DNA from: Caecitellus pseudoparvulus
Taxonomy: Eukaryota > Protista > Bigyra: Bicosoecida
Direction: 5' to 3'
Assembly: GCA_965644315.1 (NCBI GenBank)
Contig: CBFFRQ010000053.1
Location: forward strand, 372,001-436,000
DNA: 64,000 nucleotides
The notes beneath the pieces are model-generated. The model saw nothing but the letters and a program-made list of their open reading frames with translations, had not been told where the DNA came from and made no database searches. Positions 1 to 64,000 of the stretch are shown in pieces. Every line of letters starts with the position of its first letter. Positions within the stretch are counted from its first letter, which is position 1. The translations under genes were made by a program, and so were the position numbers.

Positions 1-2
1 TT

Positions 3-3000
3 GGCCTGTATTCCGTTGTCCAAGTCTTTGTTGCAGGGGTGGCCCAGGCTGTGAACACGGTGGGCGGCTTTGTTGCCATGGTGCCTCGCATTCGGCCTGC
101 CGATGTTGCGGATATCCGGTGGCAGATTAGATTGACCCACCTCGTTGAAAGTAACATGACTTTCTCGCCTAACGTCACGTTCACCTTCTACTCTGACCCT
201 ATTGATGCCAATGGAAGCTTTACGGGGTCTCGCGAGGTTGTGGTGGCTCCGGATCCTCCGCTGTACAGAGTCGCCAGCCGTGGACTGACGCTTGACCTGA
301 CAAGCGACAATTCCACCGAAAACGCCGACGAAGTTGTGCCTGGGGCTACGGTGGTCATGGCAGTAGGTTTGCAGTTCATTGAAGGCATAACAAATGATGC
401 CAAGGTGAGGGTTGACTTCGATTCTCCCGATCGCCTCTCGATGGTCTATGTGGACAGCATCACCGCCGCATCGGCCCTGTCATCTTCACTGGGAGACTTT
501 CACGATCTTCGCTTAACTCAAGTGCTGCATGATGCCGCAAACTCTTCTTGGATCGAAATCTCCCTTGGCCAAGTGAACAACTCAGACGCTGACAACTCCG
601 TACCGGAGTTCGTCAATGTCACGATCACCTTGTTCAGTCAAACGGTAGCCACGAATGTGCGCGGCGCGCTGAGTGTAGCAAATGCGTCAAAAGCATCCCG
701 CCTGGTCCCGCTTGGGCGACAACTCGCGTCCTCTGTGCTTGAAACTCTCGAACCCGACATCGCTGCTTCGATCTCCCCGCTTCTTGACACGGCTCCTGAT
801 GCAGGCGACACGTTCTCGATGACGGTTGTTGTTCAGGCCACCGCACCCCCTGGTGGGTACTCTGCCCCCTACAACTTGGTCGTGAGGGACTCCTTCTTGA
901 CACAAGGCAAGTACCGCATCGTCAGCGCACAGGTCACAGGAGGGTCTGGGGGTTCTACTTTTGTGGCAGCTGACTCACTGGGTGGGTTCGCTCCCTTGGC
1001 AACAGGCCCGGGTGGACTGACAGATTCTACGCAAGTCGCGACAGTGGACTCACTTCAGCCCGGCGCCTCACTGTCCTTAGCCTATGTGATCCAGTACAAC
1101 ACGTCAGTGGAAGCGGATGAGGACTTCCGGCCCCAAGTATGGGTTGAGTACGAATCCCACCCTCGCAGCCAGCACCACGTCGCACGAGCTTACCAGCTCA
1201 ACCAGGCGTCTATTGTCCAGCCAACGCTTAGCATATCCCCGAGTCAAGTCGCTGTGTCAACCTTCCCAGATCACGCAACAGACTCACTGACAGATGTGGT
1301 CATTGGCCAAGCTGTCGCTGTTCAAGTGGCTGTCAGGATCCCTGAAGGCACTGCTTCGAGCAGCAACGTCACTGTGAGGCTGGATCCACAAGATGTCTCT
1401 GTCTTCGTATCTGTTGACGCTGTGTTCCCTTCTTCTCCTAACCTTGTCGCGACTGAAGCGACTTGGGCCTCCATTGCCAGCTCCGCTGTCTCCGTTGAAG
1501 GCGAGTCCATGTTTTTTGACCTCGGTACCCTTGTGAATTTCGACACTGACAACGCTGTTGATGAGACGTTGAACTTTAATATGACTCTTCTTGTCCAGAA
1601 TGCCTCCCAGTTGGTCAGAGGAAGCACCGTATCAATTGAAGCAGCTTTCCTCAGCCAAGCTGAAGCAACCGCTCCATCAGACCAAGTCATCTTGCAAGTC
1701 AGAGAGCCCAGCCTATCCGATACGCACCCTGTCATTCCCTTGGTTGTCACAGACGTAGACAGCGGTGACTTGGTGAATGTCACGCTGTTCCTGTCCCATG
1801 CGACCGTGTCAGACTCGACCGCATTCAACGTCACACTGAGCGACACAGCGTTGACTTTGGGTCAGTACAGTGTTGTGAATGTTGCTTCTAACTCGTCAGC
1901 TGAGCTTGAGTGGCCACTTTCTCAAACTCCCGAACGAATTTGCATGCTCCCATTCATTTACGGTGATGAGACGGTCTCTTTGACTTTGACACTACTTTTC
2001 AACACATCGATCGATATCGCGGGGTCTGTTTCCACAGAATTTTCGGTTTCATGGACTTCGCATTTCAACCTTGGCGACGAACGGAAGTACGCCTTCGCAT
2101 CCCAGAACAACGCGGCTTTCCATCACTCAAGCCCCCAGATTGCCAGTTCCTATGTTAATGATGGAGCATCCCCTTCAACCTCCCAAGTGGTGGTGGGGTC
2201 CTTCTTGACATGGACTGTCCAAATCGCCCTCCCAGAAGGCACAGCGGACGATGCCACCTTCTCATTTAACATTGACGTACCAGACATCTTCAACAGTGAC
2301 TTGTCAATCGACGTTCAGGATGCATCCGTCTCTGGATCGGAAGTTGAGACTCGCTGTGGCGTGGGACTTGTCTCAAACTTGCCGCACGTTCCCGGAACAA
2401 GCGTCTCGGACACGGGAATCGAAATTCCTGCCTGCACCCTCGTGAACCTAAATCGTGACAACAATGTCAGCGAGCCGATCATTTTCACCATCGCTGGGAC
2501 GGTGCAGGACACACCATCTGTTGTTCAAGGCACGATCATCAATGTCACAACCAGGTTCGCCTCTCAATTCTACGACTCCGGTCCACGACCAGTTGTCGAA
2601 CTGTTAGTGGTGGAGCCCTTCTTGCAGGCTCCCGCCATCACCCCCGTCTCCGTCACCGACCGTGACGCTGGCGATGTGCTGCCCTTCCAGGTCACCCTGC
2701 AGCACACGCCTGGCAGTGACGCCACCGCCTTCTGGACACACCTCCTGGACAACGGCACCTTCACATACCTGGACGATGCAGGGGACCGTGTGGTGCTGCC
2801 GGGCGAGGCCATGTACACGCTGACCAGCGTGGCGGTGGACGGCACGCCGGGCAGTGTGGCGCGGTACACCGTGGACGGCACCGTCGTGTACCTGCCCGCC
2901 TTGACCCACGTGACCGGCACAGTGACAGTGGACATGGAGCTGACGCTGCTGCAGGCGGTGGAGGTCAGCACACAGGTGCAGCCATGGCTGCGTGTGGAGT

Positions 3001-6000
3001 GGGCGTCGCACAGTGCCGCTGAGCGGGCCCGGAACCGCACCGTGTACACAGCGCCTGCAGGCCAGCCTGTGGTGAGTGTGTCTGACCCCAGCATCACGCT
3101 GGTGGGCAGCACTGACGCATCTGTGGCATCTGACGTGGAGGCCAGCATCGGCACCTACATCACGTGGACCGTGGAGGTGGAAGTGCCAGAGGGCACCTAC
3201 CGCACTGCCGAGCTGGAGGTTGATGTCACCATGGTGTCGGGCGGTGTCGGCGACGCGCTGCTGCTGTCCACGCCTGCACTGCTGAGTGTGGCGGCCTTCC
3301 AGGAGACGACTGGTGGTGTGCGGACGCCGGCCTCCAGGAGCGACTGGTGGTGTGCGGACGCCGGGGTCGTCCGTGTCCAGCTCGTGTGCTGGTGTGGGCA
3401 CGTCCCTGGGCGCCTTGGTGGGCATGGAGGTGGTGCGGCCTGTGGGCCAGGGCTTTGTGCTGGACCTGTGCACGCTGGAGAATGCGCACCTGTCTGACAC
3501 CGACGCTGACGGGCTGAGTGAGGTGGTGGTGTTCCAGTTTGGCGGGCGTGTGCAGGATGTGGACGTGTCTGATGGTGTGGGTGGTGTCGCTCGTGGCGAC
3601 GTGTTTGAGAGCGTGGCACAGCTGACCAGTGCAGGTGTGCCGGCGGGTGCGACGGCTGTGACGTCGGCGTCGGTGCAGGTGGTGGAGCCGATGCTGTCGG
3701 CTGTGTCCATGACACCCTTGGCCACGGATGATGCTGATGCCAATGACGTGGTGACCTTCACTTTGGACATTGAGCATGTCCCAGTGTCCGACAGCACAGC
3801 CTACAACCTGGTGCTGTCTGACACGCTGCTGGTGTCTGGCGACTACGCCCTCGTGCATGTGGAGGTGGACGGCATCGTGACGTATGATGAGGCGGCACCC
3901 ACTGGCAGCCCCGCGGCGACCGGCGTGTTTGCCGAGATGCCTGCACTGAACGTGTCAACCAGCTCTGTGCAGGTGCAGTACGTTGTGCGGGTGAAGGCGG
4001 ATGTCGAGTTTGGAGTGACACTGCACCCTAACGTGACCCTGGCGTACAGCAGCCACCAAGTGCTGGCTGTGTCGCGAAACTACAGCAGCAGCCTTGGTGC
4101 GCCAGTGCACATTGGCGTGCGGGACACGGATACAGTAGCGTACAGCGTGGAGGTAGTGTCAGATGGAGACGCGCCAGCACCGCTGGGCAGTGTGGAGGTG
4201 GCGCCTGTGGGTAGCCTGGTGCAGGTCCTTGTGTCGTTAGAGCTGCCTGAGGGGCAGGCCAGTGCCTCAGAGCTGAATGTGACTTTGACGCGGCCCGACG
4301 TGGTGCAGTGGTTTGGGGGCAGTGCGGAAGCAGTGATCACCATCGCTGCATCGGCCGATGTGTCCAGCTCCTGTGCGGCGTCGTGGACCGATGTGGCAGC
4401 GGGCGCCACGCTGGGCCTCGACGGGGCGAGCTTTGTGCTGCCGCTGTGCACGCTGCAGAACGACAACGCTGATGATGGGCAGGTGGAGACGCTGAATGTG
4501 ACGGCTGTCCTGTACGTGGTGGACACACCCGCTGCTGTGCAGGGAGTGCAGCTGTTGGCGTACACCAACTTCTCCTCCGTGGCCAGCACCCCCACTGATG
4601 TGGCCAGTGATCTGCTGCAGGTGGTGGAGCCCTTCTTGCAGGCTCCCGCCATCACCCCCGTCTCCGTCACCGACCGTGACGCTGGCGATGTGCTGCCCTT
4701 CCAGGTCACCCTGCAGCACACGCCTGGCAGTGACGCCACCGCCTTCTGGACACACCTCCTGGACAACGGCACCTTCACATACCTGGACGATGCAGGGGAC
4801 CGTGTGGTGCTGCCGGGCGAGGCCATGTACACGCTGACCAGCGTGGCGGTGGACGGCACGCCGGGCAGTGTGGCGCGGTACACCGTGGACGGCACCGTCG
4901 TGTACCTGCCCGCCTTGACCCACGTGACCGGCACAGTGACAGTGGACATGGAGCTGACGCTGCTGCAGGCGGTGGAGGTCAGCACACAGGTGCAGCCATG
5001 GCTGCGTGTGGAGTGGGCGTCGCACAGTGCCGCTGAGCGGGCCCGGAACCGCACCGTGTACACAGCGCCTGCAGGCCAGCCTGTGGTGAGTGTGTCTGAC
5101 CCCAGCATCACGCTGGTGGGCAGCACTGACGCATCTGTGGCATCTGACGTGGAGGCCAGCATCGGCACCTACATCACGTGGACCGTGGAGGTGGAAGTGC
5201 CAGAGGGCACCTACCGCACTGCCGAGCTGGAGGTTGATGTCACCATGGTGTCGGGCGGTGTCGGCGACGCGCTGCTGCTGTCCACGCCTGCACTGCTGAG
5301 TGTGGCGGCCTTCCAGGAGACGACTGGTGGTGTGCGGACGCCGGGGTCGTCCGTGTCCAGCTCGTGTGCTGGTGTGGGCACGTCCCTGGGCGCCTTGGTG
5401 GGCATGGAGGTGGTGCGGCCTGTGGGCCAGGGCTTTGTGCTGGACCTGTGCACGCTGGAGAATGCGCACCTGTCTGACACCGACGCTGACGGGCTGAGTG
5501 AGGTGGTGGTGTTCCAGTTTGGCGGGCGTGTGCAGGATGTGGACGTGTCTGATGGTGTGGGTGGTGTCGCTCGTGGCGACGTGTTTGAGAGCGTGGCACA
5601 GCTGACCAGTGCAGGTGTGCCGGCGGGTGCGACGGCTGTGACGTCGGCGTCGGTGCAGGTGGTGGAGCCGATGCTGTCGGCTGTGTCCATGACACCCGTG
5701 TTACTGCGAAACATTGATGCTAACGACGTTCTCACGTTTCAGGTCATCGTTGCTCATGACGCTGTGTCAGATTCGACTGCTTTTCATCTGGCTATTTTCG
5801 ATGATGCCTTGACATCAAGACTGTACTCTGTCGAGTCTATCGTTGTTGACGGGGAGGTGACTTTCCAAGCTGCCCCCAATACCTCGTTCTATGGTGACGC
5901 CTCGGGTATGTTTGTCTCCATTCACAACCTCACAACCACTTCGGCGTTCAGTTTGATTGACTACCAGGTGCGAATCTCGTCCACCATCGAAGTTGGTTCC

Positions 6001-9000
6001 AGAATCGTGCCAAACTTGACGCTTACCTACTGGTCCCACCCCCTTGTCAGCTTTGGGAGGAACTACTCAGCTGAATTGGCAGCGCCGGTGGAAATCAACA
6101 TTCGGGATGCCTCGAACTTCACTGTTGATGTGTCTCTGACCTCAGATTCTTCCAGCCCCGCTGTTCCCGCGTTGAGTTCTGCGAAAACGCCCGTAGGGGC
6201 CCTTGTAGATGTGCACATGTCTGTTGAGTTCCCACAAGGTGTGATCTCGAATGCGGTCTTAGAAGTGTTCCTTAACTCGGCTGAGCAGGTCACGTGGTTT
6301 GACCCAGCGAGTGCCGGTCCACCGTCGTTTTTGACCGTCAACGCAACCACCTCGGCACTGACTTCTAGCTGCGGGGGTGTCCACAGCTTGGCAACGCTTG
6401 CCAGCTCTATCTCAAGCACGCGCTTGCTTGTTCCTTTGTGCAACATCACCCATGACCCCTTCACCAGTCCTGGGTTTGCTGCCCTGGAGCTGACTGCGCA
6501 GGTGCTTGTTCTGAACACGGCCGCCAACACAAAGGGGGCTCTGTGGGAAGCCACGCTTGAGTTTTCGTCGCAGTCCATCGAGGCCTTCAACGTCACATCG
6601 ACACCTGGAGTTATCGTCGAGCCAGCTCTGACAGCACCAGCTGTCGCTCCTCTCATGGTTGCGGGGCTAGATGCTGGTGACATAGTCAGCTTCAATGCGA
6701 CGTTTTCACACGAAGGACCCCTTCTCAGCGACGGCCATGCCTTCCATGTGCTGCTCGTGGACAACGGCAGCTTTTCCTTTTCGAGCGGGGGAGTTCCGTT
6801 GGTGTCCACCACACCCCTGTATGAGCTCGTGTCTGTTGAGGTTGATGGCGTCCCTGCAGGGGTTTCCAGCCACAGCGTAAACGGCGTCGTGTCAACACAA
6901 GCCTCCATGTTGCTCAGCGCCGGGGAGACCAAAGTAGCGTTTGCCATTCAACTGCTTCAAAGCATCGAGGCCGCGACCACTGTGACGCCATACTTCAGTA
7001 CTGAGTGGACAAGTCACCCTTCCTCGCGTGCAAGGAACTACAGCCGGTTTGCGAGCCCAACAGCCCAACCTATGCTCCTCATGCGTGACCTGGCTCTGTC
7101 GGCCAGTGTGCTCTCTGACAGCGCCACCGACGGGCAACTTAACGTGACCCTTGGCAGCCTCGTCACATGGCTTGTGGATATTGAGATTCCTGAAGGCACT
7201 GCCACCAACGCGACCTTTGTGTTGGATTTCTCCGACTCTGCATTCCTGGCGCATGTTGAAGCGCCCGCCTTTTCGTCCAGTCCCGGCCCATCTATCAACT
7301 CCTCTTGCGGAGCGTCCAGTGAAACACCACATGTGTTCTCGTTTGATCCGTCATTGACCTTGCAGTCTACCCGACTCACTGCGTCAAGCTCCCAAGTGCG
7401 CATTGACTCCTGTGCCCTGCGAAACTTTGACACATCCAATTCCCAAGCTGACTACCTCCAGCTTGTCGTTGCGGGAAGGGTCCACGAGGGCTCAGCCTCT
7501 GTGCAGCGTGGATCCACATTGAACTCATTGTTTTCGTCTGTGGGGCGGTTCAGTCCATTGCAGAATGCCAGCTTTGATGAGTTGGTTGTGCTCGAGCCAA
7601 CGCTTGCCCCGATTTCCGTGTCCCCTCCATCACGCGATCCTGTGGATGCGGGCGACTTGGTCACATTGTCACTCACATTGCATCATAACACCTCTTCGGA
7701 TGCGCATGCATACGATGTTCTTGTGCAAGACATGCACCTTGTGTGGGGCTCGTATGGCGCAGAGTTGGACGGCAGGCGATACGATACAGAGAGTGTCAGC
7801 ATCGACGGTGTCGTCGTCTTCAATGCTACAGCCGGCCATAACACGTATGGCCTTGACCCTCACGTAAATGGGACGTTTGCTGTGATCCCGAAGCTTCCGC
7901 TGGGCGGCTCAGTGACCATCGAGTACACCATTCGCGCAGGACCACTGCTTGAAGCTGCCTCCACCATAGGCACAGCCATCTCCACAAGTTGGCTCTCCCA
8001 TCCCGATATCGAATTTGCCAGGAACTACTCTGTTGAAGCTGCAGCGCAAGTAAACGTGTCAATCAGTGCTCCTACCCTGACCTTGGTTCGAACTAGTGAC
8101 AGCAGCACGTGGAATGACCAACACATTGCAGTTGGAGGTCTGTGGACCAACGACTTGGTGCTCGACATTCCGGAAGGGCGCTTATCCAGCGCAGTGCTTG
8201 AGCTCAACATCTCCTACGCCTCCAATGCTTCTGTTCCCACGAGGCCGCTGCTGTCAAACTTCTCTGTCCAGTCTGTCTCTGCCTCATCGACAGCAGTCAG
8301 TCCAAGCTACGCCTCCTGCATGGCAGGTGTCACCCATGTCCCTGGGCAGACAGAGTTTCTGCCTTTGCTGTCCACGTACACTGTCACTTCGTCTACTGAC
8401 GGCTGGACTACGGTGCGAATCCCACTGTGCACTCTCACCAACTCTGACCGAGACCCGCACACACGCGAGCATGTTGTAGTCAGGGTGCTTGCCCAAGTGA
8501 ATGGGTCTGAACCTGGGGCTGTGCGAGGAGCTACAATCTCCTCGCGGGGGCAACTGTCATCCGAGGTCGTGCAGTTCAGTGGGCCTAGCAATGTCTCTTC
8601 GTCGGCATTGACCACACAGATTGTGGAGCCGGCCTTGGTGTCGCCGTATGTTCAGCCCCAGCTCATTCACAGTCGCGATGCGGGGGACTTGCTGTCATTC
8701 ACCTTTGTCTTTGCCCATTCCATGCCTCCGAGTGACAGCGGGGCGTTTGAGCTTGCTGTGTTCGATTTGAACTTGCCCCGAGCCTTGGCCACTGAAACGT
8801 ACGAACCTGTGTCTCTGCTCATCAACGACACGGACGTGGCTGGCACAACATTCAACGGCACACGAGTTGGAGAGACTTCGGGTGTTGAGTTGGTCTTGGG
8901 CACTGCATGGACTGCATCGTACACAGTACGCCTTGGTGGAAGTGTGCGGCCTCTGCAAGTACTTCGACCCAATCTCACCTTCACCTTCAACAGCCACCTT

Positions 9001-12000
9001 GACGGGGAACGCAACTCTCTTTCGCGAGTCTACGCGTTGCAACCCTCCAGTGAGGCGCCTCAGATTTTTGTCAATGCCACACCGAGCATCGTTTCTGCTG
9101 ACCTTCATCCGCTCGACGGCGCGACAAGCAATGCTTCAGCTTTGACATATTCTGACGGGGAAGTTCCCCTGGCCGTTGGGCAACGTGCCCGCTTCGTGGT
9201 CGCGGTGCGCATCCCGGAAGGACTGACAGCCAGCGCAAGCGTGTCGATTTCGCTCTCTAGCCAGGACATGCTGCACCTTGACCTTGTCGAGGCATCATCT
9301 TCAGCCTCTGTTCCTGGAGGTGATGTGCAGGCTGACTGTGGCACCGGGTACGAGCCCCTTCATGGGCTTGGCAGCCGTGCACTGATTTCCGCGGACAAGG
9401 CAGAAGCTACACTGACCTTGTGCGACCTGTACAACTTGGATCGCAACAACTCGAGGAACAACTTCATCACGATTGAGTTCGGGGGTGTCGTGCCAGATAC
9501 CGCCTCAGCTGTGCCTGGCGCACAGTTCGGTGCTAACGTCACGTTCGCCTACTCTGCTGGTGGACGTGCTGCTACTCAAGCCCCCATGAACGAGACCGTT
9601 GCCTTCAGGATTGCGCGCATTGTGGAGCCTGTCTTAGCAGCTCCAGTGGTCAGTCCCGTAGAGCTTGGACCACACGATTCGGGAGACCTGCTTTGGTTCT
9701 CAGCTACTGTCAACCACTCCCTCAGTGCCTTCAACAACACTGCTTTCAACGTCACCCTCCTCGACGACCGGCTGCAGCATGGTCCTGGGGGTGCACTCGC
9801 TGCCACGGAGTACACCCTTGAGCAAGTGCTTGTGAATTCCGTCCCTGTGTACCTTGGGGGTGGGCAGCTTGCTTCAGGAATGCGAAGTGATCCTGGGCAA
9901 GGTATCTTGCTTCAAGTGGACCAGGTTCACCCAAGTGAGATTCTCCACGTCGATTGGCAAATTCGGCTCTCCCAGGAGGTCGAAGCCAACTCCACTGTGG
10001 CCATGCACCTTCATGGGGCGTACTTGAGCCACCCCGATGCGGGAGCCCGAGCGTTTGCCGTGCATGCTCAAGACATCCTCCCTGCACAGCCGGGAGTAGC
10101 GATTCACACTCCGTCTGCAAGCCTTGAAGTGCGATCAGATTCCTCTTCTCCTACGGAAGACAGCATCGTTGTTGGGCAGAGAGTGTTCTTCGACGTTGAG
10201 TTCTGGCTGCCTGAGGGAGTCACCAGTGATCTTGAGTTCACGCTGTCTTTGTTTCCAGCGGGCATGGTGACGATCATGGGCTTGTGGAGCAGACATGAGC
10301 AGCAACCTATGGACTTGTCCACCACCTCACCGTGTTCCGGTCAAAACTACAGCGCGATTGGACAGAACGTGTCTTCTGCTGTCTACAACGTAAACTTGTG
10401 CTCCCTCACAAACTCTGACACTGACAACGCAAAGCCAGAAACTGTGAAGATGACTGTGTACGGAATCGTGCAGAACTCTTCACTCGTGCAGCCCAACGCA
10501 ACTTTGCGAGCTGAAGCTGCCGCGCGTTCCAAGCTCACGGCCTTCGAAGCTACCGCGGCGATCAACAAGACAGTTGAGGTCTTCGTCGTCCAGCCGGTTG
10601 ACATCTCCATCTCTGAGTCTGTCTCCCCGTCTGCTGTTGCAACGATGGAAGAGTACACTGTGCAAGTTGACATGTTTGCAGACAACTCGACGGCAGTTCG
10701 AGGAGTCGTGGCTCTTGCAAGAGACGTAGAAGTGTTCCTCATGGTGCCGTCAGGGTTTATCCAGTACCTGCTGCGGAACACCACAGTTTCACGCAATGGT
10801 GTTCCAGCCCCCTTGCACTTGGATGGCCACGAGACACCTGCGGCCAGCTGGTATGGAACAGCTTCCAATGAGAGTGTGGTGGACCGGGCGTCTCTGGTGT
10901 CTGACCACGGGCTGGACTCCATCCTCCCGGTGCGGTATCCTCGAGTGGGTGACTTGGGCCTGCCCGCTTCGCGAAGGGAGCGCCTCCTCCACCACACACG
11001 GGCAAGCATGCCTGAGCACGCGCGATCCCTGTCAAGCGGATCAACCGAGAGTGTTGAGCCTCCCCCCACTTTCGACGTTGCAAGGGTCCGAGTTACGAAC
11101 ATGGCCCCTGGTGATGCAGTGAGCATCTCATTCACTGCCCTCGTTCCGGAGACCACGACTCCTGGCGCTGTCATCGTGCACTCCATGCTGGTGCAATGGT
11201 TCGCAACCCCAGTTGACCAGACGGCAGCAGGTGCGGTGCGACGCACTATCAGTAAGACTGTCAGCACTGTCGTCAATGTTGTGTGCGATGCAATCATTTC
11301 CTGTTCAGGAAACGGGCAGTGCCTCCCAAGCAACCAAACGGGGAAGGATGTGGGCTTCATTGGAGACCCACTTCTAAGCGGTGCAGGCACCATCTACAGC
11401 GGTGAGTCGCAGTGTGAGTGCAAGGCTGGCTGGACAGGCCCCAATTGCTGCACCTGCGATTCTTCAGTGCCTGCAAGCGAGCAGTGCAACGGAAACGGGC
11501 AGTGCCTCGTGGAAGGTGGCGGGCAGTGCACCTGCTCGGGAGCGGCTGGTGCGGAAGGCTTGGATCCTTTCTGCCAGGGACAGGCTTGCTCCACAAGCCC
11601 TGAGCTGTGTGCAAGCTCCAATTCGTCGTTTGCTGCCCTGCTGCCGCCCGGCCTGGGCGGGGTGTGCGCAGTTCAGTGTGAGGTGGGGGCTTGGAGTAAT
11701 TGGACCGTTTGCTCGGCTCCTTGTGATGGTGGCAACCAAACACGGTACAGGAATATTTCCGTGTACCCTGCTTATGGAGGAACGGAATGCCTCCCCCTCA
11801 ATGACTCCAGAGGGTGCAACGAGCGTGCGTGCGTCCTGACGGCGCAGGAAGCTCTGTGTGACATCAGCCAGGCAGACTTCTCAGTTGCTGCCGCCCTTCC
11901 GTTGGATACCTCACAAGAGCAGATTGCCGCATCCCTGACCGTGACCGTGCTGATCCTTGTTTTGTTCGCGCTCGTGGCGTTCTACTACCATCGAGCAGCA

Positions 12001-14757
12001 TTCCCGAGGTCCACTGCGCCGCTTGCCTGGGCTGCGCCGACACAGCAACTGTGGTGGAACTGGCGCAACCTCTTGGTGCTTTTCGCGTTTGCGGCGGACC
12101 TTCTCTTGATGTCTGCGCCCGCTTTCCTTGCTGAGACTCCGTGGTTTGCCTACCTGCCGGTGAAGGCGCTGGCGCGCTTCTTCGGCTTCACCATCTGGCG
12201 CAATATCCCTACATACTGGACCTTTTTTGGGCTCTTTGCTGTGCTCATGGTTGTGGCTTTGGTCGCATTGTACGCACATGACCAGCAGCGCTCCAATGCT
12301 CTGAAGGCAGTCTTGCTTCGAAAGCGGAGGCGCGCAGCAGCTTCCGCCGATGAAGATTCGGACGATCTTCCTCTGAGATCTGCTCCCGATGAGCCAGGAT
12401 TCAAGGAGGACCTTGAGGATTCTGAAGACGAGGGTGCTTCAAGGGGGCCCCCAGGGGGTGGTGAAGAGCAAGAAGCAAAACTTGCGTCACCGCGTAACAG
12501 GCCCGCAGCCGTAGGAAGGCGCAGGCAGCTTGCTCCTCTTGGCCGCCGCAAGCACTCTCCTCCCAGCTTGACCGACTCCCGCTCCTCAGACAAGCTGGAG
12601 GGGCGAGGCAGGCGTGATAGCACGACTTCGCACGCTTCTGACACAGCAACGAAAGCTTTACCAGCAATAAGGCCTGGGAAGAAGCTGGCCACGCGCAGCG
12701 CGCCCAGTGACGCCCGAGTTGTCCCAAGCAAGCCAAAGGTGCCGGCCGTGGAAACGAACGTGCTGAATGGGCGGGGTCTCTCGGTGCAGGAAGAGGAGTT
12801 GGTGAATCGTCGCATGGCACAGTACAACGCTCTGACCTTCCTCGTGCTCCTTTTGCTCCTCGTCCTGCTCGTGCCCATGTTGGACATTTTCCTGGAGGTG
12901 TGGACCTGCGCCTTCCCCTTTGGAGGGTTTTTCTATGGCGAGCAGGGGCAGTGTCTGGAGAGCACCTGCTGGGGAGCGGACCACCTGGCTGGCCTGTTCT
13001 TCTCGGCTTTGCTGCTTGCTTGGCTTGCCCCGATGGCCACCGTCATGTTGGTCAGCCGCATGCGGTATGACCAGGTGTCAGTGTGGCGTGAAGAACCAAT
13101 TGACTTGTACATCAGCAAGCGTGCTTTCCGTAAGTACTCTAAGCAGTATCAGCACAAACTGGAGCTGCAGCTCACCGCAGAGTACACGTTTGTCGCCGTG
13201 CTGACGAAGTTTGCGCTGGCTTGGTCTGGTGTCGTCGTTTCCCGATCCAGCACCATTGCTTCATCTGTGCTGAGCGTAATCATTTCCGTTGCGTCTGCAG
13301 TTTGGGTTTGGCGAAATCAGGACAACTTGATGAACATGCACCGCCTTCGCTTCGTGCCGGTGGTCGTGCATGCGTTCGCTGCCGTCGTCTGCTGCTTACT
13401 TGCCATCAATGAAGCAGCAACTCACGGGACAAATCCCACCGTTGAGGTGGAGGAGAGTGATGACGTGCTTCAAGAAGACCCTGACCTGAGTGGAACCACG
13501 TCAGGGGTCGTGAACATGGCAAGCGACGAGTTCTACGCTGCACACCCTGCAGTTGTGATCACATCTATTCTTTGGTTGCTGGTGCTACTTGGGGGCTGTA
13601 TCTGGGCCAAGCGCACAGATTCGCACGCCTTCCCGGGACTCCCACTGTTCCGTAAGCCCCGGAAAGGGGCTGCCCCTGCGCCTGCCGATGACTCGAGCGA
13701 CTCGGAGCTGGATGACACCACCCAGCGGGACGTGGATCGACAGGCCGATGCAACGATTTCAGCCGTGCTTAGTGCTGAGGACAGCGCGCTGCATGAAGTA
13801 TCTGCAGTGGCTCCTGTGCCTAGCACCGAGGGTGGATCAGATGACGACATGCCTGAGGCTCCCGACAGCCCTCTCAGCGGAATCCGCCCCTTCTCTCCTG
13901 ATGAGACTGCAGAGTCCATCGCGCTTCCTGGTGCTGTTGATGCAGAAACTGGCCTACCTCAGCTCAGGGCCATTAGCGGCCACTCACGACGTGGGCTAGT
14001 AGACATGATGGGGCAGGAATCGAGTGAGAGTGTAAAGGATCGCTTGTCACGCTTCAAGGCTCGTCATACCCGCTTCGATGTCGGGGGATTGGGCGGCTCC
14101 TCAGACGAGGAAGACTTCCAGCCGGTCGGTGATCGCGTGGCGGTGGAGGCGCTTGCCTTCGCCCCAGACGGCTCAGACAGCACAAGCGATGATGACTATG
14201 GGGTGGACACCGTACAGGAAGTGGACGTGGTCGGGGCAATGGTTGCAGCAGCTGCAACGGATGCGATGGCTCTAGGGCATGACGACGACGCAGACCTCTG
14301 GCGTGGAGAGTACGGGGACTCTGAGGACACCTCCTCAGATGAAGACGGCTCAGACTTAGGTAGCCACTCCTTCCACCCAAATCTTGGTGGTAGGTGGGCC
14401 CAGCGCCCTGGCGAGACAACAATGAGCCTTGACGATGCGCTGGCAGTGCCCCCAGGCGACTCGCGGGCGCCCAGGCTTCAACCACCAACCAGCACCACTG
14501 CGCATCTCTTTGCTGAAGAGTCCCTCTCTTCCTTGCCAGATTCAGCGTCAGACATCGGCTTCGTCCCCCCTGCTCAGTTCCAGCAGCCATCGACGGCCCC
14601 ACCAGGAGGAGACGGGGCTGACTTGGCCACACAACTCTTCTCCATGAACCACGGCGCTGACACTGACTCTTCTGATGCGTTGTCAACAGTTGATGAGGAT
14701 GACGAAGATGATGCATCCCGAGCGGCGGAGCGAGAGTTTGGTCGATGGATGCAGTGA
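3..14757 (+). CDS. Giant multi-pass cell-surface protein (5'-partial, >4,900 aa): tandem Ig-like two-domain repeats, EGF-like repeats, TSP1, about 9 TM helices, acidic C-terminal tail; one apparent frameshift at 3331-3364
   Basis: The frame of ORF 39..3497 is open back to the window edge. It joins ORF 3286..14757 if the 34-bp insertion at 3331-3364 (absent from the second repeat copy near 5340) is removed. Recurrent motifs 'VG..V...V.lPEG...LCTL.N.D.DN' and 'VVEP.L...DAGD.v.F...H...SD..AF...L.D...SH...R.Y'. Cys-rich CSGNGQC/CECKAGWTGPNC at about 11280-11610. TSP1 WSNWTVCSAPCDGG..TRYR at about 11677-11833. Hydrophobic helices at about 11935-13610. Confidence 0.85.
2607..3717 (+). repeat. Direct repeat copy 1 (1,111 bp including a 34-bp insertion) inside the giant CDS
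   Basis: Matches 4621-5697 from gtggtggagcccttcttgcag to gtgtccatgacaccc; the only difference I can see is the insertion at 3331-3364. Confidence 0.95.
4621..5697 (+). repeat. Direct repeat copy 2 (1,077 bp, in frame)
   Basis: Same sequence as 2607-3717 without the insertion; identical peptides appear in the ORF track. Confidence 0.95.
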
Positions 14758-15155
14758 TTTCACCCCGAATCAGCCTCGCCAAAGTGTGAGTTCAGGCAGA
14801 TGCGCAGGCGGTGCATTTGAGAACGAGGAAAGCTCCCATTTGCCTCGGAGCTGTCTGGTGGCGGGCAGACGCATTAGAATACGGTGCTATCTGTCTACTC
14901 GAGGGGTGGGTCTGCCGCCAGATGGCTGCCGACAGACCCACAGCGATTTGTGAAGGAGCTGCGAGTGAACGCAGACTCGCACTGTGTGTGGTGACTCGAG
15001 GCTTGCTGCAGCGAGCAGCACGCGCCCGATACCAAGCAGCGTGATCCGGACACCACACACAGAGCCATGAAAGCTGTTCCCGGGACACGATTGGGGGAGC
15101 AAGAGCCCGCTCACCCGATCAGAGAATGGCTAGAATGCATGCATTTGGCACTTGT

Positions 15156-16826
15156 TCAACCCCCTGAAAGCGCCTTGAAGAACGCTTGCAAGTGTCTCCG
15201 ATACTGGGTGATCTCAGCCTGGTCTGTCCATGCTGCGATGTCTTCTCTGTGTTGCAGTTGTGCGCACTTTTCGGCGTAAAGCAGGCAAGCGACGCCGCAG
15301 TCGAATCCTGTGTGCTGCTGACGGGCATGGATCGCGGAGACTGTGACGTTCTGCCAACCATCGGGGATGGGGTAGGCTGCATCAAGCCACAACAAGAGCT
15401 GCCTTGGCACGGAGCGCATTGAAAGGCCAGTGCGGCGCGTCCCTGGTTTTCCCATTGGCTCGAACACTTCAATACTCGGATATGGGTCAAATCGGATGCG
15501 AATCAAATTCCAGTGGTTGTTGCCGACGTTTGCAAAGCATACAATCGGTTTGCTCTGGTGCACCTGAGTGAGGGTGACGCACGTGTGTGAGCTTGGAACT
15601 GCCTTGGGCCGGGGTCGCAGAAGGGTCTCCAGTGCAAACATCCTATTCTCAGCCGATGCCGCACAGCTCTGCTGTGCCGGAGCACGCCCTGCCACAGACT
15701 CCAAGGCTGAACGGGTCCTGAAAGCTTCATGCTGCTCCCATGCAATTGACATGTCACGAAGGCTCGGCGGAAAGGAGACCCTCCAGGAGCTCGCTGAATC
15801 TCCTGTCATGGGAGTCAGGACAATGCGGGGCGTGAAGGCCCTGTGCTCAATGCTTCTGAGCGCTTCGGACGTGAGGGGTGGGGGCAAGGCATGCTGGACC
15901 CGTTCGAACGTTCCCACCAGCGCGGACAATGCACGGGCTGCTTTTCTGAAACGAGGCTGGTGCCACCAAGCGAGCTGCTGCCTCTCGGTGGGTGCCTCTT
16001 CATTTGAAAGTGGCCAGGCGTCAAAAGCACGCATTCGCCTTGTCATCGTCAAGCACAGGTGCCAGCCTGAGTTGACGCTGGCCTCCTCACTTTCCGCGGA
16101 AGACCAAGTTGCGTGCACACAACTGAGGCGAGATGCTACTGAAAATGGGGCATGGTCCCGCTGCAGCTCATGGCACGGTGCCACTGCCAACGCAGCTGAT
16201 GCCAGTGCTGAGCGGGCGGAGTCGGAAGAAAAGCGCTTGCTGGATGGGACAGAATCGGCGTGAACTTGCTTTGACACTTCCAGGGGAGGAGGGGGGCTAG
16301 GAAAACGAACAGTGCGGCCTTGCAAATCGATAGGACGAAATGCTGCTAACGAACCGTGCTGCCGCGCTGCATGTGGGAGGCTGTAGGCAAGGAACTCGCA
16401 TGGAAGAAAGTGCACCCTGTCGTACACGCTTGCAAACTGCATAGACACAAAGTCAATCAAGGGACTTGAGAGCCAGGAGTCTCCGTTGACTGGCTCACTT
16501 GCAAGGTCCATGCTACATGCCATGCTCACGATGTCAGAGAGCCCTGGCACGTCTGCCGTGGACCTCGGCAGCGTATGGGTCAGGGGTGTAGCGGCGCAGT
16601 CAAGCCGGCAAAGCATGCTTTGGAAAGGCGGGGGGTCTCTCCACTTGTAAGGAAGCATGGATCTGGGTACCTTGACCCGCACTTTTAGCCCGGGCGTAGG
16701 GAGGTCCTCGTGCAAGTCTGCACCTGCGCCTGCGCCAGAACCAGCGAACGTAGCCGCACCAGGCCCAATTGCTCCGTCAGACGGTTCAGAAGCGCCACAG
16801 CGAGGCCGCTTCCTCTGCGATGGCAT
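15156..16826 (-). CDS. Ulp1/SENP-like (peptidase C48, clan CE) ubiquitin-like-protein protease with a large internal insertion
   Basis: WLSSPLIDF (like WLNDEVINF), NVGNNHWNLI (catalytic His), EVFEPM (acidic residue), QQHTGFDCGV (oxyanion Gln and catalytic Cys); N-terminal basic QRKRPR motif (possible NLS). Confidence 0.75.
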   Translation of the reverse strand: MPSQRKRPRCGASEPSDGAIGPGAATFAGSGAGAGADLHEDLPTPGLKVRVKVPRSMLPYKWRDPPPFQSMLCRLDCAATPLTHTLPRSTADVPGLSDIVSMACSMDLASEPVNGDSWLSSPLIDFVSMQFASVYDRVHFLPCEFLAYSLPHAARQHGSLAAFRPIDLQGRTVRFPSPPPPLEVSKQVHADSVPSSKRFSSDSARSALASAALAVAPCHELQRDHAPFSVASRLSCVHATWSSAESEEASVNSGWHLCLTMTRRMRAFDAWPLSNEEAPTERQQLAWWHQPRFRKAARALSALVGTFERVQHALPPPLTSEALRSIEHRAFTPRIVLTPMTGDSASSWRVSFPPSLRDMSIAWEQHEAFRTRSALESVAGRAPAQQSCAASAENRMFALETLLRPRPKAVPSSHTCVTLTQVHQSKPIVCFANVGNNHWNLIRIRFDPYPSIEVFEPMGKPGTRRTGLSMRSVPRQLLLWLDAAYPIPDGWQNVTVSAIHARQQHTGFDCGVACLLYAEKCAQLQHREDIAAWTDQAEITQYRRHLQAFFKALSGG

Positions 16827-17307
16827 GAGCCCTCGATGAGACTGTTCTTGTCCACTGACAATGTCAGGCAGGGCCAGTCAAGCGGCTCCGGGGCCCGGGA
16901 ACTCAAGTCTATGGGCGCGGAAATTGAGTGGGCCACAGCACCGACCCAAGTTTTGCCACGAGCAAGATGACATAAGCTACGGCAGCAAGGCTGACTTCCG
17001 ACATGAGTGCCCCAGCCATGCTAAGAAATTTGAGCCCTTTCACTTGGGTGGCATGCCTGCGCATGGGGGGTGCCTCGACGCCGCGCCGGCAGCACAAGTC
17101 GCCCCTCGCACAAAATACCGGATGTGTCGACCGAGCGCACGCCTTTGCATGCGCCAGGGTTGAGGCCTAATCTCCATCTGTTTCTACCTGGGCGCACTTG
17201 TGTTGCGTCTGCCACTACCAATTTCCGCGCTGCCGCGAGCGCTTCCGTTGTCAGGTCCATAGCAACCCTCGGGGACTAGGCAATGAGTTCAAAACGTCGA
17301 TCAATGA

Positions 17308-18739
17308 ATGATACTCGCAGTTTCATTTGCTCTCCTCAAAACTTTTCGCCCTAATGTGCCACGCGCAGGGTCTGGCTTTTCCTGGGACACCGTCAAAGGT
17401 GACGAGCACCGTGAGAACTACCTCGGCCATTCATTGCGTGCGCCTGTCGGGCGCTGGCAACATGGCAGGTCTGTATATTTAAGCATGGCGCATTGTACTT
17501 GCCGAAGCATGTCCGCTCCCTCCCCGTCGCAGGGATCTGATGTGGTACACCAAAGCTGCTCCGAGCACATCCTCCGGCAGAGCATCACAATTCGTGTCCG
17601 CTAAGCAGCACGACGACGAGCTGATGAGGCGGGCCCTGTGAGTGTCTGCCAGACGAGAAACACAAGCAGCAGATCATGGTTCTCTTTTTTCTCGCAGTGG
17701 GCTTGAGCCAAGGCCTAGGGAAGACCTACAACCAAGCACTGGGCACACCCTGACACCGGCGGAACGAGCCAAGCTATTTGGTAGGTCGGAGCACAGCGAC
17801 CATACCCTCAAAGGAGAACGCACATCTGGCCTAGGAAGTGAGGGGGTTGCGTTTAGCGCTGCAGATGCGTCAAAAGCTCTCAGCTCCGCCGAGGACTTGG
17901 CGAGGGCACGGGGCAGAGTGTATGGCTCAAAGCCAGGGAGAGCGGCGGCTGCAAGGGCGCCATCTGCTGAGAGGCCTGTCTCTCCTGAAGCTGCTCAACT
18001 CAGTTCTGGGGGTGCCACTATCTCTCACGAAGCATCCGCGGGCGCAGCACAGCACAGCCCATCAGCGAAAGATTCTTCTCGCATAGGCATCCACAGACAC
18101 CAGCCTACGAGCGACCAGCCCCACCGATCCCGGGACAGGTATGGCGATGACCGGCCCCACCGATCCCGGGACAGGTATGGCGATGACCGGCCCCACCGAT
18201 CCCGGGACAGGTATGGCGATGACCGGCCCCACCGATCCCGGGACAGGTATGGCGATGACCGGCCCCACCGATCCCGGGACAGGTATGACCATGACCGGCC
18301 CCACCGATCCCGGGACAGGCATGGCGATGACCGGCCCCACCGATCCCAGGACAGGCATGGCGATGACCGGCCCCACCGATCCCAGGACAGGTATGGCGAT
18401 GACCGGCCCCACCGATCCCGGGACAGGTATGGCGATGACCGGCCCCACCGATCCCAGGACAGGTATGGCGATGACCGGCCCCACCGATCCCGGGACAGGC
18501 ATGGCGATGACCGGCCCCACCGATCCCGGGACAGGTATGGCGATGACCGGCCCCACCGATCCCAGGACAGGTATGGCGATGACCGGCCCCACCGATCCCG
18601 GGACAGGTATGGCGATGACCGGCCCCACCGATCCCGGGACAGGCATGGCGATGACCGGCCCCACCGATCCCAGGACAGGTATGGCGATGACCGGCCCCAC
18701 CGATCCCGGGACAGATATGGCCAGAATTCCTTACTATGA
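17308..18739 (+). CDS. MMTAG2: MMTAG2/C1orf35 homologue (multiple myeloma tumour-associated protein 2 family), 3 exons, with an RD/RS-rich repetitive C-terminus; start codon uncertain
   Basis: Spliced product reads [31 protein letters not shown]|DLMWYTK...LMRRAL|GLEP, matching the family motif F.WedVK.DK.RENYLG.SL.APVGRWQ.GRDL.WY.K. GT-AG introns at 17469-17532 and 17638-17697 keep the frame. Confidence 0.88.
18113..18724 (+). repeat. Coding minisatellite, 17 x 36 bp (gaccggccccaccgatcccgggacaggtatggcgat), encoding DRPHRS[R/Q]DR[Y/H]GD
   Basis: Head-to-tail units counted directly; no spacers between them. Confidence 0.97.
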
Positions 18740-19346
18740 ACCTTGTTGCTTCCATATCAGGACTTTCGGTTGAATTGTCTGCTCCAGTCTTCCGCAGCTC
18801 GTGTCCGCCAACAACAGGCAGGTCTGAAAATGTAAACTCTGTACGGAAGCAAACCAAATCCGTTCACGCCCAAACTTGGCAACTGCAAAGCATCCCTATC
18901 TCAGCATATGAATGGCTCCTCGTCTGTCTAGCTTGGTCACGTAAGGGAAACAATACCAGACAACGGGGTGGCCGGCCAATGGAGGGCAAACAGAAGTCGC
19001 TTGCCGCATCCCAGGCCCAGGAACGTGCCCAGCTGCTCGCGAGCATGCACGAAAGCATCCAGAATCAGGCCCTCAAAGCAGGTTTGACGAGCCAAAGACA
19101 GCATGCAGGCATGCTATGGCAGCGCCAGCGTTTTATCCGGCACCTCCAGCGAACTGGCATTCGGCGGAATTTGGTTGCCGTGGCAGCTGCTGCGGGTGCG
19201 TTCTGCAAAGCGGCCTTGCATTTCAGACCCACAACTACGCCCTTTACTTTGCAGTATTCATGCTTGCCTCCGGCTCACAAGAAGTGGGTAGGGCAGGACC
19301 ACCCAGCGCTTCCAGCTTCTTCTGAGGCGACCACATTGCCAGTCAG

Positions 19347-20807
19347 TCACCCAGCAGGATCGATGGAGCCAAGAACTTCACCTTGCTTCATGTCAAGCAT
19401 GGGCACGGGGCAAGAGACCCCACCTTGGAGCAGATTCCCCCCTTTGAACTTTGCCAGCGTGCAAGGCTCGGCAGCAACCTGCCCAACATCAGCCAAGGCC
19501 AGTCGCTTGTCTGGAGGTACTTGTAAGAAGTCGTACATGGCGGCTGCCACTTCGCGGGGGGCATCCAGTGGCACCCAATGAGAGCAATCTGTGGGAAAGG
19601 GGGTTTGCACTGCTACTGTGGGCACATCTCTGCGGGCTTCGCAGCACTCTCACTGGTCAACCTCAGCTCCCATAAGTCTTCAACGCGGTGTTGCTGTCCG
19701 GAGTATGTACTTCTGCAGATGGCCCCGTCTGAATCTGGAATGATGCTCAAGACTGGGGTTGGAAGAGTGTCTTCTTGACTGCCTGAGAGCAAGCTATAAA
19801 TGATATTGCGGGTGAAGAGGTTGCGGTAGTAGTTCAGCGCACACGTGGTGGTGCCTGGAGTTGAACTGTTCCAACAGTAAGCTTGTATGTCATCAGGCTG
19901 GACAGCACCTTTTCGGCGAGCAGCCATGACCCCCCCGTTGAATACGCCTTTGCGAGTCAGGAAGTGGTTGCGCCTGGAAACGAAGAGCTCTGGTATCCAT
20001 GGGAGGTTGAAGAACGCAATGTACCAGCTCTTTGATAGCTGCGCTGCCCCCATGTTGGCAGCCCAGCACGTCGGATGTGGCATGCTCATGCACACCATGT
20101 GTGAGAACAATGCAGGGAACCGCTGCACCACCTGCCACCCAATCGCAGCCCCCCAATCGTGGCAAACAAGAACACACTGTTGGTGTCCCAGAGCTGGGAC
20201 CATGGCTCTAACGTCCTGCACCAAAGTCTCCATGTCATACTCTGCGGAACCCCACCAAGAGGGCGACGGATGGTCGCTGAAGCCATACCCCCTCATGTCC
20301 ACTGCCACCACGCGGAAAGACTTGTGCATGCTCTTCAGTACGTGCTTGTATGAGTACCAGCATTCAGGGAATCCGTGCAGGCTGGGAGGCAGGTCATTGG
20401 GCAAGACTGGCTACGAGACAAGTGCCCACCAGACCCTGCTTAGGGCAAGCACGCACCACAGCATAAGCGGGCCTTCCCCACGCTGCACAGCGTGAAATCT
20501 AATTCCATTTGCCTTGAAGAAGAAATGGTATCCATGCATATCGCCGATGGCGCCTGCAGGCGGGCTGAGATGGTACGGCAAGCTGCTGGTGCGGAATATC
20601 GTGCAGATGCACTTCAGCACATCCCAAGACTGCTCACGGGAAGTACTGGGCTTGCCAGAAGTCCCGCTTTGTCAGCCATTCAAAGGTCAGTAGGAGGGCT
20701 ATCGGTAGGGCAACTATCACAGCGATAAACTGAGACGCAATGAAAAGGCACTGAAGCTGCAGCCAGAGCCACAGCTCATTGGCCACAACTTGTGACCTGC
20801 CGGCCAT
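19347..20807 (-). CDS. Epoxide hydrolase 3/4-like alpha/beta hydrolase with an N-terminal membrane anchor (4 exons)
   Basis: LHGFPECWYS (HGxP motif), DMRGYGFSD, CHDWGAA (nucleophile Asp), SWY and NYYR tyrosines, SHWV in the last exon (catalytic His). Hydrophobic N-terminal exon starts MAGRSQVV at 20807; GT-AG introns near 20640-20590, 20455-20385 and 19652-19590. Confidence 0.88.
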
Positions 20808-21179
20808 CCTGTGGCCCCTGGGAAATGGCGAGCTTGTACAATGGAAATGTTCGTCCTTCATAATAGTGAATGGTGGAAAGCCTCTCTGGGTCTCGCAATT
20901 TTGAAAGGGACTCTGCAGCAGGATGCTCGGCTGCACGTGCTGAGCAGCAGCTTGAGGCAACGCTAGCATGCTAGCATGAGGCGTGCTCACACAAAACACA
21001 CCGGGTAGAAAATGCGGGCCCGTGAGCCCCACTTGTGGGCTGCTGCATCTACAGGCAAGCACTTCGCACTTGCCTTCGGTACTGTGTTGGGCTTTCGCAT
21101 GGGAGCCAGCACATCTCTACAGGTCAATTGACAGCGCGAGCACTCCTCCCCGTGACTCGACACAAGCTTCGAAACAGAG

Positions 21180-23788
21180 ATGGAGACATGGACCATTCAA
21201 ACGTTTGCGAGAGTTCGCCCTGTTCTTCACCCAGATCGAAGCACCGAGGCCCCCCGATACTCCTGCCATGGTATGCGGGCGGTGCGAAACGAAGCTGAAA
21301 CGGCCACACATAGTCTGCATTCCCCCGCCCTGGTGCAGGTGATGTGGGGGATGCGACAGGGAAGAAATCTGTTATACGCTTTGCACCACCAGAAGAAGCA
21401 GGCGCCCCTGGCTCAAAAGTATCAGGACGCATCCAGTCGTTCGAGTTTCAAGAGGTGTTTCAGGGAGACCGCAACAGCCAAGAGGCTGTGTACTCCTCAG
21501 TGGCAGCGCCCATCGTGCGCAGTGCCCTGGAAGGGTACAATGGAACCCTATTTGCATACGGCCAGACTGGGAGTGGGAAGACCTTCACTATGACTGGGGG
21601 AGAAAGCTACGGCGAGCGTGGCATTGTCCCCCGAGCTTTGCAAGCTGTGTACGCTCATGCTGACGAGCACCCAGAAGCCGAGCTGCAAGTGGCGATCAGC
21701 TACTTGGAAATCTACAATGAGCAGTGCTTCGACTTGCTGGACACATCCCATACTGGGAAGCCGATTACAGAATGGAAGCCGGTCCGGCTGAGACACGATG
21801 CAAAAGGGCGGCTTGCGATGCTCGGCCTACAGTCGTTCGAGGCACCCACAGAGCAAGATGCATTGAACCTATTGTTCCTGGGCAACATGCACCGCATGAC
21901 AGCCGAGACGCTGATGAACCATGCCTCTTCGCGCTCACACTGCGTGTTTTCAGTGGAGATTCGCAGCAAGCATCCAGCAACCGCTACCTTGCGCTTGTCC
22001 AAGTTGCACATGGTGGACCTCGCTGGGAGTGAGCGAGTGTTCAAGACAGAGTCCATAGCATCTGGTGCGGCAGCTTCAGTGGTTGACACTAGCCGCGCTG
22101 CTTCAAAGGGGAGAGCTAGGTCAGCTTCCCGCCTAGAAATTAGCTCTGCTGGATCGGTCTCCTCACGAGGCGGTCGGAGTGCGTCTTCCTTCGATCGACG
22201 AAGCGCTGCCTCGTCACGGCGCTCAGGGGGGTTTGATGTGAAAAGCTTCAGTTCAAGGGCCGGCTCTGTCACGACCGGGGGGGCACTCACTCGCAAAGAA
22301 GGCCGCTACATCAACTTGTCCTTGCACTATCTTGAGAAGGTGATCATCTCGCTGCAAGGCGCTGGTGCCGCCGGAGGAAGCCAGCGCGCAAGCTCGAGGC
22401 ATATTCCTTATCGTAACTCTGTGTTGACTTCCGTTCTACAAGATAGCTTGGGGGGCAATTGCCGCACTGCCTTCCTTGTCACACTCAACCCTGAGCCAGA
22501 GTTCACAGATGAGAGCGTCGCAACTTGCCGGTTCGCTCAGCGTTGCGGCATGGTAGCGACGACAGTGAAACTGAACACAGAGAGAGACCTTCCTGCTGTG
22601 GTTTCTGCGCTTCGGAAGGAGAACCAGCGCTTGCAAAGCAGAGTGGCACAGCTGGGCGGCTTGCTCGTGTCACTGGGCATCCACCTTCCACCTGCAGACG
22701 AGAAGTCGGACCCGGTGCCCTTTGCTGAGGAGGGAAGTGGCCTCGGCTGCCGTGAAGTAACCAGTGCTGATATCACGAGCGCCCAACAGGCTGTTGGTAG
22801 CTACCTGAGGGCGGGCATCACAGAAGGGCTGGCGGAACGGACAGTAGAGCCCCATGCCCAGACTGCGGGGCCGGCTTGGTACTGGCTTCCTGGGCTGGAC
22901 ATGCCCCAGCTCCAGATTGCAGCCCAGCTCATGCGCAGGGCTGTTATTCACGCTTCAAAGGCAGCTGCAAAAGGGCAAGCAGGAAGCTTGGCTGCTGCTG
23001 ACAGCGCAGGCCCCTCACCCAGACACACCGAGCCGAGGCTTGCACCTGTTCAGCTTCCAACCCCGCCGAGCAACATGGCGGCGGGCTCTCCTGCAGTGGA
23101 CACTCAAACAAGAACAGGATTCGATGAAGTGGAGGCACGCACAGCGGCAGCAGATGTCTCCCTGAGATTGCGGAGGCTTCCTGCTGCACCAGGTGAGCTG
23201 AGTGTGGACACCGCCGCTGGCGAAGCACAAGCCACAGCCGCTTCAGGACTTCAGCAGGCACCTCTCGAGCCTAGTGTGAGCGTAACTGATCCTCATGACA
23301 CCGACACACGTGAGGATATGTTGCGACGGATGCTTTTGAAGGGTGCGATCTTTCTGAAGCTCGGCAAGCACGGCTTGAAGCGCCGCTTTGTCAACGTTAG
23401 CCCAGACATGCAGGTCATCTACTGGCGCCCAGCAAATTCGAGCAAGATGCAAGGAGCTTGTGATGTGCGGGCCCTGCAGGCTGTGGTTCGGGGAAGTGTT
23501 TCGAGCCAAGAATCGCCGAGCGGTGGCGCTGCTCAGCACACAGCATTGAGCCTCTTGACAAAGAATGGAAAAGCCATTTGCCTCCACATGGAGCTGCCAG
23601 CTGGGCTTCGCAGCTTTGAAGACGCGAGCCAAGAGCTGCAAGGCGCACTGGTGCGTGCGCGAGATGTCTGGGTGGCAGCATTCTTGACCCTGCTGCCAGT
23701 GGGAGATAGCCATTTTGCATCCACGCTGGCGTGCGAGGCACCTACGGCACAAGAATATGAAGGCTCTGCTGCAATGCCGCACATGTAG
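21180..23788 (+). CDS. Kinesin-9 (KIF6/KIF9-like) motor with coiled coil and C-terminal PH-like domain
   Basis: Exon 1 IQTFARVRP, intron about 21271-21338, P-loop GQTGSGKT, SYLEIYNE, NHASSRSH, DLAGSER, INLSLHYLEKVI (kinesin-9 type), HIPYRNSVLT; C-terminal LLKGAIFLK...RRFV...IYW...RDVWV resembles a PH domain. Confidence 0.9.
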
Positions 23789-23793
23789 AGTTC

Positions 23794-26700
23794 TTACTTT
23801 GGTGGACAGAACACAGAGTCGTCAAATCCCTCCTCTTCGCCTGCCTCTCCCCCGACCTGGGGGCCCAAGTTGCCCTGCCATGCTCCTGTGGTTCCGCCTT
23901 TGGCACTATGACTGTCCACAAATACGGCAGAGAGCAGCCGAGCGGACAGCTGCTGATCTACGCGCTCAGCACTTGCTGACCCTAGTTGTCGGTCCCTGCT
24001 GCTCATCGAGACAGAGTCGCCCCTTGCAGCCGATGGGATGGAGGGGACGCCATCGCTTTGTCCGTCCGCGGTGGCTTCAACTGCCTCACCTTCGCCAAGA
24101 GAGAATACACTGTCGGGACCTGTTTGAGCAGACACAGCAACCCGCTTCGGAGGAGGGGGGCATGGCGAAGTTGCCGTGCCCCTTGAGGCGGAATGCCCTT
24201 CACCAGCACTGGCGCCAGCTGTGACGGCCCTGTGCCGTAAGTCAGCATGCGCAACTTCGGCGGCTCTTGCTTGCTTCCGCACTTGGTCCCGAGCCGTGCG
24301 CTTGGCTTCTCCGACCTTCAGCGCTAGCCACAAACTTTGCGCTTCTGGGCCAGAGCCCAGGCAAACCTGCCACCGTGCGGCACTGGCAAGCAGGCTAGCT
24401 GAATGAGACAGCAAAGCAGATGCCCAAAGTTGCCCTTCCTTTGGCCGGAAGCTTTGTGAGAAGGAGGCTCTTTCGTGCTGGGAGCAGTCTCCTGAAAGCA
24501 GTCGCAGCAAGCTGTTGAATCTCGTGGTGTGGTCTTCCTGAAAAAGGGTGCGACTGGATCGAATCTGTTGGCACACAGCCCAGCAAGCACGCAGCACGCC
24601 GAAGACGGGCTGTGCCTCGCAGCGATAAGCCAGCTGCTGCCCCACCAAACCATCCACTGCTGCCCGAGTGTCAGGATCGACGTACACAGACTCGCGGAGC
24701 CTCCCGCCGTCAAACTTGTCGTGCACATGCTTGAGAAGCTTTGGAAAACAAAGTTGGTGTCGGAAGCTCCACGCCATCACTCCCTGACGAAGCGCGTCCA
24801 GGCCGACCCCGGCCAAAACAGCGACAATGCGGACAGACATTGGTGCGCTCGCAAAATCGCGCTGGGTAACTAAACGCCTCATTGTCTCCATATTCCTGTC
24901 CCCAGCAGGGCCACTTGGGACATTTGCAGTCGCAAACCACTTGTGGGCTCGACACCCGTGTATGGTATCGGCCAGGGTCGGATCCCCTGGCAATGCGGCA
25001 GGCAACGTATCGTCAAAGTCTGGATCCTCGTCGCTTTCCCCCTCCCCCACGGACTGCCAGTCTTCGTGTTGCATGTGGTAGGGCGCGCTGCCACTGCTTG
25101 CGGCATCAGTGTATGTGCCAGTGGCTGTGCCCTGGGCCTCTCCCCCCTCTCGGGAGTCTTCGCGTAGGACAACGCCGTTGCAGCGATGATGAGCTAGCTC
25201 CCGCAAAAAGCCTTCATCCGCTACAATGGCAGCAGCGCATGCAGCTTCAAACGGGGTCGGTACGACGAGAGCGCGGGCGTCTCGAAGCACGTTCTCTGGG
25301 CTGCTCTGATGTGCACTAAATGCAGCTGCATACCCTGAAGGTTGCCCGAAGTAGCCCCCTGAGCTTCTTGCTTGAAATGCGGTTGATGTGCTACGATTGA
25401 AGCCACTCTCCTTTGTCACACTCTGTGCACGGTCGCTCGGTCCTTTCCGGCGTGGTTGGGACAGGTGCTGGAAAGCAAGCGAGCTGCTCCCCAAACGCCG
25501 AACAGTCCTTAGCGGGACTGCCGCTTTGCCACGACTTGCTTGAAGGGCCGCTTGGGGGTAATGATCCCATTGAAGATGTAATGGGCTCTCTGGCTCCAGG
25601 TGTCCGTCCTCACGCACAGCTACGCAGCATTGCAGTGACTGCAACATGACCTCATCAGCGAGCGGCAAGGGTTCTACACTTGCAGCACTGAGGCCTGCAG
25701 CAGCGACACCGTCCACGAACACCTCACGGAGCAAGGTCCGTATTGAATCACTGTGCGGGTGCCAAGTGCTTTGGGGCGCTTCCTCCAGCGGCTTGGCAGC
25801 TCCAATGTGGTGAGGGACAGCCTCCTCCGCTGCCCCAGCCTCGCTGAGCACTGTCTCAGCATCTGCCTCATCCTCAGAGCCCATCCCTTCCCCGCGAAAA
25901 TGGCGAAGCATGCTGTCCATGTCCTCCCAGCCGCTCAGGTGGAAGGCAGCGGGCTTCGATGAGGAAACAAGCCTTCTCAGGGAGGGACTCCGTTGGCAAG
26001 CGCGCAGCAGCAGCCCAGGTGTGATAGTTCGGATGTACCCCGGAAGTGGGGGAAGATCAAACACCAGGTCATGGGCGACACACTTACCAGCGTACGTGTC
26101 CTCTGCTGCCTGCTGCTGCGCGGATGGAATCCCGATGGTTGGCTTCCAATGCCGAAGCAAGCGGTTCACGCTGCCAACCGCCGTGTGTGAAGAAGCCGCA
26201 TGCGATTGGCATGCTTCCTGTGCCCCGGCAGATTCATCGCAAGGCAATGGCGTCGACATGCCTTTCGGGCGAAGTGCCGGGTCAAGTCCACACTGCGACA
26301 CATGCTCCCATCGCGTTCTATGCGCCGGAGCCATGCGATCACTCACAGCCGCCCAAGCTGGGGTACTGCACAGTAAATCGCGCACGAACTGCTGCCCCCC
26401 GCTTGAATCACGCCCTGACTCTTGCATGCGGGGCAGGTGCACTTCTCGGTACCAGCGCCTGGCTGGGTCCTCTCGAAACATCAGGTGCCGGCGGAGCCAC
26501 AAGAGGTCACCCGGCGTCAACCCAAGCACGGTCAACGCAAACACCGTCCACATCCGCCGAGTGCATGCAATTTCAACATGAAACTCAAGCGGTTGTGGCC
26601 CCCAGACCATGAGAAAGGATGGATCCGGAGTGGGAAGGGGAAGTGCTGAGCCGCCCACCTCCAGAAGCGGGGCGAGAGCAGACTTCTGAGCGCGTTTCCG

Positions 26701-28688
26701 CACCGAATTTAGCTGAACCTGCAAGGCCCGCAGACGCTTGCTCTCCTTGGACACTGAAGGGCTGACTACTTGAGCAAATAGCTCTGCTGCCTGCAGACTT
26801 CGGGCTTGGCTGCGATACACGTCACTGGCTGCAGCTGCCTTGTCCACAGTCGCAGTTCGAAGCCTCAAGGCAGCGTCCAGTTCTCTGTTTGTGATGTGCA
26901 CCTCTTCTCCATCAGTGAGACTGAAGTCAACTGAGCGGAAGAGGTTGTCTTGTGCCGCTTCACTGATTTCAAGAGGGTTTGGCTTGACGTCAAGCATGAA
27001 CTGCCGCCCCAGGCAATGGCGGGCGTGGAATAAGCGTGCCCGAACTTGTTCATGGGCGGCAGCAGAGACAGTTGGGCCAAGACTCTGGTGTCCCTGAGAA
27101 ATATACCCCAGCATCTTCCGCGCAGGGGCTAGTCGTAGTGTCCTTTGCACCTGTTCGAACGCTTGCTGCGTCGCGGCCTGCTTGGCCCGCCAGCGCTGCT
27201 GCTGAGCCTGCAGGCGCTGCGAAGCAGCCTGGCATGCCATGGCTTCGCTCTGGCGTGCGCGTGCAGCATCAAGCTTTGTCTGGGTTTGAGCTTTCAGCCA
27301 CTCAAGCTGCTGGGTTAAGGCACCGACAGTTTCAGACCGTCTGCGGTGGCTCAAAGCCTCCGCCAGGTTTGAAACAACTGCCAGCTCCTGCTGCATCCAC
27401 AGGGGCTCCTGCACCACATTGAATCCATCAATGAGATGCTGTCGGTACTCAGCAGATGAGTCCACGATGGACTTCTCGCTCTCGAAAAGGTGTGCTTGAA
27501 GCACGTCGCCGGGCAAGAGATCTCGGGATGCAAAGAACACCAACAGGGGCACTTGCAAATACACAGCCGTCCGCCGCGGCCGCCCTCCGCTCGATTTTCT
27601 TCCAGAAACCGTAACTAAGACTTGAGCCATGTGAACGTTTGAAGTGGTGCGGACTGTTCCCGGTGCAGGGCCGACGAATTCGCACTGCGAGACTCCACTC
27701 AGCCCATTGCTGAACGTCAAGCCGTTCAAAACTACCTGCGATGAACTGCTCGAGGGACATGGCATCCACGAATACTCGCACAAGAGTGGGTAGTCAGTGG
27801 CAAGAAGGGCGGGCAGCAGGCTCCCTGCCTGGGGATCAACAGCTGCAAGCGAATCCACATGCTCTGCTGCAGCGTGCAGCAAGCCAGCCATCGGCGGCCA
27901 CAACACCGAACCTGCCTCAACATGGCTACACGCTTTCGAAGCTCGCACAGAGATACTTCTCGGGTCGATCACGGTCCTTGTAGCCGTTCCCTGCCGGCCT
28001 TTCTGGGATGCTGCCGTGACTGCCTCACGCAAATATCGAAGCCGCGGCACCTGGGCGCTGCTTTGCTGGGCACCAGCAGCGCCTACTTCACCAATGGTGA
28101 CATTCTGATGACCGAACGCTGAAGGCAACTCGCTAAATAGTGCTTCTTTCATGTAGTCTCTGACTTCCCTTCGAGCTTGGGCGAAGACTCCTTCTGAGTC
28201 ATCCCTCTCCACCTCTCTCTCAACCACCGCGCACACGGCCTCATCGCGACCTGAGCAATGAACAAGCCGCAAGACTGTGCAGGCTGGTTTGTCGAGCATG
28301 CTATATTGCACTCACTGGGAAATGGGTCGAACGCAACATCAATGCTCCAAGTCTGCACGCCGTGCAGCCCTTGGATCAGCTGGCGGAGGTGAACCAACGA
28401 AGTGAACCGCGCAGCACCTCTCAAGCGCTTCAGTGCCTCCAATGTGCCGGCGGGTGCATGCTGACACATGAATCCATCGAGTTCTGGTGAGAAGGCGATC
28501 CCCAGCGGGAATCCAGGGCGGCCGTACCCCCACAAAGGAATGTCAGTGTCGACACGGCACTCAACTCCATCCAGAGCGCCCGCACCTTGTCCTTCTGGGC
28601 CGAGAAACAAACGGCCTCGAGCAAGCACTCGATGCGGGGGGCAATCATCCCCCTTGGAGGCGGCAGGCGGAAGCTCCTGGGCAGACAT
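23794..28688 (-). CDS. Large uncharacterised protein (about 1,600 aa) with a degenerate SET-like region and a coiled coil
   Basis: ORF 28149..28688 joins ORF 23794..28311 through a 41-nt gtgagt...cacag intron (28315-28275). LLCEYS and FFASRDLLPGDVL resemble SET-domain motifs; a Q/A-rich coiled coil follows. Confidence 0.65.
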
Positions 28689-28939
28689 GTCAGTACCTCA
28701 TCCACCAAGGCGGCCGGGAGGTGTGTGGCGCAGCACTGAAACGCAGGTGAAACTGCATTCAACACCAGGCTGCCGGACCAAGGTTGCAATACCTTGCAGC
28801 TGGGCCCTGCAATATGATGTGGGTGCAAACTCTGCCCCAAAAAATCTCAATAGCAGAACCAAGTGTGCAGAATCGGCATGTCTGTTTTGCGCGCCACAGG
28901 GCGCATGACCCTCGAGGCAGCTGCTCTGCACCACTTTGC

Positions 28940-31258
28940 CTAGTCCAACATGGAAAACTTCACATCTGACTCCGCATCTTGATGACCAGTGGCAGTCGTT
29001 CGCACGACTACTTTCTCGTACTGGGCGATGGCGCCTGCCGGATCTGCCGCACAGGCCTTGGCTGCATCTTGCCCGATGGAGCCAGCAAAAGCACCCTCCG
29101 CGCTCGATTCAAAGAAGCGCTCCATGAAGGCTACAAATACAGCGCAGTAATACTGGTGAAGAACACGCAAGACAGACCCTGCCTTGTTTATGAGGGTGTT
29201 CAAGCGCTCTGCCCGCAAGGCCTGCAGAGCGTACAAGGTCATGTTCAGAGACTGAACTGCAAATGGGTACCACTGCGGATGACCCTCTGCCAAGAGCAAG
29301 CGCTTCGTCACGAACTGCGAACCGCAAGGCAGTGGGCATCTCACGCGTGATCGCAACAGTGCAGGGGGTCTGTACTCACATGCTGGTGCTCCTGCGCAAA
29401 CATGAGCATCTGCAGCGGCCCGAGCATGCCAACGCCTCTCAAGTCAGTGACAAAGTCATCATTCTGGAACCCCACCACCGTCCATGTCGGCGACGCCAAG
29501 TGTGATCCAGTCAATGCTCGATACAGCGTGTGCATCATGCGAATCTGCGGAGGCGGGGCACCCTGCAGTGGCAGCACGCAAGCAGAAGTATTGTCGCTTC
29601 ACCCCGCCATCTCACATGTGTCTGATCACCTGCATCATACTGAACTTTGGCGATTCCAAAAACAGCAAGGCGCTCAGGCTTCAACTCTGCCTTCAGTCCG
29701 GTCCTCGTCAGCGAAGCCCACCAGCCACGACCTTGCGCTGGCTTCACAACGACTGACGCAGCATACCTCCCGGCCTGCTCAGAAGACATCAGGTACCTTG
29801 CCGCTTCTCCATGTCGAATCGCCGTGTACTGGCTGGTTGCCACAGAAGTCGTCGCCGCAGCCTTTGCCAGAACTGCCGCCGTCCCAGCTTCAAACTGCTG
29901 CGCCGCAAGCAGCAACTGCTGCTCCTCAGTGAGAGGCACCGTTGACGTGGAAGTGTCCAGGGGCTGCTCCTCCGAATGGGCTTCCTGTGCATCCGAGAGT
30001 TGCTTCGGGGGAGGGGGGTCATGTTGCTGCCCGCCTGCGCCAGCACCTGCTGCGGCGTGCTGCTCAGCAGAACCGGACGCGGTTGGCACTTGGGTTGAAC
30101 TTGATTCCACCCGGTCTGCAGCGCACGGGGGAGGCGCTATGGCACCACTTGCGTGGCCGACTGCCAAACTCTCGGCATGCTCTACACCTTCCTCTTGCTC
30201 GCCCTCCTCTCCTGACTCCTCGTCTTCTTCATCTGCCTCAGCAATGGCCTCACCAACTGTCTGCTTGGAGGCATGAACTGAGAGGCCCCCCTCCAACACG
30301 CGCTTCTCAAGGGCAACGAGTTCGCTCTGCTCAGCCTCGCGGGCGGCAGCAGCAAGGCCTGCTTGCACAGCAGCAAGAGCTTCGGATGGCGCGCTAGTGG
30401 GTGGGGAGCTAGCGCTCGGGGGTACACCTGATACCTGGACTCCTCCCGCGCCGGGCAGGCTGGAGCCTCCAGTCTCGTGGGGACTGACAGCTGGCACAGT
30501 AGGGCACGCCTTGGCTGCAGCAAGGCGCTGCAAGAATTCCCGCGCTTGATCGTCACCTGCATCAGATGGGGTCACATCAAATGAAAAGTCGCCGTCTTCT
30601 GAGTCTGACTCGCTCCCTGCAGCCATGCTGCCCACTACACGAACCTTCTCCGCAAGGCTCGCCGGCTGGGAAAGCTCAGCTTCGAAGACATCAGCTGCAG
30701 ATGTGAGAAGGGTCCCTTCCGGGCCTTCCTCGCCCGGTACGACTTCTGGTTCGTAGGCGACACCAAAGGCATCTGCGCTTGGCTGCGCAGGGGAATCCTG
30801 GCCCTCGCCAGGCTCCATTTCCTGCACGAAGCCCTGCAACGCCGAGCCAGAGGCGGCAACATCGGGCTTCGCTGACCTTGCCTCCTCTCTATCCTCTACT
30901 ACGACAGCTTCGCCAGTCACGCTTTGCCCGATGGTCGTGGACAAGACGGCGCCGTGCTCATCAAACACTTCTAGGACTTCGTCCTCAGACGCCTGACCTT
31001 CCGTTGAGAGAGCACCTCCCTGGTTTTTGGCTGACTCCTTTCCAGCTGACTCTGTGAGCTCTTGCTCAATGACACTCCCTGCGAAGTGGTGTTGCCTCAG
31101 TGGCGGCTGCTGCTGGCGTTACGCAGTGGCGTTTCGTGCGCTACGCACCAAGTACCGCCGCAAGGGGATTCGTTTCTGGGAATGGGTAGCAACAGACATT
31201 GCGACTAGATCCTTCCACTGACGTGCTTCTCAATGCGCAGCGAATCCTCACCTGCCAT
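28940..31258 (-). CDS. ELMO-domain (ELMOD, Arf/Arl GAP-like) protein with a long acidic disordered N-terminus; multi-exon
   Basis: WTVVGFQNDDFVTDLRGVGMLG and YPFAVQSLNMT are ELMO/CED-12 signature motifs. The 5' exons can be reconstructed as ATGGCAG|gtgagg...cag|AAACG (MAETNPLAAVLG), followed by another GT-AG intron into ORF 29535..30968. Confidence 0.85.
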
Positions 31259-31444
31259 TCTTGCCGGGCTCTGGCAGGCCCAGTGCAGGGTTCGCGCAAC
31301 AAGGCAGCTCGTAAAAAATAAAAGGCTCCCCCAGCACGTGTACGGCGCCCAAATAGAAAATGTAGGCCCGCTGCCCCAGAGTTATTTGTGGACTTTCTAG
31401 TGTGCTGCCCATAGTGTGCTGGAGCGACACCAATTTCCGCAGCA

Positions 31445-32432
31445 ATGGGCGTCTTGTCTGGCCTGGCAAAGGTTGCTGTCGGCTCGGCAGCGGTCATGTA
31501 CTTCATTGGTGAGAGCGCTGACTGTGACAGCGACTGCTTTGCTCGGGGCACTGGGCTGCCGTTCGCCTCTTCCACAGGCCGGGAAGGAGCCAAGACCGGC
31601 GCCCGCTTTGCGGGAGGAGTGGTCGGCCAGACCATCGCCGGCATGCGGCGGAGCCGAGGGGAAATGCAGGCCAAGCTTACGCAAGATGAGACCCCCGAGC
31701 AGCTAGCTGTGTGTTTTTTCTGTGTGAGGCGCAGATCCCTGGAGCGTAGACCACCTGATTGCCCTCTCCTCGCAGGCTGCAAGGCGCATGCAGAAAGGCT
31801 GGTGGGAAGTGCGCATGATCATGAACGAATTTTCAATGCTGAGGAGCTTCAACCCCCGCCTACTGCAGGCTGGCAACTTTGGCTTCACAGATGAGGAAAT
31901 GCTCGCTGCAATTGGGCGTCGCCCGTCGGATTTCGACGAGTCTGAAGCCAGTCGGGTTGCCCACATAGAACGCCAGCTCGACATGGAGCGGCAACAACTG
32001 GAGAACCCTCGCATGTGGCCAGTTGCAGGTCATCATGGCAGTGAAAATGACGCCGCTGCATACATGGCCGCCACATCGTCCCCCGCGTTGGCCGGGCGAG
32101 GTCCTGGTGATGACCCCCTTCGCAAGCAGCCTGCACCTTCTGCGGCTGAAACTGCCCCTGGAGTTGTAGAGGTGACTGCATCAGACGGGACAAGAAGCTT
32201 TCGGGCAGGTGTCACGAGGCAGTTGAGTTCAATGGAGAGTGAGCTGCATTCCATGCACCGCAGCGAGGCGCCAGTGGCCGCCTCTGTGACGAGCCTTGAG
32301 CGGGCACCCCAGCCTGTGCAAAGCAGCTTGGACGAGAGGGCGGCTTTGTCAAGTGCGATGATGGAGACCTTTCAAGACTTGCGCATCCTTCAACGCATGG
32401 CAGCGGAGCAGCAGGCGCAGGGTGAGCGGTAG
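31445..32432 (+). CDS. Single-TM protein, candidate TatB-like (twin-arginine translocase) subunit; 3 exons
   Basis: Introns 31509-31577 and 31709-31775 give MGVLSGLAKVAVGSAAVMYFIG-REGAKTGARFAGGVVGQTIAGMRRSRGEMQ...: N-terminal TM, Gly hinge, amphipathic helix AR.AG..VG. The gene model is solid; the TatB identity is inference. Confidence 0.5.
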
Positions 32433-32440
32433 AGATGGGC

Positions 32441-33698
32441 CTACTCTGCATCCACGATGCCATGCTCGGAGATGGCGAAGGTTGCATCAGCTTCAGGGCA
32501 GTTGGGGCTGTCGTATACCTTGCTGTGGTGGGGGAAAGGAAGGCGTGGGGTGAGGTTGCCTCCACTCGCTCAGCGCAGCCTTACCAGATGCGCTGCTCCC
32601 CTTTGCCTTTCCGAAAGTACAGGCGGGTGGTGGACGCGTGAGCGATGATGTGGCCGCCAACAGGCTTCTTTGGGTCCGCTCCGACGAATACCGAGCCCCC
32701 TGGATCTGCAGTAACCTGGTTTACGATGAGGATGGCGACGTTGAACTCTTCTGCGATCTTCTTCAGGGCTGCGAGGTGCTTGTTGAGTTTCTGTTGCCGC
32801 TCAGCCAGCTCACCCCGCCCACTGTAGTCCACCCTGAACAAAGCCATGACGCTGTCCAGGATGACTAAGCGAGTGGGCTCCTCATCATCTGCGATGAGGG
32901 CGGCGATATGCTCCACGATGGCCATCTGTGCCTCGTGGGTGTGCACACGTGCGTAGGCGATGTTGTCCAGAACCGCAGTTGGGTCAAGTCCAAAGCGCTT
33001 CTCTGCGATCTGAGCCACCCGCTCGACCCTGAAGCTGCCCTCGGTGTCCACGACAATGACCTTTCCTGCCCCCCCGCCCATGTCACGGCCAAGTTGGCAC
33101 GTCACTGCAAGGGTGTGTCCGAGCTGCGTCTTGCCCGTGCGGAACTCGCCAAACACCTCTGTGATTGCCTGAGTCTCAATCCCCCCCCCAATGATAGTGT
33201 CCAGTTCTTTGGAGCCTGTGGTGATCCGGATGACACTCTGCCGAGCAGCGAGCGTGTCGTTTCCGCTCTTGAAGCGCGCGGCGCTGCCTTGGAGCTTCCT
33301 GGCTGCCTCGCACACCTTCTCCACTTTGGCCTCTGAGAAGCCCTTGATCTCCAACAAAGACTTGGAGGGAGTCATAAGTACCTGCCCAACAGTGTGCAGC
33401 CCTGCATCTTTGCACTTCTTGATGTCAGCCGCGTTGATCCCAAAGTCCTGCGCATGCATGAAACGCTGCGTGGTGCGCAGGTTGTGCGTCTGTGCCACCC
33501 CATGTTGGCCGTACCTGGAGGCGCTCAATCGGGTCAAATTCAGCCAATTCTTCGTCGTGCTTTGGTTCTTGTGCGGAATCCGCCGCCTCGGTCGCCTTAT
33601 CGGCCGCCTGCACGCTGTGCGTGCCATGTGAGCAGTGTGGCAACGCAGGATGCAGCTTGCGTCACCGTGGCAGGGACTCACCTAGCAGCCGCCGCCAT
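32441..33698 (-). CDS. DMC1: Meiotic recombinase DMC1 (4 exons)
   Basis: Walker [44 protein letters not shown] and [18 protein letters not shown] match DMC1 rather than RAD51 (ELSARQMHL..FLR). The last exon encodes [26 protein letters not shown]. Confidence 0.92.
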
Positions 33699-34009
33699 GT
33701 CGCTCACTCGCAGCTTTCACGGTGGTTGAGTGGATACAAACTGAATTGGTTCTGCCTGAGCAGCAGTTCTGGTGCACGGTGGAGTTGGATTGTGGCGAGC
33801 ATGCACGGGAAGCTCGCCAGGCTCCGCTGCAGCAGCAGGGGCATCGCGTCGAGGCAGCGGCGCAGGCCTCCACATTACCAATGCCAAACAACTCTGTGAG
33901 AGATGCAGAGTCACGTGCATGGTTTCCCCCGCAGAGCTTGCGCTCACTGGCTCATTGCCACCACGCTTCCTTGTCCACTGACGGCTTTCCCTTCACCCGG
34001 CCTCCAGTC

Positions 34010-35858
34010 ATGCCAAAGCGCGCAAAGAAAGAGCCCCTCCCGCCGCCTTCTGATGTGGATTTGAATCCGGAGATCACGAAGGTCTGTCTCGCGCTGTGAA
34101 CGAGCGACATCCGCGACCTGGCGGATCAGGGCTGCGTTTCGGCGTTTCACCCATTTTCACCGCGCAACTCGTTTGAAGCTGCAAAGCCCCAGCTGCTCCC
34201 GCCTCGCAGCGCATTCAAGCACTGTCCAACAAGTTCAAGGCAGAGCGTGACTTCATGCGGCAGCGCTCCTACGCAAAGGTGAAGGATGTGTGTGCGGCCG
34301 CCAACACGTCAGCTTGGACCATTTGCGTGGTGTTGCCTCGTGCGCAGGCAGCGGCAGCTCTGGCTGAATTTGGATGGGTCATCACCCTCGACAACTACAA
34401 GCGAGCAGGAGAGCTCAAGGGTGTGGGCAAGGGCACAGTTGCGAAGATTGAAGAGTTCCTCACCACCGGTGAAATTCAAGAGGTTGCAGAGTTCCTGGAT
34501 GATCCTGTGGAAAAAGCGGCCACTGAGCTGGGCAAGGTGCATGGCATTGGCACGAAGAAGGCAGGCGAGTTGGCGGCAGCAGGCATAAGGGGCATCGCTG
34601 ACCTCCGCTCCAGGCCAGACACAGTGGAGGGCTTGAACGAGGTGCAGCGCAAGGGCTTGCGCTGGGTTCGCGAGATGCACACGCCCACGGCGCGCAAGAC
34701 ACTCGAGCAGCTGCGCGACAGCATGACAGCAGCTGTGCGGGCAGCAGATGCAGGTTTCCAGCTCACTTTTGCCGGGGCTTTTCGGCGAGGAGAGGCTGAG
34801 CTAGGCGCGGGGGAAACCTTGCCCATTATGGTCACCCACACAGAGCACACAATGGACGACCCCAACGCTGTCAGCCGGGTACTGAAACGGGATCCAGACG
34901 CGAACAGAGGCCCTGCCAAGCTCGGCGAAGTGTACAGCATCCTAAAGACAGCTGGCTTCATTGTGGAGGACCTGGAGGGGGGCACGCTGACCCGCACGTG
35001 CCTCGTGATGGACCCAGCCGCGGCGGCAGTCTACAACACGCCACCTCCTGTTGGCGAGAGCGCCTCTGCCAAGGAGGTAATTCAGGGTGATGCTGCTGTT
35101 GAGGGAGCTGTGGGTGCAGGGGGCGGCAGTTCGCCGGTCGCTGCTGCCCCCAAGCCTGCCCCCGTCGCCGCAGCCGGGCTCGCCATCCCCGACCTGGATG
35201 ACGCCGAGGAAGCAAGCGAAGCAGCGGCCACTTCGGTGCAGGGTGTTTGGTCCAAGCACGGCGGCCTCAAAGCGGCTAGGGCAGCGGTTGGTCAGACACT
35301 CGGAGGGCGCAAGCGCCGAGCTGATGGCCCAGCTGTGGAAATGCTGCAGGAGGCCGATGAAGCCAGCGAGGACGCAGGCCCGCTGCAGCCCATCGACGGC
35401 CCATGCCCCGTCACGATCACGCTGAACATTGTCCCTGCAAATTTTGCAGTTCCCGCGTTGTTTGCACTCACTGGGCCCCAGGATTTTGTTCTGAACGTCG
35501 GCACCGCGGCCCGCAAGGTTGGCTACCGCCTAACGAAGTACGCGCTTTGCCGCATCACAGCTCTGGAAGGCGCAGATGGGGAAACCAAACACATCCAAGC
35601 AGGAGGTGCGTGTCCAGGCGTGCGCACATCGAAACAAGGCGGCACCTCGCCGTCCCCCCCCCTTGCCTTCACACAGAGACAGCTATCCCCCCTCCCAAGT
35701 TTGGCAAGGCGAAAGAGGTGCTCGGCCCAGTCATTCCTTTGGAGTCGGAGCAGGACTTGTTCAGCAGGCTGGCGTCCGAGTTCGTACCCCCCAGCAAGCG
35801 TGCTGCGGGCCGCACGCTCGTCCCCTTGCCTGCTGGTGCAGCTGCGTCAAGCCAATGA
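34010..35858 (+). CDS. DNA polymerase family X (Pol beta-like) protein, predicted polymerase-inactive; multi-exon
   Basis: Lyase domain YAKAAAAL...LKGVGKGTVAKIEEFLTTGEI, second HhH VHGIGTKKA, LNEVQRKGL, AGAFRRG and C-terminal SEQDLFSRLASEFVPPSKR. The GDxD and RIDI aspartates are absent. Confidence 0.85.
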
Positions 35859-35868
35859 CAGCACACGG

Positions 35869-36497
35869 CTACCATTCTGTGCTGGCGTCGGAGCCTGCCA
35901 CTGCACTGAATGCAGACGACGCAGACATGTGACTGCCCATGTCACCATGTCCGTCAAGACTGAGCATGGCCGTGCCAAGAGAGCCTTCGCTTGGCTCCGC
36001 GTCTGCTTCCTCTTCCATGCCAGCTTCATCAGCTGACGGGGCGTCGCCGGGGAAGGTTGTGTCCACCACCTGCGCCACACTTCCAGCTTCATCGGCGGCG
36101 AACTCCCACGCTTGCCGGCACATCGGGCACGACGGGATGTCGTCGCGTGAGGATTCCAGCCACTTCATAATGCACTGCATGTGGAACACGTGCTTGCACT
36201 GTCCCCAGCCTGAAAACGAGCCACGTGGGGCGGGCTGCGCTTGGCGTTACTCTCGAAACGCCTGCATTGGCACGTACAGGGCGGGCACTCGTCGCCTGGA
36301 AACTTGCAATTGGGCGCGCAGGCGTCGAAAGGCTCCTGACAGATGCCACAGATGTCGTCCTTGACGTTCCACTTCCATATGGCAACATCGTCCCACTCTG
36401 CGCGTGCGTCGCAAAACCGAGCCTCGTGCGGCAGCCTGTGCCAGCAAGTCAGACCCGGGCACGTACCTAAGATGTCCACTTTCACAGTAGAAGCCAT
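35869..36497 (-). CDS. ANAPC11: Anaphase-promoting complex subunit 11 (RING-H2), 3 exons, with an acidic C-terminal extension
   Basis: WKWNVKDDICGICQEPFDACAPNCKFPGDECPP|CWGQCKHVFHMQCIMKWL...CPMCRQAWEF is the canonical APC11 pattern; GT-AG introns restore the frame. Confidence 0.93.
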
Positions 36498-36724
36498 GAT
36501 TCTCTCTCGCCGGGGAGTGCTGGGCGGTTAGAGAGGCTTTCATGCAGCTTCTGGCGCCGGGGGCGGACCCTTTTAACGACTATTGAGATATGCTCGGTAG
36601 AATCTTTAGTGCTGGGTTCGCCATGTCCTCTCTCTTGCAAGGCCGCCTGTGGTGGCACAGTACCTCGCAAATTGCAAACGACCACTTCACTGACCGGGAC
36701 AGAGAAACAGGCAAAGCAACAACC

Positions 36725-38889
36725 ATGCTTCGCGCCGCTCGAGCTGGGTGGCATGCCGCCCGCTGTGGTGTTCGCTTGCCATGCCGCCACTTGAGCTTGT
36801 TGCCGGAAGGGCAGCCTGTGAGCCACGAGACCTTCGCGCAGCTCATGGAGCAGCTGCCCGAACATGGGCAAGTGCCTGGCACTGACCCAGTGGCGGTGGC
36901 GGTGAGCGGTGGGCCTGATAGTATGGCATTGGCTTTTCTGGCCCACAACTACCTGAAGCAGCTGGGTGTGCCGAGTGTGGCGCTGTGTGTGGATCACGGC
37001 TTGCGCCAAAGCAGTGCTGATGAAGCCAGGCTCGTTGCAGACACTGTCGCTTCGTGGGGCATGGTGGCTAAGGTCAAGAAACTTAAGTGGGAACATGGAG
37101 CCCCCGAAACAGGCAAGCTTCAGGAACTTGCCCGGGAACAGCGCCAGCAAGCAGTGGCTGCAATGGCAGCCAATGTGAAAGCCAAGTGAGTGCGGAAACT
37201 GAACCGCCACAACGGCGGGCGGCGTGAACACACAGCCGCGTGAACACCACAGGCATGTGCTTTTCGGCCATCAAGCTGATGACAACATTGAGACGTTCCT
37301 CATGAGGTGAGTGGTCGGCTGATGTGAAGCGTGCATGAGGAGCACGGTGCACCTGCTCACGTCACAGGCTGGGTCGGGCAAGCGGCACCGTGGGTCTGGG
37401 AGCCATGTCCTCTGTCGCGGCCCTGACAGGGACATCGCCAGTGAAGGCCCTGCGGCCCTTACTGCAGGTTCCCCGCAGTGCGCTGCGTGCTACCTGTGAG
37501 CACCACGGGATCCCGTTCGTGGACGATCCGTCCAACAACGACAGTGACTTTGACCGAGTTAGAGCCCGTGAGGCAGGCTTGGGCCTGCCTCGGCAAGGGG
37601 ACGGACCGACAGAAGCACCGAGCAAGGAAGATGTGCTGGAGTTGGCGGCATTTCTGGCGCGCTCTCGGTCCGAGACGGAGGATGCGGTGGACGCTGTGCT
37701 GGCTCGCAGTACCTCTGCCGTGCTGCGGTGGGGAGCCATGAAGGTGGACGTGGCAGCGCTCCTGCACGGACCTGGCAGCCGCTCAGAGAAACAAGCGGCG
37801 CTGCGGCGCGTTGTGGAGGTGATGTCAGGGCGGGGAAAGGCAGTGCGAGCGAGCTCTGCGGAGAACGTGTTTGCTTGGCTGGAGGCGCGGCACGCCGAGT
37901 ATGTTGAGACCCGCGATGCCCTGCACGCGATGCGGGTGGGGGAGCGGCGCTCCACGCCCACGCAACGCAATGAGCTACGCAGTGCGCTCACTCGGGTGCT
38001 GGATGTGCAAACATCTTTGGGGGGCTGCATCTTGGCACCGCTGCGGCCGCAGCGCCTGCGGGAGAAGCTGCCAGGCACGGACACCTTTGCCCGCAGCACG
38101 CCCAATTTGCAAGCTCCCATGGAGCTCATTGTGTCCCCTGAGCGCTCCAACCGGTACAGCATGGTGGGCTCGCCCGGGCCAGCGACCGAGGAGGCAGCGC
38201 CCAAGCTGCAGCCGAATGGTGCGTGGGTGCAAGGAGTCCTGGGGCGCTGGAATGTGAGTGCCACGTACAGCGACGAGCCCGAAGGGCAGGCAGCGCTTGG
38301 AAAGCCATTCAGGCCCAACCGCCGGCCACGTGGGGCGCCCGGCGTGGAGGTCCCGCCAGCTCTCGCGGAGCTCGTTGTGCGCCGATTGACTCCCTACTCC
38401 TGGGACGAGCTGCTGCACCTGCATCCGTGGCTGAAGATGCAACTTCGAGCGCCGAACCACATGCTGAAGTGGGGCCTGCCAGTTGTCTGCCGCGACGTGG
38501 ACTTGGCCGACCCGCGGATTCTGTGGCTGACCATGCGCAACCACATGCACCACTCGGACCAACGCTCGTCCTTCGCGCGGAGGCAGCAGAACATGGTGCA
38601 GATGGAGGCGCGCTTGGGCGCAGAGAACTATGCAGAGCTCGTGCAGGCCCTGCCGTCGCGCTGGCGCAGCATGACGCAGGAAGCGGTCGCGGCGCTGTCC
38701 GTCGTCGCTGTGCCTGGCACGCGCAGCACCATCGTTCCAGGGCTTCGTGCGTACAGCAATTTTGCCCCTAGGCACTTGCTGTACAACTGCCAGCGCAGCA
38801 TGCAAGTGCCAAGGGGCTTTAAGGTGCCTGACCACTTGAAGGCGGGCGTGGCAGAGTGGGCTGCATCCAGGGATGGCTGGGGCCAGTGA
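36725..38889 (+). CDS. tilS: tRNA(Ile)-lysidine synthase, probably mitochondrion-targeted (3 exons)
   Basis: PP-loop VAVSGGPDSMAL, VDHGLR, AREQR, small exon HVLFGHQADDNIETFLMR, RPLL, FVDDPSN..F.RVR; Arg/Ala-rich presequence-like N-terminus MLRAARAGWHAAR. Confidence 0.88.
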
Positions 38890-39167
38890 TTCTGCCTCGC
38901 ACACCGGTGGGGAGCGGCAAATTCCGTGACGCAGCCGAGCAAGCCACGCGGCTTGACGTGGAATACACCCCTGGGCAGGGCTCGGGGCTGGAGCACGTGC
39001 TGGTCTTTGCCCCTCGCTGCTTCGCGGCCCGCTGCGCTGGCCTGTCATGGTGGACTTGCCCAGTCCATGGCAGCCGCCGTTCACACGTAAGGCGTTCAAG
39101 GCATTTGACGACGCATCTCGGGCGCAGCTATGCGAGCCCGATTTTGGAGCTCCCCATCTGACCCTCT

Positions 39168-40138
39168 TCATGGTTGTGCGTGCCTCCTTACGGCTTGGGG
39201 TCCTCGCACCGCGATGCCTCGTGTCCAAGCAGTTTCCGCAGCGCTCCATCCCGCCCTGCAACCCCATGCCATCGCAGTCCAGCGAACTGTGCGACTCTGA
39301 CCACCCTGAAATTCAAGCAGCAGCACGTGACATCGTGGATCCGCAAGCCACTGGGCGCCAAGCTGCGGACTCCATCCGGCAGTTTGTTCGGAATCAAGTT
39401 CGGTATGTGCTGCGACCCAAGGAGTGGAGAGCGAGCCAGGTGTTGCTGGCCCGGGAGGGCATGTGCACGAACAAAGCCATGCTGCAGGTGGCGCTGTGCA
39501 GGGCTGCTGGCCTGCCAGCTGGCTTCGTCATCACCCACCTGACCAAGCAGGTGTATGCGGTGGACCCAGACTTTGATCGGGAATTGCTGGATCGCATTCA
39601 TGAACCCACGGTGCACTGCTTTGCAGCGGTATGGATTCCGGAAGAGGCCGCGTTTCGACTCTACGATGCGACAGAAGAGGAGAGGCCTGGTTCACCCTTC
39701 CTCTCCCCTTCCTCACCGGCCGCCGCGCCGACTCAGGGGGTGCGACGCACCCCAGGTCCACCAGCGGCGAGCGGTGGACTGCGCTCCAACCCAGACGCTG
39801 GGGGGGACACTGCCGGGGGGTACCTCACCACAATGCTGGAGCTACCCGCGACAGGTGAGACCCGCTTCCAAGCCAGGTGGCTTGCAGGGCCCTTTAGCCC
39901 AGTGCAGAGCAACATCGACGCGTTGCTTCTGCGGGTGCCGTACCGCAACAACAAGGGTGCTGGCCTCGAGCGGCAAAACGCCAGGTTCAGGGGCCTCAGC
40001 GCAAGCAGCAAGGCACAAGATGAGCGAGCAGCGTGGAAGCGGACGAGGGTTGTGTTGGCATCGCTGATTGCCGTTGCTGCAGCTGCCTGTGTAGGCTACA
40101 TGGCGTCACCAACTGCGAAGGGCAGGGGCGCAGCCTGA
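39168..40138 (+). CDS. Transglutaminase-like (Cys-His-Asp) domain protein with a C-terminal TM anchor; start uncertain
   Basis: DSDHPEIQAAA, ASQVLLAREGMCTNKAMLQVALCRAAGLPA (catalytic Cys), HCFAAVWI (His), YDAT (Asp); hydrophobic VVLASLIAVAAAACVGYM near the C-terminus. Confidence 0.8.
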
Positions 40139-40329
40139 GTGCCTTGCTCGCAGCCTGTCATTGCTGGTTAGGTTTCACATTCATCTGGGCAGCACCTCCG
40201 CCACGCGTGCACAACCATGCGGGGCATGTGCTCCCCGAGCAGGTGCTGCGGGTCTTTGCAGACCATTCAGACTGCGCTGCAGTCCCCAGGTTCACCAGCG
40301 TTTCACACGCGTTTCCAGGAGCCGAAACA

Positions 40330-41781
40330 ATGCAGTGCTGTGAGCGCCCTTCAGCAGTCGGTGAAGTGGACGGGGGAGGAAATAGTCTCTTGTCTTTCCT
40401 TGGTTCGTCTGGGTATGCGGTGGTATCTGCAGGGGATCGGATCAGCGTGCTCTCGCTTTCAACGGTGGCAGGCGCCAGCAGGCATGTTGCCACCGTTCAA
40501 CTGCCGCCCCTGACCGAGTCACAACTGGAGATTCAGAGTTTGTGCCACATTGACGGCGCAGCAATGAGCGATGGAGTACTAGCCCACTTGTGCGTGTCTG
40601 GGCGCTGTGGCGCCAAGCCGGTCGTCGCGGGCTTTGCACTGGTATGGTGTGGGGAGGGCCTCGTGGCTCAACTGCGCTTGCTTCGGTGGGGCGAGCAGGG
40701 CAACGGCTCCATGCTTGTGAGCGCCTGTCAAGATCGCTCTGCTGTCATTGCCACGTCAACACACCTTGAGCTGTGGTCGTTTCCAGACGCCGCCGAAGCT
40801 GCCATGGCCACGAAGGCCATCAAGGCTGTGCAGGCTGCCAGCGGGGATGAGGCAGTTTGCTGTCTTGCTGGGTGCCCCAGCAAAGCGCTCTTTGTTGCAG
40901 GGACCTCAGCGGGCAATGTTCACGTGTTCTTCCTCTCCGAGGCGCAGTCCATACGGCTTGTTGGCACTTGCCGCCCGGCAGACCCTTCCGACGCTCCGAC
41001 TGTGGCTCTGTGCCTGCCCATCCCCAGCGCAGTGCCGCCCACAGATGCCAGCTCTGCTGCGCTGGGCAGCACCATGCTTTGGGTCGGGCATGCATCCGGA
41101 GCCCTGAGTGCATTCTGGTTGGGCCACCTGGTGCCCTCATGTGCTGTGGTGGACCCCCCAGTTTCGCAAGGTACTGGGGCGCAGGCAGCCCCTGCCGAAG
41201 CGGCAGGTGGGGCCACAGCGCCTCCCACACAGGCACCATGTGTTGGTCCCATCCCCCCTCTTGCGACTTACCACGCCCTGCATGCTTCTGGATCCCCGGT
41301 GCACGGACTGCTCTGTGTTTCCCGCTTGGCCACTGTCAGCCCCGCAGATGCAGCCGCGCCATACTCGTTGCAGGTGGCAGTGTGGGCGGCAGGCGCAGGC
41401 AGCGCGAAAATCCTGCCCATCACCACACGTCCCCTGCCGCAGGCGTCGTGTAAGACTTCCACGGGGGCTGCACATCTTAGCTTCGCTGAGGTGCTGGCAG
41501 CTAGCACCCCGTCAGAGCGCAAAGCAGCCGGGTGGAGCCACACATACGGGGAAGACGGGCGGCTGGTGTGGACACCACCGCCCCTGCCAGACGAAGCGTG
41601 GAGGTTTGAGAGGTATGCCAGTCCCCCTTCTCTGCAGCAAGCGGTGACTGCGCCCTTCGTTTCCATGGCACCAGACAGTGCCGGGCGAGTCCTCTGCGCC
41701 ACCACGTCTCCCACAGGTGACGCTTTGTTTGCCTTGGCACAGGCAGGCGTGTACGTGACGAAGGGGCCAGCCAGCGAGTGA
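40330..41781 (+). CDS. Uncharacterised beta-propeller (WD40-like) protein; start uncertain
   Basis: Long ORF with beta-propeller-like segments (LFVAGTSAGNVHVF, LWVGHASGALSAFW, HLELWSF). Confidence 0.5.
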   Translation: MQCCERPSAVGEVDGGGNSLLSFLGSSGYAVVSAGDRISVLSLSTVAGASRHVATVQLPPLTESQLEIQSLCHIDGAAMSDGVLAHLCVSGRCGAKPVVAGFALVWCGEGLVAQLRLLRWGEQGNGSMLVSACQDRSAVIATSTHLELWSFPDAAEAAMATKAIKAVQAASGDEAVCCLAGCPSKALFVAGTSAGNVHVFFLSEAQSIRLVGTCRPADPSDAPTVALCLPIPSAVPPTDASSAALGSTMLWVGHASGALSAFWLGHLVPSCAVVDPPVSQGTGAQAAPAEAAGGATAPPTQAPCVGPIPPLATYHALHASGSPVHGLLCVSRLATVSPADAAAPYSLQVAVWAAGAGSAKILPITTRPLPQASCKTSTGAAHLSFAEVLAASTPSERKAAGWSHTYGEDGRLVWTPPPLPDEAWRFERYASPPSLQQAVTAPFVSMAPDSAGRVLCATTSPTGDALFALAQAGVYVTKGPASE

Positions 41782-41811
41782 AGCATGCATTGCCGCCCTC
41801 AGGCACTTGTT

Positions 41812-44800
41812 CTACAACAGCGCTCGGGCCGCTGCGGCCTTCTCTTCGTCGTAGGTGCCCCGTCCGTAAACGACGACGTCAAAGCTGTCTCCTCGGTGGA
41901 CTTCCACCCTGAAGCGGCAGCGGTACAGCGCGTCCGACGTTGGTTTGAACAAGCACGGGAGAGGCAAGGGAGGAAGCCCCCCTGCGCCTGGGGCAGCAGT
42001 GAGCTGCTCCCGTACACCTTCCACCGCCAGTGATTGGGGGGGCGCCGTCGGGCCTTCCAGAGTGCCGGAGGAGGTGGGGAACGAGAACACGGACGGGTCA
42101 TCCACAGGCTGCAGTCCCGCGTATGCCTGAACGGCTGCTTGAGCAGCGGCGCGGGCCCCACTGCCTGCTGTCTCCAGTGGCAGGCCCAAGGACGAAGCAT
42201 CCACAGCCACGCGAGGCAGGGCAGGCGGCCATGGTACGTGCTGCACCGACCACGACGCCTGCACCACGGTGGGATTGCACAATGCAAAGGTGCCACGCGC
42301 AAAATCTTCCACGTGCACTGTGCCTAGGTCCAGGACGGCTGGCTGGGCCACGACCAAGGCCCGCAAGCGCTGCGCACGGAGGATGATGTGCTGGCTGTGC
42401 CCGCTGGCGAAGCGCAGCGCCAGCGCGCCCAGCTCTTCATCGCGCAAGGCAGGACGGGTCACTGCTAGGACACTGCTGCTGCTTGCTGGCGCGGCGTCGG
42501 GGGTGCCTAGCACGCGCCGGGTTGACGTGGCAATGACCTCCTCTGCCCCCGGGCGACCAGAGTAGAACTTTTCTGCCGCCGCGCGCACGACGTCAGCCGT
42601 GTCCCCGACAGCCACCACTAGACTGGGAGGAGCGTTTGCCGGGGCGCCACGGCGTGCTGACGCAGCCCGGCGCGAACGGCTTGTGCTGCCCAGTGTGCTC
42701 CGCAAAGGCACGCTGGTGCTGCCGCCTCTCGAGAAGTCGGGGGCACAGTACTGCACCACCACCTGAATGCTGCTCTGCGGCGGCAAGTTAAACTCACACA
42801 CTGGCAGAGGGGGCGGGGCCGACTCCTGCCCTGCACCTGGTGCGTCGGGCCGAGGCGAGGCCTTGCTCGACTCTTCACCTTCCTCGTCGCTGCTGTCGTC
42901 AGATGCGTGCAGGTCAGGCAACGCTGCCACTGCCATGTCATCACCACGCGCAGGTGGAGCCCGGGAGCTTCCCGAAGGCCCCTTCACTGTGTACGATCCG
43001 GCGCCATGGAGCGTGCTGACACGGAAGCCTTTCCTGGCGAGGGTGGCGGCCGCCCCCGTGGATCCCGCAGGCGGCAGGCGCCGGGTGTTGTCGACAACTT
43101 CGTGGATGGCAAAGGGACCCGCGATATCAAGGTCAAATGCGAGGGGCACTTCCATTGGGTTGCTTAGGGTCAGTGTGCGGAAGTAGGACGCGTGGCCGGC
43201 AGGTGCTGTGACCCAGGCGGAAAACTTCACGACAGGGGGGTGCCCTGGGGCCATGGGCGCCTTGTCCAGAGCCAGGCGCGGGTGTGTAGGCTCCACAGCC
43301 AGGCGAATGCGGAGCAGGTCACGGTGCAGGCACGCCTTGAGCTCTGCCGCTGCTACGCCCGGGTCGGCAGCGTCGCCAAGGCTGATGGCTTCAGAAGACT
43401 CAGACGACTGCTCGGCTGTGCGGCCAGCGCCCACAGAGGCAATGCCTTCCCGCCCGATGGCCAGGGCATGTTGAACCAGTGCCCCAGGAGATGTGGGGCC
43501 ACCGGGGGAGGCGGCCTGGCCCGCACTGGTTGCAGCTGCGACCTCGGACACGGACGTTGGCAGGGGGTCTTCCAGATCCCGCACCAGCTGGGCTTCCGGC
43601 GCAGTGCCCTCTTCAACCCACACCGCATCAGCTGTCAGCATGCCCCGGCGGACGAGCGAAGAGGGGTCCCACCCCAGTGCGCGTGCGAGGTCTCTGTCCT
43701 CGGTGTCGGGCAGCGTGGGCCACGCTTCCACTGAGAACGTCACCTTGCCGTGTGCTGGCACCACAGCTCGCGACGGCGTGATGCGGAAGGGCGGTGGCCT
43801 GGCCGCACCCCCTGCTCGCTCGTCAGCGAGCGACAGCGCTGCTGTGACGCGAGCGTCGCCTGGGGTGAGGGCCACCTTGACAAGGGGAGGCGGCTTTGCT
43901 GGGTCCTGCACCAAGTGCCACAGCAGGTGGGCATCCATTGGAGACGTGTTCTCCAGCGTGACGAGCTTGGTGATGCTGGGTCCGCCCGCAGGCGCCTGTC
44001 CGAACCGCAGCAGAGGCACAGTGCCAGCCCCCCCTGCACCTCGCAGACCCAGCCGAGCTTGCAGAGCGTGCGTGAACCCACCCACGGACACGCCGTCAGA
44101 AGCCGGGCTGCCCCGCAGCAATGCCAGTGTGCCAGGCGGCGCTGGTTCGTTCACACTCAGGCCCGCCACATCAGCGAGCACCTGCAGGGGAGAGCCGCCC
44201 ACCACCGCCGTGATGGGGACTCGGACCGTCTTTGCGCCGTCCAGGCTCAGCACCAGCTCGTCTGTGTAGGTGCCGGGGAAGTCCGAGACGCAGGTGACGG
44301 TGACCTGCGCGCTGCCGAAGGCAGGGACTGCGGCAGTGTCTGGGTCCACCGTGAATGCCACGCCGTTCTGCAGAGCTAACTGCTCCTTCATGACCTCTCG
44401 CTCATCGCGAGCAGAGAGCAGCGCACGCCCCACGCCTGACTGCAGGCGCTCAGCCTTCTCAAAGGCGCCCGCATGCAGGAGCTTCCGGGGCTTGCTGCCA
44501 GAGCCCCAGGTGGAGACCGAGGCGGCGTCGTCCCCCTCCCCACTCTCCACCTGCTGTGCTGCGCGGATGCTGGCGACGAGCAGCGGGCCGGCAGCGAGGG
44601 GGTCGCCCTCGTCATCCGCGGCTAAGATAGCCTTGGCCGCGGAGCGCTTGGACCGAGCAGTGCGGCCCTGCAGCTTGGCGGCGAAGGCCTTGGCCTGGGC
44701 CACCTCTGCTGCGGCAGGGCCGTCCCACACTGGGTACCTGCTCACCCGCGCGCGCAGGGCTGACGGAACGCCCGACAGGTTATACACCGTCACAGTCACG

Positions 44801-47800
44801 CTGCGGCGGGTGAAGGTTTGAAAGGCGCTGCCAAAGTTGATGGCTGGGACGGTGCCCAAGCGTGCCCCTCCGCCCACCGCAGCGTCGAATGCCTGGCGCA
44901 GACTAGGAAGGGGGTCCTCGGGTGACGGCGCGGCGGCCGCTCCCCCAGTGTCCCTCGCGTGCTCCTCCACACCCCCAAAGCGCACGCCGCCCTGCTTTGT
45001 CCTGGGAGTGGCTTCTTGACGTGCGCTAGGCGCCTGCTCCACGAGGGCGGCCTCCGCTGCAGCTTCCCTCGCAGCGTTGGCCGCCTTCTGAGCCTCCTCT
45101 CGCTCCAGGAACGCCTGGAACTCCACGTGCGGATCGAGGTGGGCAGCATCCGAGTGGGTGTCTGGCCCCAACCCGGCTGCTTCGCCCCCAGCCTCAGTGC
45201 GCAAGAGCCCCACTGGCTCGGCACAGCCTGGCGGACTCAGGTCTTCCCACTGCCGCAGGATGTCAGGTGTGGGCAGGTGGGCAGGCAGCGGCACGCCATC
45301 CACGCCCTGCACCCCAAACGCAAGCGCCAAGGGCCTCACCTGCGCACGCACGCGGAGCCCGAGGGGAATCAGCATGCCACGCACATGCAGGGTGACGTGT
45401 GTGTCGATGGCGCCCACGCGCACGGGTGTCAGGGTCAAGGTGATGTCCAGGCTCTCCTTCGCCTGCAAGCGCCCGCCTGGCGTAGAGAACGTGGCGATGT
45501 ATCGGATGCCCTCCGGCGTCAGCATGCCCTTGAGCGCGTCGCCCAGGCGGCGGCCAAGCTGGTACTTGCCATCCCACGCTGGGGCGGCGGGCGCATGGGC
45601 GTCGCCCCTGCCCGCCCCCCCCGTTGCTGCGTGCGGGGGGGAATCAGAGAAGCCCACAGTGCGCTTGCGGGGGGGCTGGGCGCCTGGACCACCAGAGGCG
45701 TTCATCTCCGCCAGCAGCTCGTCAAAGGAGCGGTTTGGCGGCAAGGAGGGGGGCGAGATGGTGCCCGCGGCTGCCTGGCGCGCCTTGGCCGAGGGGAGCA
45801 GCATGGCCACCTGCTGTGCAGACAAGCCAGTGTAGCCATCAGTGCGGAACTCCGTCGTGAGGTTGGAAAGGTTGGTGAGGGTGAAGGACGTGCTGACGGC
45901 ACAGCCGACAAAGAGCAGGCCCAAGTCCACATCGTGGGGGGACACCACCACGCGCGGTGACTGCACCTCACCCCGCACCCTGCACAGGGTGGGGTGGAAG
46001 CGGGAGCCCAGTGCGAGCAGCGCGCCCTCCGTGTCGCGGGGCGACCAGCTCGGCTCCGCGCCGGGGCCGTCCGTCCACACTGGAGAGAAGGCGGGGGAGG
46101 GCGTTGCGGCACCCCCTTCTTCCGCGGCGCTGCCCAGGGAGTGCCAAGAGAGGGTAGCTCGGGACAGGGCTGGGGAGAGCAGGGGGTGCTGGGCACCACG
46201 GGGGCCTGGCGACGCCCCCGCCACGCCTCCCACAAGCAGGGAGGAAGGCAAGACTGGCGGCCGCTGCCCGGGGGCCGACGGCGTGCCCACCAGCAGCAAG
46301 TCCTCTTCCACCACCACTGCCGACACCTTGATGAACTCCCGGACACGCTGCGGGACCCGGCCGCCCTTGGACACGAGCTCTACGCCGCCTTGCCCCCCTG
46401 GTGGCAGCAGACCCGCTGCGGGGTAGAACCGCAGGCGGAGGCCGTCCTTCACCACTGACTTCATGGTGGAGTCTGTGAAGGCTGAGGCAATGCTCTCCCC
46501 TGCGACGCTGCCGGCGCCGCTGATTGCCGTGCTCAACGTCGCGACTGTCTTGGCGTCCTCGTCGTCGTCGTCGTCGTCGTCATCCCCCGCCTGCGAGTGC
46601 CGGCGGGAGGCACCTGCAGCGAGCGCCTCGGGGCGTGGCTGGTGTTCCACGCGGAATGCTGTGGGTTTGTGGCCCAGGTTGCGGATGCGCACGCCCGACG
46701 TCAGCTGCTCAGACACCTTCACCAGCCCCAAGTCCACCTCTGCGTCCCCGAACGCCACGTCACCGGGCCGCACCGCCGCCTGCAGCTGCACGTTGTACCT
46801 GCGTGCAGGGGCCAGGGTGCTGGGCAGCCAGGCTGGGTTACGGTGCTGTCCAGTCGGGTCTTGCAGCGAGGACGGGTCATCTCCAGAGAGCTGGGCAGCC
46901 TCCCACTTGGCTGCGGCCGCCGCGACGTCTGCGGAGGGCGCTGTCAGCGGCGCCGTGCCAGCGTACACGTACAGCGGCAGGGACACAGCCCAGGCGCCCA
47001 CGCCCGCTGGCGCACGGAAGGCCACTGACACGTCCACATATGACCCAGCAGAGACTGCGGCACGCCGGGGGGAGGGCCACGCAACGGCGCCGGGAGGGGA
47101 AGGTGGCAGGGACTCCACCCCTGCCCGCGCCGTGTCCGGCCCCATGGTGGCGCCCGGCGGCACCGCAGAGCGAGGCGTCAGCCCACCCCCTGCGGCAGCC
47201 GCGGCGAGGGAGGACACTGTGCCCTGCGTCATGCCCAATGACGTGCCGCCTGCCGGGGGGCAGACAGGGGCCACCTCGTGCAGGGCAGGCGGGGGGACAT
47301 CGTCTGCGGACCGGGCTGTGCTGGGCTCAGTGCGTGCCGACAGGATGGGTGGCCACACAGCTGGCTCGGAGGGGTTCCACGGCCCAGCTGGCAGCACGCC
47401 GTCGGAGCCGGTGCTCCAATTCGCCACCCGCAGCCAGCCCGGCCCAGCCAGCACACCTGTGCCTCGTGAGAGGGCGGGGGACACGGCCAGCATGGCAAAG
47501 CGTGACGAGGGGTGCGGGCGGAAGGCCAGGGTGGCGTTGCCGAACCACAGCGAGATGGAGCCCCGGCAGGGGTTGGACACGCGAATGGTGCTCCACGTGA
47601 CCTCTCCAGGGAGCAAGGGCCGTGGCAGGCGGGTGAGGGGCGGCGCGACCATTACACTGGGTGCGTCACCTGCGCCTGCCAGGGTCAGCACGCTGGCCGT
47701 CACGCGGGTGGTGGGCACAGCGGGGGAGGGCGTCAGGACACAGGCGGGATCGTGAGTGGGGTCTGCCTCGGCACCAGGGGTTGGCGCAGCGCCGCCCAGG

Positions 47801-50800
47801 CGGGTGGCCAGGAAGCCAGGCCCACCACTGCCGCTGGTGGGCACACCGTCCACGAGCAAGTACGCTGAGGCGCGGAACGCAGTGTGTGCGGGGGGGGTGA
47901 AGTACACCCTGAAGCTGGTGGAGGAGTGGGGAGGCAGGGCGCCCCGACTGGGCTCCACAGTGAAGGCGAGGGGGGTTCTGCCTTCTTCCGCGTCCAGCAG
48001 CGTGAGGGGGGGTGCCGTGGGGCCGAGCCCCCCCCCTCCCCGGCCCGACTGCATGTGGCGTGTGAGGGAGTCCACCTCTCCTGCCCGCACAGCGGCAGGC
48101 CCCAGCTGGCCTGCCAGGTGCTTCACAGATGGACCCACACCGGTGGACATGGTGAGCTCTCCATCCCCCGTCTTGACAGCCACACGCAGGCGCTCATACA
48201 CGCGGCGCGCCTGCCCTGACGCAGCACCCACCCGCAGCGCGCCCTCTGCCAGCACGCCATCTTGCTCCTCTTTCCCCTCTGCGCCAGCGGTGGAGGTGGG
48301 CTCCACCTGCACGATGGACAGGGTCGGTGGCGCTGGGCGCTGAGGCAGCACCACCCACTCAAACGGCAGGGGCAGGGGCGTGTCGTTGCGCACTGTCACG
48401 CACTTCCAAATGCTGCCACCAGGCAGGAGGGAGTCGAAGCGCAGGTGCAGGGGCGGGTTCTCCACCCCAGCCAACCGCTCCGCATCCCCACGCAGCGCAG
48501 CTGACAGGCTCTGCCACGCCGCTCCCCACGCCTGCTTGCCAGTGAGAGCGGGGCGGGGGCTGGCAGGCTCAGGCTGGCGCGTCTGCGACGACGCAGGCGC
48601 AGACGTCGCAGAGGCAGGCGCTTCGGCGTCTGGCCCAGTGCCCGGCAAGGGCTGCTGTCCGGCCAGCGAGCCCCCGTCGTCCATGGGTATGTGAGACCCC
48701 GGCTCCCACATACTGGCAGACCCGTCGTCCCCAGTGCTGCGCTCCTCGTCGTCTTTGCCACCAGGGCAAGGAGCGCCGCCAGGGCGGGCCAGAGCAGCGT
48801 GCACGGGGGGGTGGGCCGCTTGGCCCTGGCCACGCGCATCCGCTGCCTCGGGCTGTGGTGCGGAGCGGCGCAAAAGTGCGGCGACGGCCTCCACCGCCGC
48901 AGTGGCCAACGCCGTCCCATCCCCTGCCCCCAACGCCGCCGACAGGCCTGCTAAGGCGGCCTGGGCGGCTGCCAGGGCAGGGGCGGCCGCGTGGGGCACC
49001 CGCTGCCCAGGCAGCGCCGTCAAGGCAGCCCTCACCGCGCGCATGGCCACCGTGCGCGCCTCCCACTGCGTGGGGGACAGGATGGGGTGCGGCAGCGGCG
49101 TGTTCTGCAGCGCCGTGACGCCTACGCGGAGGTCGGAACACACCCCGCGCAGAGTGTGTTCCGTGACGTCAGCGTTGTCGCACAGTGCCAGGAGGGTGAC
49201 GGCAAACTCCCCCGCCCTGGGCGGTCGGAAGCGTACGCGGAGGGTGGTGCCCTGGCCCGGCTCCAGCTCGAAGTGGGTGGGGGCGATGGAGAAGGGGGGC
49301 TCCTCCAGGGAGGGAGGGGGGGGTGCGTCAGGGTCCACCAGGGGCCATGCACGGGCAGGCAGGAGGCGGTACGCGCCACGACCGGTGCCTGTGTTGGACA
49401 CTGGCACCTCTGTCGTGACGATGCCATGTTGCAGGCACAGCCCTGCATCCAGGGAGGCGGGGAGGGACAGGTGGGGCGGGCTGCGTGCCGCCAGAAGTGG
49501 CACGCGGAATTTGCCACCCTCTGTGATGATGACCAGCTCGTCCTCTGCGTCGGCCAGGGAGGCGGGGTGGAAGGTCACCTGCACACGCACGCTCATGCCC
49601 GGTGCCACGACACCGCTGCCGCCGCCCCCTGACGCAGAGTACACTGGCGGCGCCATGGAGAAACTGGGCGTGGAGGGTGGCAGGAAGCGGACGTTGCGCG
49701 ACAGTGTGTCGTTGTTGCGCACTGCCACCACAGCGGAGGCGTCCTGGCCCACCTCGTAGCCTTCCCACCGCAGGCAGGGGGGCGTCACGAGCAAGGGCCC
49801 GGCAAGTGCTTCTGCCGCGCCTGGCGCCACCAGCTCCAACTCCCGCAGGCCTGCCAGCGTCGTGCTGCCGTCCAGGTGGGCCCTGTCCTGGGCTGCGCCG
49901 TGGGGAATCGCCGGCCTGCCGGAACTGGCCAGCGTCACGCGCGCTGGGGGTGGCTTGTCTGGGATGACGGACAGTGTCGCGGCGGCAGACCTCGCAGCGC
50001 GCCCCTTGGCGCGCGTCTCGCCCAGGCCCTTCCCCGGCAGGTACCGTGGGTTGCGCAGGTATGCCAGGGGCCGCTGCATGCGGCGGGCGATGGCTGCGTC
50101 GGCGGCGCGGGTGGCAGAGGTGATGCCCCCGCCCCGCCCGGCGCCCAGGCCGTCTCCCCCCAGGGCCGCCTTGTCCACGCCCGAGCCCAGGCCAGCACTG
50201 CGCTTGGACCGGCTGGGCAGCACCATGCCCAGCCCCGCCACGTCGTCCTCCAGCGACAAGCCCATGTCGTCCGCCGACCCTTCAGCGGCTCGCACTTCGG
50301 CAGTGGCATTGGCCACTGGACCGACGTTGCGGGCTGCATGCACCCTGCTAGACTTGCCCAACCCCCCCAATGTTACCCCAAATCTTGCAGCAGCTGTTTT
50401 CGCCCTGTGCTCATCTGCGGCTGTGCTCTGGAGGTAGTGCGGGCGGCCAGACGTGGTGCGGAAATCGGGTGCCTGCTTGCCTCTGCGCAGTGCCCCTGAC
50501 CGCACGGCTTGCCCCTCTTCGTAGCCCTCCACGAGGTCTCGAGCAAAGACCATGCTGCCTGCGGCAGACTCCCCCACCACCCCTCGGATTGCAGCTTGGT
50601 TTACGCTCTTCCCAAGCACAGAGGCTGGCTGCGGCACCTCAGCTCCTGGCACCAAGTGTTTGTCCCGCATGTCGGCCAGAGCAGCGGCATCAGCCTCTGC
50701 AGCTGCATGCCGAGTCTGAACCAGATACTCGCTGGCTGCCTGGGCTTCCTGACGCTTCGCAAGGGCCCTAGCTTCCGCCTGTGCAGTGAGGAGCGGGCGA

Positions 50801-51157
50801 GCCGTGCACGGGGCCGTTTCTCACACAAGCCGAAGCGGCCCTGCAGCTGTCTCCAGTGTTCAAGAGGCTTGGGAGCGCACGCACCACCTCCAGTGCCTGC
50901 TTCAAGTCGTCGTCCAGATCGTCATCCATGCCATGGTCCACTGAGCGAGGCAGCAGGCGACGGAGCAGTGCAAGGCGTGGACGCCGAGATCGCGTGCGGA
51001 CATTGCCCTGCGACAGCCTTGCCACCTTACCTTGACCGCTGTCCGCTGCCCCTCCGACGTCTGCGCCCCCACTCGCCTCCCGAGCTCCAGCAGGGTCGAA
51101 GGTGTTCTGCAGGATGTGCCCGATGCCTCCCACCACCGCGCCTTCGTGCTGGGCCAT
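41812..51157 (-). CDS. DLEC1: DLEC1/CFAP81-like ciliary protein with multiple ASH/PapD-like Ig domains (>3,000 aa)
   Basis: YLRNPRY motif followed by repeated ASH-domain signatures (VRNND, VAPGMSVRVQVTFHP, VRNDTPLPLPFEW, LTNLSNLTTEF, LENTSP, LCNPT) and C-terminal YGRGTYDEE. Short upstream exons start MAQHEG...HILQNTF at 51157. Confidence 0.75.
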
Positions 51158-51433
51158 GTCGGCGAGGCTTCTCGGCAGCTCCAGTCGGCCTGCCGCTACG
51201 GCTGGCTTGGCAAGGCAGCGCGAGTGTCAGCGAGGAAGGTGCAGTCGTTTGGCGAGCCGAGGCATGGGCGCCGTCAGCGGGCACTCTCCCTCTCTCACAT
51301 ACACGTACGAGATGTGCGTGGTCCGCGGCATTGCCGTGGTGGGCGGCGGCGTCTGGCGCGAGGTTCGCTTGAGCGCTGTGCGCTGGCCATTGAGCACGAG
51401 GCATGCATTGCAATGCGCCAGGTCACCCATGTC

Positions 51434-53905
51434 TCACGGGTGCTGGGCCGCCACAGGGTTGGAGACCCACGCCGGGCCCCCGCCAGCAGCAGTGGCCCCG
51501 GCCTGGCCAGAGGCTGCTGCTGCCGCGCCCGCTGCGCCGCCCAGCATGCCCTTCATGTACAGCACACCCACGACGACGAGAGCGACTCCCGCCACTGCTC
51601 CCAGGACGCCCCCCACGATGGCGCCAGTGTTGTCAGGGGCTGCGTCAGGCTGGCCGTTTGAGGTGGCGGCGTTTCCAGCCTGGTCGACGCCGGGCTGTGC
51701 GGTGGAGGCGGCGGGGGTGGTGGTGGCGGATGGTGCGGCAGGCGACGATGTGGGGGATGGCGTGTTGGCGGCAGTGGTGGAGGGTGAGGGGGAGGGTGTG
51801 GTGGTGGAGCTTGGTGAGGTGGAGGGTGTGGTGGAGGGTGTGGGTGTGCCGGTGGGCGAGGGCGATGCAGTTGGCCTGTGAGAGTCGGGGGAGGGGAGGG
51901 TGTGGTGGAGGGCGGTGGGCGGGGTCATGTGCATGATGCAACGCACGTGGGGGACACTGATGGCGTGGGGGGTGCGGTGTTGGTGGGTGAGGGTGTGGAT
52001 GTGGTCGTGGGTGTGGGGGAGGTGCTTGGCGAAGAGCTAGGGGTGACGGATGGAGTGCTTGAGGAGGAGGGCGTCACTGTGCTGGAGGCGGAAGCAGTGG
52101 GGGTGTATGAGGGCGTCACAGATGGTGTGGGGGAGACAGAGGGGGTGGAGGAGGGAGAAGGACTGCGAAGCGCGAGGGGTAGTGTGAGGCTGTGGGAGTG
52201 CTGGCGCACAGCAAACTATTGCGTACGACTCACAAGGCACCTCGACCTCCGAAGACGATGTACGCCGCCCCGAGGTAGGGGGATGTGGAAGTGTCCCAAG
52301 CAGACGCAATGAGCACATCTGGCACTCCATCGCCATCCACGTCGCCACCCCCATCAATGGAAGTACCGAGCCTCAAGCTTCTGTAGTCTCCTCGATACGT
52401 GGTGCCAACATTCCCTGTCGCTGCAGCCGATGAAGTAGATGATGGTACCATGTTTCCTCTGAAGATGTACGCAGCTCCGGCCCGTTCCATGCCTGGAAAA
52501 TCGCGCATGAAACTGCTGAGGACGAAGTCGTCGTAGACGTCACCATCCAGGCTCCCGGCCGGGCTCATTGTGTAGCCCAATTGCTCCTCTTCGCTGGATC
52601 CCAAGATTTGAGAGCAGCTTCCAGTGGCTACGTCAATGGGGGACTGGTCCAGCAGCCCCGTGGAGGCAGAGTTGTTGCGTGCCCGGCCGCAGATCAAGTA
52701 CACCCGACCGGCCTGTAGATCGTATTGTCCATCGATGGGGCCAGAGTCTAACGCCTGCCAGGGTGCTCCGATGAGGAAGTCTGCGAAGCCGTCATTGTTC
52801 CTGTCTCCAGCCGGAGCAACAGCCACGCCCAACCATGAACCAAGAACATTCGTCGAAAAGCGCACGCCTTGGTCGTTTGCAAGGATGTCCTGGATGTCGA
52901 ACGTCCCATTCAGGGGTGCTGAGGGCCCGCCAAAGATCAAGTATGCTCTACCGTACTCATTGAAGGAGGAGTGCGTGCTCGGCGCTCCGATGACAAAGTC
53001 ATGGTATCCATCATTGTCCACGTCACCCACGCCGGCTATCGACCCAGCCAAATTCTCGTTGCGGTCGTTGCCGTTGATTGTGAATGATACCGACGTGGTC
53101 GCATTGCGAGGGCGACCGAGGAAGCCCAGTAGCTGACCTTTCGAGTGTTGGTGTCGACTTTGTGCGCCGACAGCAAAGTCAGCGTAGCCGTCGTTGTTGA
53201 TGTCACCGAGAGAGCTGAGCGAGTCACCAAAAGAACCCCCTGCATCGTCCACAATCGCTCGCCCCTCACTGAGCGGCAGGGATGACACGGACATGTTTGC
53301 CGGCCATGTTTCGCGCCCGTAAATCAGGAACGATCGACCGACGGGGTCGCCGTCGACCCTGAAGGCTGTGGCAGACACCAGGACATCATCAATGCCGTCA
53401 CCGTCCACGTCCCCTGCTGCGGATACTGTGGATCCGAACATGTCATACTCGTTCACGCCATAGAGCGTCACTGACTGCCCGATCGTGCCTGCGAGCATAG
53501 ATACGGTTGGGCTGGTCCAGTTCCCAGACGGGCGCCCGAAGGTGATGACGGCCATGCCACACCCTCTCAGTCCAGCAATGGTGGTATGGGGATGTCCTGT
53601 GATGATGTCATCGTAGCCATCGTTGTTCACATCCCCAGCTATGGCGACCCGCCAGCTCTGAGTGCCGGGCCCAGTCACACGGAGCTGCACTGCCAGCGAT
53701 GGGTCAGCCGCCATGGCCCGCAAGTCGATGGGGGACGATGACAGATGCCTCGATGCCCTGAGGTGGTGATGGTTGCGAAGGTGAGTGCCGCAGTGTGAGT
53801 GGAGGCACCGCGGCTCGGAACGTACCGTTGGGCTGCACTTGCGTGCTGCGCCGTGGTGGCGAGTGTGAGCAGGGCAGCAAGTGGCAGGCCTGCCCACACT
53901 CTCAT
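51434..53905 (-). CDS. Type-I membrane protein: signal peptide, FG-GAP (integrin-alpha/GPI-PLD-type) beta-propeller, Ser/Thr/Pro stalk, TM helix, short tail
   Basis: Signal MRVWAGLPLAALLTLATTAQHASA; seven GDvnxDGyxD repeats with GAP/GRAY motifs; TPSPS-rich exons; TM IVGGVLGAVAGVALVVVGVLY. The pieces join through GT-AG introns. Confidence 0.85.
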
Positions 53906-54512
53906 GGGCGGCGTAACACAGCAAAATCTGGTTTGGTGAGGTCTCTGTGCATGGCCAAAGTGGTGGACGAACGTTGGTTCGTCGTTCGAGCCAGCGAGCA
54001 GCTTGGCTGTGCAGTCGCCCGCGAGGCGGCAGTGGGCTGCTCACCATGACGCAAGGGAGTGCAGGGGATGCAGAAGATGGCTGGCTTCCCAAACCGTGTG
54101 TCCTGTGCGCAGGAGGTGCAGGCCTGACTCGTGCGTGCGGCTGGCGAGAAGTGCATTTCACCGGCAGCGTTTCCCCGGCATGCTCCGCAACGCGCCGCCA
54201 TGCTTTCACGCTCTGTGGCGTGGCGGCACTCACCTCAACGTCAATCGGCGATGCTCCGCAGGGTGTCACGGCCATGCTTGCGAGTCGAGTTTGACACACC
54301 TCCCTCACTTGCGCGTGTGCGTGCTGCAGGCGGGGTTGCGAGCTTGAAGTACATTTCCCGGAAGTGGCCAAGACATCCGCCTTCCGTGCAAGCCGCAAGT
54401 GCAACAAGGGCCGGCACCAGCCCTGACTGGTGCGTCTGCCGCATAGGCCAAGCATGGTGCACACCGATATCGCCACTACTCGGCATAGCAGGCCAAGTTG
54501 CTTGCACAAGGC

Positions 54513-55790
54513 TCAATCGTCCAGGATCACAGCACACAGCGCTTCAGCGGCGTCCAGGGTCATCTCGCCGCCCGGCGCGCCGCCCACCTCCACACCGGGG
54601 CCGTGTGCTGCACCACTCGCACGCTGAGCACACCTCAGGGCCTCTGCTCTTGAAGCTGGTGTGGCGGCTGTGCTGCGCAGGGACAGTGTGCGCAGGTGCT
54701 CGCAGCCGCGGAGCAGCGCGGCGGCCCCTACGTCGGATACGTTGGTTTTGTCCAGGATAAGGCTGGTGAGGCGGGGGGCCGCGACAGCGAGCTGCTCACA
54801 GGCCCGGTCCTTGACTTGCTTGCACCAGGCCAGGTCCAGGGTCCGCAAGCCTGGGAGTGCGCCAGCGACGGCCACCATGCTGGAGGCGCTGGCGGAGCTT
54901 TGTCGGAGGCGGAGGGAACGCAGGGTGAAGCCGAGGCCGTCCTCGGCTTGGGCGCCATGCTGGATGGCGGCCAGGGTCGCATCTGCAGCCTTTGGCGGAA
55001 GGCCCAGGTGCACCAGCGGGGCCCTGTTTGCCACCACTGCGGTCGCGGTTGCCTCTGTGATGCGGCTGCAGGAGGTGAGGTCGAGGGAGTGCAGCGACTT
55101 GCACGCTGCAAGGAGGACTGAGATGCCGGCATCGGAAATGCCGGAGCAGGAGGTGATGTGCAGCTCGGAGAGGTTGGTGCTGGCTTGGGCAAGCGCCTGG
55201 AGCCCGACGTCATGCACCTTCGGCAGCGCCGAGAGGTGCAGGGAAGTCAACACGCCAGCGCCTTGCGTGACATGGGCAACGCCGGCGATGTCGTCATCGG
55301 AGATGTCAGCACAGCGAATGAGGCCCAGATGCGCCAAGCTTGGGCATCGTGCAAGGAGGAAGGAGAGACTGGTCACAACGACGTCTTCACAGCGCAGGGA
55401 ACGCAGAGGCAGGCTTGGCGTGTTGGCGCTCTCAACTTCCGCAAAAGACAGGAAGTCCATGTTGCGCAGGGTGAGTCGCAGGACGCCCCCCTCGCTGAGA
55501 ACACCGGCAAGCTGCAGACCGGTCAGTGTGCAGCGTTCGACAGTGACCTGCCACAGGCTCCGACACCGGCGGAGGTAGGCGAGGGCGCCCTGGATGTGGT
55601 CCTCCTCGTGCAAGTCTTTCACCTCCACCTCGTGCATGGCTGCCGTGGCCGTGTAGAAGCGGGAGCTGACGGTGGCGCACTGCCTGAGGACTGTGCGGGT
55701 GTCGCCCAGGTGGCATAGGATCATGCCGAGGAGGCCGGGGTACAGGTCATTGATGCCCAGGGGGCTGGCTGCCATCGTTTCGGCTGCCAT
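54513..55790 (-). CDS. F-box/LRR (FBXL/AMN1-type cysteine-containing LRR) protein
   Basis: F-box-like INDLYPGLLGMILCHL...CATVSSRF, then LxxLxLxxCxxIsDxG repeats. Confidence 0.85.
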   Translation of the reverse strand: MAAETMAASPLGINDLYPGLLGMILCHLGDTRTVLRQCATVSSRFYTATAAMHEVEVKDLHEEDHIQGALAYLRRCRSLWQVTVERCTLTGLQLAGVLSEGGVLRLTLRNMDFLSFAEVESANTPSLPLRSLRCEDVVVTSLSFLLARCPSLAHLGLIRCADISDDDIAGVAHVTQGAGVLTSLHLSALPKVHDVGLQALAQASTNLSELHITSCSGISDAGISVLLAACKSLHSLDLTSCSRITEATATAVVANRAPLVHLGLPPKAADATLAAIQHGAQAEDGLGFTLRSLRLRQSSASASSMVAVAGALPGLRTLDLAWCKQVKDRACEQLAVAAPRLTSLILDKTNVSDVGAAALLRGCEHLRTLSLRSTAATPASRAEALRCAQRASGAAHGPGVEVGGAPGGEMTLDAAEALCAVILDD

Positions 55791-55923
55791 GCTGCAACAA
55801 GGGTGCGATCGCTCGTCCACACCGCGCAGTTGCGGAGCAGGGGCAAAATGCGTCAGTCAAGTAGAACAACGCCCTGAGGCACGAGCACAGGGTGTATCGT
55901 GTTTTGATTCCCCGATTGCCAGG

Positions 55924-58900
55924 ATGGAGGGCGCGGGCAGCGGTGCAGTGACAGGTGAGTTGGCTGGGTTTCCCCGCAAAGTGCTGCACAAGCCGAAGCC
56001 CGATGGAGGTCACGCTTGAACCTTGCGCTTAACTCCACAGTAGACTACAGTGATGGTTCACCTGCAGTGCGCCTGCAGGCAGATGGAGGTGGCGTGTTGT
56101 AGTGAGTGGGGGCGAGTTTGCTTGCGGAATTCGGTTGCAGTCATACCTGACATCGTCCCTTGCAGCTACCCGGCAGAGGCCGAGGGCGGGCCTCCCGTCA
56201 TCGCCGTGACCATCGTTGCAGTGAACAAGTATCAGACGCAAGTGTACATTTATGAACACCCCCGGGACGGCCGACCAGGGGCAGGCTCAGCGCTGAAATC
56301 GAGCGGCAGGCGAGCGCGCAGGGCTGTGGTGCGCAAGGGCCAGCCCACGGGCCAGTTGATGCTGGGCAGCATGAATGAGCACGGCGTGGGGTTTCTCCAA
56401 GAGCATGTCCTGGGCAGTCCTGGCGGCAGCTCCAGCCCCAGCAGCCCCACGGGGGGGCGCCTGCTGGCTGCCGTGCGGGGCGTGGAGGACGCGGCGGCCC
56501 TGGTGTCCACGCGGTCCCCCCCCGCATCCCCAGGCTCCTCACGCTCCAGCAGCAGGCAGCGCTCGGCACAGCCGCGTCACTCTCCGTCAAGTGCGACCCA
56601 GGCAGTTGGCAAGAGTTTGAGCCTGACTGAGAAGGGTGGGCAGGTGTGCGAGGAGGGCAGGGTGGTGGCTGTGTGGCGGTGGGATGGGAGGGGCGACGCC
56701 CCCCCTCCGCTGGTCACGCTGCAGCTGAACAGCAGCATGCGTGCCGAGTGGCGATCGCGCACGGACGCCACCCTCTTCTTCTCCGCGGGGGGCGTGCAGT
56801 ACGAGGTGCCGCTGGGCCAGCAACTGCGGCGCACCAGCACATACCTCGCGAACTCCTCTCCGACCCTGGGGGAGGCGACGGGTATGTCCCCTAGCGGTGG
56901 GGGGACAGGCAGGCAGGTGGTGTCTGGGGGCCGCCTCATGCACGTGACCAGCCCGTCGCTGGCCTCGCGCACAGCAGAGATCGGGGCTGAAGCAAGTGCC
57001 AAGCGAATGCTCCTGCACCCCGCCTCGAGCGCCGTTAAGCATGCCGGCCTGGCGGCTGTCATGGCGGGGCTGGAGGATGCCTTCACGCCGTGGAAAGCCC
57101 GCGCCGCCTCGCACAGCCGCGCTTCCCGGGAGGTGGGGCGGCGGGGGGGGCGGCGTGGCGCCACGGCTCCGCCTGGGGACAGCGGGTCTGCCACGGCGCC
57201 GCGCCTGGCCAGCACTGCTCCACGCACGTCCACGGCGTCGGCGCGCGTGCTGTCCTCCACGGCAGCCGACCTCCGGATGGCGGCGCGGGAGCAGACGATG
57301 ATGGAGGCACCTCGCTGGCTGACACAGCCGACTGGTGCGGGCCGTTCCACGGATGGCGCGACGCCCAAGGCGACAGGGGACGCTGCGGGGCTAGTGGCGC
57401 CCAGCGAGGCAGGCGTGGCCGACCCTGGCGCCTCCATGCAGGCTGCCCTGCGCAGTTCGGGGGATGGCTACGGCGGCGTGGGCGGTGCCTCGTGGCACGG
57501 CGGCCGATGGCTCAGCGCGCCGGCCACACGCAGCAAGCTGGCCCAGCACCACAAGCCACTGCCCAGGTCCCAGGCCCTCACGCGGAACAGTGGCAGGTAT
57601 GACGCGGCTGCAGCCGGCACGGTGCCTTCTCGGGGCCCGTCAGGTGCCACTGTCCGCGAACGACTCCAGGTCGTGCCTTGCCAGCAGCTGGACACCTGGC
57701 TGGCGGGCCAGGAGGCAGTGGGCGGCGCGGGCGCGCTGCACCCTGACGCCTTGGCCCTGGTGGCGGTGTTGCGGGAGGACGACAGTGCCTGCCGCAAGGC
57801 GGCGCGGCTGGTGGAGGGCGTGAACGGCACGCTGGCTGCTCTGTACCCCCTCTCCCCCGAGTTCGCAGGGGAGAGGGGGTGGGAAGAGGACGAGCGCGCA
57901 CTGGCCCTGGCGGCAGCGAAAGTGGCAGGGGGGGGCACGCACGCTCCTGGACTGGGCCCGGACGGCAGCCTTGCGCCGTACCGCATGGTGCGTGTGAACG
58001 CCGCGGAGGACGCCGGGTGGGTGAAGGAGCGAGGCATTCGCACGTTGCCGTACTTCATGGCGTACTTCAAGGGGGCCCTCGTGTACGCCGGCGTGCTGGG
58101 CGGCACCGGGAAAGTGAAGGTGAAGCCCGTCGGCGTGGCGCCCAATGCGCTCCTTGCCCTGCGCGACCCGGCCTCCCAGCTCGCCTGCGAGCGCCTGCTC
58201 AAGGCACAGGGCGTGCCCAGCTCCCTGGCACCGCCCTCCCGCTTCGACGTGGCCTCGGGCAGCATGGTGGGCGTGGCGGACGCTGCGGCAGCCCGTGTGG
58301 AGGAGCTGCGAGCTGCGGCCGCCGCCTCCCAGGCTCGGCTTGCCTCTGCTCAGGCGGCCTCTTCATCCAGGGGTCTGGGCGGCGGGGCGGGGACAGATGC
58401 CACGCTGGCCTCTCGGGCCGCCTTCGCCCTGGCGATCCTGGAGAGTGAGCTGCCAGCTGAGGAAGCGACGGGGGTTCGCAAGGCGCTGGGCGGCGGCAGC
58501 GGGTCCCCTGATGCAGGTGGCGCGCCCGCTGCCCCCGTCAGCAACGTGCGGCGTGACCATTTGGCGGGAGGTGAGACGCTGGTGGTGTCCCTGCTGCCGA
58601 GGGGCAGCGTGCCCCCTGGCAGCGTCAAGTGGCCCACAGACCCTGGTTTGGGGGGCGGACCCGCTGGAGCCTTCCTTGGCGCTGGGAAGGACTCGGGGGC
58701 TGCCAAGACCCGGCGGGCGGGTGGGTTGGCGGCGGCGCAGTTTCACCGGCGCCGTGGACGCCGGGAGCGCCTCCTCGCCCGCTCAGCCTCCCTGGCCATG
58801 TCAGGGCCCGCGAGTGACTCGCAGGCGGTTAGCTCGCCGGTGCTGGATGGGCCGGCACCGCCACAGGGCCAGCCTTGGGCGTGCCCCCACACCGGCATCG

Positions 58901-59250
58901 TGCAGGGTGCCACCCAGACGCACCTGCTGCACGGCGTGGCAAGCATCGCTGTCGTCAGCCCCATGAAACCGGCCACGCTGGCAGCCCTCCTGCGCGTGTA
59001 CCACTCAGCGTGGGGGCACGGCGGTGGCAGCGCGGGCTTGCTGCCTGGACAAGATGCCGGTGAAGCCGGAACCGGGGATGCGCCTCACCTGGGCCTGACG
59101 CACAATGACTTGCTCAGCCGCCTCGCAGCGCTGAAGGAGGCGGGGGAGGCGGGTTCAAGTCTGCCAGGCGATTTCTTGGTCAGCGGCGGCGGCATCGCGC
59201 TGAGCAGCAGCGAGACAGTCGTGCGCGGAGTGCCCCTCGTCAAGAGCTAG
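55924..59250 (+). CDS. FAM194-domain protein (C3orf20/ERICH6-like) with a C-terminal thioredoxin-like fold lacking CxxC
   Basis: GSMNEHGVGF, LTEKGGQVCEEGRVVAVWRW, LQLNSSM...ATLFF resemble FAM194; YRMVRVNA...GIRTLPYFMAYFKGALVYAG resembles the C-terminal half of a thioredoxin fold. The 5' exon structure is approximate. Confidence 0.6.
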
Positions 59251-59421
59251 CTCAGCCAGCCCAGCGCCCACAATCGTAAATGCACTTCAATCTTCCACGC
59301 ATGCGATCTGATGAGCCTGGAGGCTGCCATGCTTGGTGTGGACGGCTCAGCGGATGGGTGCTTGCCTGCGGAAATCGAAGCCTAGTGACTCTGCGGAACT
59401 TGCCGCTGCCGTTGGTGCACC

Positions 59422-60501
59422 ATGGAGTTTGCGGCCGAGGAGCGGGAGCGCATGTTTGCTGTGATTGAGGAGGCAGCTAGGCGATTGGACTCCCTGGCTT
59501 GCGTTCCGTTGAGCTCCGACATGCGCAAGCTGCGGGCTCTGCGCCGCCACCCAGACTTGCTGGGAGCGCTCCGGGACGAGTGGAGCGCTCAGACTCCAGA
59601 CAAGGCCCGTCACCAGCCATCCACGAAGACTCTTGCATTGTGCAGGTACCTGGATAGACATCCTAGTAGCCAAGGCATCCTCGAGCGCTTGGTGCGGCCG
59701 GGGGAGTCGGCATCCACCGCTGGCGCAGCGATGCTGCGGGGCAGCCTTCGGGAGCTCATGGACGTCACTCGCACACGGCTGGGCCGCAGCCGCCACGAAG
59801 AGGAGCAGACTGAGAGCACCATCTCACGGAAGTCTCTCTTCATCGAGCAGACGGCGCTGCAACTGCAGCTGGCGGAGCAGGAGCTTGCCAGGCAGCAGGG
59901 CCTGCGAGAGGTGGAGCTGAGCCGATCTGACATGTACAAGAAGAAGTACTCAGCTGACGTGGAGGTGTGCAAAAGTGGGCACCAAGAGCACATGGAGGCA
60001 CTCCTGGCTCACAAGCGTGCCGCAGCGGTGCAGGAGCAAGCGCGGCACGACACGACTGTGGCTGGCGCCACTGCAGACCTGGCGAAGCTGCACGCAGAGC
60101 TTGCCGAAGCACAGGCCAGGGGGCAAGGGGAGGAGGCAGCGCTTAGACGCAAGCTTGCACGCCACGAGCTGGAGCTGCGAACTGCCATTTCCGCGTATGA
60201 TTCCCAAGTGCAAGTTGTGGATGCCCAGCTGGCCAAAGTGCGGGAGCTCCGCGCAGACGTGAAGGCACGCATCGCCGCTCTCAAGGCTCACCAGGCGCTG
60301 CAACAAGCCTGCCGGGAAGAAGCAGAAGCCGAGGCAGCCGAACAAGCTGTCATTGAACAAGGGCGGCGCCACATTCGCCATGTGCGCAGCATGTGGGCGG
60401 CCCATCGCCTGGCCACAGTGTACCGCGCCAAGGTACTGGGCCCGCGAGCTGCTGCCGCACAGGTCGCGAAGCTGAAGGAGAAGGCCAAGAGGAAGAAGTA
60501 G
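59422..60501 (+). CDS. IQCD: Dynein regulatory complex subunit 10 (IQCD-like) coiled-coil protein
   Basis: N-terminal EERERMFAVIEEAARRL, long coiled coil with ELRTAISAYD, degenerate IQ-like AAHRLATVYRA and a basic KEKAKRKK end; same layout as DRC10. Confidence 0.65.
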   Translation: MEFAAEERERMFAVIEEAARRLDSLACVPLSSDMRKLRALRRHPDLLGALRDEWSAQTPDKARHQPSTKTLALCRYLDRHPSSQGILERLVRPGESASTAGAAMLRGSLRELMDVTRTRLGRSRHEEEQTESTISRKSLFIEQTALQLQLAEQELARQQGLREVELSRSDMYKKKYSADVEVCKSGHQEHMEALLAHKRAAAVQEQARHDTTVAGATADLAKLHAELAEAQARGQGEEAALRRKLARHELELRTAISAYDSQVQVVDAQLAKVRELRADVKARIAALKAHQALQQACREEAEAEAAEQAVIEQGRRHIRHVRSMWAAHRLATVYRAKVLGPRAAAAQVAKLKEKAKRKK

Positions 60502-60523
60502 CACTGCACCACGCTTGCATTGC

Positions 60524-63500
60524 TCAGCAGTGGGTGCTTTCGAAGGCTGCCGCTCTCGCCAGGGCGGCGTTCAAGGACGCCCGTGGCGGCAGCGCCCGGA
60601 ACTCGGCGAGCAGGCCCGTGTGAACGTGCTCATCCTCAAGCCAATGCATGCTGGGAACATCCAGCTTGAACTGCCACTTGCCAGCTGCGTCAGAGCGAGC
60701 AGCTTTTCCTCTCCCGCGGGCCACGCCGTCTCCAGACCGAGGCCGCTTGGCGCTCTTGCGGGAGCCGGACGGGTGCGCGACACCTGACAGTTGCTCGCGG
60801 TGTGGGAAACGGTGCAGCGAGAAGTCGTGGTGGCGCAGGAGGGCTGGCCAGAACTCGCTGCGTTGCTTGCGCGTGTGGAAGTAGAAGGGCAGCTCGGTGC
60901 GGTTGATGATGGTCCACGAGTTCCGGGGGTCGAAGAGAGTGGCAGCTGAAGGGTCGGAGCTGAACACATCGGGGCCGGGCATCTGCTCGACGTACTTCAG
61001 CCCGCCCGCGATGGAAGCGTTGGGTCTGCCGTCATCCATGAAGTTCAGCAGGTCGGGCGGCGTCGGCACTCCGGCAGCAGCGTGTGCAGCTCGGGTGCAC
61101 ACGTCAGCGTGGTGTGCCGCCTCCACCTCATCGTCAAAGCAGCCCTCGTATGCTGCCTTGTTCCCCAGCATGGCCCGCAGGCGCACCTCCCACTTGACTG
61201 CATGCTTGGTCAGCCTGCCCATGACGTGCAGGAAGAGGGACCGCACGTGCATGGGCTTGGGGACCTGCCCCACCTTGTGCAGCAGGGCCGCTTGCCAGTC
61301 TTCCAACTCCTCATACTGCGCTCCCTGCCCTTCGCCACCAATGGGTGTGGCGGGTGATCCCAAGGGTGCAGCTGCAGCGCCCACCCTGCGCCGGTGGCGG
61401 CGGCCCGTCCCTTCCTCGCCAGAGCTGTCCGCAGCCAAGTACGCATCCAGCTCGTCTTCTGCAATGCCTGTGGAGGCGCGGGAGGGGCGGCGCCTCGCGG
61501 AGCGCCGCCGGGACCCCGTCTCCTCCTCCTCCATGCTGTACGAGCTGGCATCGTTGTGGAAGGCCCCTCTCTTTGCAAGCAGGGCCCGTGTGGGGAAGTC
61601 CACCGGGTTGCAGTGCGCGAACCCTGCGGCAGTGATGAGATCCAGGGGTGGTGGGCGGCCCAGCACCGCCGCCACCCGCCGAGGCACCTCGTTGTTGATG
61701 CCAGTGTGCATGGTGAGCATGTGCAGGGCCCGGTGCACCTCTGCTTCAACGTCCACCGGGGCACTGCTCGTCTCTAGCACGGCGCGGACTGCCCGGCCAC
61801 GTGCAACGGAGGCGGCCACCTCCCGAGCTCGGCAAGCAAGGGCCATGCGGCTGTGCAGCGGGACGAGGGTGGTCCAGACACCTTGGTCCCACACAAGGGT
61901 CAAGAGGGAGGTGGTGCAGTCCTGCCCGATGCGGGGGCGGTCTGCACACAGCCCACGGCGCAGGGGGTTGCCTGCTGCCCAAGTGACGCGCACCTCCGAG
62001 GCGACCAGCGCCCGCAGATGCGAGTCGCGGCTCATTTGCCGCAGGGGCAAGGCGGCCAAGGAAGCCGACAGCGGCGTCGCGGACTCCATCGCAGCCGGCT
62101 CGGCGAGCAGGTGCAGCTCTGGCTGGCTGGTCAGCGGCGGTGTCTGGCACAGGCACGACAGCGTGCTGTTCCGCGCGACGAGCTGCACCGAGCACCGCTG
62201 CAAGGTGCAGAACGTGTGCAGCTGCACCAAGAAGTGTGCTGCTTCCTCCTGGGATGCGGGGGGGAAGCCACTGGCCACGACCTGCTCGACAAGGCGTGTC
62301 ATGTCTTGCTCCGCCAGCCCGCAGCCGATGTCTGGCGCCTGCACTCTGGCATGCGCCTCCCAAGCCGTGGCTGGGTCGGGATACACGCGGTCAGGCGCTC
62401 GGAGGCCTTGGCCCAGCCACCGGTAGAGGGCGTGACCCAGCGCATCCTGCAGGGTGGGGCCTGCTGGCACAGGCGTGACTGTGGCAGAGCCCACCTTCCG
62501 CAGGGCAGCCGCCACAAGGGCAGAGCCGGGCCGGTGCCGCTTGGCATGTGCCTCTGCGATGGGCGGGGGCAGCGCAGGGAGGGGGCCGCTCCACTCTGGC
62601 AGGAACCGCACATTGCGCGGCAGGTCTCGGATGGGAGCTGCCAGCGTGCCGGGCGCCAGGCACACAGTGGACAGGGCCTGTGGAATGCTCGAGTCATCGA
62701 CCGGGGCAGCAGGCTCTGGCGCGCCCATCGCCTCTCGTGCAGCAGCCCGCACTTCAGCCCGGGCGATGATGTGCTCTGGCCAGTTCTGCCGCGCGTTCAG
62801 GTGGGTCGTGAGACCGCGCCACAGCAAGCACGTGGCCAAGTCTGTGGCCTCCGCTGAAGCCCCCTCCCGGACAGGGCGCGCCTGAAAGCCATGGTACTGC
62901 AGGGCGCCCTCGCCACTCTGCGGCGCGCCGGCATGGCAGGCAAGCGTATGGTGCAACGCTCGCAGCGCGAACCGGCGCTCCGTGTCCAGCGCACGTTTCA
63001 CAGACACCCACTTGGGCGCCTTGCCAAGGTACCGCTGGCCGCCGTTGCCGCCTGCGGTGGAGCAGTCCTCGTCGCCCTCTTCGTCGTCTTGGCTGTCCTG
63101 CTCTGTGTCGTCATCCGACTGCCGGCTGACAGGCGTTTCCAAGGGGGCACTGGCTGCGTCTCCAGCGCTGCCACTGTCTGCAGTGTCCCCATCGGCACCC
63201 TTGCCCTCGGGCGGCGGGGAGGCAGGCCCTGCCTGCACGAGAAACGGGGACGTCGCTGTCTGGTGGCCGAGGTGTCTTTCAGCGTACTCGTGCCTGCCGA
63301 CGCTCAGGTCAAAGCCAGAGGCCAGAAAGCGCGCGTCAGCTGACAGGGTGGACAGGGCGCCCACCGCTGAGAGCAAGGCCTGGGAGGCGGACTGTGGCGT
63401 GCTCAAGTCCACAGCCACGGGGTGGGCCGGGACTTCGAAGTGATGGCGGCCCTTGGCAGCCCTGGCAGCTTGGGCTGCCACCACTGCCGTGTCCTCGGGC

Positions 63501-63865
63501 TGCGGCGCAAGCCCCTCCACGACAGGCGCATCCTCGGCATCACGCAGCGCCCACGTGCCGTCTTCGTCCGAGTGCAGGGAGGCAAGTGAGGACGCGTCGT
63601 CGGCGTCATCGACGTCAGTCAGAGTCGCGACAGCCTGCCCATCGCCCGCTTCTGCTCCGTCAGCAGGCACCTTCCAATACGCGGGGCCTGCGTGTGTGGC
63701 TAATGTGGGTGGTGGGAGAGACGGCGCCACCGGGCAGGTAGGCGGCGGGAACAAAGACGGCATGAGGCCCGTCACGTGGCGTGGGATGAGGGACGTCAGC
63801 GGGCCGCTGGTGTCCATGCTCGGCACGGGGCTGCTGGGTTCCGGCGGCGCCAGCCCGCCCCGCAC
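60524..63865 (-). CDS. Large protein with a C-terminal AP2/ERF-like DNA-binding domain (probably 5'-partial)
   Basis: KWEVRLRAMLGNKAAYEGCFDDEVEAAHHADVCTR...LLNF matches the AP2 pattern W.a.i...ylG.Fd.eeeAA.aYD...lNF; basic NLS-like stretches. Confidence 0.65.
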   Translation of the reverse strand: MRGGLAPPEPSSPVPSMDTSGPLTSLIPRHVTGLMPSLFPPPTCPVAPSLPPPTLATHAGPAYWKVPADGAEAGDGQAVATLTDVDDADDASSLASLHSDEDGTWALRDAEDAPVVEGLAPQPEDTAVVAAQAARAAKGRHHFEVPAHPVAVDLSTPQSASQALLSAVGALSTLSADARFLASGFDLSVGRHEYAERHLGHQTATSPFLVQAGPASPPPEGKGADGDTADSGSAGDAASAPLETPVSRQSDDDTEQDSQDDEEGDEDCSTAGGNGGQRYLGKAPKWVSVKRALDTERRFALRALHHTLACHAGAPQSGEGALQYHGFQARPVREGASAEATDLATCLLWRGLTTHLNARQNWPEHIIARAEVRAAAREAMGAPEPAAPVDDSSIPQALSTVCLAPGTLAAPIRDLPRNVRFLPEWSGPLPALPPPIAEAHAKRHRPGSALVAAALRKVGSATVTPVPAGPTLQDALGHALYRWLGQGLRAPDRVYPDPATAWEAHARVQAPDIGCGLAEQDMTRLVEQVVASGFPPASQEEAAHFLVQLHTFCTLQRCSVQLVARNSTLSCLCQTPPLTSQPELHLLAEPAAMESATPLSASLAALPLRQMSRDSHLRALVASEVRVTWAAGNPLRRGLCADRPRIGQDCTTSLLTLVWDQGVWTTLVPLHSRMALACRAREVAASVARGRAVRAVLETSSAPVDVEAEVHRALHMLTMHTGINNEVPRRVAAVLGRPPPLDLITAAGFAHCNPVDFPTRALLAKRGAFHNDASSYSMEEEETGSRRRSARRRPSRASTGIAEDELDAYLAADSSGEEGTGRRHRRRVGAAAAPLGSPATPIGGEGQGAQYEELEDWQAALLHKVGQVPKPMHVRSLFLHVMGRLTKHAVKWEVRLRAMLGNKAAYEGCFDDEVEAAHHADVCTRAAHAAAGVPTPPDLLNFMDDGRPNASIAGGLKYVEQMPGPDVFSSDPSAATLFDPRNSWTIINRTELPFYFHTRKQRSEFWPALLRHHDFSLHRFPHREQLSGVAHPSGSRKSAKRPRSGDGVARGRGKAARSDAAGKWQFKLDVPSMHWLEDEHVHTGLLAEFRALPPRASLNAALARAAAFESTHC

Positions 63866-64000
63866 GACGTGGTGACTATCGTGCGTGTTTTGAGCTGGGG
63901 AAGGTGACCGGCGGCCAGGGGGTCTGCCCCCACGCCCACGACCGCGGCCACGCCCCTTGCCCCGTCCTCGCCCCCGCCCTCGGCCCCGCCCGCGCCCCTT

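What the first reader, a model, noticed from the sequence alone, without database searches (positions are those of the whole stretch)
3..14757. Giant receptor-like protein: bacterial-adhesin-type tandem repeats fused to EGF/TSP1 and a ~9-TM membrane module
Seen in sequence: more than 4,900 codons with no evident intron, in a genome where many small genes have introns. About 11 alternating A/B modules of about 320-350 aa: A = 'VG..V...V.lPEG...LCTL.N.D.DN..E', B = 'VVEP.L...DAGD...H...SD..AF..L.D...SH..R.Y'. Many N-x-S/T sequons. Then EGF-like Cys repeats, a spondin-type TSP1 domain, about 9 hydrophobic helices with a large basic loop (about 12280-12810), and a roughly 380-aa Asp/Ser-rich tail. 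Established knowledge: 'G..VTY...lPEG' and 'GD.VT....D' modules are typical of bacterial DUF11/isopeptide-forming fimbrial repeat proteins, whereas TSP1 and EGF are eukaryotic adhesion domains. Inference: a chimeric long-stalk adhesion or mechanosensory receptor (prey capture or substrate attachment), analogous to adhesion GPCRs or polycystin-1. I do not recognise this architecture as a named family.
Basis: partly seen in the sequence, partly recalled or inferred. Interest (0 to 1): 0.8.

Follow-up and report, generated by a model that had tools for sequence, protein, structure and literature searches.

The report
Bacterial adhesin grafted onto protist receptor
A marine single-celled eukaryote carries a gene of more than 9,000 codons in which an almost whole bacterial surface adhesin is joined to a eukaryotic nine-helix membrane base; the bacterial internal cross-link residues are gone and cysteine pairs have appeared in many repeats, a conversion I found no description of.

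Summary
Real gene, larger than reported. The window holds only its 3' half. It starts about 12.6 kb upstream with a signal peptide and two introns and encodes about 9,050 aa, or about 9,700 with a collapsed 660-aa repeat unit. The window is not one ORF: a 34-bp duplication shifts the frame, but four sequencing runs from four studies all lack it, so it is an assembly error.

The 770-aa head and about 20 two-domain stalk units are homologous and collinear with giant bacterial CLIPPER(DUF11)/TIGR04226 adhesins. All 34 eukaryotic units lack the isopeptide Lys and Asn; 20 carry a perfectly co-varying cysteine pair instead. EGF-like repeats, TSP1 and a nine-helix domain follow. That domain has no Pfam or PDB match and only 27 relatives among 1.84 billion proteins; the 16 looked up had no functional name. 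It is not PF06011, an adhesion GPCR or a polycystin.

Eight loci in this genome and five contigs from other organisms share the design, with interchangeable heads. Best reading: a long-stalk adhesion or contact receptor; signalling is inferred. The scan noted paralogues on other contigs of this genome before (s1-661146, s1-661276).

The parts
1..14757 (+). 3' half of the gene (last exon). The rest lies upstream of the window on G000:C53: exon 1 with ATG and signal-peptide-like leader 359359-359512; intron 70 nt; exon 2 359583-359651; intron 145 nt; exon 3 from 359797; 770-aa bacterial-type head about 359874-362171; stalk from about 362680; five near-identical 975-bp units 366362-371377. The window starts at C53:372001.
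   Evidence: the leader was judged by eye
1..10596 (+). Window part of the stalk: 11 A and 10 full B domains (whole gene about 20 B+A units, about 41 CnaA-like Ig domains). B = CLIPPER/DUF11-like, A = TIGR04226-like. Isopeptide Lys/Asn lost; Cys pair in many A domains
2607..5697 (+). Near-exact tandem repeat of a 1,980-bp (660-aa) unit; the assembly shows about 1.5 copies, depth indicates about 2.5-3.5
3307..3340 (+). 34-bp duplicated stretch that causes the apparent frameshift; assembly error
   Evidence: 'skips 34' in 4 of 4 runs from 4 studies; the second copy of the repeat lacks it
10570..11283 (+). Last Ig-like domain, interrupted by a loop with an RRxL(Q)-type motif (10972-10989): candidate processing site
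   Evidence: motif in the paralogues and relatives that have this domain; only a weak B-profile match to the second half; cleavage is inference
11284..11665 (+). EGF-like cysteine-rich repeats
   Evidence: EGF_2 E 0.009, EGF_Teneurin E 0.013, both below cut-off; Cys pattern conserved in paralogues
11677..11832 (+). Spondin-type TSP1 domain
   Evidence: PF19028 E 1.3e-13, 51 bits, cut-off 41
11857..11859 (+). Lone Cys 22-27 residues before TM1, present in 15 of 15 family members; candidate disulfide tether to the three-Cys TM4-TM5 loop
   Evidence: the pairing is inference
11914..13614 (+). Nine-helix membrane domain with a 173-aa disordered loop (12289-12810, predicted cytoplasmic)
   Evidence: pTM 0.78; no Pfam or PDB match
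13615..14757 (+). 381-aa acidic, Ser-rich tail (predicted cytoplasmic) and stop codon

Best explanation
One gene for a surface protein of 9,000-9,700 aa in a marine heterotrophic stramenopile. It arose when a bacterial CLIPPER/TIGR04226 fibrillar adhesin (head plus stalk) was fused to a eukaryotic EGF-TSP1-nine-helix base. The protein enters the secretory pathway and is N-glycosylated. The isopeptide cross-links are gone and, in about 60% of A domains, a disulfide has appeared. About 41 Ig domains hold the head roughly 150-200 nm off the membrane, where it binds a surface or a bacterium. The base anchors it and probably reports binding or pull through the nine-helix domain and its cytoplasmic loop and tail. 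Shown: gene, homology, residue changes, family. Inferred: disulfide formation, rod length, adhesion, processing at the RRL loop, signalling.
For: One frame across the break in 4 of 4 runs. 28 of 40 strain differences fall at third codon positions (p 2e-6). Two introns lie inside the bacterial-type head and the neighbours are eukaryotic. Bacterial-only profiles match nearly every module, and 58 of 120 motif-selected bacterial loci carry the same tandem unit while reversed controls score nothing. Fold neighbours are pilin and antigen I/II Ig domains. Triad loss is 34/34 and Cys co-variation is 20 both / 14 neither. The design recurs at 8 loci here and on 5 foreign contigs. SadA and the CRMPs, both 9-TM plus EGF proteins, act in adhesion, phagocytosis or invasion (PMC2173991, PMC9815656).
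Against: There are no localisation, binding or knock-down data. The tree has no root, so the direction of transfer rests on distribution (many bacterial phyla against a few protists). The head's ligand is unknown even in bacteria. RNA contigs cover the gene, but DNA carry-over is not excluded and no intron was tested with RNA. The nine-helix domain has no characterised relative.
Confidence: 0.6

Rival explanations
1. Force-gated channel or receptor: the nine-helix base is a very diverged relative of the fungal TRP/Pkd2-like (PF06011) superfamily, and the stalk is a lever that gates ion entry.
For: The ESM Atlas feature search lists a PF06011-containing cluster at 0.91. The genome holds 26 other PF06011-matching places, nearly all in giant ORFs; three of them, by their coordinates, share the Sib-like head with this family's paralogues. 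Fission-yeast Pkd2 passes calcium on stretch (PMC9727806). There are conserved polar residues in the helices and a conserved tether Cys.
Against: The PF06011 HMM does not hit this family even at E 10 within one genome, and the family profiles do not hit those loci. The Atlas recognition score (1929) is below its reliability line. There is no structural match to any solved channel.
Confidence: 0.2
2. Structural coat or shed tether: the ectodomain is cleaved at the RRL loop and works as a glycocalyx, an attachment thread or an anti-virus/anti-predator coat; the base only traffics and anchors it.
For: About 137 sequons; recent, homogenised repeat expansion and strain-variable depth; a paralogue ORF of 15,791 aa; a conserved RRL motif.
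Against: A nine-helix base with invariant residues and long cytoplasmic parts is more than an anchor needs. The base also occurs with almost no ectodomain (P0007/P0035), which suggests a function of its own.
Confidence: 0.15
3. Artefact: a bacterial contig or several genes joined by mis-assembly, or a frameshifted pseudogene.
For: The assembly does contain a frameshift and a collapsed repeat here. A published survey regarded eukaryotic isopeptide-domain hits as likely contamination (10.1101/2025.04.25.650565).
Against: Stalk, EGF, TSP1 and the base lie in one 3,823-aa ORF. The same junction recurs in paralogues and in other organisms, some with many introns. Reads remove the frameshift, and differences are mostly at third positions.
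Confidence: 0.03

Closest known systems
Bacterial CLIPPER (DUF11, PF01345) / TIGR04226 fibrillar adhesins of Planctomycetota, Chloroflexota, Desulfobacterota, Gammaproteobacteria and others
   Same: Collinear head of about 770 aa right after the signal peptide; same B+A tandem unit of 310-330 aa; CnaA-like Ig fold; shared motifs.
   Different: Eukaryotic host with introns; no Lys-Asn isopeptide (0 of 34 units, against an intact A triad in 67 of 82 bacterial units); Cys pair instead; ends in EGF/TSP1/nine helices rather than SdrD-B, choice-of-anchor or sortase-linked ends.
Dictyostelium SadA and apicomplexan CRMPs
   Same: Nine predicted membrane helices with EGF-like repeats outside; surface adhesion, phagocytosis or invasion roles (PMC2173991, PMC9815656).
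   Different: No CLIPPER stalk is described for them; sequence kinship could not be tested (no sequences were reachable) and the two hit sets I looked up held no named member.
Fungal TRP/Pkd2-like family (PF06011) and its giant protist relatives
   Same: About nine helices with N outside and C inside (helix count recalled from memory); language-model feature likeness 0.91; neighbours in the same genome share heads.
   Different: No HMM match in either direction.
Dictyostelium Sib adhesion proteins
   Same: Several paralogues and a relative carry a head with a weak SIBA-E_N match (E 0.08); bacterial-like repeats in a protist adhesion protein (recalled from memory).
   Different: This gene has the bacterial adhesin head instead; no VWA domain was found; Sib is single-pass (from memory).
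Adhesion GPCRs and polycystin-1
   Same: Long modular stalk, possible membrane-proximal cleavage, multipass base (analogy only).
   Different: Nine helices; no GAIN/GPS, REJ, PLAT or PKD domain; no 7TM or TRP fold match.

Membership tests
CLIPPER/DUF11 and TIGR04226 isopeptide domains | CnaA-like Ig beta-sandwich fold | tested here: met
   AF2 pLDDT 88, two sandwiches; RrgB D2 Z 11.9, rmsd 2.8 over 139 residues; CLIPPER 9ifr Z 9.8, rmsd 2.4 over 120. These Z values are close to many other Ig folds.
CLIPPER/DUF11 and TIGR04226 isopeptide domains | Sequence homology to bacterial members over the whole unit | tested here: met
   Up to 106 bits per unit and 404 per ORF, reversed control none; the four ORFs scanned pass PF01345 and TIGR04226 cut-offs; bacterial-only profiles hit the query.
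CLIPPER/DUF11 and TIGR04226 isopeptide domains | Score above the curated family cut-off | tested here: not met
   TIGR04226 18 bits against 30; TIGR01451 13 against 24; no PF01345 hit.
CLIPPER/DUF11 and TIGR04226 isopeptide domains | Lys-Asp-Asn isopeptide triad | tested here: not met
   Lys and Asn 0 of 34 in both domains; the A-domain Asp 0 of 34; only the B-domain Asp is kept, 33 of 34.
CLIPPER/DUF11 fibrillar adhesins | Tandem stalk behind a signal peptide in a long surface protein | tested here: met
   signal peptide judged by eye
PF06011 fungal TRP/Pkd2-like | Match to the family HMM | tested here: not met
PF06011 fungal TRP/Pkd2-like | Same membrane fold | tested here: inconclusive
   Feature score 0.91 with low recognition; the Atlas shape search was uninformative with the 130-residue disordered loop left in; no solved structure matched.
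PF06011 fungal TRP/Pkd2-like | Stretch-activated cation permeability | not testable with these tools
   needs reconstitution
Adhesion GPCR | 7TM fold with GAIN/GPS domain | tested here: not met
   nine helices; no GPS/GAIN; GPCR rows only at E 2.8 or worse
Polycystin-1 | PKD, REJ, GPS, PLAT domains and a TRP-like channel domain | tested here: not met
CRMP / SadA | Nine helices preceded or accompanied by EGF-like repeats | tested here: met
   against PMC9815656 and PMC2173991
CRMP / SadA | Sequence homology of the membrane core | not testable with these tools
   no reference sequences reachable; no named protein among the 16 hits that were looked up
Sib (Dictyostelium) | SIBA-E N-terminal domain, VWA domain, single membrane helix | tested here: not met
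   no such Pfam hit in this gene; the head search hits paralogues but not C53

The most novel reading that the evidence does not exclude
A horizontally acquired bacterial 'shock-absorber' adhesin has been rebuilt as the force-transmitting arm of a eukaryotic sensory receptor. Isopeptides were exchanged for disulfides and glycans, heads became swappable, a cleavage site sits inside the last Ig domain so the two halves can be pulled apart, and a disulfide ties the stalk to an uncatalogued nine-helix fold that signals or conducts ions when prey or a surface is caught.
Probability: 0.25. Interest if true: 0.85.

Novelty: new variant of a known kind. Interest (0 to 1): 0.72.

Why it matters
How bacterivorous marine flagellates attach to surfaces and recognise prey is largely unknown at the molecular level, and this family gives concrete candidates. 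The one global survey of isopeptide-bond domains judged its eukaryotic hits to be likely false positives or contamination (10.1101/2025.04.25.650565). Here a CLIPPER-type adhesin is fully integrated in a eukaryote (introns, paralogues, several species), and it was kept while losing the chemistry that defines the family. That is a natural experiment on isopeptide versus disulfide stabilisation that can be tested on single domains. The nine-helix base is a confidently modelled membrane domain with no solved relative.

Tried and rejected
Word-index searches found nothing for the membrane domain except a fragment of itself and nothing for the repeat alignment; both are limited by length window and shared words, and the later motif scan showed the repeat blank was a sensitivity failure. 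tblastn of the repeats against plasmids and phages: no match. Viral contigs: none. PDB by sequence: only chance hits (the TPC1 hit covers one helix at E 0.02 and was rejected). Exons and the two frames were searched apart; the joined step was left out and the length is arithmetic. Rejected: real frameshift or pseudogene; bacterial contamination; an intron at the break (no need, DNA runs lack the 34 bp too); membership in PF06011, adhesion GPCRs or polycystins. The host could not be named: the best named DMC1 hit is Blastocystis at 63%, which only weakly points to an opalozoan stramenopile.
Full report
Observation. The stretch 3..14757 is not one open frame. One frame runs to 3497 and another from 3286 to 14757. 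The break lies in a short imperfect duplication inside the first copy of a 1.1-kb exact internal repeat (2607-3717 = 4621-5697). Contigs from four runs of four studies, one of them a metatranscriptome, all skip 34 bases at 3306 to 3341, and none keeps them. That restores the frame, so the break is an assembly error. The same call shows 2-3.5 times the depth over 2607-4620 and joints that go back 2,014 bases, so at least one 660-aa unit is missing from the assembly. The modules, sequons, EGF-like repeats, TSP1 domain, nine helices and acidic tail are present as described. The large loop is mixed-charge, not strongly basic.

The whole gene. The window is C53:372001-436000 of a 30.6-Mb eukaryotic assembly. 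The first frame extends 12.2 kb upstream (5,250 aa stop to stop). Before it lie a signal-peptide-like exon (ATG at C53:359359) and a 69-nt exon, separated by GT-AG introns of 70 and 145 nt whose phases fit. Of 40 listed differences between strains, 28 are at third codon positions (p 2e-6), as expected of a gene under selection. Neighbours are eukaryotic (kinesin, DMC1). The DNA is found in marine metagenomes and metatranscriptomes; expression is likely but not proven, since contigs cannot exclude DNA. The host is probably a bigyran stramenopile flagellate, on weak evidence.

The stalk is bacterial in kind. One unit folds with confidence into two Ig-like sandwiches (pLDDT 88). Its nearest solved neighbours are antigen I/II, PrgB, pilin D2 domains and the CLIPPER domain, with integrin legs close behind, so the fold alone does not decide origin. 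Family libraries give only sub-threshold hints, and the language-model search points to DUF11. The deciding test was a motif scan of bacterial genomes scored with a profile of the eukaryotic unit: 58 of 120 loci, from Planctomycetota, Chloroflexota, Desulfobacterota, Pseudomonadota, Bacteroidota, Myxococcota and others, hold the same B+A unit, mostly in tandem, at up to 106 bits per unit, with no hit in reversed controls. Four of these proteins were scanned and are clear DUF11/TIGR04226 members. Profiles built from bacterial units alone recover nearly every module of the query. Homology also covers the head: 770 aa match the bacterial N-terminal region collinearly (109 bits), 1,400 aa align at 22% with one planctomycete protein, and exon 2 resembles the first mature motif of the bacterial proteins. 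So an entire adhesin front end was taken over, and two introns now interrupt it. In a tree with the trait columns left out, all 34 eukaryotic units from three organisms form one side of a branch with SH-aLRT 100. This fits one origin. The tree has no root and names no donor; bacteria-to-eukaryote is inferred from distribution. The bacterial sample was selected by a motif and is not exhaustive.

The chemistry was changed. In bacterial units the A-domain Lys, Asp and Asn occur in 75, 79 and 70 of 82, and the B-domain Lys, Asp and Asn in 46, 77 and 71. In eukaryotic units both Lys, both Asn and the A-domain Asp occur in 0 of 34; only the B-domain Asp remains. Two cysteines appear in the eukaryotic A domain, together in 20 units and absent together in 14, never singly. 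A disulfide is the simplest reading; I could not measure the distance in the model, and the units are related, so the count overstates independence. The survey that named CLIPPER reports it from bacteria and archaea, notes that some members lack the bond, and treats eukaryotic hits as likely false positives or contamination (10.1101/2025.04.25.650565).

The base is eukaryotic and uncatalogued. A profile of six paralogous membrane domains finds 27 proteins among 1.84 billion; the 16 looked up come from metagenome or sequencing-run assemblies and carry no functional name. The model has nine helices (pTM 0.78) and no match in the PDB by Foldseek or VIA. The Atlas shape search was uninformative. 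The feature search returns unnamed oomycete and chlorophyte clusters and one PF06011 cluster, but PF06011 hits 26 other places in this genome and not this family. A distant link stays open. Conserved features are a lone Cys before TM1 (15 of 15), three Cys in the TM4-TM5 loop and a Lys in TM6, and an RRL-type motif in a loop of the last Ig domain.

Family. Eight loci in this genome carry the base (C44/C54 and C184/C197 may be allelic pairs), and the stalk also occurs on C94 (15,791-aa frame), C55 and C164. Stalk plus base recurs on five contigs of other organisms, some with many introns. The base also occurs with almost no ectodomain. Heads differ: this gene and C94 have the bacterial head, while C44, C54, C89, C95 and C164 have a Sib-like head that is also found on C29, C32 and C65, where weak PF06011 matches lie at fitting coordinates. 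Head, stalk and base therefore behave as exchangeable parts.

How it most likely works. The signal peptide leads the chain into the secretory path, where it is glycosylated and disulfide-bonded. About 41 Ig domains at 4-5 nm each (general knowledge) place the head 150-200 nm from the membrane. The head binds a surface or a bacterium, as in the bacterial family. EGF and TSP1 modules link the rod to a nine-helix base, with the large loop and tail inside. Cleavage at the RRL loop and a disulfide tether would let load on the stalk act on the base; both are inference. The nearest functional analogues are SadA (adhesion and phagocytosis; PMC2173991) and the CRMPs (invasion; PMC9815656), each with nine helices and EGF repeats; kinship with them could not be tested. 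I put adhesion or contact reception at 0.6, a Pkd2-like force-gated channel at 0.2, a shed coat or tether at 0.15 and artefact at 0.03.

Verdict. The protein works like a fibrillar adhesin on a multipass receptor base. It is homologous to, but not a member of, the isopeptide-forming CLIPPER/TIGR04226 families, and it is not an adhesion GPCR, polycystin or PF06011 member by the tests run. My paper searches found no description of this architecture. The scan had noted paralogues elsewhere in this genome; the collinear bacterial head, the isopeptide loss with the cysteine pair, and the read evidence on the frameshift were tested here. New variant of a known kind; interest 0.72.

Noticed in passing
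G000:C94:256567-309442: A paralogue with a 15,791-aa open frame, the same bacterial head and about eight near-identical 4,794-bp super-repeats; it runs off the contig end, so its base is unknown.
   Followed up: partly
G000, 26 places (C141, C69, C87, C40, C18, C80, C32 and others): A second, larger family of giant ORFs (about 800-6,600 aa) with PF06011-like membrane domains; seven pass the Pfam cut-off.
   Followed up: no
G000:C29:75996-88421, C32:809982-822614, C65:4242-16874: A Sib-like head and a weak PF06011 match lie in what appear to be the same 4,500-4,700-aa frames, which links the two receptor families by head exchange.
   Followed up: partly
L037:5039-6967 (P0035, P0007): The nine-helix base with only a leader, an RRL motif and the tether Cys: a minimal member suited to structure work.
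   Followed up: partly
G000:C164:1-26868: About 25 near-identical 978-bp units broken by many frameshifts; probably assembly errors as in this gene.
   Followed up: no
L011 and P0003 C-terminal tails: The cytoplasmic tail holds a repeated, Trp-rich domain of about 130 aa that the other paralogues lack.
   Followed up: no
window 18105-18739: A 36-bp coding minisatellite giving an Arg/Asp-rich repeat tail.
   Followed up: no
window 15156-16826 (-): 556-aa ORF with no Pfam hit; its C-terminal His...Gln/Cys pattern looks like a Ulp1-type cysteine protease.
   Followed up: no
window 32581-33681 (-): Meiotic recombinase DMC1, a hint of sex in this flagellate; used here only to place the host.
   Followed up: partly
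window 52230-54509 (-): FG-GAP repeat protein (integrin-alpha-like propeller; PF01839 E 9e-32).
   Followed up: no
G000:C53:366360-371380 and window 3364-5697: GC3 is 0.85 and 0.77 in the recently duplicated blocks, against about 0.6 elsewhere in the gene; possibly GC-biased conversion among repeats.
   Followed up: partly
L047, L084, L051, L085 and related loci: The conserved 800-aa head of these bacterial adhesins showed no Pfam or NCBIfam model of its own in the proteins scanned.
   Followed up: partly
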